Of a stretch of DNA of 64,000 bases, positions 1 through 64,000 are shown piece by piece. Position numbers and translations under genes: made by a program. The notes beneath the pieces were generated by a model. It was not told the origin of the DNA, did no database searches, and worked only from the letters and a program-made list of their open reading frames with translations. Every line of letters begins with the position of its first letter. Within the stretch, counting starts at the first letter, position 1. The DNA is from Owenia fusiformis (Eukaryota): assembly GCA_903813345.2 (NCBI GenBank), contig CAIIXF020000001.1:13640001-13704000 (forward strand), read 5' to 3'.

Positions 1-29
1 GACCTTAAAATGCGATTTCTATTAAAAAG

Positions 30-435
30 TTACTGTTGTCAAGGATATTATTCCTATTTTATATAGTCAGTGTTTTTTAAATATACCAATAACCATTTCA
101 TTAGTTTTTGACAAAGTAAATAATTATAGGGCTCACACAAGGATCAACTTTGTTCATAGCATTTTCATATTAAGTGATGTTTTGAAAAAATACGAAGGTA
201 AACTCAATTTTATTTTTTATTTGTTGAAGAAAAAACAATTATATGTTTGTTTTCTTGTTTCGACTGAAAAATCTCAATTCATCGCCCTTGCTTCGCAAGC
301 AGGAGAGTCTACACCAGTACGAAAAAGTCTTCAAAAAGTTGATCCTTGTGTGAGCCCTACAATTATTTACTTTGTCAAAAACATATATAATGGTTATTCG
401 GATATATAAAAAATAGGAATAGTATCATTGACTTT
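30..435. mobile_element. Foldback MITE, copy 1
   Basis: Long inverted arms at ~106-151 and 336-380 (..TAGGGCTCACACAAGGATCAACTT), extending outward with mismatches. Confidence 0.8.
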
Positions 436-949
436 TGATTTTGAATAAAAAAGTATTACGAGCATATAGTGCATCACTTAGTTTATAGCTTGCAGACAGT
501 GATCTAAGAGGCATCATCTTGTAGTAATGGGTGTGACAGTGATGAGACGGGAATTGATTTTATTAATGCAAGTTTTGACAGTCCTAGTATTGATGGTTTA
601 TCTTACGGACGTCATATTAAAAGATACCAATTTGCATTACATCAACATCAAAGAAGTTTGATTTGTTCACAGATACGTGTCAGAGTGATACCTGTAGCAG
701 TTGCACTAGATTGATATACAACAAGATATGTGTGAGCATATATTGCAACATTTACTTAAGAGTTATAATTTTACTAAATCTGATGGAACATTAGATAATT
801 TAAGTCTATCTCTTTTGGTTTATTCAATTTGAATAGTACTTTTGCAATAAAGATACCTTAGTTTTGAAACATTAGCAGCAATTTCATTTCAAAAAGATCA
901 GTTTTCAACTTCGTACTATGTTTTGTTCATAAAATGTGTATTCAACACA

Positions 950-2058
950 GGTCAAAAGTCAGGGTAATTTCAAGTTTAAAATATCAATATCTTGGATAGT
1001 TGGCATTTTAAGACATTTTGCCGATGGTGTGACCCTTCACAACCGATGATTATGTGACCTGAGGTAAAGATCAACTGAATGGGTGTAGGTAATTTCAAGG
1101 TCAATATCTAGCAATTTGGTGTTTTAAGGCAATAACCCACATGCGAGTAGAAATAATCTTGATTTACGTCATTAAAAATTCAAAATTCAGTCAAAGTAAT
1201 ATCATATTTGAAATCTACATGTAAAATTACATCTCGAAATGTGGTTTTAAAAAGTGTTTATCAACTTTGAAAAATTAATTTTCTTTGAAAATGTGACTTC
1301 TAGCTCGGGGAGATTCCCCATAGACCCCATGCTATAAAACCACAAAAATGAAATATCTTTTCTTTGAGTGGACAGATAATATTTTGCTTTACTGGACATA
1401 TTTTCATTAGTATAAGTATCAGACATATAAGGGTTATATGAAAATTGAGCCACTTAAATTAATAATATTCAAGTTTAAGGGAACTTTCTTATATACCTGC
1501 CATGTTAATTGACCCGAATCAGCCACCTGGTGGTGAAACTGGTAACTGCCTACTCGCATTTGGGTAATTGAGAACAATTCTGACCCTTGACAACCGATTA
1601 TTAGGTGACCTGTTGTCAGGGTCAAGGTCTATAGGTCAAGATCATTTCAAGGTCATCAATATCTAAATATTTGGCGTTTTGTGAATCATGAATGTGTGAC
1701 CTGAGGTCAAGGTTATTTCAAGGTCAAATATCAGTATCTAAGTATTTGGTGTATTAAGGCCCTGGTATCTGCTGTGGCCCCTAGCGACTCATGATAGGGT
1801 GACTTCCAAGGTCAATATCTAGCAATTTGGAGTTTAAAGGCAATTGAGAACAATTGTGACCTTTGGAGACCAATGATTAGGTGACCTGGTTTCAAGGTCA
1901 TTTCAAGGTCAATATCTAAGTTGTTGGCAAATGTGGGGCTACAGTCCTATTTAATGACCAATGATAAAATGACCAGAGATCTATAAGTCAATGTTTATGG
2001 ATCAAGATCATTTCAAGGTCATAGCTCAATATCTAATTAGTATTTGGCGTTTTGGGGC
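950..2058. repeat. Degenerate tandem array (GTGACCT..GGTCA..TTTCAAGGTCAATATCT), HINE-like interior
   Basis: About 8 diverged units of ~60-90 bp, interrupted by the 1133-1566 MITE. Confidence 0.65.
1133..1566. mobile_element. ~430-bp MITE (TIR ACCCA.ATGCGAGTAG)
   Basis: TIRs at 1135-1150 and 1550-1565. A diverged inverted copy lies at ~43539-43948. Confidence 0.8.
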
Positions 2059-3070
2059 TGAACGTGTTTTTGTGAAAACAATATGATTTTTCTTATGTAA
2101 AGTCCCTGTGATAAAAATGATATCATCCAACTTCTTCACTTGAAAAGAAAAAAACATCATGAATCCCCCTCAACCTTTATTTTTCAACTTATTTTTTATG
2201 ATTTCATTCTGGTTTAATTACTTGACAACTTAATGATACACTACATGATTTTACTACTATATGTACGGGTATAAGCATCAAATGTGGTGCCACCTGTTAT
2301 TAATAACATTCGTAATAATGCTTGAATGTATCAAAAAATTGAAATTGAAAATATAAATATTTGAAAATATATCTGAAATATTATTGATAAGATCCCCACC
2401 TTGTCACTTTTTGAAAAATATTAGGCTTATTTTCTAAAGTATTTTTTCTTAATTCGAATATATCAAAAGTTCTTCTACGCTAATGAATTAACAAATTCTG
2501 AAAAGGGGACGGGTATTGAAATGCGATAAAGTTAAAAACCATAAGTTCCATGTTATTTTCCATTGGAAAAACTCAAACTATCCATTGTTTTCAACATAAT
2601 TGTGGTCATTGAAAATTAATATCTCCAAAACTAGACTTTCATTACAATTCTACTAATGAAAAAGTTTTAGATCACTTGTTGAATAATATTTTCATGCAAT
2701 TCAAATAAAAAAGAAGAACCTCTGTTGAGTAAATAATTTCAAAAAATGTTGAGAAGGGTTCCCCATTCATAGTTTTTTAGATTGTTTGAATGATATTTTT
2801 ATAATCATTGAGAATTGAATTTTCTTGAAAGATAACATATTGTGTTTTTGAGAAATGTCATATTTATATTGAGAAAGTAGTCATGGTAAAATATATGACG
2901 ATCAGATATCACTTGCCATACTATACCTGGTCCTTTGCCAATTTGAAGTGAATTGTAAAATCATATCGGAAGAGAGGACATCCAAATATGAGGTCATTAG
3001 TTTAATGACTGCAATCAGTAATCAACAGCCACGAGAGTTACTTTCTCTAGTAATTCTGAATTGGATCAGC

Positions 3071-3097
3071 ATTGTATTGTATTGTATTGTATTGTAT
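3071..3097. repeat. (ATTGT)5 microsatellite
   Basis: Seen directly. Confidence 0.9.
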
Positions 3098-3449
3098 AAT
3101 ATGACCATTTAATTCACACTAGTGTCTTCATATGCCTGGACTAAAAAATCCCGAATCTGTTTGGGTGAAATAACCAAATGTGACCAATAATATGAGTATA
3201 TTTGAGTATTGTCTCTTCACTTTCCAGTCAAAAATGTAAGATTTAAAAATATTTTTACAAATAATTGCAGTAAAACATGCAAAATATAATGCACATTGGT
3301 TATTGAAATGTAAAGATAGTCCATGAGGGTATGGTTATATTATTAAAAACAATTATGGTAAAAATTGGGTATTTCTAACCATATAATGCTTTTTATTCCA
3401 AGTTCAAAGACATTCTTCCTATTTTACCTCTGAAATGATTTTCATACCA

Positions 3450-3830
3450 CCGAATAACCATTATATCAGTTTCTGGCAAAGTAAATAAGTGTAGGGCTTA
3501 CACAAGGATCAACGTTTTTTAAGACTGTTTATGTACTTGTATATCCCCTGCCGTTCTAAGAGGAAGAGCAATGAATTGCGATTTTCAGTCAAAACAATGA
3601 AATAAACACAATCTGTTTATTTTGTTAAACATTTAACAAATAAAATTGTGTTTAACCTTATATTTTTTCAAAACATCACTAAATATGAAAATATTGCAAA
3701 TAAAGTTGATCCTTGTGTGAGCCCTATATTTGTTTACTTTGCCAAAAATGAATATAATGGTAATCAAAATATTTTGAAAACATTGAATAGGTGAAATAGG
3801 AATATTATCATTAACAACCATGACTTTTGA
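3450..3830. mobile_element. Foldback MITE, copy 2 (inverted relative to copy 1)
   Basis: Same TAGGGCT.ACACAAGGATCAAC arms; the interior is the reverse complement of copy 1. Confidence 0.8.
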
Positions 3831-4401
3831 ATAAATATGGTATTTTCAGGTCAGAAATATATAATTCTTCACAATTATTGTTTTTTATAAAAATGGCCAC
3901 ACGCAAATGGACTATCATACTAATCAATATCAAATTTGCCTCCTTTATTGTATACCCATTGCTATTATTTGAAAAAAATAATTTTTTATCAAACTCATCT
4001 TTTTGATGGTTGCACCTTGGTGCAAGCCGTTTAGCCCTTTCGTGTCACCTTTTTGAGTGCAGACAAGTAAAAATGAATAGTTGATGGACCAATCTATAAT
4101 GATAATGGGTCACTTCATAGTAAGCTACCACAACATAGGTTTTTGTGATTTTCTGGGGTTTTGGCACACACTATGTCATTGTAATTGGATTTGGATCTTA
4201 CTTCAAGAAATGTCTGTTTTAATCATACCGATAAGTGATTAAAGTAGTAGAAAATGCACTAGTTTACAACAGTAATAAAATTTAGTCATCATTTCCAGAT
4301 ATTAACATCTCCTATGACACATCAATTCAGGAATTTTTTCCTCAACTTCTGACACCTGCAGGACAAAGGATAAATCAAAAAGGTGTGATGTAAGTACTGA
4401 C

Positions 4402-7400
4402 CTGCTCTAATACAAAACTATCGTCAAATCGTGAAATTATCACTGTCGATAGATGGTCCTCATCCTTCACTTTATCTGGGGGTCCAGCCTTCTCTATGGC
4501 AGCTACAACTGCAGCTATATCAGTGTTCGTTGAGAATGACGTTCGTGGTGGAGCTTTTGTTCGTGCTGATCGCTTAGTACGCTCAACAGGGGCAACAACT
4601 GCTGCAGATCGTTTCTGGTTTTTCTTACCTATACTTTTACCTTTTGATCCCTGTAAAACAATATATGATGCGAATGTAAAATAACATATGATGCAATGTA
4701 AAATAACATATGAAGTGACTGGAGGCAATAGAATCAAAAATAGAACTACATTAATTATTATTCTATTTTCTGAAATAGCTGTAAATGAGTAACATCTGAC
4801 TTTTGTTTTATGATCATAAGAACTTACCCTGGGTCGCCCACTTGGGCGTTTCAGTAAGCCCATACCCATAGGTTTTCCCTTGCCTGGACCTGGGGGTAAG
4901 AGGGGACTACTCCCATCCTCACTCTTCTCTCCCTCTGCCAGGCAAACCTAAATGTACACAGTTCATGAGTTAAGCACACTTATTCTCTTACAATAAAGTA
5001 CAACAATTTGTTACAAAATCATTTTCGTGAAAATTAAGTGTCATTTAAATCGAAAGGTGTATTTGAGAAAAATTAACATATATAGATTGCAACGGAGCTG
5101 TTTTATAACTAAAACACACTCTTTGGGTGAAACTATTATAATTAAAAACTCTGAACAGTACCATAAAATATATAACATCAGAAGTCACATCCCCACAAAA
5201 CCATGTTTTTAGGAACATTAATTCTAGATTTGAACAAAATATGCAATCTGGAAATATGAAATAAGTGTGCTTTACCTTTTCTTGATCCACATCCATATTC
5301 ATTGAAGATTCATCAACAGGCAATGAATCCTGGGATGTTTGGAGGATGTCCTCTTGGCCTGTGTCATCATGTACAGAGCTACTATCTCCATCCGCTGTAA
5401 AAAATAAAATGTAACTGCTATGGCTCTCCAAAAGATATTTCTTTTTTGTACCTTTGTTAGACTGTTATGAATACCTCAAATTGTTACTTTCTATTGCCTT
5501 GAAAAGTTGGAGACAATATGTCACCATTTGTGGTGGTCTGACTCAAAAGTCATATCAAAAATGTCCAAGTTAGCATATTGGCTGTCAACAGACTTTTTAA
5601 GTCTGGTGGAAAAATGCAATGCAGCTAAACCAAGGTAATATGAAAGAAAGGTCTAAATGGAGCATGATGACTTTCACTATAATCAAAAAGATTTATGATG
5701 ACCAATTTTGATTACTGATTTCATATTACATTTCAATGACAATCAAGGCAACCATCATCTCATTCTCTACTTTTTCCATCACATTATGATCCTGGCGCAT
5801 TTATCCTTAACAAATCAACTTACGTTTCAGTGTGTTTTCTTCCACATCTTCTTTCATGTCCAGTTCCTCTATGACACCACTGTGTATGCTGCTCAGATTA
5901 CTGCTCTCCTGTAATACAATTTTCAGTTTAATATCTCAATATAAATTCAACATTATCTGATAATAACACCCCAGTCACATTTCCTACGGCGACTTTGCGG
6001 TCTATCATTTCTGCGGCCAGTAACATTTCTACGCTCGCCGTGGAATTTCTGCGCTCTCATACTTTTGCAGTCACATTTCCCACGGCAGCCGCACGGTGAA
6101 TTTTAAATTTCTGTTGATAAATAATACTTTTTTTCATTTTATTTACATCGGGACAATTTATAAATGTTATTCATAGTGCTAGGATGTAATATCAAATGAA
6201 AAGTGATCGTGAAACATTGACAAATAATGATTCAATCTTGTTGAGCCAATTGATTTCTACGGGGACCTCAGAAATGAACAAATATTATAACTCCGAGTTA
6301 TAATTTCTACGGCGACCCTGCGGCCTGTAAAAAACTGGATACGCCGTACGGAGGCCGCAAGGCGAGCGTAGTTTTCCTACGCTCGCCGCAGAAATACACT
6401 GATTTAATTGATCTGCGGTCGACGCACGGTCTCCGTACGACAAATGTGACTGGGGTGTAAACAATCGCACCATTTGTGCTAACATGCTAATATCTTCTTT
6501 CAACGATTTGGTATGCATGAATCTGTAAATACATTGGTTAAATATTTTGCCATGAGACGAGTTTGTAACAAAACAATTTATGTTTTATACATACCTCTAC
6601 ATCCATGGGCATCATAGGATTTCCATTCTTACACACAGGACATGAATAATCACTGTTTTCTATGCCATCAGTCTGCTGCTTCTTAATGACAGCTTCATCA
6701 ATGGTCTCATCACAGTCTGAGTGCACATGTCTGAAACAGAGAGGAGATGTATGTAATACACTATTTAAGGTAGCAGTAACATTGGCTGTAAGCTGTCTCT
6801 CCCTATGGATAGCAGGGATTAGAAAAACTGTGTAGGAAGAACTATGAGATTCTAGAGATGGAAGTGTATACATGACGGATGTACTGTTTTTCAGTAGTGC
6901 CCAATCCAAGATGAAGGTTTAAAAAGTATTTTGAAACTGGAATCGATTTGTTTTACATTTTTTAAAGTACTCACTTTTTACAGCCAGTGCACATGACCAT
7001 TGCCTTCTGTGTAAACTGCCTATAAGCTTTGCCACACATAGGGCAGGAGAGACCTTTGTTCCTCTGCTGATAGCAGCTATCACATACAGTGTAGTTGAGG
7101 TGCCACCTAGAACTGGGCCCTGACCCAGGTGTCCTAGACCCACAGTCACCACAAACACGACAATTCTGCAATCCAAGCAGTTCATTGTACAGTAAAAACT
7201 GTCAAAGTGTAACATTAAAACTCAAATTTATACAAACTAAATTTCAACTTTCCAGGTGTAAAACTTGGAGAAATTATTTCAATTACAAAGTCTGAACAAA
7301 TTTGGATGATGATTTTCAGATTAATGTTCACCCATTGTACATACTGTAATTTTTAATATAAAAACTTCTGTATAACTCTATACACTCCTTGTGATGTTGA

Positions 7401-10400
7401 AATTGTCAAACTAGAGAACAAACCTTGCACTTCCAACCATTCTTTGGTATAGTTGTCATGACTGGTTTGAGACAGAATGTATGATAGCCTTTGTCACATA
7501 TGTCACACACTAACATTTTATTGTCATCCCCTGGTTGCCTGGAAAACAGTATTCAGCAGAGCTGTGATACTCAATGTACAAACTTAACTCTCAAAATTAC
7601 AATTCATCAATTTTAGCCACAAAAAAAGAAGCGACCTCATTATTTCTTTACAAGTAGGGCTCTCTTACATAATACAAACACTGTGATAGAAACCAGTAAC
7701 CATTATCTTATTTATCATTTTACAATCACATATAATATAATATAAACACATAATATAATATATGTTTGCATTTATTAATTAAATGACACATAGAAAATAC
7801 AGGGAACATGCACACACTGAACTTTCAACTGACCTGCATGTCTGACAGATTTTACATTCCGGGCACTGCCAACCCGCTCTCACGACAGGGTTAGTTTCCA
7901 CAGTGGGGTCGAGACAGGTTCCATGATAGTGCTGACCACAGCTGGTACAGAACAGCTGCTCTACGATATCTCCCGGGAGATCACATACGACACAATTGGC
8001 TTCTTCTCCAGCTGGACACAAACAATAAAATGGTTTATTATTCAAATCAAAAATGAAATTTTTGTAATTTGCTGTTCAAGTCTCCACCTGACATGAGCAA
8101 AAAGTACATAAAATACAGTATTTATTTTGGCAGTATTTATTCATAATCAAAAATCAAAACGCCAAGCAAAAAATGTGAATAATACAAAAGCCTTGAAAAA
8201 TACATCTATACAATGTAGATAAAAAATATCTCAAACTCCCCTTTGATATTCAAAATAATCAAAATAAAATTTTGCTTGAACATGAAGGATGTAAAGTTCT
8301 TGAACTTACCTATGCTGACAGCCTGGTCAGTATGTTCGGGACAGAGAAGGGACAGTGTCTTGATGTCTTGGAAGCACCCCCCAGCAGATGCACAGGGGTA
8401 GTGATATTTCTTATTGCACTTGGGATAGCGACATAAAATGGTAGCACCAAATCGCCGACAATAATTGCATTTCTGGCTCATACCAGCAAAAACGGCTTTA
8501 TCAACGAACTGTAGGGAATAGTCCTCGGCCTGGATGACTCCCTCGGACCATGCAGCGCAACAATGGTGAGCCCAGGTGTGGCTGGACTCCTCATAGAGAT
8601 CATGAATGTCAACATCTTCCTTGAAACCTACCACAGACAGCTCATCAACGATGGCACAAGGCCGGCCATCATCTGTTGTAGCATGGGGATTTGGTCTCCG
8701 AGGAGATTTGCTTCTTTCTCTGTACAAACAAAATATAAATCAATTTTCATCAAAAAATAAAATATTTGAACCAAGGGAGGAATGGCAAAAGTTGAAGACT
8801 TATATTTATCTTTGTATTTAGACATAATGTTTGCCCAAAATAACTCAAATTTTACACATTAGTAATACATACATAACACTTGACTATGACTTTACTACTA
8901 CAAAATCAACGCTTATATTTACCTATTGGATCTAAGGGGACCCCTATTTCTCCTCCATGTAAGAGGCTTAGGGCTTTTATCAGGTTTATCGCTATCATTT
9001 TCTCCTGAGCTTCGTCGCTTAAGAGCAGCTTGTTTTTTAAATGGGTTGAAGTTATTCGTGGGCTCATAGCGGCCTATATCACCTTGGCCTAACAGGCTCC
9101 TAGCACCCAGATTACACAGGGAGCAGATCTTATCAGAGTGTTCAAACCTAGAAATATGCATTCCCATTTCACCATCAGTTCTCAACCATAAAATTTGTGA
9201 AATCTTTCTTCAACTTTTTTTTAACAAAAACGAATTCATCTTATCATATTTCATCATTGCTGACACCTTCATATAACTATACTTGGCCTATACTGTAAAA
9301 GCACAATTTATATTTAACATTTTCGTAATATTCCTTCGTAATATTATTCAGATATGATATATTCCCGGCTGATATCTACCCAAAACCCACTCAAGTATGG
9401 GATACAGTGATATACATTCACTATATTATAAAAATGTTCATATATGCATATATGAGATAAATTACATATTCAGATTGACAATCTTAACAACTTACATTGG
9501 TTCACCAGATTGATTAGAGTCTTCTGAGGCAAGCCTCTCAACTGGAGCTGGTGGAGCAAAGCCAGGAGTGGAAGCCCTTGAACTACCCGCTGAAAACACA
9601 AACAGAAAACATCAAATATCAAAGGATAGAGTTGAAAAATGTAGAACAGAGCTATATTAGTAAGCTTTCTGTTATATTCAAAAGCTTAAAATAAAAAGAA
9701 TTCCAAGTGTTACAGAATAACATGCATTGTATCAGAAATACAGACGAAATTACACTCCACGTGGTTGACATTTTTACATCAGGAAATCTACATGTAAGTG
9801 ATGATGTAATGTTTTCTACATTGTATACTATTGTAACAACTAAAGCATATACCTGAATGCAAGGTGTTCACATCATCGGGACATACATCCATGATATCTT
9901 CAGCTTGTGATGGGGCATCTTCTAATGATTCAGTATCCTGGGGAAGCAGTTCTACTGTATCACTAGATGACGTCTCTGGGGTTCCTTCTTTACTCTTTGG
10001 CTTACGACTGCAATAAAATTATGTATATTGTATACATGTAATAATTGTTATGTATATATTTCATCAAAAGTTTTATACACAGCAAAACACCATGCTACTT
10101 TGTTGTATCCAATTTGTGCAAATTAGGTTTCCATTTTTTGCTTTATATTTGCTTCATCGTCCACATCAGTTACATTTGCACCAGACACCAGCTGATAAGT
10201 GAAATAAGTTAAGCACCCGCAAACAATTTGGTGCATTAAATCGAATGTAGTAATCTGAAGGATACTGTAGGGAGCATGTAAGACTTAGATTGCAAGGATA
10301 TCGTAATGCTATTTGATGATGACCGGAAGATCTTTGTACCACAACCTTATGCACTTACAGGACACCAGTGGGTCAGAATAAATTGAGAAAACATCATCAA

Positions 10401-12705
10401 CTTTTGTCTCTGCGACAAAAAGCTTCCAGAAACTATATTCAGCAGATAGTAACCATAAAATTCATCATCCAGGTGTCAGTTCGGAAATCGAAGAAAATGT
10501 GACTTAGGTATAAGAAAAAACATTAATTTTACCCTAATGCTACTAGTTTCCCCAGTCACCAATTATCAAAAGGACTTTCAAGAGAATTTTAAAGTCCCCA
10601 TATAAACTTTAAACCACTTTGGCTTATATTTTAGTCTTACCCAATGTTGTCAGTGTGATATTAGAAATTTTTTTTTTTAATTTCAAAAAGTGGTTTTTGA
10701 AGGACTTTTTTTCAAAAATTGTGAATTTATTTAAAACTAACTTCTAGAGGTCCCACTATCTTTTTATAAGCTAAAATTCATACCAATGCATAGCTTTCAT
10801 AAATTGCCATAGAAAAATTCAATTTTTTCAAAAAGTCTTTGCTACCTGAGTGAGTTATAATGACATCACTAGTGTTGCAAAATATTTTTGATATGCTAAA
10901 ACATTGAAGTGGTCCATTAAATATGGCATTTTATTATTGAAATAGTGTGTCCTTTGTTCAATCTTTGCATTGGTGTTAAAAAGATAACCTTTTTTGAAAT
11001 GTATGAAGAAATATTTGATGATTAAAAATCTTTTCAATTATTTTTGAAAAATGGCAGGATTTGAATATTTGAGAAATGAAATGCTCACAACTTTCTTTTC
11101 AAAAATCTCTAAAATAACTTTTAAAGTCATGATAAATAGTAAATGAATGATAAAACAAAAATATTTTCAAACTTTACATGGGGACTTTAAGTGATTAATT
11201 TCAACATTTCTTTCCAATGTAATTTTAATGAATTCTTTGAAAACAGCGATTAGTGAAGAACATGTATCTAGTTTTTTCTGAAGGTAAGGGTAAGCCATGT
11301 AAGATATATACCTATCTCTGAAATAGTACTTTTTTCACTCAAGAATATTTAGTTAAGAAAGTTCATTGACCTGACATGAATAAAATCCATATAGATTGAA
11401 AATACTGGTACAAGTAAAGTAAAACATTAGAGGTGGTTGACCTTAACAGATTGAGTACAGGGTCATCATAACATTATAAATATTGATTCTCAAAATTATC
11501 TGCTTTTAATGTTATAATAAGGACTTCTAAAAAGTAGGTGGCATTTTGAGTGTCATTCGCTTCTTTGATTGGGTTGTTTTCGGAAATTTTTCTCAAGATT
11601 ATTTTGCAAAGACAGCTTGAATTTTAGCATTCAACAGATAAAAACTTAGCATAATCTATAGAACACCCAGCAAAAACTGTACAAGTTGAAACTCAAACAG
11701 CCTTAATTGCAACACGTTATTCAATCTGGAAATTTGTTACATGATACAGGCTTGAATATTGTCAAAAATGTGATATTTTGATGACAAAAAGTTGATTATC
11801 CAGGATGTGGCAAAAATAAGAGCTGACATCAATTTAATTATAAATTACAAGCATGAAGCTTCATGAAACAGACATAAGCATTGGTTCAGAAGAATTGCAA
11901 TATTTATTTGCCGGAAAATTGTCGATGGATGGATGCAGAATTTTGCATGAGACCTCCCTCCCATGTGGGCATGTATGCGGAATTTCACAAAAATTTGGCC
12001 TGTATAATTCTTCACCCCAAGGCAAAATAAATGTGTCAATTTCTCCACCATGGGAGCAATAAATCTGATCAACTATTCCCGAACCCTGGGCCCTTCCAAC
12101 GAATCTACTCTTATTAAACACCATATTTCCTTGTTAGCAGGCTAATGTTCATGATTTTTGAGGGATACACGTGCAGTACTTTGTTTATATCAATATTTTA
12201 ATGTATAGAGATACCATATATGGTCATAGGATTCTTCGCAGAAAGCCTAGTACTTGTGCTACAATTAATTTATCAATGAAAAGTTCTCCACGAGGCTTAC
12301 ATTTACCAAAGCAGCTTTTTTAAATGACACAATTGTCCACATAATTAAAAGTCAACGAAAATATAGCCCATTCAAATGACGTTTCAACATGATGTCTTCT
12401 AGTAGAATGTCAGAGAATTCTGTTCAAATCGCTGATAGTTTTGACAAAAATGAGCTGGGAAGGGGCATGGTTTGTATCTGTTCAACAAAAGTGGAGAATA
12501 TCGTTCAATCATTTTTATGGAATAGGCTGGCGAATTGTAGAGTTTGACAGACACAAATCCACATCGTACCTGTTGAGTGATATTAATGTACCAACCTCTT
12601 TTTCTTTGGCACTGGTGAAACACCATCTCTCCTGGTAGCCCTAGTAGACATTGCTTCAGTGTCATCAAACTGTGTTGGGGTTGTATCTCTGCTTGATGAA
12701 GACAT
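4402..12705 (-). CDS. KMT2C: Histone-lysine N-methyltransferase 2C/2D (MLL3/4)-like, N-terminal coding exons; gene continues beyond the left edge
   Basis: Phase-compatible GT-AG exons read by eye: 12596-12705 (ATG, MSSSSRD...RRDGVSPVPKKK), 9853-10007, 9496-9589, 8923-9147, 8310-8719, 7834-8011, 7424-7538, 6975-7165, 6595-6730, 5824-5908, 5276-5394, 4828-4947, 4402-4650. They encode an extended PHD (CSLCNLG..SLLGQG..WAHHCCAAWS..YHYPCA) and tandem PHD fingers (CTSCGQHYHGTC..GWQCPECK; CDICDKGYHTFCL..GWKCK). The DEDHLSTVII..DSFVLEQ segment precedes the second PHD cluster in KMT2C. Confidence 0.92.
5967..6457. mobile_element. PIF/Harbinger-like MITE in a KMT2C intron
   Basis: TAA|CACCCCAGTCACATTT ... 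AAATGTGACTGGGGTG|TAA, i.e. a 3-bp TAA TSD. Internal ATTTC(C)TACG repeats. Confidence 0.85.
10593..11186. mobile_element. Kolobok-like MITE (TTAA TSD)
   Basis: TTAA|AGTCCCCATATAAACTTT ... AAACTTTACATGGGGACT|TTAA. Confidence 0.8.
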
Positions 12706-14198
12706 ATTGCTATATCCTTGCTTTTCTATAGAACAAAAAATGCAAGTTTAATTACATGTGTACCTAGATTGCAAACCAACACTGGGAATAAATAGCTTTA
12801 AATTTAAAGATTTAGTACAGTCTTAAGGTTCTCACAGGCATGATGGAAATAATGACAATTATGATAAGGGGTAATTCTGTTGAAGGGAGGTTTAGATTAA
12901 AACAATTTAGTTTTTAAAACTGGGCTGATAGTGATCAGCGAGTGTTGAGGTAGTCTTCACTTGGCTTGATACTTCTTGAATTGGTCATAAAAGTATATTT
13001 GGCCCAGCTTGACAAACGCTATCCCATGTAGAACTAATTTTATAATTATCTTCAATTCATCAGCTTATTTTATTTTTTTAACCAATTCGTGGACAATGCA
13101 AATCATAATAAAGAAAAATGTCTGTGCTGCAACATTTACTTTTCACTCCATTCATTTAATAGATGTAGATTTGAACTCATGAACAAATCATAGAGTATTA
13201 GCAATGCAAATGCTTGCAGACTGTGAACTTTTCTCATATGATTGCTTATGATCTTGTATATGCGCTTAGTACACATTCTCTGGTTTCTATTATATAAATA
13301 CTTATAGTGACACTCGAACAACGAAAACGTGGAAATGTCGTTATTTTCTGAAATTATAACCAACTATAAATTCAAAATAAACAGTTCAAAAGATTCGAAC
13401 CAATATCTTGATCATTTCTTGTGAGTTTTAGAATTTATCATTGGCAAATGAGTCCCAAAATTCACGATTTAGATGTTGAAGTGAACAAAATGGTGGCTGT
13501 TTGAATTCAAATTTTGTATCCCGACATGCCCATATATGGGTCAGAATATTGATGTTGCACTCTGGGAGCCAATCCTCCTTGAACACCCAGATAAAAGTGT
13601 TATAATCGTAACTGGGATAGTAAGGTGCAGGATTGTTTATATTGTTGTTACATAGCAATACCCCCCACCCCCCTTCCAACAAGTTTGTCACCAATATGAG
13701 CATTTTCAAGCGATATTGTGCCCAAATTATCAAATCTAAACCCCCTGGAGGTTTTTCATAACATTATACTGACGTCATATTATCTCGAACCGAGACGAAA
13801 TGCACAAAATGCATCTCAATCATTGCGCCAAGAACATGAAGATTGCTCAAAAACATATTTAATTAAAAATATTTGAGCTTTACAAAATGAAATGACTAAA
13901 TTATAGCTAGATCAAGGTTTGTAGGTTATCCTGTAACATGATAAAGTGGCCCCCCGATAAAGCTGCTGCGCCCATGCCAGTGAAATTAATTGATCTAAAA
14001 GACTGAAAGTGATCGAACTTCCTACTCACTGAGAATGAATAAAATTACGTTTAATATATCAGTATACAGCATATGAACTACATTTTCTCCAAGCTATGGT
14101 GACTATCCCCACTGGGGAATACAAATATTCTGAAAAGTAGATAGCCAAATCGGGAATTCGTGGAGATCGAATTTTTGAAAAAACAATTTTGTCCTCAC

Positions 14199-14390
14199 CT
14201 CTTTGTGGTCTCCTTTCGCAAAAACTACACCACCGACATACTTCTTGATCAGCAAAAGTTTGGTTTACTATCTACATTGTATATATATTATGTTATTTTA
14301 CTTAAGTTCCATGTAGTTTTGTTGTAAATCCAAGTTTATATTCATTTTGACTGCCTATCGCTAATCAACTATCGGCAGCCATTTTAAACC
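14199..14390 (-). promoter_or_regulatory. Probable non-coding first exon and promoter of the KMT2C-like gene
   Basis: Donor AG|GTGAGG at 14199/14198, YY1-like AAAATGGCTGC at ~14376-14386 and local CpG enrichment. The ATG-bearing exon has an upstream acceptor at ~12725, so an earlier exon is required. Confidence 0.55.
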
Positions 14391-15281
14391 CAAGCACAAC
14401 GCAAGTGGAAGAATGGGCGACCAAATATAGTTCTACGATTATGAGCGTGTATTTTTAAATTTGAATGCTTTGAGTACTAAACTTGCTCTTAAATCAATTT
14501 CTTTTGTAATAATATCAAGATGTCACTCCCATCTATTTCTTTATCCATGCTAAAACCCATGGAAAATCGGCCTTGATGACCCAGAAACGCGGATGAATAT
14601 AGACCCTTTGTTATTATAATGACCCAAGCCTTGGGTCAAGAGGGTCAAACTGTCAATCATGCTGTCAATCAAATTTAAAGGGCCTGTGTATCAAGATATG
14701 AACAAATAGAAAAATCTTGAAAAAATTAATTCAATTTCTTCTCAGCTCTAGACGGTTTGAAAAGGTTACTGTGCTAGCATACTCATGTACTTGAGCTTCT
14801 TAGGTTAGATCCCTCCCACTATGTCTATGTCTATGTCAATAATCTGCAAAAGGCTAATAAGCCCATATAAAGCAGATATATAATTCAACAGTGATAGAAT
14901 TTGAATTGAATATAATTTAAAACCTTAACATTTAAAACACAGCACATGTAGATTTGATCAGTAGCCTACCCACGTACCCAGGTACCAAGATTCCAAAGTC
15001 CATAGTTGACAATGTCAATTCTAAGTATCAAATATGCTTGTTGTTTTAGTCTGTCACATAAATGTCATGATTTATAAAATCCAGACCCGAAATGTCTTTA
15101 TTTCCATTCTAGATATATGAGTACTGTTTTAAATTATATTTCTTCATTATATGAAATAAATAGTACCATGGGTACTGGGCTCACAAGGTGCAATGATCTC
15201 AGTTACCGTCTTATTGACAGGCATATTGACTTCAATCTTCAAAACTACGACTGTACATACATAGAACATATGAGAACACTG

Positions 15282-15926
15282 CAGGCTGGACCAAAAAGGG
15301 TAACCCAAACAAATGTTAATAACTCAATCATTTAGCATGGGTTTAAAAGCCCACTTTGCGTATTTTCAACGTTTATGGGCTAAATAAAGACTTACATTTT
15401 AATTTCATAGTATGTCAAATGTATTTTTAAGAATATTATCTTTCATTTGACACCAACAGCAGCTAAAACAGACCACATTAAAGCTCACAATAAATTGTCA
15501 AAATATATTTCCGTTATATATCAAGATTTTATCAATGTCATTGAAAGGTGGCGAAGTCGTTTGTATTACATGATACATTCATTTTTATATGAGTGTCGCC
15601 ATCTTTTAAATCAAGACTAATTTAAAACATGCACTTTGTTTAGCATGTGCATGCGCTACTTATGATCTTTGAACTTCAAATGCTTTTTTCTATGTAGTTA
15701 TTTTTCTTGGTTCAATATTAAAACAAATCAAACTTTGTGTCATATTTGAGTGAATGTGTGAGTAACATGTTTCAATGATTCTTTTTTCTTTTTTCTTCTA
15801 AATTAAGTATAGTGTGCCTTTAATGTTACACTTGACACATTAAAACCTTGATCAAAAATGACTTAAAACCCATGATGCATGCCTGAATTACCAACACTTG
15901 TTTGGGTTACCCTTTTGCTCACCCTG
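15282..15926. mobile_element. Tc1/mariner-like MITE
   Basis: CAGG..AAAAGGGTAACCCAAACAA / TTGTTTGGGTTACCCTTTTGCTCACCCTG|TA. Confidence 0.75.
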
Positions 15927-17826
15927 TATATATACATAGCCAGCCAGCCAATTTTCAAAAAATTCCAGGCTGGGGGTTGTTGAAAAATTGCATTGCTTGT
16001 TGTGGAGATAAGCTATGCTTATGCTGTATACATTCACATTTTTAAACAACTGTTAAATCCTTGTGTAACATAAACTACTGGGTATTGACAAAACAAAATT
16101 ATATTAAAACAAAAGTGAGTCTTAATTGTTTGTTAGGGGCCTGGATGCTTAATCATTATTCACATGATAAAAGTTAACAAAGTTCAGATATATGATCTAG
16201 AATATAATAGCATTGTTTTGAGTTTTCAATATCCATGATTTTGTGAAAAATCTAGTTATGCTCGCTCGACCAAAATGAGATGAGAAATTTACATACTCTG
16301 ATTTTTTTTAAGATCAGTGTTATTGACATTTTTATCATAATATCACCTTTATGGAATGGGGGTACATAGACTTGATGTGACTAAGATAGAATTTGAAACA
16401 CATTGCATAATGTTCATGTTTGGAGATAAAAGGCAATAAAAAGGATAGGTATCGATATGGTGAATTCAACAATGTTTTTCTCTTAAAGGGTTCCGATAAG
16501 CTTCCCGTATAAAAACAATATGGCGGCTCCTGGATCAGTCCATTTTTAAGAAATAAGGGGAGTTCTGTAAAATCCAGTTTAAATTGTCTTTGAGATAAAG
16601 TAATCCGTTTATAATGATTTTGAAAACATTATCCATAGAGTGATTGCGTTCAAAGAATATGTACAACAGCCAATATAAATCCTTGTATTAGAACTGCTTT
16701 GTTTCATTTGTAGGATATTTCATATGCCAAGCTGTGTGCTATTACGTTATGGGGAAATTTAGATGTCAATTTTTCCTTACTATACACAAATAGAAGATCC
16801 TGAAACTTCACCCATAAATGTGGAATTGATTTGTCAAAATAAAAATCACCCTTTTATAAATGTGTGACGATCTATAATATACTTATGCTATATAACAGTT
16901 AGAGGTGTTGACACAACGACCTCGAGCCTGTGAACCCTTGAGTATTATTCCGGGATCGGGCCTTTTATACTAAACGGTGAGCAACACCAGAAACGAGCGT
17001 TCGATTTGCTAAACGATATGCGTCACCCTTTAAACCAATTATTGAAAACATTCTGTAAAAAAAACGGTCCTTATGTAATGTTGTCTGATTGACAACAGTT
17101 TAATGCGAAAATTATTTATATAATTGTTTTTGTTAACATTTTTTGGGGGGTTCGGAAAGATGTTTCATTTCATTCCAAACATATGATACCAAGAACAAAA
17201 GAAGTGTCTGATGTGTTTTCTAAAAGTATATATATTTTTTCAAATTATATTGTTATCATTCAAAATATGACCATTAAAAAATGTAAAATTTTTAGAATTT
17301 TTTGATGACTGGTTTAAGAGAAACGTGTGTTCAAAAAGTTCACCATATCGATATCAATCCTTTGATAGCCATCACACTTTTTACACTACCCTTCAAAAGT
17401 TTGGCAACATGTTCCATATCTTTAGGAACTACATGTTAAAGCCTGTTGCATTGATTCATTTTGAGTTACTCTTGTACATCAATGGCAAACTAAACTTGGG
17501 TACATAAATATGCTTTAAAATTAATAATGAGATATAGCTAAATATGACCAAACTTTAACAGGTAATTTAGGGTGGTCAGAATTCTCAAGTGTGTGGAAAC
17601 ATTGTAGTATCAAAAAATGAAGTGAATATTCAGAAAATGGTGAGTGTGGCTATTAATTAAAATTAAGATGTATATAAAAAAATATTTTCAATGATAATTC
17701 ACATTTAACTTATCATTTGCATTTGTTTCTAAAAGAGTGCTGAAATGTTTATAACTAGCCTCTGTGGTCATTAGTCTGGGTACATTCAACCTAATGCAAA
17801 TAGGAGGGGTGTCAACTACCAGACAG

Positions 17827-18674
17827 AAAAGGCATTAATATGACAAAATGTCACCATCTAGTTGCTCACAATATAATTAGTTCAAACTTAAGTCACATAT
17901 GAAGTTCTGAGAAATCTGTTGGCGATTTTGAAAAAAGGGTCAATTTGAAACAAGTTGGACCCTGAGAAGGTCATTGAAGGTGAAATCTCAAATCTACAGT
18001 CAGATTTGAAATTCTGAGAACTTGAAAAATGATTTTGAAAAAAAATTGGTCAATTTGAAGCAAGTTGAAAAAAGACCCTTTTGACCTTGAGAAGGTCAAA
18101 TCTTTTTTGACCTTGAAAATGTCATTGAAAACTATATTCAGCTTTGAATATTTGAAAACTTGTAGATGAAAACAAAATTGTTCAATTTGAAGCAAGTTGA
18201 AAAAAAATACCTTTTTTGACCTTAAAAAGTTCAAATCTTAATTCTAGAGTCAGCTTTGAACTTCTGAAAACTTGAAGGTAATTTTGAAAACAAAATTGGT
18301 CAATTTGAAGCAAGTTGAAAAAATACCTTTTTGACCTTAAAAAGTTCAAATCTTAATTCTAGAGTCAGATTTGAACTTCTGAAAACTTAAATGTGATTTT
18401 GAAAATAAATTGGTCAATTTGAAAAAATACTTTTTTAACCTTTTTTGACCTTGAAAGGTCATTGAAGGTCAAATCTTAATTTTAGATTCAGATTTGAACT
18501 TTTGAAAACTTGTAGATGATTTTGAAAAAATTGAAGTCAGTCTAAACTGTATTTGTCAAGTTATTGGAAGTTGTAAGAAATCGTTACAGACACCAATCGC
18601 CAACCACCAACCGCCATCACAAAAAAATGGAGACCATAATAATATGTCACCAATTTTTGGTGGTGACATAAGTA
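17827..18674. mobile_element. Helentron/HINE-like element with ~115-bp internal tandem repeats
   Basis: One end reads AAGGCATT..AAAATGTCACCA. About 5 internal units, short CCAA/CCG repeats, and a terminal hairpin TATGTCACCA-n8-TGGTGACATA (18643-18670). Short relatives at 25023-25119 and 28545-28673. Confidence 0.7.
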
Positions 18675-19669
18675 ATTTTTTAGACAAATAAGACCAAATA
18701 ACTTGCAAAAAGACGTCACATGGTTTAACCAATGTAAGAAGTTCATAAAAACCTGTATTTCCCCATGATCAAAACAAGACATGACTATCAAGACTAAGTG
18801 GACATTGAGCTTGACTGACAAATATGATTGTTCTTATCATTTGCATTTGTTTCTTAAAAGAGTGCTGAACTGTTTGTAAGCCTCTGTGGTCACTAGTCCG
18901 GGTACATCCACTCTAATGCAAATAGGGGGAGGAGTTCAATGAACATAAAAGTCAAGTAGCAGTTGCAACTGGTGAAAAGTAAAATATTAAAAAATTGCGT
19001 AATGAGCACCAAAATTGAAATATCTACTTAGAAAATTTTGCAGTTTACAACCAATTAATTTTTTACAAGATTCATCAGACCCTTTAAAATATAGATTGCA
19101 ACTGATGCCATCTAGAACACAAGTTCACAAATTCACAGTGGGAATTGTAGTGGGTTTGATCCCCATGAGGTTGGACAGACTTTTTCACAGCACTTGGCGT
19201 AGAATTTCACTGTTTTCATTAATTTTCAGAGAAGGTGGTGTCCAAGTTTATCGACTATCATTATGAGTAAAGATCAAGGTAATTAAGAGCAATCTACCCC
19301 CCTCCCTAACAGTTGGTGTAATTCTCTATTGCCTAACCATTTAAGGGAATACACTTTACGGTACTTAAATATGGGAACTGTAACAATGTCACAACACAAC
19401 CAACAATAATATGATATTTTCACAATTGGTGATATATTTTAAACCATATAAATACATAATATACATACATGACTAATAGATTATGTACATAAATAATACC
19501 CTTTCATATATACAAGAAGTACCATGAGACTAATTTCTGTTTTTCTGATTCCAATTTCATTGTTTCTGTAAATCAAATAATATTGTACCAACAGGCAGTG
19601 ATAGTGTTCATCAAGAGTTAATGTGGACTGATGATCCCCACCATTATACAAGTTGCACCAATCAAGAGT

Positions 19670-19955
19670 TGCACAATCCACTATTATTTACACTGACAGC
19701 TCATCCCATCTTACACAGTCGGTTAACCCCTCATTATTTTTTTAAATTGGCAGTCCACCCTTTATTATTTTACATTGGCAGTCCACCCCAGATTATTTTA
19801 CATTGGCAGTCCACCCCAGATTATTTTACATTGGCAGTCCACCCCAGATTATTTTACATTGGCAATACACCCCTCATTATTTTACATTGTACTTTACAGT
19901 CCACTCGTCATTATTTTACAATGGCACTCCACTCCTTAATATTTTACATCAGCAG
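19670..19955. repeat. 28-bp minisatellite (TTATTTTACATTGGCAGTCCACCCCAGA)n
   Basis: About 9 units, near-perfect in the centre and degenerate at the edges; ~0.8 kb downstream of the MTHFR stop. Confidence 0.9.
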
Positions 19956-20779
19956 TCTAACTTTACTGCTGTTTTAATAGCAGCACCACTTAAATTTCGC
20001 AACCAAATTTTGAAACAAATGTAGCGAATCTACAGCACCAAAATTTTTTCAAACTGAATCCAAGAAATACAGATAAACTGTACCTTTTTAGAATCATTTG
20101 AAACTATGAAGTTCTTAATTTTTTTGTGTACCCATTGTAGGTTACATGCATTTAAGTCATACTGGGGAATGATCATTATACATAAAAAGTAGCTTAAATG
20201 TACAAATAGTAACATTCTAGTATTTCCAATTATTTTGGTGGATGAATTTTTTCTAATAATCATTATCGAGAGATTTTAGCGCTATCAGAACTTTAATAAA
20301 GAACTTCAAATGGTTGCTAAAACACAGCCATAAGATATGTTCAAATCCATATTTAAATACCCCAATTTTATATCTTACAATATAGTTTGCTACACACATT
20401 GATCACAATCATATTGATATATAATATTGATAATAATAGCAGCATTTGCTAAAGCAAACACTTCAACAATAATAGGTGTTCTTACCAAGACAGGAATAAA
20501 AGTATAAATAATGTACATTTAATTAAACCCAGTGACAAACACTTGTTTCTTAACAAACATTTGTTGATTTTGACTCATCCAGGAAAAAACTTAAATACAA
20601 TAAAGTTAATGTTTGTTTTACATTTTGTCATCTTATACTGCCGTTTGCAGTAAATATAAAATGTCTCATCTCAGTTAATATGTAAGTACCCTGCTAATTT
20701 AGGACCAGTTTATGTACAGTCACATTTGTTTCCTATATCGTTTCCCTGCTTGACTGCTCTATGATATGTGCGGATGTAT

Positions 20780-23700
20780 TTATGAGGAGCTCAGTGACGT
20801 AGTATTTCCCAGTTCCATTGGCTCTCCCTCTGAAAGATAATCATTCCACAAAGTGTTATTAATGGTGGTCAAAAATTTTTTGAATCGTTTCAAATATTTT
20901 TTATTCCACTTAGATCTCTAAATTGGACCAATGTGGGAGTTAAATTCCCCATAATCATTGGCTCCCAAAGATGTGATTGGTTCCTCATTAATGATGAGGG
21001 TCAATTCAACAATGAAGGTCAACTCAAATGAGCAAAGACATTATGCACATAAAAATTGTAGGAAATTCAAAATCTTGAAATTAGCCAATTGACATTTAAA
21101 AGTTTTGAGAAAATTCTAATGCATATAGTGTATAACTAATTTTACTGCACATTTCAAGTAAATAATGCACGGTAATCCATCTTACCTCCATGACTAGATA
21201 CTGGCAATGTTTTGTGACTTCTCTCCGCCTCAATGAACATCTCATCCACTACATCCCAGAGGCAACTTTCAAGTGGAAATTCATTGTCCACTAGATTCAC
21301 TAGGTAGTAATTGTCGTGTATAAAGTCTATGGTTTTGCGAGACACTGAATCATCAGGGTAAATATGACCCCAGCTTTCTTGCCAAAGACCAAAAGCTTCA
21401 TCCTGAAAAACCACAAAGATGGTCAAAATAAATTACATTATATTCTTCCACCTAACAAATTTCAACCGAAACATTTTTTCTCGGTAAAATATCACAAGTT
21501 ATATTTTATATAACAGTTCCAAAACTCTGTCTATAATTTCTAATTTCTCAAGTAAAGAGGAAATGCCCCACAATTCATAGAGGTAAGATAAGTCCACCTA
21601 TGAATTCTGGGGTATTCCCTCCTCTTCAACAAGCTCTATGTACCCACCTTCCAGTGTTTGAAGGCTATTGGATCAACTACTGTTGGCTGAATGATCTCCC
21701 TACCAGGGAAAACTCCCCATGTGACAGCTATAGGCTCCATTGAATCACAGTTGGAGTAGTCCTCTTCACCCTATTAACCATAAAAATAGATTGAATATAA
21801 AAATAGATTGAATATGAATACTATATATTATATATGTGCAATAAAAATATTTATTTATACCAAAAAGTAAGGCACTGACAGTGTTATTTAGTTTGATCTG
21901 ACGAGTGTTAATTCTTACCCATATAAAATATATGAATAGAGCGGGTGTACCAATCAATTTGAATTCTGTCAGGATCAGTGGTATAATAAAAAAAAAAAAC
22001 ATCCACATGTATATTCATAATAATGATGAATCAAAAGTCTGATACTATTAGTACATCCTAAAGTCTTTATCTTTAGGATAGAGAAAAAAGAGGATTATAA
22101 AGTAAGAATAAGAAAAAGCTTAGACAAGAGTAGTAGGCCTAGACATGCAAATTAATTAGTAAAGAAATAGTAAGAAGCCATTGCCAGTGTTTACCTTATT
22201 CAACAAATGCAATTTCTGAGTTGAGCCAAAGTTTGTTATTTCATCGCTCCCCTGTTCAAAACCAAAGGAGAGATATGTTAACTACACGTACATGCAATCA
22301 AGAGTGCAAGAGTAGATAAAGCCAAAGCCAAAGATAAAGAAAATCATAATGCTCAGATTATAGGTTTAAGAATGAATAGGGTGCTTTTGCTATTAGTATA
22401 AGGCATGCAACTTTGAAAGTTAGGACTAATCAAGTCTTATTAGTAAAGATGTCAGGAAAAGAAGCAATGTCAAGCCATATTAGCTGCATTGTTAAAGATA
22501 TGAAGGATTAAACTTGGTCTCGTCAAAATTCAGAACATCCTGCACCTTTCACCATCAATAAACTTTAACACAAACCTTTTCTTTTGAACAATAAAGCATA
22601 TAAATCAACTTCTATAATTATAAGCACTTGCCATGCTTAATATATTTACAGAAATCGTAAAATTGTAATCATTTGTACTAAGGTCTATTGATGCTTCAAG
22701 TTATAGGTTGTTTTTTTCAATTTAGGCATGTCTAAGACCAGAATTAAGCACTGCGTAATGTAAAAGACACATATACATACATTGTTGTTTATAATGTGGT
22801 AGTTAACTCGATCAGAATATTTCTGCAAGACTGTCTTCAGGGCATCAACATTCTCTCTGGGAGTGAAAAACTCTAAATATGCCTGGAAATATGTTCAACT
22901 ACATGTAGTTATGTCTAATTCATGTATGTAACGCATAAATAAATTTAAAAAATAATTATTTTATTTCAAAGATGTCTTATAAAGCTACTGATATCAGAAA
23001 TCTACAAAAAACAACATGTGAACTGATAATATCTGAAAATCACTTTTAAACTAACCTTCTGGAAGATGTATCCATTTTTGTTCCCCCAGCCCAGGGCAGG
23101 ATCACTTGATGACACTGCATTGCAATTTGGTTGTGAATTGATTGTTAGAGCACCACGTCTATTGATATCTGCAAGCCTATCCTTAATCAAACCAGTCTCT
23201 GGGGATAACAGATCATCATTCCATGGTAATGATGTCACCTTAAATTCATGTCAAAATGATTATAGCCTGATGGAGTAAGGAATTTACTTAGAATGTCTTG
23301 TATTGATTGCTCCAAAAACTAAATCATGTCATGACAATTCAAAATACTGCAAATAGCGTTAATTAGGTGATGTCAATAGTCAGTTTACAATGTGATATTT
23401 TATCCTATAGATTTTTATTTGAAATTGAATCAAACCAATTTACAACAAACCCTAGAAATAGTATATGTTGTATGACTACCTTTGTGCCCTGAGCATTGTC
23501 CTCCCCAGTGATGTACTTGTGGAAAATATCCCAAACATCCTGTTCAGTCTGTAACTCTTGTCCCCACATCTTAAGCAGATCCTCTTTGGGAGTTTTAGAT
23601 TTTAAATAGAACAAATAATAGTCTGTGATTTCCCCAAATGCTGCCGAAGATGAGTTACCCCATCTGCCATTGGGAAACTCATCCCAGTTAGAAGTCCTGT

Positions 23701-26700
23701 GAATATAACTCTTTGGTCGGGACCTCCAGAATATTGGTCGAACATCTTCCGTACACCGTGTGTGATTGGCAGTTGGTTTCCAGGGAAGCGATCGTCGTGG
23801 TTCCTCGCACCACATACCAAGTCTCTTAAGTATTTCAATCGTGGCGACCTCACGGTTTAATGTATAGAAATGTAAACCATGTACTAGGCCACTATCTAGA
23901 CAAGTCTTACTTAGTTCAACAGCCATATCTATGCCAAAGTTTCTAATAGCTTCATCATTGTCTTTGATTGGGTTGATTGCATCAAGAATTTCTTGAGGGA
24001 CTTCTAAACGGGAAAGTTTCACAATGTGTCGGAGAGATTGGTATGCCTGAAGTGAAGAAATGTTAAGTGTTAATTTACAACAAAAAAATCAAACATGATT
24101 ACTAGATTTAATACTAGATTTCTTGCATTTTAATTCAATTTATCACCAAAATGGCATATGCTGCAATGTAACATCAACTTTTAATGGAAAGTGCATGAGA
24201 TGGCTTATATATAAGGCAGATCTTTTAAACAAAGTAATGCACAATAATAACAGGGGCTCACTACAAACAAAACTTAACAGGTGTTTTTGATTTCTTCAAT
24301 AAAACTCGCAATACCTGAATAGGCAAGATCCCTGGAATGATTGGACATTTGATTCCGATGGCTTGACAGTCTTTTACAAATGACAAGAACGTTTCAGCTT
24401 TGAAAAAGAGTTGGGTAATTATGAAATCTGCTCCAGCGTCAACCTTCTCTTTCAAGTACTTGAGATCATCTTCATAGGAAGTGCAGTCTGGATGTCCGGT
24501 TGGGTAACCTGGAAAATCATGAATTTTGAGACTTATTTCAGTATTATCACTTAAAATGACGCTACTCCTATTTGGTGATATGACCACCTTTTAAGCTGGG
24601 CCTAAGTAAACTTATGGGCCGGTTTTTTAAGATGTTACATCACTTTGCAAACATGTAAACCAGATTTCTCTTTCATCTCAACCTACCTAAAAGTTAGGCT
24701 TTTAATATGAGTATAACCATAGACACAAAAATTGAAGATAATTTAGGTCCAACATTTACATTTCAAAATATATAGATTTTCAAGTTTTTATAACAAAATT
24801 GATGATTGATTTCTTTACCTGCGACGCATATCACAAAATGGTCATCAAACTCTTGTTTGATATGTCTAACCAGATCAGTCGCATAGTTGCATCCACCTTC
24901 AGTCGGGGCCCAATCTTCGTCTTGTGGGGGATCTGGAGTGAAAAGCCATTAAAAACCTTCCGAGTTATTAAGTCCAGTGTTAGTAAATGAGGGGGTTAAG
25001 GACTATGTGTTAGTTTATTTCTAAACAAGGCATTAACATGCAAGATGTCACCACCACCGAACATCAACTGACAAATAGCAACTGCCGAACACTATCTATC
25101 TAGTGGGAGACTATAACAATTTAAAATTGCAGCATGTTCTTGGGATTTATATTTTAAGGAATCACTATTAAATATTTGTATCTACTCACCAAGCAACTCA
25201 TAGTATAATACATGCACAAAAGTAGAGAAAATGTTCTGTGTATTCTAAATTCTCAAACAGCAAAGCTTAGAAACTTAGGTGTATGTTATGTGTATTCTAA
25301 ATTCTCAAACAGCAAAGCTTAGACACTTACCACCTCTCAGTGCTAGAATATTCCTGATTCCCAGATCTTTGGCCTTTTGAAGGAACGCAGTAATGTGTTC
25401 CTTTGTACAATTACAACAGGTCATGTGTAGCATGGTGTCTATGCCACAGTAGTTCAACATAGTTCCAGCTATCATTGTTGAGCTGGTAGGTTTGTTCGAT
25501 GAGGGATCACCCGCTGGATGCCATGTGATGTCACAGAATAGAGGCTGACCTTCGCTCATACGGTCAAATCTGAAAAATACATAAATACAACTCAAAAACA
25601 GAACTAGTCAAAACACCCTTTTATTATTCAATTTTTGTCAAAATACTGGCCTAGGTATATTTATAGAAATATCAGTGATTCAGTTATATACTATTACAAC
25701 CAGAACAACGGCAACGCCAAAGCGTAGCAAATCCCATCGAACAGAAATCATCACTAGCCAAGTTGTCATCAGAAGAAGTATGGCCGACTACTCCCCAAAG
25801 TTTTATTAGACAATGTGGCATGCTTAAAGTATTCACATATCAAATATGAACAAAATCGCTCCACTAATTTACAAGTTATAGTAAAAAACGTAAAAATGGT
25901 GGCCATTTTTCAAAATGGCCGCCTTATACCCAAAGCGTCATTAGACAGTGTGCCATGCTTATAGTATTCACATATAAAATATGAACAAAATCGCTCTCAT
26001 ACTTTGTGAGTTATAGTAAAAAATGTAAAATAACACAAGTAAAAATGGCGGCCATTTTTCAAAATGGCTGCCTACTACCCGAAATGTCATTAGACGTTGT
26101 GCCATGCTTAAAGTTTTCACACACCAAAAACAAAATTTACTACCTATAATGTCATTAGACATTGTGCCATGCTTAAAGTATTCACTTACCAAATATGAAC
26201 AAAATCGCTCCACTACTTTTTGACTTACAGTAAAAAATGTTAAATAACACACGTAAAAATGGCGGCCATTTTTCAAAATGGCCGCCTACTATTCAAAATG
26301 TCATTAGACATTGTGCCATGCTTAAAGTATTCACATACCAAATATGAACAAAATCGCTCCAATACTTTTCGACTTGCAGTAAAAAATGTTAAATAACACA
26401 CGTAAAAATGGCGGCCATTTTTCAAAATGGCCGCCTACTACCCAAAATGTCATTAGACATTGTGCCATGCTTAAAGTATTCACATACCAAATATGAACAA
26501 AATCGCTCCACTACTTTTCAAGTTACAGCAAAAATTGTAAAAATGACGTGCAAAGGCAGCCATTTTTCAAGATGGCTGCCATGTATTTCTTCTATATTTA
26601 CATTTCTAGCTTACATTACATTAAAAACATATTGCTATTACAGTTTTATATGCAGTACCTAAATTACTGTAAAATCGGCACTAAAATGGCCGCCATTTCT

Positions 26701-29700
26701 TTTTGAGCGGCCATTTTGAAAATCGGTTTTCGAGCAGAACTTCTACCCCCATTGGGTATATGAATACAAAATATGAACAAAATCGGGCCAGCGGTATTTG
26801 AGTTATTGCCCGGACAGACTTCGTTCGATGGGATAATAAGTAAAGAGCAGATAAATTGCATAATAAATGTCAAAGTTCAGGAGATAAACATTTCACCACA
26901 TTTAATGACTGTGTTCATTCAGGTGTTAGGGATTACTGTATATATATCCAGGTCATAATTTCTGTATTTTAAACAACCTCTCCAATACTAAAGCAACCAT
27001 TTAATAAGAATTTAAAAGTAATTTGCACCCAGTCGAATATTCATTCGCACACTCTGGACCAATGATATTGTGAAAATTGAACTTTTTAAGCTTAATGAAA
27101 ACCTATTTACATCCACAAAAAGGGTTAAGAAGTCCTAAAAAATCATATTTTAATCAAATTGGAGGCAGATGTGCGAATATTATTATTATTGAAAAGATCT
27201 TAAAAGACACCGTAACTAACAGATTGTCTTTCGTACAGCAGTCTGCATAGGGTTCTACTGTCTAGTCCACATGGTCTATCGATCTTTAAATAACTTAGTT
27301 ATAAAGTCCATTCATGGATCAAAGAGTATATATCTAAATTAAGCAACCATATGGTTTAGTTTAAAGACCATGTGACCATTTATTACTTTATTTTTAGATA
27401 ATTTGATTTTTATATATTCATAACAATCTTATCCAGACATGTCTGAGTAAGAAATGTGACTTAAATCAGCTGACAGAATCATGAATGAAAACTGTGAGTC
27501 TAAGCCTTGCTTCAATAGTATTCTAATCAATTAACTTAACCGCATTCATTGATAAAATGTGTACAATGTCCATAATTTAAACTAGTTCCCCTGATAAGAT
27601 ATAATTTGGGCAATAATTATAAATTAACCAGTTTTAATAAATAACCAAGTCAAGATGTGTTGGTATGAGGTCTGGGGAAGTTTCCCTGAGACTCCGAACC
27701 GTGCATTACAATTTTATCCTCCGAGTATCTTGAAAGTGACTTAAATGACAGTTGGAGTTGGGATATAAACAAATGTTAGCTATGAATAGGTAGATGACAT
27801 AGTTTTAAGCCAAATGTGCGAAATGCATTTTAAGATCAATGACGTCCGAGGAATGACCATATACAGATGTCATTCGCATTTCAACAAAATTTAATTTGCT
27901 CTGATTTTTGAGATTTATTGTAAACTAAAAAAGCTCTCTTTTAAGAAGCCAAGACGGATGAATGCAAAAAGTAAAGGATAGTTCACTGTTGGTAAATTAT
28001 TTAACGTCCCCAAATAGATTTTTTGACAAAAATAGTACATGTCCATCTACTACTAGACTACTTGACTTAAGATTAGTGATGTAATATTCTATTGAAAGCC
28101 CATGTGTAGACACAAAACTAAAAAAAATCTTGACCCTAAACCTATGAAATCTTAAGGACAGTAAATAAATGAATCCAATATCAAAAAAAAAATTAAATAG
28201 AAAATATATGTCAGTAATCAAACATATGTCCTTATGGTATCTTACGAATGTCACAATCTTGATAATTTTATAAAATACTGAATATGGTCAAGAAACAAAA
28301 TTATGGGAAATAGATGGCTAAAAAGCTGAAACATTTAACATACTAACAGAATATTTAAAACTTTCAGAATTCCTAAATCATTTTGCATTATAACCATTGA
28401 TATAATGACAGCATACTATTAGCGAACAATGGATACTGTAACTGTATTAAGAATGTTTTCTTTACAAAGTAAACTAGACAACAGCAACGCCAAAGCGTTC
28501 GATGGGATAATAAATAAATGACTGGTCTTTATGAGTTACAAAGTAAAACAAGGCATCAATAGGCAAAATGTCACCACCCGCCATTTGTTACAGATGTCGA
28601 CAACCAAACACTTTCCACTAAAAAAGTTGGGAGACTCCTAACAGTATGTCACCACTTGTGGTAGTGACATAAATATTTAAGTTACAAAAATGTAAGAAAG
28701 TCATTGATCATTGAATTTGACATATGATAATTAGGGGTTTCATTAGCAGCAGGCAACAGGCGTTGTTCAATGGGTGTTTTCACAAAATCGCCTGTTGTTT
28801 TTAAGGACTTTTCAACTTTTCCATGATAAATCTATGATTTCCATTGATTTAGCCTGTTGTTTTCATTTAATTAGCCTGTTGTGAGAAATTCTAGTGAAAC
28901 CCCTGAATATGCTGTATATTCTTTATTTGCTGGAAACACTTAGCAATAACATGAGGTCATTTTACATCTAAATGAAGACATAAGTCATAAAATCGAGGTC
29001 TTTGTTGCGATTTTAATATGATAATAAACAGACAAGAAAAACAACTTTTTGCATTTATGAATTTTAGCGGTCATACATACTCGAATATAGACCAGTAAAT
29101 CAATTGTTCTAGCTATTGTGACGTCACGTTATCATATTAGAATTGGAAATAAAAAATAATACAGTAAAATTTTAATGTTTGGAACTACTTTGAATCTAAA
29201 AAAATAAGCAATTAAAGGACCATATTGAAACAGAATATGTAAAAATAGAAACATTTATACTTGTCCTAGCTTTTGTATATTTTAGTTTGTTTTGTAGTTT
29301 AGCTATCATATCTGTGGCGTCTTATATTTTGATGCTTCTCTGCCATGTTATTTTCGAAAAATTAACATGGCTGAAACTCCCTAAATTACAAAAGGCCACA
29401 GCTTTGCTGCACATTATACATAACTATCTGAAATATACAAAAGTTAGGACTTGTACATATGTTTCCATTTTTTCATATACTGTTGCAATATAGTCATTTT
29501 ATTGCTTATTTTTTAAATTCAAAGTAGTTCCAAACATTTAAAATTTTACTGTAGTTTCATATTTATGCACCCCACCAAGGATCAATGATATTTCAATCAA
29601 CATTGTTATATCAAAACACTCATTGATCAAATAAATCATATAATAGTTATTTGTCAAGGATAAAAGAAGTCAATGTTCTTCAGCAGTGTGGAAAATACAA

Positions 29701-30384
29701 TACAAAGACAGGATATGAAAGAGGTCATACTGACCCAACCTCAATTACAAAACTTATTTATCACATGAAATTATCTTTTGAGGAAGTCCGGAACTACAGT
29801 TAAGTACCTGGACCATTAATTGCAAATAAATGTTCTCATGTTTGTAGGCTTTACAAGGCAAATCCATAAATCAACAACAATATTGTAAACAAACGCTGGA
29901 TTTAGCCCAGCAAATGTATATTTATCCAGGGAACACAGGATGAAACAGGATCTCATTAGACGTTTTTAAAAATAATATGCCGCTTCAAAAAATCACAAAT
30001 TCTGACTCAAATTTACAATCAAACATGCTCCATATACTCAGATAATCAAATCTATTCTACCATGTGGAAACCTCAAAATATATATTTTTCAATTTTTAAC
30101 AAAAAATATACATAATAAAAGCTTGTGTCCTAAATTTGATCATAAAAACAAAAATATTACCGTGCAATAAGGTTGACTGCACCATTGTAGGTTCTGGGTG
30201 GGAAGAACTCTAGTGAGAAGAATGGATCGCCCGATTCAGCTCGTTTATGTATTCTGTCAATCAAACTGGTATATTTGTAAGTAGGTAACACTGGTGAACT
30301 TGGTCTGGACATTTGGGACTTGAACATACATCTTTCTTTAGATTTTATTTCTGAATCCTCCAGTCCTAGCAGAGCTTCTGGCAT
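20780..30384 (-). CDS. MTHFR: Methylenetetrahydrofolate reductase (catalytic and SAM-binding regulatory domains), complete
   Basis: Exons: 30161-30384, 25331-25569, 24819-24932, 24315-24508, 23480-24046, 23056-23238, 22781-22882, 21648-21770, 21186-21402, 20780-20829; alternatively read-through to the stop at 21154. Motifs: [83 protein letters not shown]. Confidence 0.97.
25698..26839. mobile_element. Helentron/HINE (pearl/CvA-like) element with ~149-bp tandem repeats in an MTHFR intron
   Basis: Subterminal inverted repeat ATCCCATCGAAC (25731) / GTTCGATGGGAT (26823). About 6 units of ~149 bp with AAAATGGCGGCCATTTT palindromes, and a GGACAGAC microsatellite remnant near the end. Confidence 0.8.
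28732..28905. mobile_element. Short hAT-like MITE
   Basis: TAGGGGTTTCATTAG / CTAGTGAAACCCCTG with internal GCCTGTTG repeats. No TSD recognised. Confidence 0.65.
29162..29551. mobile_element. Tc1/mariner (pogo-like) MITE with ~120-bp TIRs
   Basis: TA|CAGTAAAATTTTAATGTTTGGAACTACTTTGAA ... TTCAAAGTAGTTCCAAACATTTAAAATTTTACTG|TA. Confidence 0.85.
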
Positions 30385-30432
30385 CTTGCCACTGTTGTAT
30401 TCCTATAAAAGAGATATCAACCTCTATATATA

Positions 30433-30606
30433 CAGGCCCGTAGACAGCTTTTACCAAGGGGGGCAGTTTTACCAAGGGGGGTAGCTTTATTGACAAAATC
30501 ATGCGAAAAGTGATCAGAATGGTGAAAAAATACACAAGTTTAAAAGAATTTCTGGCCAAGAGGGGGAAGCAGCCGCTCCCTCAGCTCCCCCCTGGCTACA
30601 GGCCTG
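30433..30606. mobile_element. CAGGCCCGTAG-type MITE (hAT-like)
   Basis: TIR CAGGCCCGTAG / CTACAGGCCTG, 30 bp from the acceptor of the MTHFR ATG exon. Confidence 0.75.
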
Positions 30607-31215
30607 ATATATAAATTTTTCTTCAAAACTTAAGATCTGAAACGATGTGTGTTCAAAAATGTCAATAAATATCCAGATCTCTACAGCTGATTCTGCAAGC
30701 TGTCATCTCTGGGTCTCCTTTTCTGAGGAATGATAATAGGCCAATCCATTGAACATGAGGTCTATGCATGATCAGATACATGGGAAAATATGACTGCATA
30801 ACATTTTCTAATCTCAGAACTGAGACCACTGGTTTGTTAACAAAACAAAAAAATCAATGCATGCAGGAGATACACCCAAATGAATAACGAAATGCACATC
30901 ACTTCAAAATACATAATAATTACAAGAACCCGAGAAATAGCTTATATTCATTCACTTGTATGTGCAATGCTGGAAAATTAGACTGACAATAAGACAAATA
31001 TTAATACACTGCATAAATAAATGAATTTATTATGGAAAATGAAAATCTGTCAAAGAAACATTTGTTTTGATTTTGAACAACTGATCAAGACTTTGTTTAC
31101 AAAATAAAACACTGCAAAAACCTTCACAAAATGCTTGCAAATGTTAGGGAAACACTTTAAATCAATGAAAAATTATGAAATTCTATTATGACGAAATATT
31201 TGCACAAATACCTAC

Positions 31216-31420
31216 CTATTATAAGGATATTTTCGCTCCGGAAATAATGTGAATTTTGTGAGAACAAAGTGTGTGCTCCTCGACTCGTGATTGTTTTGAC
31301 TAAAAGAGGCAGATTAATCAAGTCGCTGGTATTTAAACAGAATTTTGACCAATCACAAACCAGTATTTTACATATTACTTGTCTATAGGTGGCGTATTTT
31401 TACTAGCGCCACCTAGTGTA
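31216..31420 (-). promoter_or_regulatory. Probable 5' UTR exon and promoter of MTHFR
   Basis: Donor AG|GTAGGT at 31216/31215, ETS-like CCGGAAAT at ~31238, CCAAT box at ~31349 and paired CTCF-like motifs at 31383-31418. The ATG exon has an acceptor at 30402. Confidence 0.5.
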
Positions 31421-32073
31421 AAAAACGAAGTGGTAAGTTTGAAAAAAATATTTCTCTTTTATTTCAGATTCTCTTTCCATTTGGGCACGATATGACTAAA
31501 TAATTCATCTACATTAAAGGAAGTAATACATAGTTTGTAAAATGTTGGCTCTAACACTTGACTTTTTATACTTAGCAACTTTTGAAACAGTGGGTGGGCG
31601 ATAATATCACGGGGAGTTACTATTTTTTTCATGGCCTGAGTTCGCTAATTTCTATTACACTCATCTTATTAAGAGTTCATATTGCATAATAACCCTTATT
31701 ATCGGATTCCAGCTGTTAGTAGTATTAATTTGAATAAATTAAAACTGAGTAGTACAGCTGAGTGGACATGTATATGCACCGATAACTAGGCCTATTTTTG
31801 CTTAGCTGCCAACGGAAACACACCTTTATAAGAGACTAGGCTATTTGTACATAGCTGTAAATAGCACATGGATTTTATTTCAGATGATCTGCTTGACTTG
31901 TTGAATTTTTTCAACAGTCATTTGTTTGCTATTTTTTGGAACTTTTATTTACTAGTCTAGCTACATTTGTTTGGACTTATGAACCATTAGTACGGCTCCT
32001 AGTGCTCCAGAAATTATGTACTTGGACAGGTAGGGAAATATTATGATTTTTCAAGATGGAAGTTTGAATACTG

Positions 32074-32320
32074 AAGGTCTAAATGACCATGGTCTATAAT
32101 GACCACAGTCAAGGTCTAGATGACCACATGTTAGGTCTAAATGACCATAATTTAGGTCTAAATGACCACAGTTTAGGTCTAAATGACCACAGTTTAGGTC
32201 TAAATGACCACAGTTTAGGTCTGAATGACCACATGTTATTTCTAGATGACCACATTTTAGGTCTAAATGACCACTGTTTATGTCTGAATGCACACACCAA
32301 AGGTCCAAATGACCAAAGTT
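32074..32320. repeat. 21-bp minisatellite (GGTCTAAATGACCACAGTTTA)n
   Basis: About 11 units, each with a GGTC-n5-GACC palindrome. Lies inside the DIRS 5' region. Confidence 0.9.
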
Positions 32321-32536
32321 CAAGGCCTATAAACCAAAGTTTGACCAAGGTTCAAAATGAGCCGCCATCAGAATAATAGTCATATTAGAGGTCGTATTAC
32401 AGTTTCAGCGAGCATATCCATTTGCATTGCCTCATAGTAGGTTCAAATTAATAGAATCATTTTGTTTTGATTCAAGTTCTAGTAATCTAGTGCTTATAGA
32501 TTCATGTTCTGTTTATCAACGGTCTATATGTTCAAT

Positions 32537-35500
32537 ATGTTTGACTCAGTTTTCGAGGAGAACAAGTCTGAATTGAAGATAACAGACAAGCATGTAAAAT
32601 CTGTCCATAAATATTGGTCAAAAACATTATCCTAGTAGATATCAAAATATGAAGAAAAGGCTAGAGTAAGCTATCTAGAAAGTAAATGAACTAAAAATGT
32701 TCCTAGTCCCAAAGCAGGTAGAAACTTACAATTGCAAAATGGGAAATGGCATATGCAATACTGGTAATGTGTGTCACATGGACTTCCTGAAATAAAGCTC
32801 TTTATCCATGGAAATTGGGTTAACAGCCCTAGATCAAATGACAATACTCGTACAATATTTTGATTATTGTTGCTAAACAAGGATTTCCCATAACCAACTA
32901 CTGTAGTTGAAACAAGCTTCATGCTTCAAATTTTCATTTTGACAAGAGTGAATTGGAGAATTTTCTGTCTTCATACCATTACCAAAACCAAAAAGAGAAT
33001 ACCCCAAGCTGGGCGAAAGAATTGTTTGGTGATGACTCAACAAAAACTTTGAATTTTGTCAAAGACATGAAAACATAGTTTTCTAGATCAAAATCTTTTA
33101 ATAGATTATAAATACAAGTATTTGGCAGTCTTTTGAATAGGCCAATGAAAGCAGAAGCTAGCCGTCAGCTGGCAATAGCTACACAGCTAGAAGTCATGAC
33201 AAACAATGTCATTATACACGACGTCGCTCCAGCACAACTTACGCTGTAGAAAAATCCTTGTCCAATGACAGGTACGTCAATTTTATTTTAAAAACTAAAC
33301 CAAAATGGCTCTAAAAAAGATGAATGTTTTGATATAACATCAGATCTAGAAAAAACTTTCTGGAAGTTCACTAAAACAGAAACTTAGGTAAATTACATAT
33401 ACTTTTTGAAGTTTCAAAGTCACCTACATAGAAATATGAAGTATGGTCAAGGTTACCAGAGATTCTGAGAAATGATAGCAATATAGCTTAAGATTTCTAA
33501 ATGGAAAGCAACTTTAATATTTCTCAAAACTGCGATTTTAAGCAATCGGATGTTTTGTCCATCCTTTAAAACAGGAGATTCAGTTAACTCTTAAACATGC
33601 AACAGAAAAGCAAAGTCAAGCATAGATCAATTTCTGTGTCACATATTGTTACAGGAGAAAAGGATTGTTCCCAGAGACTTGTTCTCTAACTAAACTCTTA
33701 ATTTTAAATCTAAACCTTAACCATTTAGTTGGTATGAATATTTCAAAATGGAAGACAATAAATTGGTAACTCTAAGAAACATGAAATGGCCAAACGATTA
33801 CCGATGGTGAAAGTCCATGCTAAGGATGCTTATATGACCATAAGCACAGGAAATATCTCTGTTGAATGATATAACATCATTTGAGATCATTACTATGGAC
33901 CTTGCTTCCCTCAAACTCGTGAAAATACCATAAGCGCTATTGTGGAATATTTAATTTGGTTTTGAATCTTTTATTGATTCTCTGATGTCATTCACCTCTC
34001 GCCTATCCACTGCTCATGAACATGATTTCAAGTTAGTGAAATATTTGTTTCAAACCGAAGTTTCTGATAAATGGGGAAAAGCCTATTGTTGATTTGTTCC
34101 CATCATAAAATGGAGCTTTGTAGTTTTGTGATCAATACAATTGAGATGAACTTGAAGGCCTTAATAGAAATGATAGTTTCTATCAAAATTCTCGCAAAGA
34201 TTTTGTAGAGATAGAATCAACCCTAGTCAGTAATCTTACTCAAGTTATTGAGATACTTTTGAATTGTACTTTAGTCTGTAATATGTATATTGAACCTCTA
34301 CATTTATTGACACTTGCAAAGATCAAAGCAGTCCTACATGTATGCATTGATTGCCAAAATAACTCACTAAAATGAATATAAAATTTGATAGTGATTGGTC
34401 CAAGAAGACGAAATTCAGAATACTAATAGTGTTATCCGAATCAATAATTACAATAACAACAAAAAGCAGCCTGTTTGGCTAAAGCTCAAGTCTGACGGGA
34501 CAGTAGCTTAGGGGAAATAGATTAAACAAAAATTGTTTCATATGAATGAAAGCCATGGATATGGTACACGTGAAAGTATTCACAAAAACTTAGACAATGT
34601 TATATAAAATTAACAAGAAAACCACCATAACATTATGTGAACAAAATGTGGGGAACGAGATGGCTAGAAATGTTAAAGGCAATGCAAGATCGTTCAGATA
34701 CCTTTGCCACAGATATCATTATTAGCTGTATAATATCTTCCAAGGAATCAGAATTGAATGTCAGATCAAACCTAGAGAAATTTCTCGATGCCTCAAACTA
34801 GAAATAAGATTGGGAGATTTTTCCAAATTTAAGTTTTAAGGTCCAAATAAATAGATTTTGTCGACCAGTAGAAAATTAATATTTCAGGTGGAAACTAAAC
34901 CCAGAAACTCTGGAAGTTGACATATTTATTCAGAATAAACAGTCAATAACTTTCCTCCAATTTCTTAAATCAGCCGATTACTCGTTAAAGTAATATAGAA
35001 AAATGCACAGATAGCTCTCATAGCCCCAATGTGGCAAATGGCTCTGCGGTATCTATGATTGTTGGAAATGTTGGTCTTTATGCCCATCTTATTGCCAAAC
35101 CATATGAAATTATTAATATCTAATCTTACAGCCTTAATAAAAAAGCTAGATAACACTTATGGTGTCCAAATTATCATCCTCAAGTTTGAAACTAGAGGTT
35201 TCTGTGACAAACTGGCAATACATGTATGTTCATTAAATCAAGTAAAGAAAGTACTTAAATTACTTCCAAGGACCCCTGGAAAACATGGGTACGCTGCAAG
35301 TTCTAATAAACATGACATTAATATTTAGCCTCTGATACAAATTTAGCCAATTTCCTAACTGAAATGTCAAATCAAGTATGATGCTATTCGTTTCTCGATA
35401 CTTAAAGTCTGCAAAATCAGCATATAATGGAACCATAGATAGTCATAGGTAAGTCAATACCATATTCTTGTTGATTTTATGGAAACTTTTACAATGGAAA

Positions 35501-36160
35501 CCCACTAAATAAAATAAATGAAACTTGGGATGTGAATAAGGTTGTACTGTATCTCACATTGAACATTCGGGTCAGAATAGAAATCTCAACTGAAAGTACA
35601 CAATTAGTCATGTTAATGTCTATTTCAAGCATGTATCCCAGGGTCTCTGAAATAATATGCCATTGGATGGTTATCAAAGACAGAATGTTCAACACATAAA
35701 ATTGGGGTTCCAAGATTTTTTTCATGAGAATCCATTTAATGATGTTGTACTAGCATTTAGAAAATACCAGAAACATCTGAAACAAACTACTAGTAGTAGA
35801 AGGAAATCATAAGAAGGAAGTTTAAATTATCCTTGTCAAATGTCATGCGATGCCATGCGTGTACATATCCAGTAAAACATCTCATATACATACACATTAG
35901 CAGTTTCGATAACAATACATAAAGATTTCAATTTTATAGAATAATAATAATAGATAGATATTTAATAAATACATTTAAGTACATTTGAAAGACATATTTA
36001 ATCAGGTATGCAGTAACACAGTACCATAAACTTGAACATTTGATATATCTATAAACCAAGTCATGGGAAATGCAAATCTCTGAATGCTTTAAAACAATTT
36101 TACAAACTGATAAACTGATAAAGGAAATTAAAGGTTTTAGATCAGTTGTTCTGAGGTTAT
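32537..36160 (+). pseudogene. Decayed DIRS gag, RT-RNaseH-methyltransferase and tyrosine recombinase
   Basis: Long protein-like frames broken by many stops and frameshifts (e.g. ..TPSWAKELFGDD.. at ~33000), with the ordered motifs listed for the element. Confidence 0.75.
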
Positions 36161-36171
36161 TTACTTTAAAC

Positions 36172-36282
36172 ATGCAATATGAACTCTTAATAAGATGAGT
36201 GTAATAGAAATTTTACAATTTCTTAAGAATCTCGCTAATGAAATTATAATTTTATTAACGAGATCTTATTAAGAGTTCATAT
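36172..36282. repeat. DIRS internal complementary region (ICR)
   Basis: 36172-36212 is the exact reverse complement of 31647-31687. 36211-36282 is the exact reverse complement of 36784-36855. Confidence 0.92.
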
Positions 36283-36853
36283 ATTCCCTCCTCGCCCACC
36301 CAGTCGTTAATTGTCACTAAAACACAGTTTTGTTTTATTTCAGAACATAACCACAGACAACTGAGTTATGAAGGATAGAATTAACATTCAACAATCTTCA
36401 TCAAGTCAAATATAATGTATCTGTATTTTTACACTCTCAAAGTTGTCGTGAAACTTTTTAAAGTTTAAATCTCACAAACAGTGATAGGTTTATATCCTAT
36501 ACTACACAAGGACTTTATTTTAACTTTGCATCCCACAAAGATTTGGGGATAAATTGGACATCTCACAAGCAGTAGATGTATTTGTTTTCTTTGTCAAAGA
36601 ATTCACTGAAGTTTACTCATAGTAAGGTGAGTTTTCAATGGCTTCAGAATTTTAAGTTGGCATCTAAGCAATAGACCTAGTTATCGGTGCATATACATGT
36701 CCACTCAGCTGTACTACTCAGTTTTAATTTATTCAAATTAATACTACTAACAGCTGGAATCCGATAATAAGGGTTATTATGCAATATGAACTCTTAATAA
36801 GATCTCGTTAATAAAATTATAATTTCATTAGCGAGATTCTTAAGAAATTGTAA

Positions 36854-37838
36854 AAATATAAGAGTTAGCTGACGTTTGGGAGTCTGACTTACCTTCTAAA
36901 GGTTAGAACCCGAATCTTAATGAAACCATATCACCTTTGTTGCGTCGATGATGATGCATAAACACAGCATTTGATAGAAATTACAGTTGGGGACATAAAT
37001 AAATGACAGGTGGATTTGCTGAAGTGAGGATTTCCCATGTTAAAAATAAGAGAATTTACAAGAGGCCATACATCAGTGGATGAGATTATACAAAATGTAA
37101 AATATACAAATTTTAAGGGATATATATCTAGACAATATTGGAAATTATGGGCTTTCAGACCACCATAATTAGGAAATGGTGATCGAAAATCGACCTGTCA
37201 TTTATTTTTGTCCCCAACTGTAGTGTAAATGCTTTTCCGACTTTTTCATTTTTCATCAATGTTGACTTCCGGGAAGGCGTTGTAGTTATCACGAAATAAC
37301 GCATTGACCCTTGAACTTTGTTGACGTGTCAACCAAGCATGTCTGGTGTGAAAATTAAAAGAATATTAAGCAATGTTCTACATCCGCCAAGCTAAGTGAA
37401 GTAGCCAATATTTAAAATTACCAATTTCAAGTGAAGTACGCAACGAACGAAACTGCGTGATCTGCACTCCCACTATTGGTCTGAACGAAATGCTACGTAG
37501 AAATATGAGCCGTCTGCTGTATTAGTCGATTAATAGAGTAAGACCTGTTGGTGATGCTTTATAATTTAGACCAAAACATTGGAGAACAAACGAACCTGTA
37601 AATCGTGAAAACAACGAACAAATATTCGGTTTTCACATATGTTCGGTAATTTTTCGTATTGAAACTTCTGGAACTTACAAGGAAATCATTCATTTTCATG
37701 GTCAATGATTTACCTCTTGGATGTTGTGGCAAATGCTCCATGGTTGACGGAACAAATGTGATATGGTTTCATTAAGATTCGGGTTCTAACCGTTAGAAGG
37801 TAAGTCAGACTCCCAAACGTCAGCTAACTCTTATATTT
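36854..37838. mobile_element. Non-autonomous element with 81-bp TIRs
   Basis: 36854-36934 and 37758-37838 are reverse complements with one mismatch. No ORF. Confidence 0.85.
36984..37219. mobile_element. Tc1/mariner-type MITE nested in the 81-bp-TIR element
   Basis: TA|CAGTTGGGGACATAAATAAATGACAGGT ... ACCTGTCATTTATTTTTGTCCCCAACTG|TA. Confidence 0.85.
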
Positions 37839-37879
37839 AGCATGTTAGCGACGAACTCAGGCCATGAAAAAAAATAGTA

Positions 37880-37958
37880 GTCACCCGACCCCCCCTCTCT
37901 ATATAACAATATAATAAATATAGCTTTATTATATTGTTATATAGAGAGGGGGGGTGAC
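37880..37958. mobile_element. 79-bp palindromic mini-element flanked by TA
   Basis: GTCACC..CCCCCTCTCTATATAACAATATAATAAA / TTTATTATATTGTTATATAGAGAGGGGG..GGTGAC. It interrupts AATAGTAACTCCCC, which is intact in the partner arm at ~31612-31625. Confidence 0.8.
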
Positions 37959-38089
37959 TAACTCCCCGTGGATAATATGCTCTGACAAGGACAGTGACAG
38001 TGAGTGACATACACAGACTCGACAGAGACACACATGCTATCTATTGCAAGACTTATGCCTGGCACAACCATCTCCATGTTATTGGACCG

Positions 38090-38282
38090 CAGGTCCGTAG
38101 CCTGGGGGGTTCGGGCGAACCCCCCCCCCCCCCCCTAGCCAAAATTTCTATCAAAATCATGCAGTTTTACACCATTCTGACTATTTTTTGAGTGATTTTT
38201 GGCAAAATTTGCCAAAGTGAACCCCCCCTAGAATGTTTTGGAAAAGTGAACCCCCCCTTGGAAAATTGTGGCTACGGGCTTG
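38090..38282. mobile_element. CAGGCCCGTAG-type MITE with poly-C
   Basis: Colinear with 60113-60312; ends GCTACGGGCTTG. Confidence 0.8.
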
Positions 38283-38339
38283 GCTCCTTGATGAGATATT
38301 GCATGATTTCGTCAGGATTTCATCTAAAATTAAAACAAA

Positions 38340-39720
38340 ATGGCTCCAAGAAAAATGGCAATATTTGAAAACTGGACGAAATGTTGTTTATGTCTGACAT
38401 TAGTAACTGGCTCTAAATTCTAAGTTAGCGATCCAGAAGATGTGAACTAATACATTGATGACTTCATATGTGTTTTAGAATTTTTGGTGAGTAATAAGAC
38501 CAAAACTCGCAATTCAAATTGTGATGTGGAAAAATGGCGGACATTTGATTTCAAATTTTATGATTACAACATGACCCGTTATACATGCAGGAATTTATCT
38601 TTGGACGAAGGCCACGATACAGTGGCCTTAGAAGAAGGTAACGAGGAACAATTCTAAATTCTCCGATTTGGTTCATTATCTGACCGATACAGCCCTGTGG
38701 ATATGGATAAGAATTTGATTCTTTGCATGGTATTTCACAGAAAACTTGATTTTTCCAGTCAACCATCTCATTTGTCACTCTCCTTGACACCTTAAAGATC
38801 AGAAACTGGTGTTCGTTGTGGGGATTTCCACTTGTGAAATATGTTTGAAATTCACAAACTTCTGCCTTTGCACTTAAAGATATCATCTAATATACAAAAT
38901 AATTTGAATTCCCTGCAATTTCATGTTATTTCAAATTAAGCTGTTGCTTGCAGAATTAATCGCTGAATTAGGGATTTTATGTAAAATTTGGTGCAGAATT
39001 TGCATTTTTCTCATGCATAAAACTATTATGTGTGTATTATCTCCTGGTTGCTGAATTCTCACTCAATTATTGGAGCCATTGGATGAATATACTCCTCCAC
39101 TATCATTTTAGTTTACAGCATGGAACATTCAGGCACCGTGGGTTAAATCCAGGCGCAAATTTTCGTCCGTCTAACATAGATCTTCGATAGTATCTATTAC
39201 GTGCTGCAATCAAGTAGACATCTTCCATGCAGATACATACCACGCACCTCAAAAATAAATTTCCTTTAGTGTGCAGAGCTTGCCATCAGATTTATCTGCA
39301 CCAAACATACCCAAACCTTCTTGGCAGTCATCACATACTTTCACCAGCAGTCCACTAGTCTATTCCTTGAAGTTATCCATTTACTGGAAATCATGGTTGT
39401 TATAAACATCAAGATGTTCTAACAGTGCTGGCAAACAAGAATGCTGGGAAAGAAGTCTATTCATTTTGAGCCTGCGCGAAAAACCGAACCAGAAACCATA
39501 CCTCGCACAAATTACCTCTACTCCACTGTTATCAGTTTAGTCTTGCTTATCAGTGCAGTTGTTGGCAGTACTTTTCTAATATGGGAAACTGTTTCTACCT
39601 TACAAATATCATTAGTGGCAATAGGTGTAAAGCCTTTACTTAAAGTTGTGCCTCTCTTGAGAAAGCAATCATGGGTTGTTCCGTTTTGACACACAGTTAA
39701 CCCCTTTAGGGAATAAGTGA
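38340..39720 (+). pseudogene. Possible decayed DNA-transposase relic (Kolobok/Mutator-like)
   Basis: Broken frames with WGF..RYHL and AWNIQAP..CNQVDI similarity, and AGTGATTCCTTT terminus-like sequence at ~39716. Weak. Confidence 0.25.
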
Positions 39721-39915
39721 TTCCTTTGGGGTTTTTAAAGATATCCATTATGGGGTGACCAAAATTAGCTGAAAGCAATGGATCACATGAGTTTTCCGTA
39801 TGGGAAAATAACATGGGAAATTGTTTTCCACTTTATCTAAAAGGAATCACTTTAGAATATTGATTAGAACACTGGAAGTCATATGCGTTAAATTACTCCC
39901 GCTCAATAACAATTA

Positions 39916-39983
39916 CCATGGTGGCCTTGCGTCAGAATCATTGCCTGCCACGTGGTATGTCGTGGTTTGAATCCCGGCTTTGC
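39916..39983 (+). pseudogene. tRNA-Gly(GCC)-derived pseudogene or SINE head
   Basis: Aligns by eye to canonical eukaryotic tRNA-Gly-GCC (GGTGG..AGAAT..GCCTGCCACG..GGTT.GA.TCCCGGC). Stems are mismatched; a T-run follows. Confidence 0.6.
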
Positions 39984-40898
39984 TTACTTTGTTTTTAAAC
40001 TAAATTGTTGTTTTTTGATTTTATTCAGAAAAAAAACAATTCATAACCAAGTCAACTTAATATTGAAGCATTAATCATGTTGTCAGGTGTATAAAGATAT
40101 AAGAATAATATATGTCCAAATATTGCTTTTTAGAGCAATGTCAGCCTTTAATAAAGTGCAAAGAATCACGGATTTGAAGAAATGGATTAGAATTTTCTAT
40201 TGGCCATGAACTTGAGGATATCTCTATCTTTTATGTCTTTGCATTGTCTAAATGCCTCATCCTAATTCATCCACCAGAGAAAAATTATAAATTCTCTCGA
40301 GTGAAATCTCATTAATCAATGATTCAATCATCTAAAACATGCCTGTTTCAAGATAAGATGGTTAGGTGTCTTTTTAACATAGTAGTTTTAAATTATAATA
40401 CATGCTCTGGGCTACTGCCATGCTTCTTCATCAGCAGTCCCACTCATCCTTTTGGGAGTTGAACTGTGAGTCATGTTACCATTTGGTGGTGAAAACTGCC
40501 ACATTTGAATGGTGCCATCCTTGGTCCAAGGGTATTCCAATATGTTCCATGAGCTGGGACAGTGAATACCTGATCTGGAAGAATGGAATTATGCCACTTG
40601 AATTGGTTTCTCAAATTGATTTGTAATTCTTTCTGTTTAACTAAAAATTCTTACCCATTTCTTCATGTCAATGAGAAAATATCCTGAACAACCACATGCC
40701 TAAAACAATATGTATGTTACCTACTTAATATAACCAGAATTCAATGAAGTTTGGGGATATAGAAAATGTCTCTGACTTCATCCATCTATATGTCCATTTG
40801 TCCATCCATATGTCTATCTGTCTGTCCGTCTATCTGGGCAATAACTCAGATACTGTTGGCCCAATATTGTTGTTCATCCTATGCCACGTAGAGTTTTA

Positions 40899-41284
40899 GG
40901 GAGATAAGTTGGTAAGATATATCCCGTATCCTGAATTTGAGGTTTCCATATCCAGAACCTCCATATCTCCCGCCATATCTCCCACTCCGGTGCATATCTT
41001 CCCGCTTCTGGTGCATATCTTCCTGCTTCCGGTAATGCAATAAAATGACTTTGCATATGAATGATTTGTTTATTTTTACACCTTGTACTATTGAAATGGA
41101 CATTTGCCCCTGAAAACTCTACTTGGTATAGGATAAAGCAGTTATGTACGGTCGGTTTGGATATGAAAATATCGTGAGATATGCACATCTACCTTCGGTC
41201 CCTACGGTCCCTCAGGTAGATATGCATATCTCCCTCTGGATAAACCCCATCAGTATCCAAAACCTCCCAGTACATAACCCTTAT
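40899..41284. mobile_element. Non-autonomous palindrome-bearing repeat (possibly Crypton-like)
   Basis: 21-bp repeats GGTGCATATCTTCC.GCTTC, a hairpin GAGATATGCACATCTACC..GGTAGATATGCATATCTC (41176-41232) and outer inverted GTTATGTAC/GTACATAAC. Family assignment is inference. Confidence 0.5.
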
Positions 41285-41849
41285 ATATTTTAGACACATA
41301 TGCCCTGTGTGAGTTCAAGTTCTGCTTAAAAGCTGACATCAGAAGACAAAATAAAATCACAGAATTATGATTAATTGGCAGATTTATTCTTTCATAAACA
41401 CATTTATTCCATATACTTCTGCAATGCTTCAATTTCAATATAAAACTTAAAAACATGATTATAATAGTGTACAAACAATTTGGGATTGATGTGTAAAAGT
41501 AGTAAGGGTAGACCATAATATCATGGTTAGCCCTTAACCTTTACAGAAAAGCTATGGGAAAAGTATTTTGTCCACAAGCACCATGAGGACCCCACTATAC
41601 AATGAGCTTACTAAACTGTATCATAGCTAAATTGCAAAGGGATACATGTTAAGTGAGTGGGGTCCCTCATTCAGTCAATGCTACCACAAGCAATTTCTTA
41701 CGTATATAGATAAGTTTAATTTTACCTTCTTGGTCGGAAAAAGATTATAGGGCTTCTAGGAACAGTCGGTTCTGACTCCAATTGTACCCCCCACCCTCCA
41801 AATAGTCGACCGCTGATTTTATAATGTATATTTTTTATAATTGTTACAG

Positions 41850-43480
41850 CATATTGAACTCTACAATGGCAGACTGAACACTGGAAACTTCATGTCACAC
41901 ATATCATCACTACTAGAAGTACATAGCTCATTAACTAGAGAATAATGTGCTGGATTTACAATAAAGCACAAGTACAAAGGCACTGGAATCAAACGAACAT
42001 GTAAGTTTTTACAACACACACATTTGGACCAAAAAGGAAAGAATACTGTATCCTCCACAGTCAATTGCAGTTTGATGTGGTCAACCCAAATCAGCTTACA
42101 ATATTTTTCTTCTATAGTTTAAACAATAGAAACTGAATCATCCTGATGAAAGTGAATGCGGTTCAAAATGCTACATCTGATCTGTACTATACTGTATGTG
42201 CAATTTTTGTTCATTTTGTGTAATCATGACCCTGACATCTTTTAACAATAGGTTTAGCTTCATATTCAGCTGATCTGGTATAATTCATGAATTTCAAACA
42301 TTCATGTTAATCAACTTAGAAAGAATCAACTTAGTTAATCAACTTAGAAAGAATATCAAAACTGACTTGGGTTGCCTAAATCAAACTGACTATGTTATTC
42401 TCTGTGTTATTTGTCACTTAAAAGACTAAACAATACAATACATCAATGGGCGGGATAAATAATTTGACATGACAGGATCTAGAAGAACGCAGATATGCAA
42501 GCACCATACTACGTATCCTCTCTATTCATACAATGCTACACTTGAGTCATATACAACTATTAAACTCATTGGGGTGACATCTTTCAATATAAGTTTTTCT
42601 TTATTTTTATCTTTGTGATTCACAAGGAAAGGATGGTGTTGTCTTTTCAATGAAATCTTTAAGATTGATACAAGTTAAATAATGTATGTTAAAAGTTTTT
42701 AGGCATATTTAGTTAATGGTCTATTTTTCATTAATATGAAGAAATAGATAGGAATTGTTTATAAAACTTGTCCCTTGGTTTCAATCATTAGGTAGACATA
42801 AAAATACCATTCCAAAACCTTTTAAATTCTCAATAAACTTATATTTAAATGTTGCCATAAAAGTATTCAAGTTTGTGATCACTCTTAGTTTTTACTTAAT
42901 GAGAGAAGTTGGCCTTTTAAAACAATTGATACTTCATTGTAATGATGACCTCAAAGGAATATGATTGCTTCTGCACAGAATGGAGAACAAATTGTCAAGA
43001 TGTCATAAATAATGAATATGACAATGACAAAGATGATAATCGTGTAGAAGTAGTGTTTGACCTTGAGGCTCTTGAGAGAATCAAACACATCTGGTTCGCT
43101 TATAGTCATCAGCGTTATTTGTTGATTTTGAAATATGAGGGAAGACTTCAGGACAGTGATGGTAAACAAGGATAAGAAATGAACAAAATAAACATAAGAA
43201 GTATACACATATACCTTTCTCCTTTCAAATACATCACTATTATATGGGTATAATTCAGGGAGGACTCTGGAACATTTGCTTTAAAACATACAGTATCAAT
43301 GGCAACCTTTTTACAAATATTATCAATGATATTTAAATTTTGGTTTTAGTTTGTACAACAGTTTGCAATTGCTGTGGGAAGTAAATATTGGCTGAGAGGT
43401 TTGATTTGGAAAGTATACCATGGCACAGTTATTGGGTGTCTGTTTAAAACTGATGTGATGTCATCCCTCTGCAACATTAT
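41850..43480 (-). pseudogene. Heavily decayed LINE RT fragment
   Basis: ITLMTISEPDVFDSLKSLKV resembles the pre-RT region of CR1/L2 ORF2. Weak downstream RT-like traces. Confidence 0.35.
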
Positions 43481-43538
43481 TTGTTCTTGAGGACAGAAAT
43501 AGATGGCAGGTAATTTTACATTTTTAGATTGTTAGATG

Positions 43539-43948
43539 ACTCAAATGTGAGTAGGTAGTTACCAGTTTCACCACCAGGTGGTTCGTTAGGGTCAGATAGC
43601 ATGGCGTGTGTAGTAGAAAGTTCCCTTTAACTTAATATTTATCTGTTTTAGTGGTTCAATTTTCATATCACCCTTAAGTATCAAATAGTTATGCAAATTA
43701 AGATATGTCCAGTAAAAGAAAACGTTATCTGTCCAATGCAAGAAAAGATACTTAACTTTGTCTATGAGGAATATCCCCGAACTAGAAATCACATTATCAA
43801 AAAAAAAATTTTTCAAAGTTGATAAACAATTTACGAAACCATATTTCTAGATGTTCTTTTACTTGTGGATTTCAAATATGCCATCACTTTGGCAGAATTT
43901 TTAATATTTAATGATGTAAATCAAGATTATACCTACGCGCATCTAGTC
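43539..43948. mobile_element. Second copy of the ~430-bp MITE
   Basis: Colinear reverse-complement similarity to 1133-1566, e.g. AGTTACCAGTTTCACCACCAGGTGG and TTTTCAAAGTTGATAAACA. Confidence 0.8.
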
Positions 43949-44436
43949 TATTTGACTCTATACATGTTTTGTCAAAATTTGTACTGTTGAATTGAGAGGC
44001 CGAGGGAGTCGCAAAGATTACCACCATGACACAGTTTTGATTAAAACAAAATGTCATTTTTGATTGTGTACCAATCTGATTTTATCTTATGAAATCATAA
44101 TAAATGCTTACTAAAATTACATTTTTGCAATCTCATAACTAAAAGCAATATGTTATGTGTCTTTCTAAGTAGAGTCTAGGGTGCATTTATGACACAACTT
44201 TACTTGAAAGCTCTTTGTTTGCTAAATGATAAATACTTTAAGAATGAACTAAAAACAATCATAAATACATTTGTACATACATGTACAAAACATATTGGAC
44301 ACTGTGTACATGTATTACATAAACAGGCTATCCTACCGGGTTTAATACTTATGTCATTTTATGGTTGACAGTTTGATTGGATGCAATATTTTAATTCTGT
44401 ATTGTACAGAGTTCATTGTTTAGATAGCTTGTAGTA

Positions 44437-44617
44437 CTGTAAAACCTGTATAAGTGGAACAGCTTCGGTACCTCATATTACTGTGTCACTTGGGATGTAT
44501 TCCACAAACAAATGCTCATTTAACATTAGATCAATGGGTAACAGGATTTGAAAAGTGGTATGTAACACTTATTGTGGGGTTCCACTTATAGAGGTGTTCC
44601 ACTTACAGGTTTTACTG
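44437..44617. mobile_element. Tigger/pogo-like MITE just downstream of the CARD gene stop
   Basis: TA|CTGTAAAACCTGTATAAGTGGAACA ... TGTTCCACTTACAGGTTTTACTG|TA. Confidence 0.75.
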
Positions 44618-44796
44618 TATGTAGTTTTGCATCAAACCTCCTTCCAAATATCTTCTACAGTTCATTAGAGAAGAGGTTCTATGCAAGACTAGTTATATGC
44701 AGCAGTTTGTTGAAATCCTATTCCATTTCAAGCGGTCAGTTTAAGCAGGACTGTCCATGTTATACCATACAAACAGTTTTCCTTAGGAAGGTTTCA

Positions 44797-47354
44797 TTAT
44801 TTCAGCTCTACTTCTGCAAGGTTAAGTTCATCGATATCAATCTCTGTTCGTATCTTCATTGCACTTAGTTCTAATTTCTTCAGAGTCTCCTCAGTTAAGA
44901 TTACTGACTCTAAATCCTTTGTCAGTTTACCAGAATTATAATCCGAACTCAGTTCTTCAACTTGGGATTTTTTCATGCATAAATTTACCATTATACTGGT
45001 ATCTGTAAGGAAGGTCCCCAAAACTAGGATTTCACGTTTCTGTTCGAAATACTTCAACATTGCTATGTGGCATGGAGTGCCTGTGTTATTTAAGATATCG
45101 TAAAATTTCTCGGCAGTGTATTCCAGTAAACCAAAAGCATTTCTGTTATTTTCGATATGTTCCTTACTGGTATATTTGGAATTATTTGAAGTACCTGGTC
45201 GATTTGAATGTACATTCCTAGCACCATTAGACGTGGAGATATCTCGCTCTTTATATTTTTGTTCCTTTTTATGACCTCCAAAAAGACAGGAAAAACATAA
45301 ACAATGGCAGCAAGATTCGTTCTCTTTTTGTGGTTCTTCTATATCTAAAATCTCCAAATTTTCCATAGATCGTCGACGAGGCTCAATTTGAGCGATTGGA
45401 CGTGGTTGGATAATTTTGACGTCCTCTTCACTTTGTGTAATCCACTCTCTGCTTTTGGCCCATGCATTTTCTGTTGAATCATCTTTCTGTAGTTTGATTG
45501 CAGTCACTTTTATCTGAACCCCAACTTGGCCTGAAAATGTAAAATGGAAATGATTGCTTCAAATGTAAGTATTATAGGGAATTAATTGAAACAGAATAGA
45601 ATCGTGTGCTAACGATTGATCCTCTCTGACACTTATACATCACTTAAAGGCAGATGAAAAGGTGGATTTGAGAATGCCAGTAAAGTGCCAGAGGTAAATC
45701 TAATAAGGTTAGGAGGTTATAAAAGTGAGACATACATGAAACAAAGAAAATGGTTATCTATACATAATTTTTCCAGTTTTCTTTATAATATTTATTTTAG
45801 ATATTATTATTAACGTTGCAAGGAACAAATTCAAAATATTTGATCTAACTTAGCAGAATCAGAGAGTACATCATTGGGAGCCCATATCAGGCTGAGAAAA
45901 ATTAATTTATTATATACTGGCAAATACAGGGGGGGGGGGCATAGGACTATGTGCTATGTGCCTCAATTATTTCCAAAATTTGGACCCAATTTTTTGATTT
46001 TGGGGCCCAAAATCTTTTTTTACAATTTAAAATGTGCCCCCCCCCCCCCCTTTTTGGCTTCTGGATCCACCAGTGTTATACATGTATCGTGAAATGTTCT
46101 TGAAAATAGCATACCTCGTTTGCGCTTTGTACCCAGGTATCCTGTAAATACAAGAAAACAATATTGAAATTGTAATAAACTGTTATTAACATGATCATAT
46201 GTAACCAGAATACACATGAACAGTATCCATGAATATCATATTACACATTAGTGCTACTAATGAGCTAAAAATCTCAAAATTAGGAAAATGGCACAAATTC
46301 ATCAGCATTTCTATGACAAATCAAATTATCACTGGATATTGGTTTAAAAGGTGATCACTGTGACTTGTAATTACAGTCAGTGTTAGCTGCACAGCTGTGC
46401 ATATGATTACAACTATGTAGGACAGGTTACATTATACTCATAGTTATGCATCAAAAAGAACAATAGAAAATATATATCATCTTCATTTCTCATACATGTA
46501 CATACTGAGTTACTTGAGGGAACAATATTATGCTTCAGAGAAAATACAATCAAACTTTCTTATGATATTTATATTCAGGGCAAGTAGTTTCTTGAGTTGT
46601 TGGTTTTATCAGTTGTAATATTTTAATTGTGTTTGATGTAGCGTACTTGTGTTTATTGTTCAAATATCATGATTTACAGTAGATATCACATCATAGACTA
46701 AGAAATGAATGATAAAACAATTTGGCATTTTAAATGAAAACAATTTACTTTCTGGGTGACATAGTAATTACATAATGTTTATCCCCTTCAATTTAGTTCT
46801 TGCGTGACATCATAATTGTCTATTGTCAGATGCAGTGTTCTAACAAGGATATTTTCTATAAGTCGATGCAAAATTCTCCTTATAGATGGTCAAAAATGCC
46901 TCTTTTGGTAATTTGCAACTTGGTGCAAATGAGTTTTCGAGTGGGTGCAAGCCAATTTTCCAAAGCTCAAGTTGGTGCAGCACCCAGTTGGTATAATGCA
47001 AGGGTGATCACTGAATTGTCAAGAAAGTTCACCTACCTGAGCCTGACTTTGGCCTGATCCTCTCTCCCTCATCTAGCTGGTTCGCCAGTTGGTGCTGCCC
47101 CATCGTACGCAGTGCGTTGATGAACAGCTTGTATGCCATATCTCCGCCATTCTCTATGGTTTGTAACACAGCGATATTCACCTTCGCTTTACTTTTCTCA
47201 GCCCTTAACTCCTCGACAAATGCCTTCTCTAATACTCCATTTTGAATGAGATAATCAAATATGACATCGCAGTCGAGTTGTTCAATCACCTCGCGACGTG
47301 TGCTGAGTGGGCGTGTGTCGGGCATCTCATTCGCGTCACCATTGTAGTTGCTGC
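44797..47354 (-). CDS. CARD-domain protein with a C-terminal TRADD-N-like domain (death-fold adaptor)
   Basis: Exons 47037-47354 (CARD: RREVIEQLDCDVIFDYLIQNGVL..GGDMAYKLFINALRTMGQHQLANQL), 46115-46141 (27-nt micro-exon) and 44797-45530 join in frame through GT-AG sites. The C-terminus VEELSSDYNSGKLTKDLESVILTEETLKKLEL..IRTEID fits the TRADD-N-like pattern. The start may be MPDT at ~47325 or lie in an unidentified upstream exon. Confidence 0.8.
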
Positions 47355-49070
47355 CTGTAGATAGAATAATTTCAGATGTGTGAGAAACATAAAGAAGTGG
47401 ATTTGAGGTATAGAATGAGGAGTGGTGTATTTCATATACACTATGGTGAAACAGATGTGGGGTGCTTTGAGAAGGCATTTTGTGTGAAGGTATCCAGTTT
47501 ATGGTACTTAAAGTTCTCCATTGGCTACATTTATTCCATATTTGGTTGTAGTCATTGCTTGTTATTCATTGTTACTTCATTTTCTACACTGTATAATTAC
47601 AATGTACTAATTCCTATCAAAATTGCCCGATTTGTTTCTCCATCAGCTGTTTTAAATAGTGTCTATATAAATTCAATCCAAACAATTAATGTTTCTGTCT
47701 GTGTTATATTGTGGTATTGTGTCTTTGTCATCATCACTAGTACATACTGTGGTCATACTAAATATTTCATTTCATATTGAATCTCATATAGCCATATACT
47801 TGACAATGTTCTACTGTCTGTTATCCGATTGTCACATACTGTACAGACAGCACCCAGGATGTTCTGTGAATACTGAATAGCCACAGAATCATACTTTAAT
47901 AAACCCTGCCATATCAACTATATTAAAAATAGATTGATTGATCCCAGCTTTATTTCTCATTAATTTTAGCTCCAGTAACTTTATTTCCAATTAAGAAAAA
48001 TCCATTTCGCACTAACTTAAGTTGCTAATATGGAATCATAACATTATCTGAGATCTTTTGGAAATTGGTCTCTTTCTACAATTAATCTAATGGAGTGAGA
48101 CCTTAACTATTGAGTCTATTGATTTGCTTACTTTCATATAAATCCATGTTCTAGGGCCCATGGTAATATAATTTGGTATAAATATGTATAATTTCATCTT
48201 CCCATCTGTCACAAATCTTAACAGATGTGCATTGTATATCATATTTTCTTGGACTTGCAAAACAACATAAGTCTGCACACTACAATGATTAGCATCATGT
48301 TCGATTTTTCTTGCATTGTGTATTATGCAATTGTGAAGTTGAGAGTTGAACACCTGTAGAACATACTTACGTACACTGATTTTAATGAGAAAGCACAAAG
48401 GGCAACATAAGAAAAACAACTAATTTTACCCTGGCCTGACAAGATTATATAGACCTCTGTTGAGTTACTGTTGATAATTGTTAACAATACAAAAAGGGTT
48501 CATATTTTTGAATGTGTGAGTAAGTGCTCCAGCAAATATTTTATCCTTTAGGATAATAGAATAAGGTCCATTGTGTGGATTTATAACATTTTTATGTCAC
48601 TACCAAGAATTGTTATAGCCATTGTTTTTATGACTGCGGCTTTCAGTTATTTTTAACCATTTTCAATTACTTAAGAAGTAAAGTTTCTGTTACCATGGCG
48701 ATGAATTATAGGGCTATATGTCTAACATTTATTACACTGTTCCATCAAGGTCAGATTGACTTGAAAGTCACACATCATTCACCTTCAGGGATGTCATGGT
48801 CATCTAAAGGTTTTTTGACAGATATTTGACAAAATGAAAAATGGCTGTTTCATTTAGCAGCTAGTTTGAGAACATTCATTCCCTCTCATGATAAACCATA
48901 TAATTAAAAGACTTAACACCTCTATGTATGTATTATTTATTTGCGTCTAGAATAAGACAGTTACATGCACATGTTATACAATAATTATAGAAAATGAAAT
49001 AAAGAAAGTAAAAAAGTAACAGGGAACATGATTTCAAATCAATTATGTAGTGTGAACTGTCCTACATGAT

Positions 49071-52000
49071 TTAGATCATTGATACTCTGGCTCTATGCAT
49101 GGAATATATTACAAGTGATATGGAGCAGAGTGAGTCGATGCTCTCTAAGGTTGAGCTCAACCCTAAAACAAAGTCCATCTTCTCAGCAAGTGACATACGG
49201 CCTTCACTCTCCAACATTGTGAGTAGAGTCTGCCGTTCATAGGTAATTATATCACATTGTAGTATAAAATGTTCAATAGTGTCTCTTGAATTGATGCACA
49301 ATGGGCAAACCCCATTCTCAAAAGGATAAGACCCCGCTAGGAGTTTAAACATAAGTTTGCACTGTTTTTTGAAAATAGGTCTCAGTTTACATATGAGCCA
49401 CCATATATTTGGCTGCACGTATGAGATGGATAATGTACAAGAATAAAATGATAAGGAACTATACAAAGAACACATCATTCTAATGCTATTTGCTTCATTA
49501 CAGTATAAAGCATTTCTTACAATGCGTTTAAAACCTGATTTAGAGAGATATTCCCCAGACTGTATCATGTTCATAGATAAAATGGCAAAAGTGTACCGTT
49601 CAAGTGTTCTCCAAATGATGGAAAGTGGAGAGTTATGCCGTCCATTCCCCCCTATGAGCCACAGCAATCTATGTATCAAGACGGTTTTGTAAATATTATT
49701 CATTGGTAACACTATTATACTCCAGAAGAACATCATCCTCGAGAAATCTATCTGTCTTCTGATAGAAAGCCATCCAAGACCTGAAGCTGCTATAGGGTTC
49801 GGCGAACTTTTTGGGAGTGCCTGAATTCTTCTTCCGATTTCACGATGTGATATTTCCATTTGCTCTATTTCGTGATTACTATAGTCTATTACCTGGCAAC
49901 CGTACAGTAGCTTGCTTATTGAGAAAGTCCAATATAACTTACTGGCCATTAGTGGGCAAAGGCCACCTGTTAACGAGCCAAGCCCCAATAACGAAAAATA
50001 TTTCTGTTTTGATTTGCATATCGTTTGCTTTACAAAGTCGTTGTGGTTCCTAAGGGGTATCCCGACGTGCAGCTCTCCTGTTTTTTGTTGAATTGCACAG
50101 GGGCCAAGTAAAGCGGTATCATTGCCGTCGTCGGGTCTGCCGAAAATAAGAAGCGAGCATTTACCTGGATGGAAAGTGATTCGCCAGTATGAACTGTAAT
50201 TCCACACGATGCTTAATAGTCTGTTCATACTTTGCATGCTAAGAGATAAAAGTGATAGGTCATCTGCGTACGCAACTACTGAGACGTCAGTGCCACCTAT
50301 ACGTACTCCACATTGCTCACCCACAATATCATACAAGAGATCTGCGAGGTAGAATTGGTAGACAATCATCGACATCACCCCGCCCTGATGGACACCTTGT
50401 TCGACGTTAAAACTGCTAGAACATTCACCGTCATATAAAATTGAACAGTTATAAGTTTTGTAGGACGTGTACATCATTCTCCAGAACTTTCCATTCATGC
50501 CGCATCTGTAAAGTTTGTAAAGAAAACCATCAATCCACATTGAATTGAAGGCTTTGCGCACGTCCAATAGAGAACAATATACAGTAGAACCCTTATCCCT
50601 ACAGTGGGATATAGCTTCCTGTAATAAAAATGAAGTGTGAAGTGAAGAGCAGGAATCTATCGAGGCACCCTGTAGTTGTGGGATGTGTGCCAGGAAACGA
50701 TGTTTACTGCGGCTGAGCAGCACGTTGTCAAATAGCTTCCGCAACGAGGACATCAGAGTTATATCACGGTAGTGGTCCGGATCTAGCGGGTCTTTATTCC
50801 CACCCTTAAACAATGGTATGAGTAGTCCATTACAAAGACCCCGGGGGATATGTTCATGCATACGGATAATATTAAAAAATACACAAAGTACTGATACTAG
50901 GTTTGGACCGCCGAATTTTAGGTGTTCAGCTGAAATTTTATCGCATCCGCACGCACGATTTGTGTTAAGGGCCTTAAGAGCATCATTAGTTTCGTCCTCT
51001 GTGATTGGCATATCAAGAATCCCGTCTTTGTTTGGCATCGATTCTGTTCTCAATGAAATCACCCGCCGTTGGATGTAATCGTGGAATTGATCATTAAAAT
51101 GCGGGGAATTCCCAGGTGTAGCTAGTTTTGAGAAATGCCTCATCCACGCATTGCGAATTTCAGATGGATCCGATAAAACTACATCCTCATCCCGTATAGA
51201 GTTAATCCTTTGTGATTTAGTTCCCCGACTCCTAGAGACAAGATGCCAATAAAGTCGTTGATCTATGGCGTCGTCTTGTAGTTTGTCCAGCTCTTTTTGT
51301 TCAAAATCGCGTTGCGCCTGAGAGTAAGCCTTCTTAAAGGCTTTGTTAGCAGCCTTATAACGTAAAAGTATCTCATTGTCCGACTGACGTGGGCGCCCTT
51401 CATTCACCCATGTGCGCCATGCAACATTTTTGGTTTTTACCAGATGTGAAAGATTAGGATTCCAGAAAGGTTTCTGATGCTTCCGGAATTTCTTGATAGG
51501 CACATCACAAGAAGATTTGATAATCGTATCAACTACTAATTCACTAAAACTGTCAATTTCTTCATTCCTGATATCATTGGTTTTTAAAAGATGTCGCCCT
51601 TGTATAAGTAAAGGTTCAATGTTATGTTCGAGTTTCGTCGTGTAACAGGACGCAATCTCGTCATTAGACAGCTTATTCCAAGCGAACTGCTCACAAGGGG
51701 TTTTTGCACGCACAATGGGTACAATATTGAATAAATCAAGTTTTGTTAGAATAACAAGATGATCGGATGACAAGTCTGGAGAATCCTCAAACACTTCACA
51801 GTATGTTATATTACCCGCTAATTCGTGTGATATAGCGATGTGATCGATGTATGACGTTTGACCTGTGTTAATATGTGATATAAATGTGTACGTTGGTCCT
51901 ACTGTGTCATTCATCATATCCCTTATACAAAGACCGTTACTAATACACATATCAAAGAACAATTTTCCATTCGCAGATGGAATTCCTACACTTCTACTAG

Positions 52001-52556
52001 TATTACACAAATTGCCGACGTTTGCATTGACGTCACCCATTACAATCACCCTACCATTGTTACTACACACACCAATGAATTCATGCAATGTGTTCAGAAC
52101 ATCTTCATAACAATCATTAACACATGTTGATTGTGGCAAATACACAGAAAAAATGTAGATTGGTACATCTAACACAATTTCAATACAGACAATCCTATCA
52201 GTACAAAATTTAGTAACAGGTAATGTATTTGACAGAGATTTCCTCCATAAAATAGCCACGCCACCATGCCCCCATACTTGACCACAATGCATTGGGTTGA
52301 GCAGTCTGCTACTACGAGAAAGCATGTTGAAATCATTTTGCATTAAATTGAGTTTAAACGCATTACATTCATACATTTTGTGTTCTGATATACATATGAT
52401 ATCATTCTCACGCATTAGCTTATGGAGTAGTATCTGAGATGTGTTAAACCCGTTTATATTCCACTGACACAAGTTTAAGAACACCATAGTGACAATTAAA
52501 TACAGCATGTACATATAAGTCATAACTTTAATAGGACCTGTCATTCCATGCGTCAT
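49071..52556 (-). CDS. LINE ORF2: APE-type endonuclease, reverse transcriptase and C-terminal Cys/His motif
   Basis: 1161-aa ORF. Endonuclease motifs WNING, SEH, VYLP, GDVNA, SYIDHI, SDH. RT motifs LDVRKAF, GVHQGGVMS, YADD. Terminal CPLC-x7-H-x4-C. Confidence 0.95.
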   Translation of the reverse strand: MTHGMTGPIKVMTYMYMLYLIVTMVFLNLCQWNINGFNTSQILLHKLMRENDIICISEHKMYECNAFKLNLMQNDFNMLSRSSRLLNPMHCGQVWGHGGVAILWRKSLSNTLPVTKFCTDRIVCIEIVLDVPIYIFSVYLPQSTCVNDCYEDVLNTLHEFIGVCSNNGRVIVMGDVNANVGNLCNTSRSVGIPSANGKLFFDMCISNGLCIRDMMNDTVGPTYTFISHINTGQTSYIDHIAISHELAGNITYCEVFEDSPDLSSDHLVILTKLDLFNIVPIVRAKTPCEQFAWNKLSNDEIASCYTTKLEHNIEPLLIQGRHLLKTNDIRNEEIDSFSELVVDTIIKSSCDVPIKKFRKHQKPFWNPNLSHLVKTKNVAWRTWVNEGRPRQSDNEILLRYKAANKAFKKAYSQAQRDFEQKELDKLQDDAIDQRLYWHLVSRSRGTKSQRINSIRDEDVVLSDPSEIRNAWMRHFSKLATPGNSPHFNDQFHDYIQRRVISLRTESMPNKDGILDMPITEDETNDALKALNTNRACGCDKISAEHLKFGGPNLVSVLCVFFNIIRMHEHIPRGLCNGLLIPLFKGGNKDPLDPDHYRDITLMSSLRKLFDNVLLSRSKHRFLAHIPQLQGASIDSCSSLHTSFLLQEAISHCRDKGSTVYCSLLDVRKAFNSMWIDGFLYKLYRCGMNGKFWRMMYTSYKTYNCSILYDGECSSSFNVEQGVHQGGVMSMIVYQFYLADLLYDIVGEQCGVRIGGTDVSVVAYADDLSLLSLSMQSMNRLLSIVWNYSSYWRITFHPGKCSLLIFGRPDDGNDTALLGPCAIQQKTGELHVGIPLRNHNDFVKQTICKSKQKYFSLLGLGSLTGGLCPLMASKLYWTFSISKLLYGCQVIDYSNHEIEQMEISHREIGRRIQALPKSSPNPIAASGLGWLSIRRQIDFSRMMFFWSIIVLPMNNIYKTVLIHRLLWLIGGNGRHNSPLSIIWRTLERYTFAILSMNMIQSGEYLSKSGFKRIVRNALYCNEANSIRMMCSLYSSLSFYSCTLSISYVQPNIWWLICKLRPIFKKQCKLMFKLLAGSYPFENGVCPLCINSRDTIEHFILQCDIITYERQTLLTMLESEGRMSLAEKMDFVLGLSSTLESIDSLCSISLVIYSMHRARVSMI

Positions 52557-54291
52557 ACTGCTCGGTATGGTATTTGTTTCGGATCCTCTTTACAGCCTGT
52601 TGGAACTGGCCCCGATGGTTATCATCCTTTCTATGATTATCAGATTCATTATAATTGTTAGATCTTTCATCATAGTCCTTTTCATCATAGTACTGTCTAT
52701 CATCATGATCATCATTTTTTTGCCTCTCATCATACATGTAGTCATCATCGAGGTGTCGTCTCTTGTCGAAATCATCATTGTTATGTCGCCTCTCATCATC
52801 TTCATGGTACTGTTTTACATCACGATTGCGATGCTCATCACGTCTGGGTCGATTGATGTTGCTGCTGGAACCGTAGGTGGAACGACCTCTGAAACGTGGG
52901 GGGATCCTATCCTCCTGGTCCCCTACCCAGTAGCCACCATCGGGTCTCTGCTTCTGTCGCCGAGGTCTGGAAATCCACTCACGACTATTCACGTCATCAG
53001 GCCACATATCACTATCAATGGCCCTATTGAACATCGAGCTAGGTACGTATATTTTACATCCTACCCTATTACGGGAAACTTTGTTATGAATAACATATAT
53101 TTGGTTTATTCTCAAACCTAAATCGTGAGCGTGTTTAAGCACTAGATCCTTTGTGGTCTCATCCGAATCATCAATACCCTGAGAGATGTTTTCCAAATAC
53201 ACTATACGCGATGGCTCATTTTTTACTCCACATAGTTTCTTTGTCGTTGCAGTTCCACGCCCGCTGTTGCAAGATGTGAGGACACCTGATTTGGAGAACT
53301 TCGATGTCCCCTTAACCTCCTTGTCGGGTTGAGGTTTTGTTGGAGGAATGGCAGGGGCACGGGCTGGAGGAGACGTCGAGGAGTCAATCAGCTTCGGATC
53401 TGGAGCCACTAGTGGTGGGAAATTTATTGGATCTACGGGAATTGATGCAACTGTCGTAGAGCAATCAGAACCACTACTGGTGGTCATTATAGGGGGGACA
53501 TCCAACGTTGCACATCTACTTGTAGTTGTGGGTTTTGTTAACGTATTACTTGGCGACATAGCTGTCTTAACAGAGAGTTGCCGGTTATTTGAGCCAGGAC
53601 TATTAGTATCAGAACTACTCACAACACTGGGCTTTTGAATAGATATATCGCTTTCACAGCTGGCCCGCGGCTTTAATCCCACGTCGATTTGGGCTGCTGC
53701 GTTTTCGTTATTAGGCTTATTGCTCAGCAGGCATTCGTGTTTACAAACAGTACATGTCACTACGACCTTCTGGTTTTTTAGCTCAGCAAATGCGATTTCA
53801 AGTTCCTTTATTTTGTTGACCAATATAATATAATGTTCCTTAAGACCACTAACACCCAACGATGCTATCGTTTTAACTGCATCGGTGCCGTTGTCATCAT
53901 TCACAGTGTCTTTTTTAACAAAAGTCTCTATCGCAGAGATAGTCGAAGCATTGAGGACTGATCGTGGGAATGGTGATGAATCAACGTCGGCACAATATTT
54001 ATACAACTCGTATATATCTCGGCATATAGCCTTCAGTTTATCGGGACCTCTACGCAATTTCAATCCCAAATCAATAGACTTATTACCAACCTCTGTCTGC
54101 CATTTAGCTTGTGCTGCTTCCAAAAGAGTTTCTCTCGTTTCACACAATAGACCCTCGTCAAACTCGTCACCCAATGACTCAACAATGTCATCCTTTGGCT
54201 CACAGTCAATTTTTTGGAGAAAGAATTGCACACTTTCTTCAATATCCATCATGTAGGGCGGCGGAACATCCATTGTAACGGTATTATCCAT
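52528..54291 (-). CDS. LINE ORF1 (coiled coil, S/T/P linker, RRM-like domain, charged tail)
   Basis: 587-aa ORF directly upstream of and overlapping ORF2. Heptad segment LVNKIKELEIAFAELK and RRM-like RIVYLENI..GCKIYVP..WPDDVNSREW. Confidence 0.85.
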   Translation of the reverse strand: MDNTVTMDVPPPYMMDIEESVQFFLQKIDCEPKDDIVESLGDEFDEGLLCETRETLLEAAQAKWQTEVGNKSIDLGLKLRRGPDKLKAICRDIYELYKYCADVDSSPFPRSVLNASTISAIETFVKKDTVNDDNGTDAVKTIASLGVSGLKEHYIILVNKIKELEIAFAELKNQKVVVTCTVCKHECLLSNKPNNENAAAQIDVGLKPRASCESDISIQKPSVVSSSDTNSPGSNNRQLSVKTAMSPSNTLTKPTTTSRCATLDVPPIMTTSSGSDCSTTVASIPVDPINFPPLVAPDPKLIDSSTSPPARAPAIPPTKPQPDKEVKGTSKFSKSGVLTSCNSGRGTATTKKLCGVKNEPSRIVYLENISQGIDDSDETTKDLVLKHAHDLGLRINQIYVIHNKVSRNRVGCKIYVPSSMFNRAIDSDMWPDDVNSREWISRPRRQKQRPDGGYWVGDQEDRIPPRFRGRSTYGSSSNINRPRRDEHRNRDVKQYHEDDERRHNNDDFDKRRHLDDDYMYDERQKNDDHDDRQYYDEKDYDERSNNYNESDNHRKDDNHRGQFQQAVKRIRNKYHTEQYDAWNDRSY

Positions 54292-54645
54292 TATACATAG
54301 CCTATGAACTTAGATCCATACGATAACAAGTACAAGTACGAGTATTTTTATTTCCGAGGGCGCCGCCATATTGGAAAAGTATAAAAGTCACAAAAACGTG
54401 CACAAATCCATCATTTGTCGCTTCGATGGGAATTGTCCTAAGATATACTCCTCACATGTGTCTGCTCGAGACACTCATGGATGGTTTGGATCCAGAAATG
54501 ACTTCCAATAGTCATGTATTTGTGTGAAAAAACACTTTATAAATGCAAGTGGTACTGACACCTGTACCCAGGTTATACGCCATCTAAGGCACCATGTACA
54601 TCATACCATTTTACTCTAGTAGTTTTACGAGAGCAGATATATAAG

Positions 54646-54735
54646 AAGTCTTGCTTCAAGACCCCTCTCCTCCTACTTCAACAACAGTATTGTTGAACTA
54701 AATTAAGGGGGTTCCAAGGTCTTGACGCAAGACTA
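54646..54735. mobile_element. 90-bp MITE
   Basis: AGTCTTGCTTCAAGACC / GGTCTTGACGCAAGACT. Confidence 0.65.
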
Positions 54736-56399
54736 ATAAATAAACATAATGATTACCTCTTTTACTTGTGAATATTACATATATCTGAGAACAAGTAAGA
54801 GTCAACCTGCTATTTCTACATACTAATGCCATATAATTAATAACAATCATCTAGACTATAACATGCACAGATGGTGACTAGGCACATTGGTATTCCCATA
54901 CTTGTATTATCTCCCCTCTTATGTGTGTAAAAATGAAGGATTTGTCTGGTCTCTTATCAGCAAGTAGGGAGTCATCATCCCAAAAACACACATAAAGATT
55001 GCTAACCCTAACTAGAAACTAATTCAGCTAGAATGCAAACAAGGAAAATAACCAAATTTAGGATCCATCATCTTCGTTCACTTGGCTCCCATTGGTCTGG
55101 ATGCAATGAAGACTAAGCGTGCGAAGATACGATCCATAGGCTGATCATGTATCAAACACAAAGGTGGATGTATTTCAGGCTGAGTTTCATGGATCATTTC
55201 CATGGGTTTCTAAGATATAACATACTAAGTTTATCCTTGGATGAAGAGTCCATCATTATGTATATAGCCTCATTGGCACAGTTATCTGTTGATATGGCAA
55301 CACCTCTCCAGTTACATTTTACAAGATATCTTTCATATTATTCAATGTAATGCACATGGTCTTTCTTTTTGCGTCACAGGGTACTTTAACCTGTTAACAT
55401 TGGCCAGATGTGCTTCTTTCTCAATTCTTTGATTGTGTTAGGGGACTAACTCAAAAGTTATTGTTCATCTGTTTTAAAATTCTAACAGCTTATAGATGAA
55501 GTGCATGAATGCATTTTTATACGTGGATTTCAACATTCAAGGTTTACAAGATAGGTCAGATATAATATTGTCTATATACTATGAGTTTGATGTAACATTT
55601 TCAGATGTCTGACTTACACTTTTCTGAAGTTCTACATTCTATTGTCAAAGGTCTGACGTTTCATTGTAAGAGCTTTGACACACCATTTTCTGCATTCTGA
55701 CACACCATTTCCTGAGTTCTGACACATGATTTTCACACATGAAGTTTGGCCATTGCCTAAGGTTTAACACACCCTTGTACTAGGTTTTCTTACAATAATC
55801 TAATTTTAGAGATATTTCATCACAAGCATATATATACCCTCTATCAAGAACATGTAGATGTGTGTGGTTCATATAAAATAGCAAATACTCAAGATAAGAC
55901 TATGGTCCCTCACTCCACTAATTCCATAAAATTCTGAGGAATAAGCACACATGTTTGTTTGATAATTGACTGCATAGTAGATATGTGATATCATAACACA
56001 CATGGCAAGGTCATTGCCTCCATTGAAGAATAAAGGAATGGGGCCCCGTCACCCCAACATGAAGCAATGGATGAAGCAATGTTAATCATATGAAAAACTT
56101 TGTTCATAATTAAGAAAGCAAGAAAGTCCAGTATAAGATTTTTTCTTTTTATGTATAACACTTTCTTGTACCTGATACTCGGGGGAGGGGGTTGGTTTGT
56201 GAATGTACTGAACAAATATTCTATTCTATAAAATATACACATGATCCAAAAACACAACTTGGAGCATCACTAATAAAGAAAGAAACATCATCCATAGGTG
56301 TTGATATAATGCTATCATTTTGCTGGGTTTAATCAATGAAGCATGTAGTGTTTCCTAATATGGGTATATCTCACATGTACCTCTCACCATGCATTATGA

Positions 56400-57000
56400 T
56401 GATCTCTAGCCTTTCAAGTGTCACAAGGTTATCTTCAGTTTTCTCAAGTGATCATAAGGCACCAGAAGCATGCTGTTAACTCAGTTAGTTTTTTGCTAAG
56501 TCCAGATGCACAGATGGTTACTATATCACCAGAATCCCCCTTGAAGTTACAAACACCGAAAACTTGAACTGATTAGTTGAAAATGAGCGAAGATGATCCT
56601 TATGGATCCCAGAGATCAATCATGTATATATAGGATCAGTTTCAAGCATATGTGACATTGAAGGGTAGTGTCTGACCTTCAAGCTGTGTCTACAGGTATG
56701 GTTGGCAGGAGTACTGACAGGACAAAGCACCTGAGTTTACCACAGATGGTGAAATATGTTGCTACCTTATACTGTATAGGGGTATGGATTTCTTTAAAAA
56801 TAGCTATCTCCAGGTTTTTCTGAACTTTAAATTCTTCCCTTAGTCTTAAATGATTCCTTGTATGTCTTACATGAGCATAGACTGCTTTTTGATGATAAGA
56901 GGTGTTGTAATGTGATTTCTTGTTCAGTTTAACTGGAGAAGCACTGCAGAAGAAACCATGAGCAGGGGACCATAGTGTATGAATTTAGGAATACCCAGTA
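56400..57000 (-). pseudogene. Possible Ty3/Gypsy integrase relic
   Basis: FIHYGP, a frameshifted TTPYH and PTIPVD in the expected order. Very decayed. Confidence 0.25.
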
Positions 57001-60000
57001 ATGATGCACTCAAACCCAAAATGGTTCAAAACACTGTCTAACATCCCTACAAGGGTTTAGTATTAATCTCCAAGTCTTATGAAATGAATATGACTTGAGC
57101 TAGGAGATATCATGGGTGTTTAGCATTTGTATGACCTTGACCTTTTAAAATACCAATTGTCATTTTCTCCATGGTACAATTAACATTTGTGTGACCTTGA
57201 ATTTTACTGACCTTGACCTTTTTAAAATTCCAAAGTCATTTTTTCAATTAAACAATTTTTCATTTGAAGTAGCATTGAACTTTGAACTTTTACGACCTTA
57301 CCCTATCTAATGATCTAAGTTGTCTTACATATATGACTATGCATATATATGTTACTAGGCCAATGTGTTTTTCAAATATTGTACATTTCAATAACTATAC
57401 AAAGGAAGGAATATGTCCTACATGTATGGTACTGCTCTCAGTAAGATGATCTTATTGCAACTGATGATGATAACGGTGAAAAAATAAACCTGGTCTTCAC
57501 TGCCAATAGAATAAAATATATTGTTGTATACTGTGTTTTTGCTGTATATTTACCTTTGTAGTTGCATCTTGGTAAGCCAGCCTCTTCTTGCAATATTAGA
57601 GTTTTGTAACTTAGCCCCGATGGTATATTTTGGTGAATTAATATATGGAAGGTTGTCCAGTATATCTTTACCTGTGTAGTATGTTGGTGTATGTGGCTTA
57701 GAGGTGAGAATTACATAGTACATTAGAACCCTTGCATTTATAGATAAAAAACGTTGTCATACAATTTCATAACAGTATGTAGCATATGATTGAATCAAAG
57801 TTGAATGTATTAAGAAGTTTAACAAATTAACACATTGTTTAATTGTTATTGTTAAATTAGAATGATAAGATTGTAAATTTTGATTTGTATGCCTAATCCC
57901 AAAATCAAAAACTTACGAGGGATGTGCAGAATAATCTGTTATCTGAGAGGATCCTAAATAACAAACAAACCACAGACATTCTCTAGGTGACATATTATAC
58001 CATAGCTAATTGATAAACACAGGATCAGGCTAGAATAATATTATTGAACAAATGAAATACCTGTGAGTTATAAATGAAGCAGATTTCTCTCTATAAACTT
58101 TGTGGATACATCAATGTGCGACCAGAATCATAGATTTTGCTTGAATATAATTAACATTGCCCCTATAAGTACCAGGGTATTAGTTTATTTATCACAGTTA
58201 TTTCTCTGTTTAGTTTAAAGTTTACTTATCCTAACATGCAGTGGTCCTGTTTACTTACCTTATATTTGAGGAAATACAGTTTGTTGAAATATGTCCATTA
58301 GTAAGTAATTCATATAATTATATGCATTTGTTAATATTCCTGACTTTGGTTATGTAGTTTCTGTCAGTGTTGAGCATGTTCTGAGAGTAATTCACCAAAG
58401 TTGTTTAGTATGTTTGTAGTGTAATTCATAGGGTTATCAATGAACTTTATTGTAACTTATGTAGACATAAAGTCCATGAATTGTTGAGAAGAAGCTTATA
58501 TTTGAAGTGTATTCATTCCAGAATGTACAGTCAATTAATCTTAAGAATGGTCAACATTTTCAAACTTGCAAATCATTGTTAACTTTTAAAAGATAATTTT
58601 CTGTATAAATGTGAAATTGAAATTTAAGTGAGAATTTCACTCAATATCAAAGTACAAGTGCCACAAGTCATAGCTTTAAAGCAACATTTATTTATTTTTT
58701 GAAAAGAACTGATCGTATGTTTTACAAATTAGACATCTTATACGTTATAACTAAGTGATGGCTTTGCTCATTATGTCATTGTGCCCTGCTGTTGTCATGG
58801 AAAAATAAATCATCACTGATATGTGGAGTATAGACGAGTATAGCAACACCCCACATCCCTCCAAATTTATGCTTTTAAAGTTTAAAACCAGGTTCTGTAA
58901 AATGCATATGTTTGTATTGACATGCAGTGCTTATTACCCAATATAATATTCTCAATATACTCAAATTCAGAGCAGATTGACCAAAAACTATATACCTTGC
59001 ACACTTTAAATATTTACCTTACATAATATTTTTTCTTCAATCTATATACCTTGCACAATATAAACATGTCCTACTCTCCTTTGATCCCAATCTGGGGATT
59101 TTGTTACATCAACTTACCTTAGAAAGTTAGGTACTGCCAGAGAGTGTTTGATGTATTTGAAGTATCCAGAATTCTGACTGGCTCTCAGTCTACTATTACC
59201 AGGAAGAAAACATCAGCTAGTTATTATTATATGGGGAGGATCTAGGGAATTTGTGATTTTCCTTAATTAGGGGTGTTTTTCTGATTTACCTGAAATAAGT
59301 TTGTGTTCTCTCTAGGATCCTCATGTCAGTACAAAATTCTCATTTTCACAACTTATAAATGTGGATGGTCAAAGAATGCTATTACATGTATATGTATTTG
59401 ATGATTTTTTATTCTGAAGTATAAATGGGTTTTGAGGAGATGCAAATATGGGATTTCAAGATTAAATTTTCCAAATAAAATGTTGGGGAGATCACTGTAT
59501 GTGCACATGTACAGTACTTTCTTTTTCTCTGTTGATTGCGAGTGAAGGAAGAAAATGGACCAGTCTTTCTGTTATGTGAGAGGTCTGAATGACTTATAAT
59601 TTGCAGATGTGAAGCACATATTATTAAGGGGAAGGAATCATTACATCATGGGAACTTTTATTTTATGAAATAATATACTGGGCCTGAATATTTAGCCAAA
59701 AATGGACTTGGGTGATACATTACTAATAAATTATGCATATGTGGAAGGCTCAGAAAATGTTTCTTCTTGAACAAAAAGAAGACCAAAATGTTCCAAAACA
59801 TTATTAAAACGTTAATGAAGATGAGATCATCCAAGATTTAAGAACTGTTTTATCAAATCACAGTGTGATTCCACTCAAGTTTAAAGTTTATTTAGAATGA
59901 GTCACATGGGTAGTATGTCCCCTGTTGAAGAAATATAAACTATTATGATTAACATTTTTAGAAGACTGCATTTCCAAAGTTGTATTTGATAGTCAGGTAA

Positions 60001-60112
60001 TGTTACATTGTAGTATCCTAGCCATTCACACCATTGCCAAAGCACATACTATGCCAGTATGTGGATACCATCTGTGGGAGGAGTTTGACAGTTTCAATCA
60101 TATAAGTACATG

Positions 60113-60312
60113 CAGGCCCGTAGCCAGGGGGTTCGCAGGACCCCCCCCCCCCCTGGCCAAAAACTCTTCAAAATCATGCAGTTTTTCACCATTTTGAGCA
60201 CTTCTCAAGTGATTTTAGCCATATTTGGGCCAAAATTGTCAAATGTGAACTCCCCCTGGAAATTTTTGAAAACTGAACAGTATCCCCTTGGCAAAACCTG
60301 GCTATGGGCCTG
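60113..60312. mobile_element. CAGGCCCGTAG-type MITE with poly-C
   Basis: TIR CAGGCCCGTAGCCAGG / CCTGGCTATGGGCCTG. Confidence 0.85.
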
Positions 60313-61559
60313 ACATGTATCAGTTTTTTCAAGAAGGGGGATATTAGACATTGTTCTTTGTACATAATAGTTTAGAATATTAGGAGTGTGTTTTCCTGTG
60401 TTCTTAGATGCTCCCTTTTCTTGCTATATTTTGTCTTTTCCCTTGAGGTGCATTTGTGTTTTTCAAAGTTTTAATGATCCTCGGTCCATCCCTGGTAAAG
60501 AAATGTGTATGTGTTAGTGATCTCTCTGACACATTCTGACTTCTGGCCTAACACAAACCTTTCATAAAGCAAGGCCTATTTATCTCTGCTATATATTTTT
60601 TATGTGATTCTGATTAAGGGTACCCCATAAGGTGTAAATGGAAACACAGGTATGTTTATTGTCCTGAAGTGAAAGACTGTAAATGCAAAATTAGATTTGT
60701 AATTTGTCGCTTATTTATAACATGTCATATTGTCTTAGTAAATTCTATAACATGAGACATGAGATGAATATGCTAAAAACAACTTATGGTTATGTAGTGT
60801 ATCTGTTCACCTTATCTATTCAACATTCTTTCAGGGATTTTTTCTGATATTGGTGAAAATACTCGACTCATTTTACCTTAACTCTAACAAGGAAATGTCC
60901 AAATCTGGTCATAATGATAATATTCATATTTTCTGGTCAAAACATTCCGATTTTTATGTTCTTCCAAGTGAGTTCGTAAAAGTTGTTTTTTCAAGTTTTC
61001 TGGGTGCAGCATATGGCCGCGTTCATGCTGGGGAGGTATCTGGACCAGAACACCTAATGAATTAAGAGTTGACCCTGGCATGCTGGCAATGGTAAACTTC
61101 ATCTAATATACATCATCTTTATCAATCAAGCTATTTCATATGGCTTAGAAATTCACTGGTTTTAACAGTATGATTGTACATGGGGTAGAAAGAGGTTTCC
61201 AGATTCTGATAAAATTAAATATGTCAAGTGCCAGAAATGGCCTTGGGATAGGTCCTTGACACTCAAGTGTTACCTGAGTATAGCCTGCTCGCAGAGTCTA
61301 GTTATAAAGTACCCTCTGCCTGGTAAAAAGTTAAGCAGCCCCACCCCCATGACCGGTGCCTGGGATAGCCTGGGTCATAAATTATTTCAAACCCACCACA
61401 CTGACCTTTTCTCAACCAATCAGCGAGCTGGAAGGAACATGTTAAATATGTGCTCATTAACTATGCGGCCCCGTCCTCACATTGACATATATGTCCTCAA
61501 CCAATCAATGTGCAGAAAATAGTCCATATTGTTTTAATGTTGGTCAGTTTTGGGTCAGC

Positions 61560-63700
61560 AATGATGTCAGAGGAAATGTCCCAATAAAGAACAATGTCCA
61601 AAATGCAATATGAAGATCATGAATATGAAGTTGTTGTTAAAGATTTCTGCCTGGAAAAACAAGACATCTCTGGGCCAAATGAAAAGAGAACTGAACGGAG
61701 GGGGACAGGGGATTCAAGATGATAAACCAAAGTGTAAGAACACTCATTTAATTAAGCTACATACAAATTTCAGAGACCCCATTTATAGACACTGTAGTGT
61801 GTTTGCTACCTACCATATTTGTCCTCTGGTGGATCATGTGTTCTCGACCATGACAGTCTCTTGAAGCAATCTCGCATTTTAGACATGTTGATTTTAAGTA
61901 ATAACCTCAGTAGCAGTCGATATTCTAGAGTCCAATCTTGTAGCTTCACTGTAGTCTATCTTGAGACTTTGTATTATGATGTTACGTTTTGGCACCTTTT
62001 TTGCTGTGCTCAGATGTTGTACTGGAGGAATGTCAATGTCTTCTTCTAATGATGACAGAATTTCCAGAAATGTTTGACTTACTGATCTCATGTATTCATG
62101 ATTAAACATCTGTTAGTCAAATCTCTGTTAATCTACTGATAATCCTTGTTTGGTTAAACATGTACAATTATGATATCAGTTTACAATTAAAATTGCAATC
62201 CTTGTTCCTTTGGTCTGTTAAAAAATCCTATTGATCTTGTTCTTGACTAAAATGTGCTTTATTTGCCACACATGATGCTGTATCATATTTGTGCTATTCT
62301 TATTGTACTATCATATTGCCCATCAGGATTTGTATATATTTGTAGTGTATTTGTATTCCTTACTGGAGTGTGGCAAAGAGGTAGCACACCAGTGTTGCTG
62401 AATATTCTGTCCATAGATAACACAACTTCTGTTTAGATAACATACACTGCCAAGATAATAATAATCTATTCTGGTTGCTCCTGCAACAAGGCCTGGACAC
62501 TGTGGTGTTCCAATAGTAGTGAGTGTTCACCAATAGCTCAAAATAGCCTGCTTATTAACACTCAAGCTTCTTAATAAGTCAGTAAATTATTGCAATCTTA
62601 TGTAAGATTAGCAGTTTATTTATGCCAAATTGATTAATTATGAATGTTTTGTAAGTAATCTCTTGAGGAAATTGTATTTCACAGTAGTTCACAATGTTAT
62701 CAGAAAGTTTCCGGATGTACAATGTAATATTGAGGTTAATTCATTTTGTCATCTCTGAATCTGAGAATTATTTTGTGGAACCTTGATGTATTGCAGACAT
62801 ATCATGTTATATTGGACTAAACATATTGAATATGTCACTCTATTGATTAGAGTTTAATATATACAATACATCATTATTAAATTATTATATTAATTGGCCA
62901 TGCAAGTGTGAACTGTGAATGGCTATTGATTTCTCTGAGGAACATCCAGATCCGATTTAATTTTCTCTGTGCCATAAAGTACTTCGGTGCAACAGTTTGC
63001 TGCATAATGTTGTTGTTAATAGACTCGTGAAGGGAGGGAGGGGTACTGTCTGATAGCAATATGGTTTACCTTTCAGATTACTCCATTGTATCATAATTTC
63101 TTTTCACTTGATGGTATAAATAAATTGTGTTGATTAAGATAGATTTGCAATTTATAATGAAATTATCAAGATATCATTAACAGTATTAACAGGGCTTTTA
63201 GCATTACTTTAATGAGCATACATAATGAAGATTGAATTTATGCTTGTATTCTTTATGGTACTATATGGTCCTTTATATAAACACCTATCACATGGAGCTA
63301 TTGGGAGAGGTACCACAAATTATGTTCAAACTGCCCAATCCAGTATATTATAAGCATGATAATTGCAATAATTTAAAGCCTTAGTCTTTTAGTATTATTT
63401 GTAGGCACACCTCAAGCATCCTTTTTATCATGGACTCATTGGTCATGAAAATTCAATGATATTTGTGACTCTCATCTTCACCTAATATCTGGTCAAGTCA
63501 TCATGCACACATGAATTTTGGATCAGTCTTCCACACAGTTGTAGCAAGGTTAGATATTTTTATCCTCATGCTGATGTGTTACATACTTTTTAATCAGGTG
63601 TTTAATCCCCAGGTAGATATCAGGAGTTAATCCCTGGATTTATTCGTCATGATATCCATCAATAATTGTCTGCACATGTTTTACTTTCCTGTAATATTTT
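61560..63700 (-). pseudogene. Possible decayed Ty3/Gypsy pol relic
   Basis: Fragmentary RNaseH-like strings (SR..HYA..VLYGTEK; QIQR*). Many stops. Confidence 0.25.
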
Positions 63701-64000
63701 ATTCCCATTGACTGTTTATCATATTATTTTATCCATTTTCAATCTCTCATTTCTCATCGATCTCTTATCAGTTGACAGTTGATTACATCCGATGTAACGC
63801 ATATCCCAGACATGATGTATGTCTCCTATCTTGAGGGTGAGCTATGTCATTTCATATGTAAGTGTTCCAATATCCTTGCCTCTATGCGACTCTATGAGAC
63901 TAAATGGTACTGTTATTCATTATCATCTTATATATTGATCTTGCTGAGCGTGAGTCACACTGATTCAATAATATACTGTGTCTCAGATACAACATCACTT

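Follow-up and report, generated by a model that had tools for sequence, protein, structure and literature searches.

How can a retrotransposon whose every reading frame is wrecked carry terminal and internal repeats that match without a single difference? This question is raised by a locus of the annelid Owenia fusiformis situated upstream of MTHFR, ~1.26 kb from its start codon, within a 64-kb window (the whole stretch of DNA analyzed, 64,000 nt). The coordinates, inverted terminal repeats (ITRs), and halves of the internal complementary region (ICR) given in a preliminary description of the sequence were all reproduced by a repeat search, self-BLASTN, and a four-way alignment of the termini and the ICR halves (Table 1). 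The assignment of the element to DIRS in the same description is likewise supported, since the repeat architecture and the remnant homology to pol and recombinase identify positions 31647–36855 (5209 bp) as a DIRS1-like element. Only one copy was seen, as self-BLASTN and local searches found no second DIRS locus in the 64-kb window; a local search for a helper or autonomous DIRS in this window was also negative.

Table 1. Features of the DIRS1-like element (positions in the 64-kb window).
Feature	Position	Strand	Remarks
Left terminus, "divergent ITR" part, 16 nt	31647..31662	+	Exact match to left ICR half; right terminus 8/16
Left ITR, conserved part, 128 nt	31663..31790	+	First 20 nt form the four-way shared block
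Inner ITR extension, left arm, 23 nt	31791..31813	+	Versus right arm: 2 substitutions and a 3-nt indel
21-bp tandem array, GGTC...GACC palindromic core	32056..32363	+	Repeat search (family D1); sits where gag is expected
Reverse transcriptase remnant, weak	33736..34220	+	Four pieces in collinear order, frames alternating
RNase H C-terminal part and start of methyltransferase-like domain, remnant	34634..34936	+	Frame 3; 3 in-frame stops
Methyltransferase-like (Dam-like) domain and pol end, remnant	34951..35334	+	Frame 2; 4 in-frame stops; best preserved part
Tyrosine recombinase N-terminal half, remnant	35229..35654	+	Frame 1; 9 in-frame stops
Expected site of recombinase catalytic half	35655..36171	+	Very AT-rich
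ICR left half (I3), 41 nt	36172..36212	+	100% complementary to 31647–31687 (41/41)
ICR right half (I2), 72 nt	36211..36282	+	100% complementary to 36784–36855 (72/72)
Inner ITR extension, right arm, 20 nt	36656..36675	+	Four-way alignment
Right ITR, conserved part, 128 nt	36676..36803	+	Inverted-repeat search, self-BLASTN, alignment
Right terminus beyond conserved ITR	36804..36855	+	16-nt divergent part and ~36-nt right extension

The ITRs were recovered by the inverted-repeat search as a pair of 147 nt with 95% identity (I1; 31650–31796 and 36670–36816) and by self-BLASTN as a match of 96.7% over 151 gapped columns (31663–31813 versus 36803–36656). The four-way alignment resolves this similarity into 128 consecutive identical positions (31663–31790 versus the reverse complement of 36676–36803), followed inward by a C/T and a C/A mismatch with a 3-nt indel between them, with the likeness gone past 31813 and 36656. 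The inner extension has thus diverged, as originally described, and the probability that all three differences would fall in the inner 23 positions if randomly placed over the 151 columns is 0.0035. A 20-nt block is invariant at four sites, i.e., both termini and both ICR halves, and the right extension is matched by the right ICR half only. Chance cannot account for perfect repeats of such lengths (128, 72, and 41 nt) within 5 kb. Their reported freedom from mismatches was confirmed for all paired positions (128 + 41 + 72 = 241), which contain no differences, giving an upper 95% bound of 1.2% on pairwise divergence.

Between the two halves of the ICR there is an overlap of 2 nt (TT, 36211–36212), the overlap usually described for DIRS elements being 3 nt. 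The element starts with AAT and ends with AAA; AA is present at both ends where the ICR overlap has TT, and the first and last trinucleotides are unequal, as they are in some of the DIRS1-like elements in Table 3 of PMC3266345. The circle-junction string proposed in the preliminary description is the reverse complement of 36201–36218 within the ICR. The insertion lacks a visible target-site duplication, as no direct repeat is common to the flanking sequences ...GAGTTCGCT and ATATAAGAG.... Folding energies are −36.7 kcal/mol (z −7.1) for the whole ICR and −19 kcal/mol (z −5.4) for positions 36784–36855, the latter value being reached by none of 200 shuffles; a strong hairpin at 36796–36843, formed by the right terminus and the last ITR bases, is a candidate self-primer.

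The coding remnants detected on the forward strand by local tblastn and profile searches are collinear and follow the DIRS order, namely reverse transcriptase (RT), RNase H, methyltransferase-like domain, and N-terminal part of the recombinase. A profile search for DIRS domains, suggested earlier as a check, was successful in part: RNase H, the methyltransferase-like domain, and the N-terminal half of the recombinase were significant and RT was weak, whereas the catalytic half of the recombinase was undetectable at its expected site, where only noise-level pieces with inconsistent spacing were obtained. The Dam-like remnant reaches 54.5% identity over 55 aa and a profile E-value of 2.1e-16 (six frames). 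The preceding remnant has a profile E-value of 0.0022 (six frames) and aligns with aa 202–308 of protein P0013 at ~30% identity (summed pieces, E 2e-8 for the whole window). The RNase H-then-Dam-like arrangement of pol is present, but its remnants contain 7 in-frame stops and are not functional. The recombinase remnant overlaps the end of pol in a different frame and covers profile positions 19–162 of 320 (20.4 bits; E 3.6e-7, six frames), with aa 761–802 of P0019 aligning to it at 40% identity (E 0.002). For RT, a chain of four weak pieces spans 111 profile positions, an extent attained in 2 of 300 shuffles; the best single-frame score is unconvincing alone (E 0.5, equaled by 8 of 200 shuffles), and aa 131–143 of P0007 align to 33804–33842 within this remnant (69% of 13 positions).

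An exhaustive phmmer search of 1.84 billion proteins with one frame (stops read as X) resulted in 15 matches at E ≤ 1e-3 (best, 6.4e-8), all of them falling on the Dam-like stretch. At E ≤ 0.01, domains were recognized in 5 of these 15 proteins, including RVT_1 in 2, Dam-like in 4, and both in 1 (P0003 with RVT_1, RVT_3, and Dam; P0006, P0013, and P0014 with Dam). The closest proteins share 33–54% identity with the element over short stretches only. A Pfam search in all six frames gave nothing at E ≤ 1, RVT_1 included, a word-indexed protein search with the best remnant gave nothing among 163 candidates, and an exact look-up in the protein collection found none of the element's 8 ATG-ORFs. The region upstream of pol (31814–33700) has no open frame and contains the 21-bp tandem array (TRF: 32091–32320, 10.9 copies, 79% matches).

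The claim that stops and frameshifts had ruined all frames proved correct. On neither strand does a stop-to-stop frame exceed 97 aa, the longest lying inside the tandem array, and the six frames contain 102–136 stops per ~1736 codons, base composition predicting 7.8% (~135). The whole-frame stop density is therefore at the level of random sequence, and no frame is open. At least 5 frame changes occur inside pol. The best-supported frames have 18 stops in 421 codons (4.3%, 95% interval 2.6–6.7%), and of 175 conserved columns, 67 are identical between the element and its relatives. When substitutions were simulated under a simple model, with the intact LINE ORF in the 64-kb window as a proxy, they yielded stop fractions of 2.6% at 0.2, 4.3% at ~0.4, and 6.5% at 1.0 substitutions per site, which would place the decay of the interior at roughly 0.2–1 substitutions per site. 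The GC content and CpG observed/expected ratio of the interior are 0.329 and 0.35, versus 0.40–0.43 and 0.82–0.86 in the intact LINE. The 148 inferred changes include 45 transitions, with G>A and C>T together contributing 33, and the most common changes are C>A (25) and G>T (22); all three stop codons are present, and the GC skew is near zero. The mixed mutation spectrum and the presence of all three stop codons argue against deaminase editing and a variant genetic code.

If the ends had been subject to the same in-place decay as the interior, 128 positions free of differences would be expected with a probability of <1e-11. An interior decay of 0.2–1 substitutions per site, set against 0 of 241 repeat differences, therefore indicates that the decay is older than the insertion, which in turn implies mobilization in trans. 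The proposal that the copy was recently mobilized is thus supported in the sense that it is young relative to its own coding decay, a state difficult to account for without mobilization in trans. We consider it probable that the locus is a young non-autonomous DIRS1-like insertion with an ancient, decayed gag/pol/recombinase interior, whose RNA would have been reverse-transcribed, circularized, and integrated via helper proteins of autonomous DIRS elements from elsewhere in the genome. The ancestor would have been a normal element encoding gag, an RT-RNase H-methyltransferase-like pol, and a tyrosine recombinase; its interior would have lost coding constraint long ago and then drifted by ~0.2–1 substitutions per site. 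The flawless repeats may be regarded as the imprint of DIRS replication, in which the right repeat would serve as the template for rebuilding the left repeat and the ICR as the template for the outermost 41 and 72 nt, after which the closed circle would have recombined into the chromosome at an AA dinucleotide without target-site duplication. The sequence itself shows the architecture, homology, and decay of the element and how its interior contrasts with its ends; helper proteins acting in trans, the re-templating steps, and repeated mobilization of the lineage are inferred from these observations.

Rebuilding of the left repeat from the right one is part of the Cappello model as presented in PMC7192593. 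[quoted passage not shown] The earlier suggestion that the sharp boundary between perfect and diverged ITR sequence delimits what is re-templated is in line with the Cappello model (PMC7192593), but the edge gives only the inner limit of that part, and some of the perfect zone could have been kept identical by selection for fold-back annealing. The left inner ITR extension probably lies at, or slightly downstream of, the RNA 5′ end.

Two pairs would not be reset in each cycle, a status that holds under the Cappello model only: the 20-nt block of the ICR (20/20) and the inner ITR extension (18/20 plus one indel). For p-distances of 0.18–0.31, at most 2 mismatches in 40 would be found with a probability of 0.018 to 6e-5, and the matched state of these pairs suggests continued selection on cis sequences. 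We tentatively raise the possibility, which for now we doubt more than we believe, that the element represents a full-length, wholly non-coding lineage that persisted as an obligate parasite of autonomous DIRS elements through 0.2–1 substitutions per site, with selection acting on ~0.9 kb of cis sequence only. If so, the interior would be neutral, and the identity pattern of a fresh copy would be a natural footprint of the replication cycle, with the edge at 31790/31791 corresponding to the RNA 5′ end, the 20-nt block to a template-switch or annealing site, and the 3′ hairpin to the primer. Such a lineage would provide, for the first time from an animal genome, support for the "left repeat rebuilt from right" step of the 1985 Cappello model, as well as a minimal cis-element map for DIRS mobilization.

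Under the Cappello model, re-templating by itself makes the repeats perfect, no matter how decayed the source copy is. An old dead DIRS copy elsewhere might thus have undergone chance transcription and a single passage through the cycle with the proteins of another element, with no self-sustaining lineage, and the single copy in the 64-kb window fits this scenario. Such a rescue can be likened to the formation of a processed pseudogene. However, a source decayed in place by 0.2–1 substitutions per site should have lost its annealing sequences too, whereas the two ICR halves retain an intact 20-nt block, 18/20 positions of the inner extension are kept, and the 3′ hairpin is strong. These kept sequences point to repeated selection through transposition and render a one-off rescue unlikely.

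The abrupt change from perfect ends to a decayed interior is also compatible with a recombinant origin, in which an old interior, already decayed, acquired the young ITRs and ICR of an active DIRS by ectopic recombination or template switching, a common event in reverse-transcribing elements. The switching would take place between co-packaged RNAs. We regard this origin as quite improbable, since two or more switches would have to fall immediately interior to the cis sequences, and the 373-nt stretch separating the ICR from the right ITR, together with the inner ITR extension, are non-coding and partly diverged, as is the interior; moreover, a dead RNA would still have to be packaged in trans, making the recombinant a variant of mobilization by helper proteins and no true alternative to it.

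Conversion can homogenize inverted repeats and might in principle have kept those of an old insertion identical while it decayed in place. Nonetheless, it would have had to perfect three pairs (128, 72, and 41 nt) lying 0.5–4.9 kb apart and to spare the adjacent 23 nt of the ITR; the match of each ICR half to one terminus with a 2-nt junction is predicted by replication and not by conversion, and the chance of <1e-11 given above applies to repeats decaying like the interior, so that we give this explanation very little credence. Hypermutation of a recently active autonomous element in one cycle of RNA or cDNA editing, with self-consistent ends re-templated afterwards, would fit the AT-rich interior but is scarcely plausible in view of the broad mix of changes, the near-zero GC skew, and the at least 5 frame changes, as editing produces neither transversions nor indels.

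The proposed combination of a full-size non-coding interior, functional cis ends, and dependence on an autonomous partner is known for large non-autonomous LTR retrotransposons (LARDs; e.g., Dasheng with its partner RIRE2), which differ in having direct LTRs, a DDE integrase, tRNA priming, and target-site duplications. Within the DIRS order, TOC1 comes from the green alga Chlamydomonas reinhardtii, whereas the present host is an annelid, and its termini are of the PAT/TOC3 type instead of ITR plus ICR. TOC1 is termed a non-autonomous DIRS retrotransposon in PMC9940879; like the present element it has no proteins of its own, and its copy number varies, so it is mobilized in trans. The DIRS-1 element of Dictyostelium discoideum, as described in PMC7192593, has ITRs and an ICR complementary to both termini (33 + 55 nt; 41 + 72 nt here) and shares with our element a hairpin close to the 3′ end of the RNA; the Cappello model presented there accounts for each perfect pair reported here, although DIRS-1 is autonomous and has another ORF arrangement.

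A set for comparison of sizes is formed by the 28 DIRS1-like elements in Table 3 of PMC3266345 (Piednoel et al., 2011), whose ranges include the values obtained here. The elements of spiralians and other animals, such as LgDIRS2 of Lottia gigantea (5036 bp, conserved ITR 141, ICR 46–67), AcaDIRS1 of Aplysia, and CaspDIRS1 of Capitella, are 4.1–6.0 kb long versus 5209 bp here, and ICR halves in this set measure, e.g., 46–67 and 41–73 versus 41 and 72 nt. As described in that source, these elements share with the present one ITRs composed of short divergent and long strictly complementary parts, an extension on the right only, a conserved block common to the two ITRs and the two ICR halves, termini rich in A/T (AAT...) without target-site duplication, and the domain order RT, RNase H, methyltransferase-like, recombinase. 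The present element differs in its ICR overlap (2 nt versus 3) and end trinucleotides (AAT and AAA), as well as in lacking any open frame, whereas the elements of PMC3266345 were chosen for recognizable RT, MT, and YR, relics being left aside. Both DIRS-order elements without autonomy (TOC1) and DIRS families with degenerate ORFs have already been published, and the element described here is a further such case.

The element (31647-36855) is 5209 bp long and bears every repeat that defines DIRS1-like elements. Its coordinates and repeat set, as proposed in the preliminary description, were reproduced by a repeat search, self-BLASTN and a four-way alignment. Within the inverted terminal repeats (ITRs), the latter two methods delimit 128 consecutive identical positions (31663-31790 / 36676-36803), and the two halves of the internal complementary region (ICR) match the termini perfectly, so that the claim of mismatch-free repeats holds with 0 differences. 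The extension just inside the 128 nt has diverged, as had also been claimed, through a 3-nt indel and two mismatches, C/T and C/A; ITR similarity stops past 31813 / 36656. The probability that three randomly placed differences over the 151 ITR columns all fall in the inner 23 is 0.0035. A 20-nt block is unvarying in four places of the four-way alignment, namely both termini and both ICR halves, and the two halves share 2 nt where they meet. At the left terminus lies a 16-nt 'divergent' stretch for which the left ICR half is the sole match; a comparable stretch at the right terminus, together with an extension of ~36 nt, is matched solely by the right ICR half. No target-site duplication is visible in the flanks of the element, whose sequence would fit a recombination event at an AA dinucleotide. 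The right terminus (36784-36855) forms a strong hairpin (-19 kcal/mol, z -5.4, equaled by none of 200 shuffles) that resembles the 3' hairpin proposed as a primer in DIRS-1.

Repeats and protein remnants of the element and other features identified in the window
Feature	Position	Strand or orientation	Properties
ITR arms	31650-31796 / 36670-36816	inverted	147 nt, 95% identity (repeat search)
Left ICR half vs left end	36172-36212 / 31647-31687	inverted	41 nt, perfect (repeat search)
Right ICR half vs right end	36211-36282 / 36784-36855	inverted	72 nt, perfect (repeat search)
21-bp tandem array	32056-32363		10.9 copies (TRF); unit contains a GGTC(N5)GACC palindrome
Reverse transcriptase remnant	33736-34220	+	four weak pieces in alternating frames
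RNase H and start of MT-like domain	34634-34936	+	local tblastn, profiles
MT-like domain and end of pol	34951-35334	+	up to 54.5% identity over 55 aa; profile E 2.1e-16, six frames
Recombinase, N-terminal half	35229-35654	+	profile positions 19-162 of 320; E 3.6e-7, six frames
Inverted pair	36982-37017 / 37187-37222	inverted	36 nt, 94% complementary, spacing 169 nt
Exon-like ORF	8209-8739	-	PHD-like zinc-finger domain (zf-HC5HC2H)
MTHFR gene	20783-30384	-	about ten coding exons
Exon-like ORF	47032-47565	-	CARD domain
Non-LTR (LINE-type) retrotransposon	49071-54309	-	seemingly intact

The reading frames of the element are all ruined, in agreement with the preliminary description: no stop-to-stop frame of either strand exceeds 97 aa, the longest one being located within the 21-bp tandem array, and the stop density across the six frames (102-136 per ~1736 codons) is at the level predicted by composition alone (7.8%). 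With X substituted for stops, none of the six frames matched a Pfam family at E<=1. Protein-profile pipelines thus overlook such elements, which are detected by ITR/ICR geometry alone. The 21-bp array occupies the expected position of gag in the dead element and may either bind proteins or merely represent a microsatellite-like expansion in neutral DNA.

Remnants of pol and of the recombinase were nonetheless recovered. When one frame of 33700-35799, with X in place of stops, was compared exhaustively by phmmer with 1.84 billion representative proteins, 15 were recovered at E<=1e-3 (best 6.4e-8), all matching 34840-35350. A reverse transcriptase domain (RVT_1) was found in two of these proteins and a Dam-like methyltransferase domain in four (E<=0.01), with one or the other present in 5 of the 15. 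One of them (P0003) has both together with an RNase H-like domain, the domain combination of a DIRS pol. With another of the hits (P0008) as seed, a further search retrieved longer relatives, 3 of 10 carrying the Pfam tyrosine-recombinase domain. Several database proteins related to the recombinase (P0019, P0020 and P0024) carry extended N-terminal regions of unusual composition that resemble pol in a shifted but open frame, possibly reflecting the long ORF overlaps reported for some DIRS elements (PMC3266345).

The remnants, placed by local tblastn and by small profiles built from the matched proteins, run collinearly on the plus strand, and their spacing is near that of intact relatives, so that the element is approximately full length. 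The check for DIRS homology thus revealed RNase H, MT-like and N-terminal recombinase remnants, along with a weak reverse transcriptase: its collinear chain covers 111 profile positions, which 2 of 300 shuffles also attain, and its single-frame score alone is equaled by 8 of 200. For the catalytic half of the recombinase, the profile search of the element gave only noise. When longer proteins were searched by word index for the best remnant, none of 163 candidates matched, which is weak evidence, and none of the eight ATG-ORFs of the element was found by exact look-up in the protein collection, a proxy for copy number that is uninformative either way.

The three repeat pairs contain no differences over 128, 41 and 72 aligned positions (some bases being compared twice), so that the upper 95% bound on pairwise repeat divergence is 1.2%. 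If the ends had undergone in-place decay to even the smallest extent estimated for the interior, the probability of no differences in 128 positions would be below 1e-11. Almost all of the coding decay therefore predates the last equalization of the repeats; this copy must be young and its coding decay older, which supports the earlier proposal of recent mobilization. The known route to the identity of these repeat pairs is the DIRS cycle itself. Lacking every open frame and yet having recently passed through the cycle, the element would have used proteins supplied by another element. No second DIRS-related sequence or intact helper is present elsewhere within the 64-kb window.

The interior decay is extensive. 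The best-supported frames contain 18 stops in 421 codons (4.3%, 95% interval 2.6-6.7%), a biased sample that covers solely the stretches still alignable, and the consensus residue is retained at 67 of the 175 columns where relatives agree. As a rough calibration, the intact LINE ORF was mutated under a simple model: 0.2 substitutions per site led to a stop frequency of 2.6%, 0.4 to one of 4.3% and 1.0 to one of 6.5%. The GC content of the interior (0.329) equals that of the left flank (0.325), and its CpG observed/expected ratio (0.35) is below those of the flanks (0.52-0.56) and of the intact LINE (0.82-0.86). The low value fits a long stay in a transposon-methylating genome, and methylation of some transposons in this genome has been reported (PMC11292947). 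The 148 inferred changes form a broad AT-biased mix (45 transitions, 33 of them G>A or C>T), on which grounds deaminase-type hypermutation is rejected. A variant genetic code is likewise rejected, since the remnant frames contain all of TAA, TAG and TGA and the MTHFR exons and the LINE ORF read normally. Frame changes in 33736-35654 (at least five, within pol) appear few next to the 18 stops, and no frameshift was detected in stretches of 303, 384 and 423 nt. Their scarcity could reflect substitution-biased decay, e.g., by replication errors, or simply the AT-rich composition.

To our knowledge, DIRS is the least understood order among retrotransposons. Its replication model is described as largely theoretical and put to the test in Dictyostelium alone (PMC7192593). 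In the Cappello model, as outlined there, most of the left repeat is absent from the RNA and is restored with the right repeat as template, the ICR is the site where the extremities are restored, and the circle is closed before the recombinase integrates it. According to the same source, the ICR is essential in Dictyostelium, and reverse transcriptase can use truncated-element RNA as a template in trans, although complete trans-mobilization was not obtained.

The preliminary description took the edge between perfect and diverged ITR sequence to mark the part re-templated in each cycle. This reading is consistent with the Cappello model, but the edge sets an inner limit only: 31790/31791 would be the furthest reach of the rebuilt part and hence a candidate RNA 5' end, and under the same model the 23-nt inner extension would serve as the fold-back primer site. 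Some of the perfect zone may instead have been kept identical through selection for annealing. Two pairs are not reset under the Cappello model and were compared: the 20-nt blocks of the ICR halves are identical (20/20), and the two arms of the inner ITR extension share 18/20 positions, with one indel besides. Under interior-like drift, the probability of two or fewer mismatches in 40 ranges from 0.018 to 6e-5. Because pairs outside the reset still match, the comparison, which hinges on this model and on few sites, suggests that cis sequences were kept by selection across repeated transposition while the frames decayed.

A neutral interior combined with fresh ends reveals, experiment-free, which bases are reset by the cycle and which the lineage must conserve. 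The element predicts an RNA 5' end at ~31791, an RNA 3' end within or ahead of the 36796-36843 hairpin and a circle junction formed by the ICR. If the genome has a family of such copies, trans-complementation by DIRS proteins would be documented in an animal.

The element lies ~1.26 kb upstream of the start codon of MTHFR, on the opposite strand, and may sit in its promoter region or in a 5' UTR intron. Residues 1-154 of MTHFR are 100% identical to the O. fusiformis protein, and the large exon is 96% identical. The two exon-like ORFs with zf-HC5HC2H and CARD domains are host genes flanking the region. The 36-nt inverted pair, which begins 127 nt downstream of the right end of the element, could be a small MITE-like insertion. 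The LINE has a 1172-aa ORF with endonuclease/exonuclease/phosphatase and RVT_1 domains; the ORF ahead of it, of 593 aa, matches no Pfam family. It looks young, since both its GC content (0.40-0.43) and its CpG ratio are far over background, and is possibly active.

A non-exhaustive literature search turned up neither an annelid DIRS element described as non-autonomous nor any use of identity boundaries as a DIRS-cycle footprint. PMC9587614, on Kolobok DNA transposons, names O. fusiformis and DIRS once each and describes no Owenia DIRS element. The only mention of non-autonomous DIRS found concerned TOC1 of Chlamydomonas (PMC9940879); in Xenopus tropicalis, some degeneration of ORFs or repeats is reported for 36 of 75 DIRS-like families in Repbase (PMC9210276). 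The repeat geometry of the Owenia element does not depart from the ranges that Table 3 of PMC3266345 gives for 28 annotated DIRS1-like elements, molluscan ones included. Non-autonomous DIRS being already known, the element will not surprise a specialist, but it offers a clean, instructive example.
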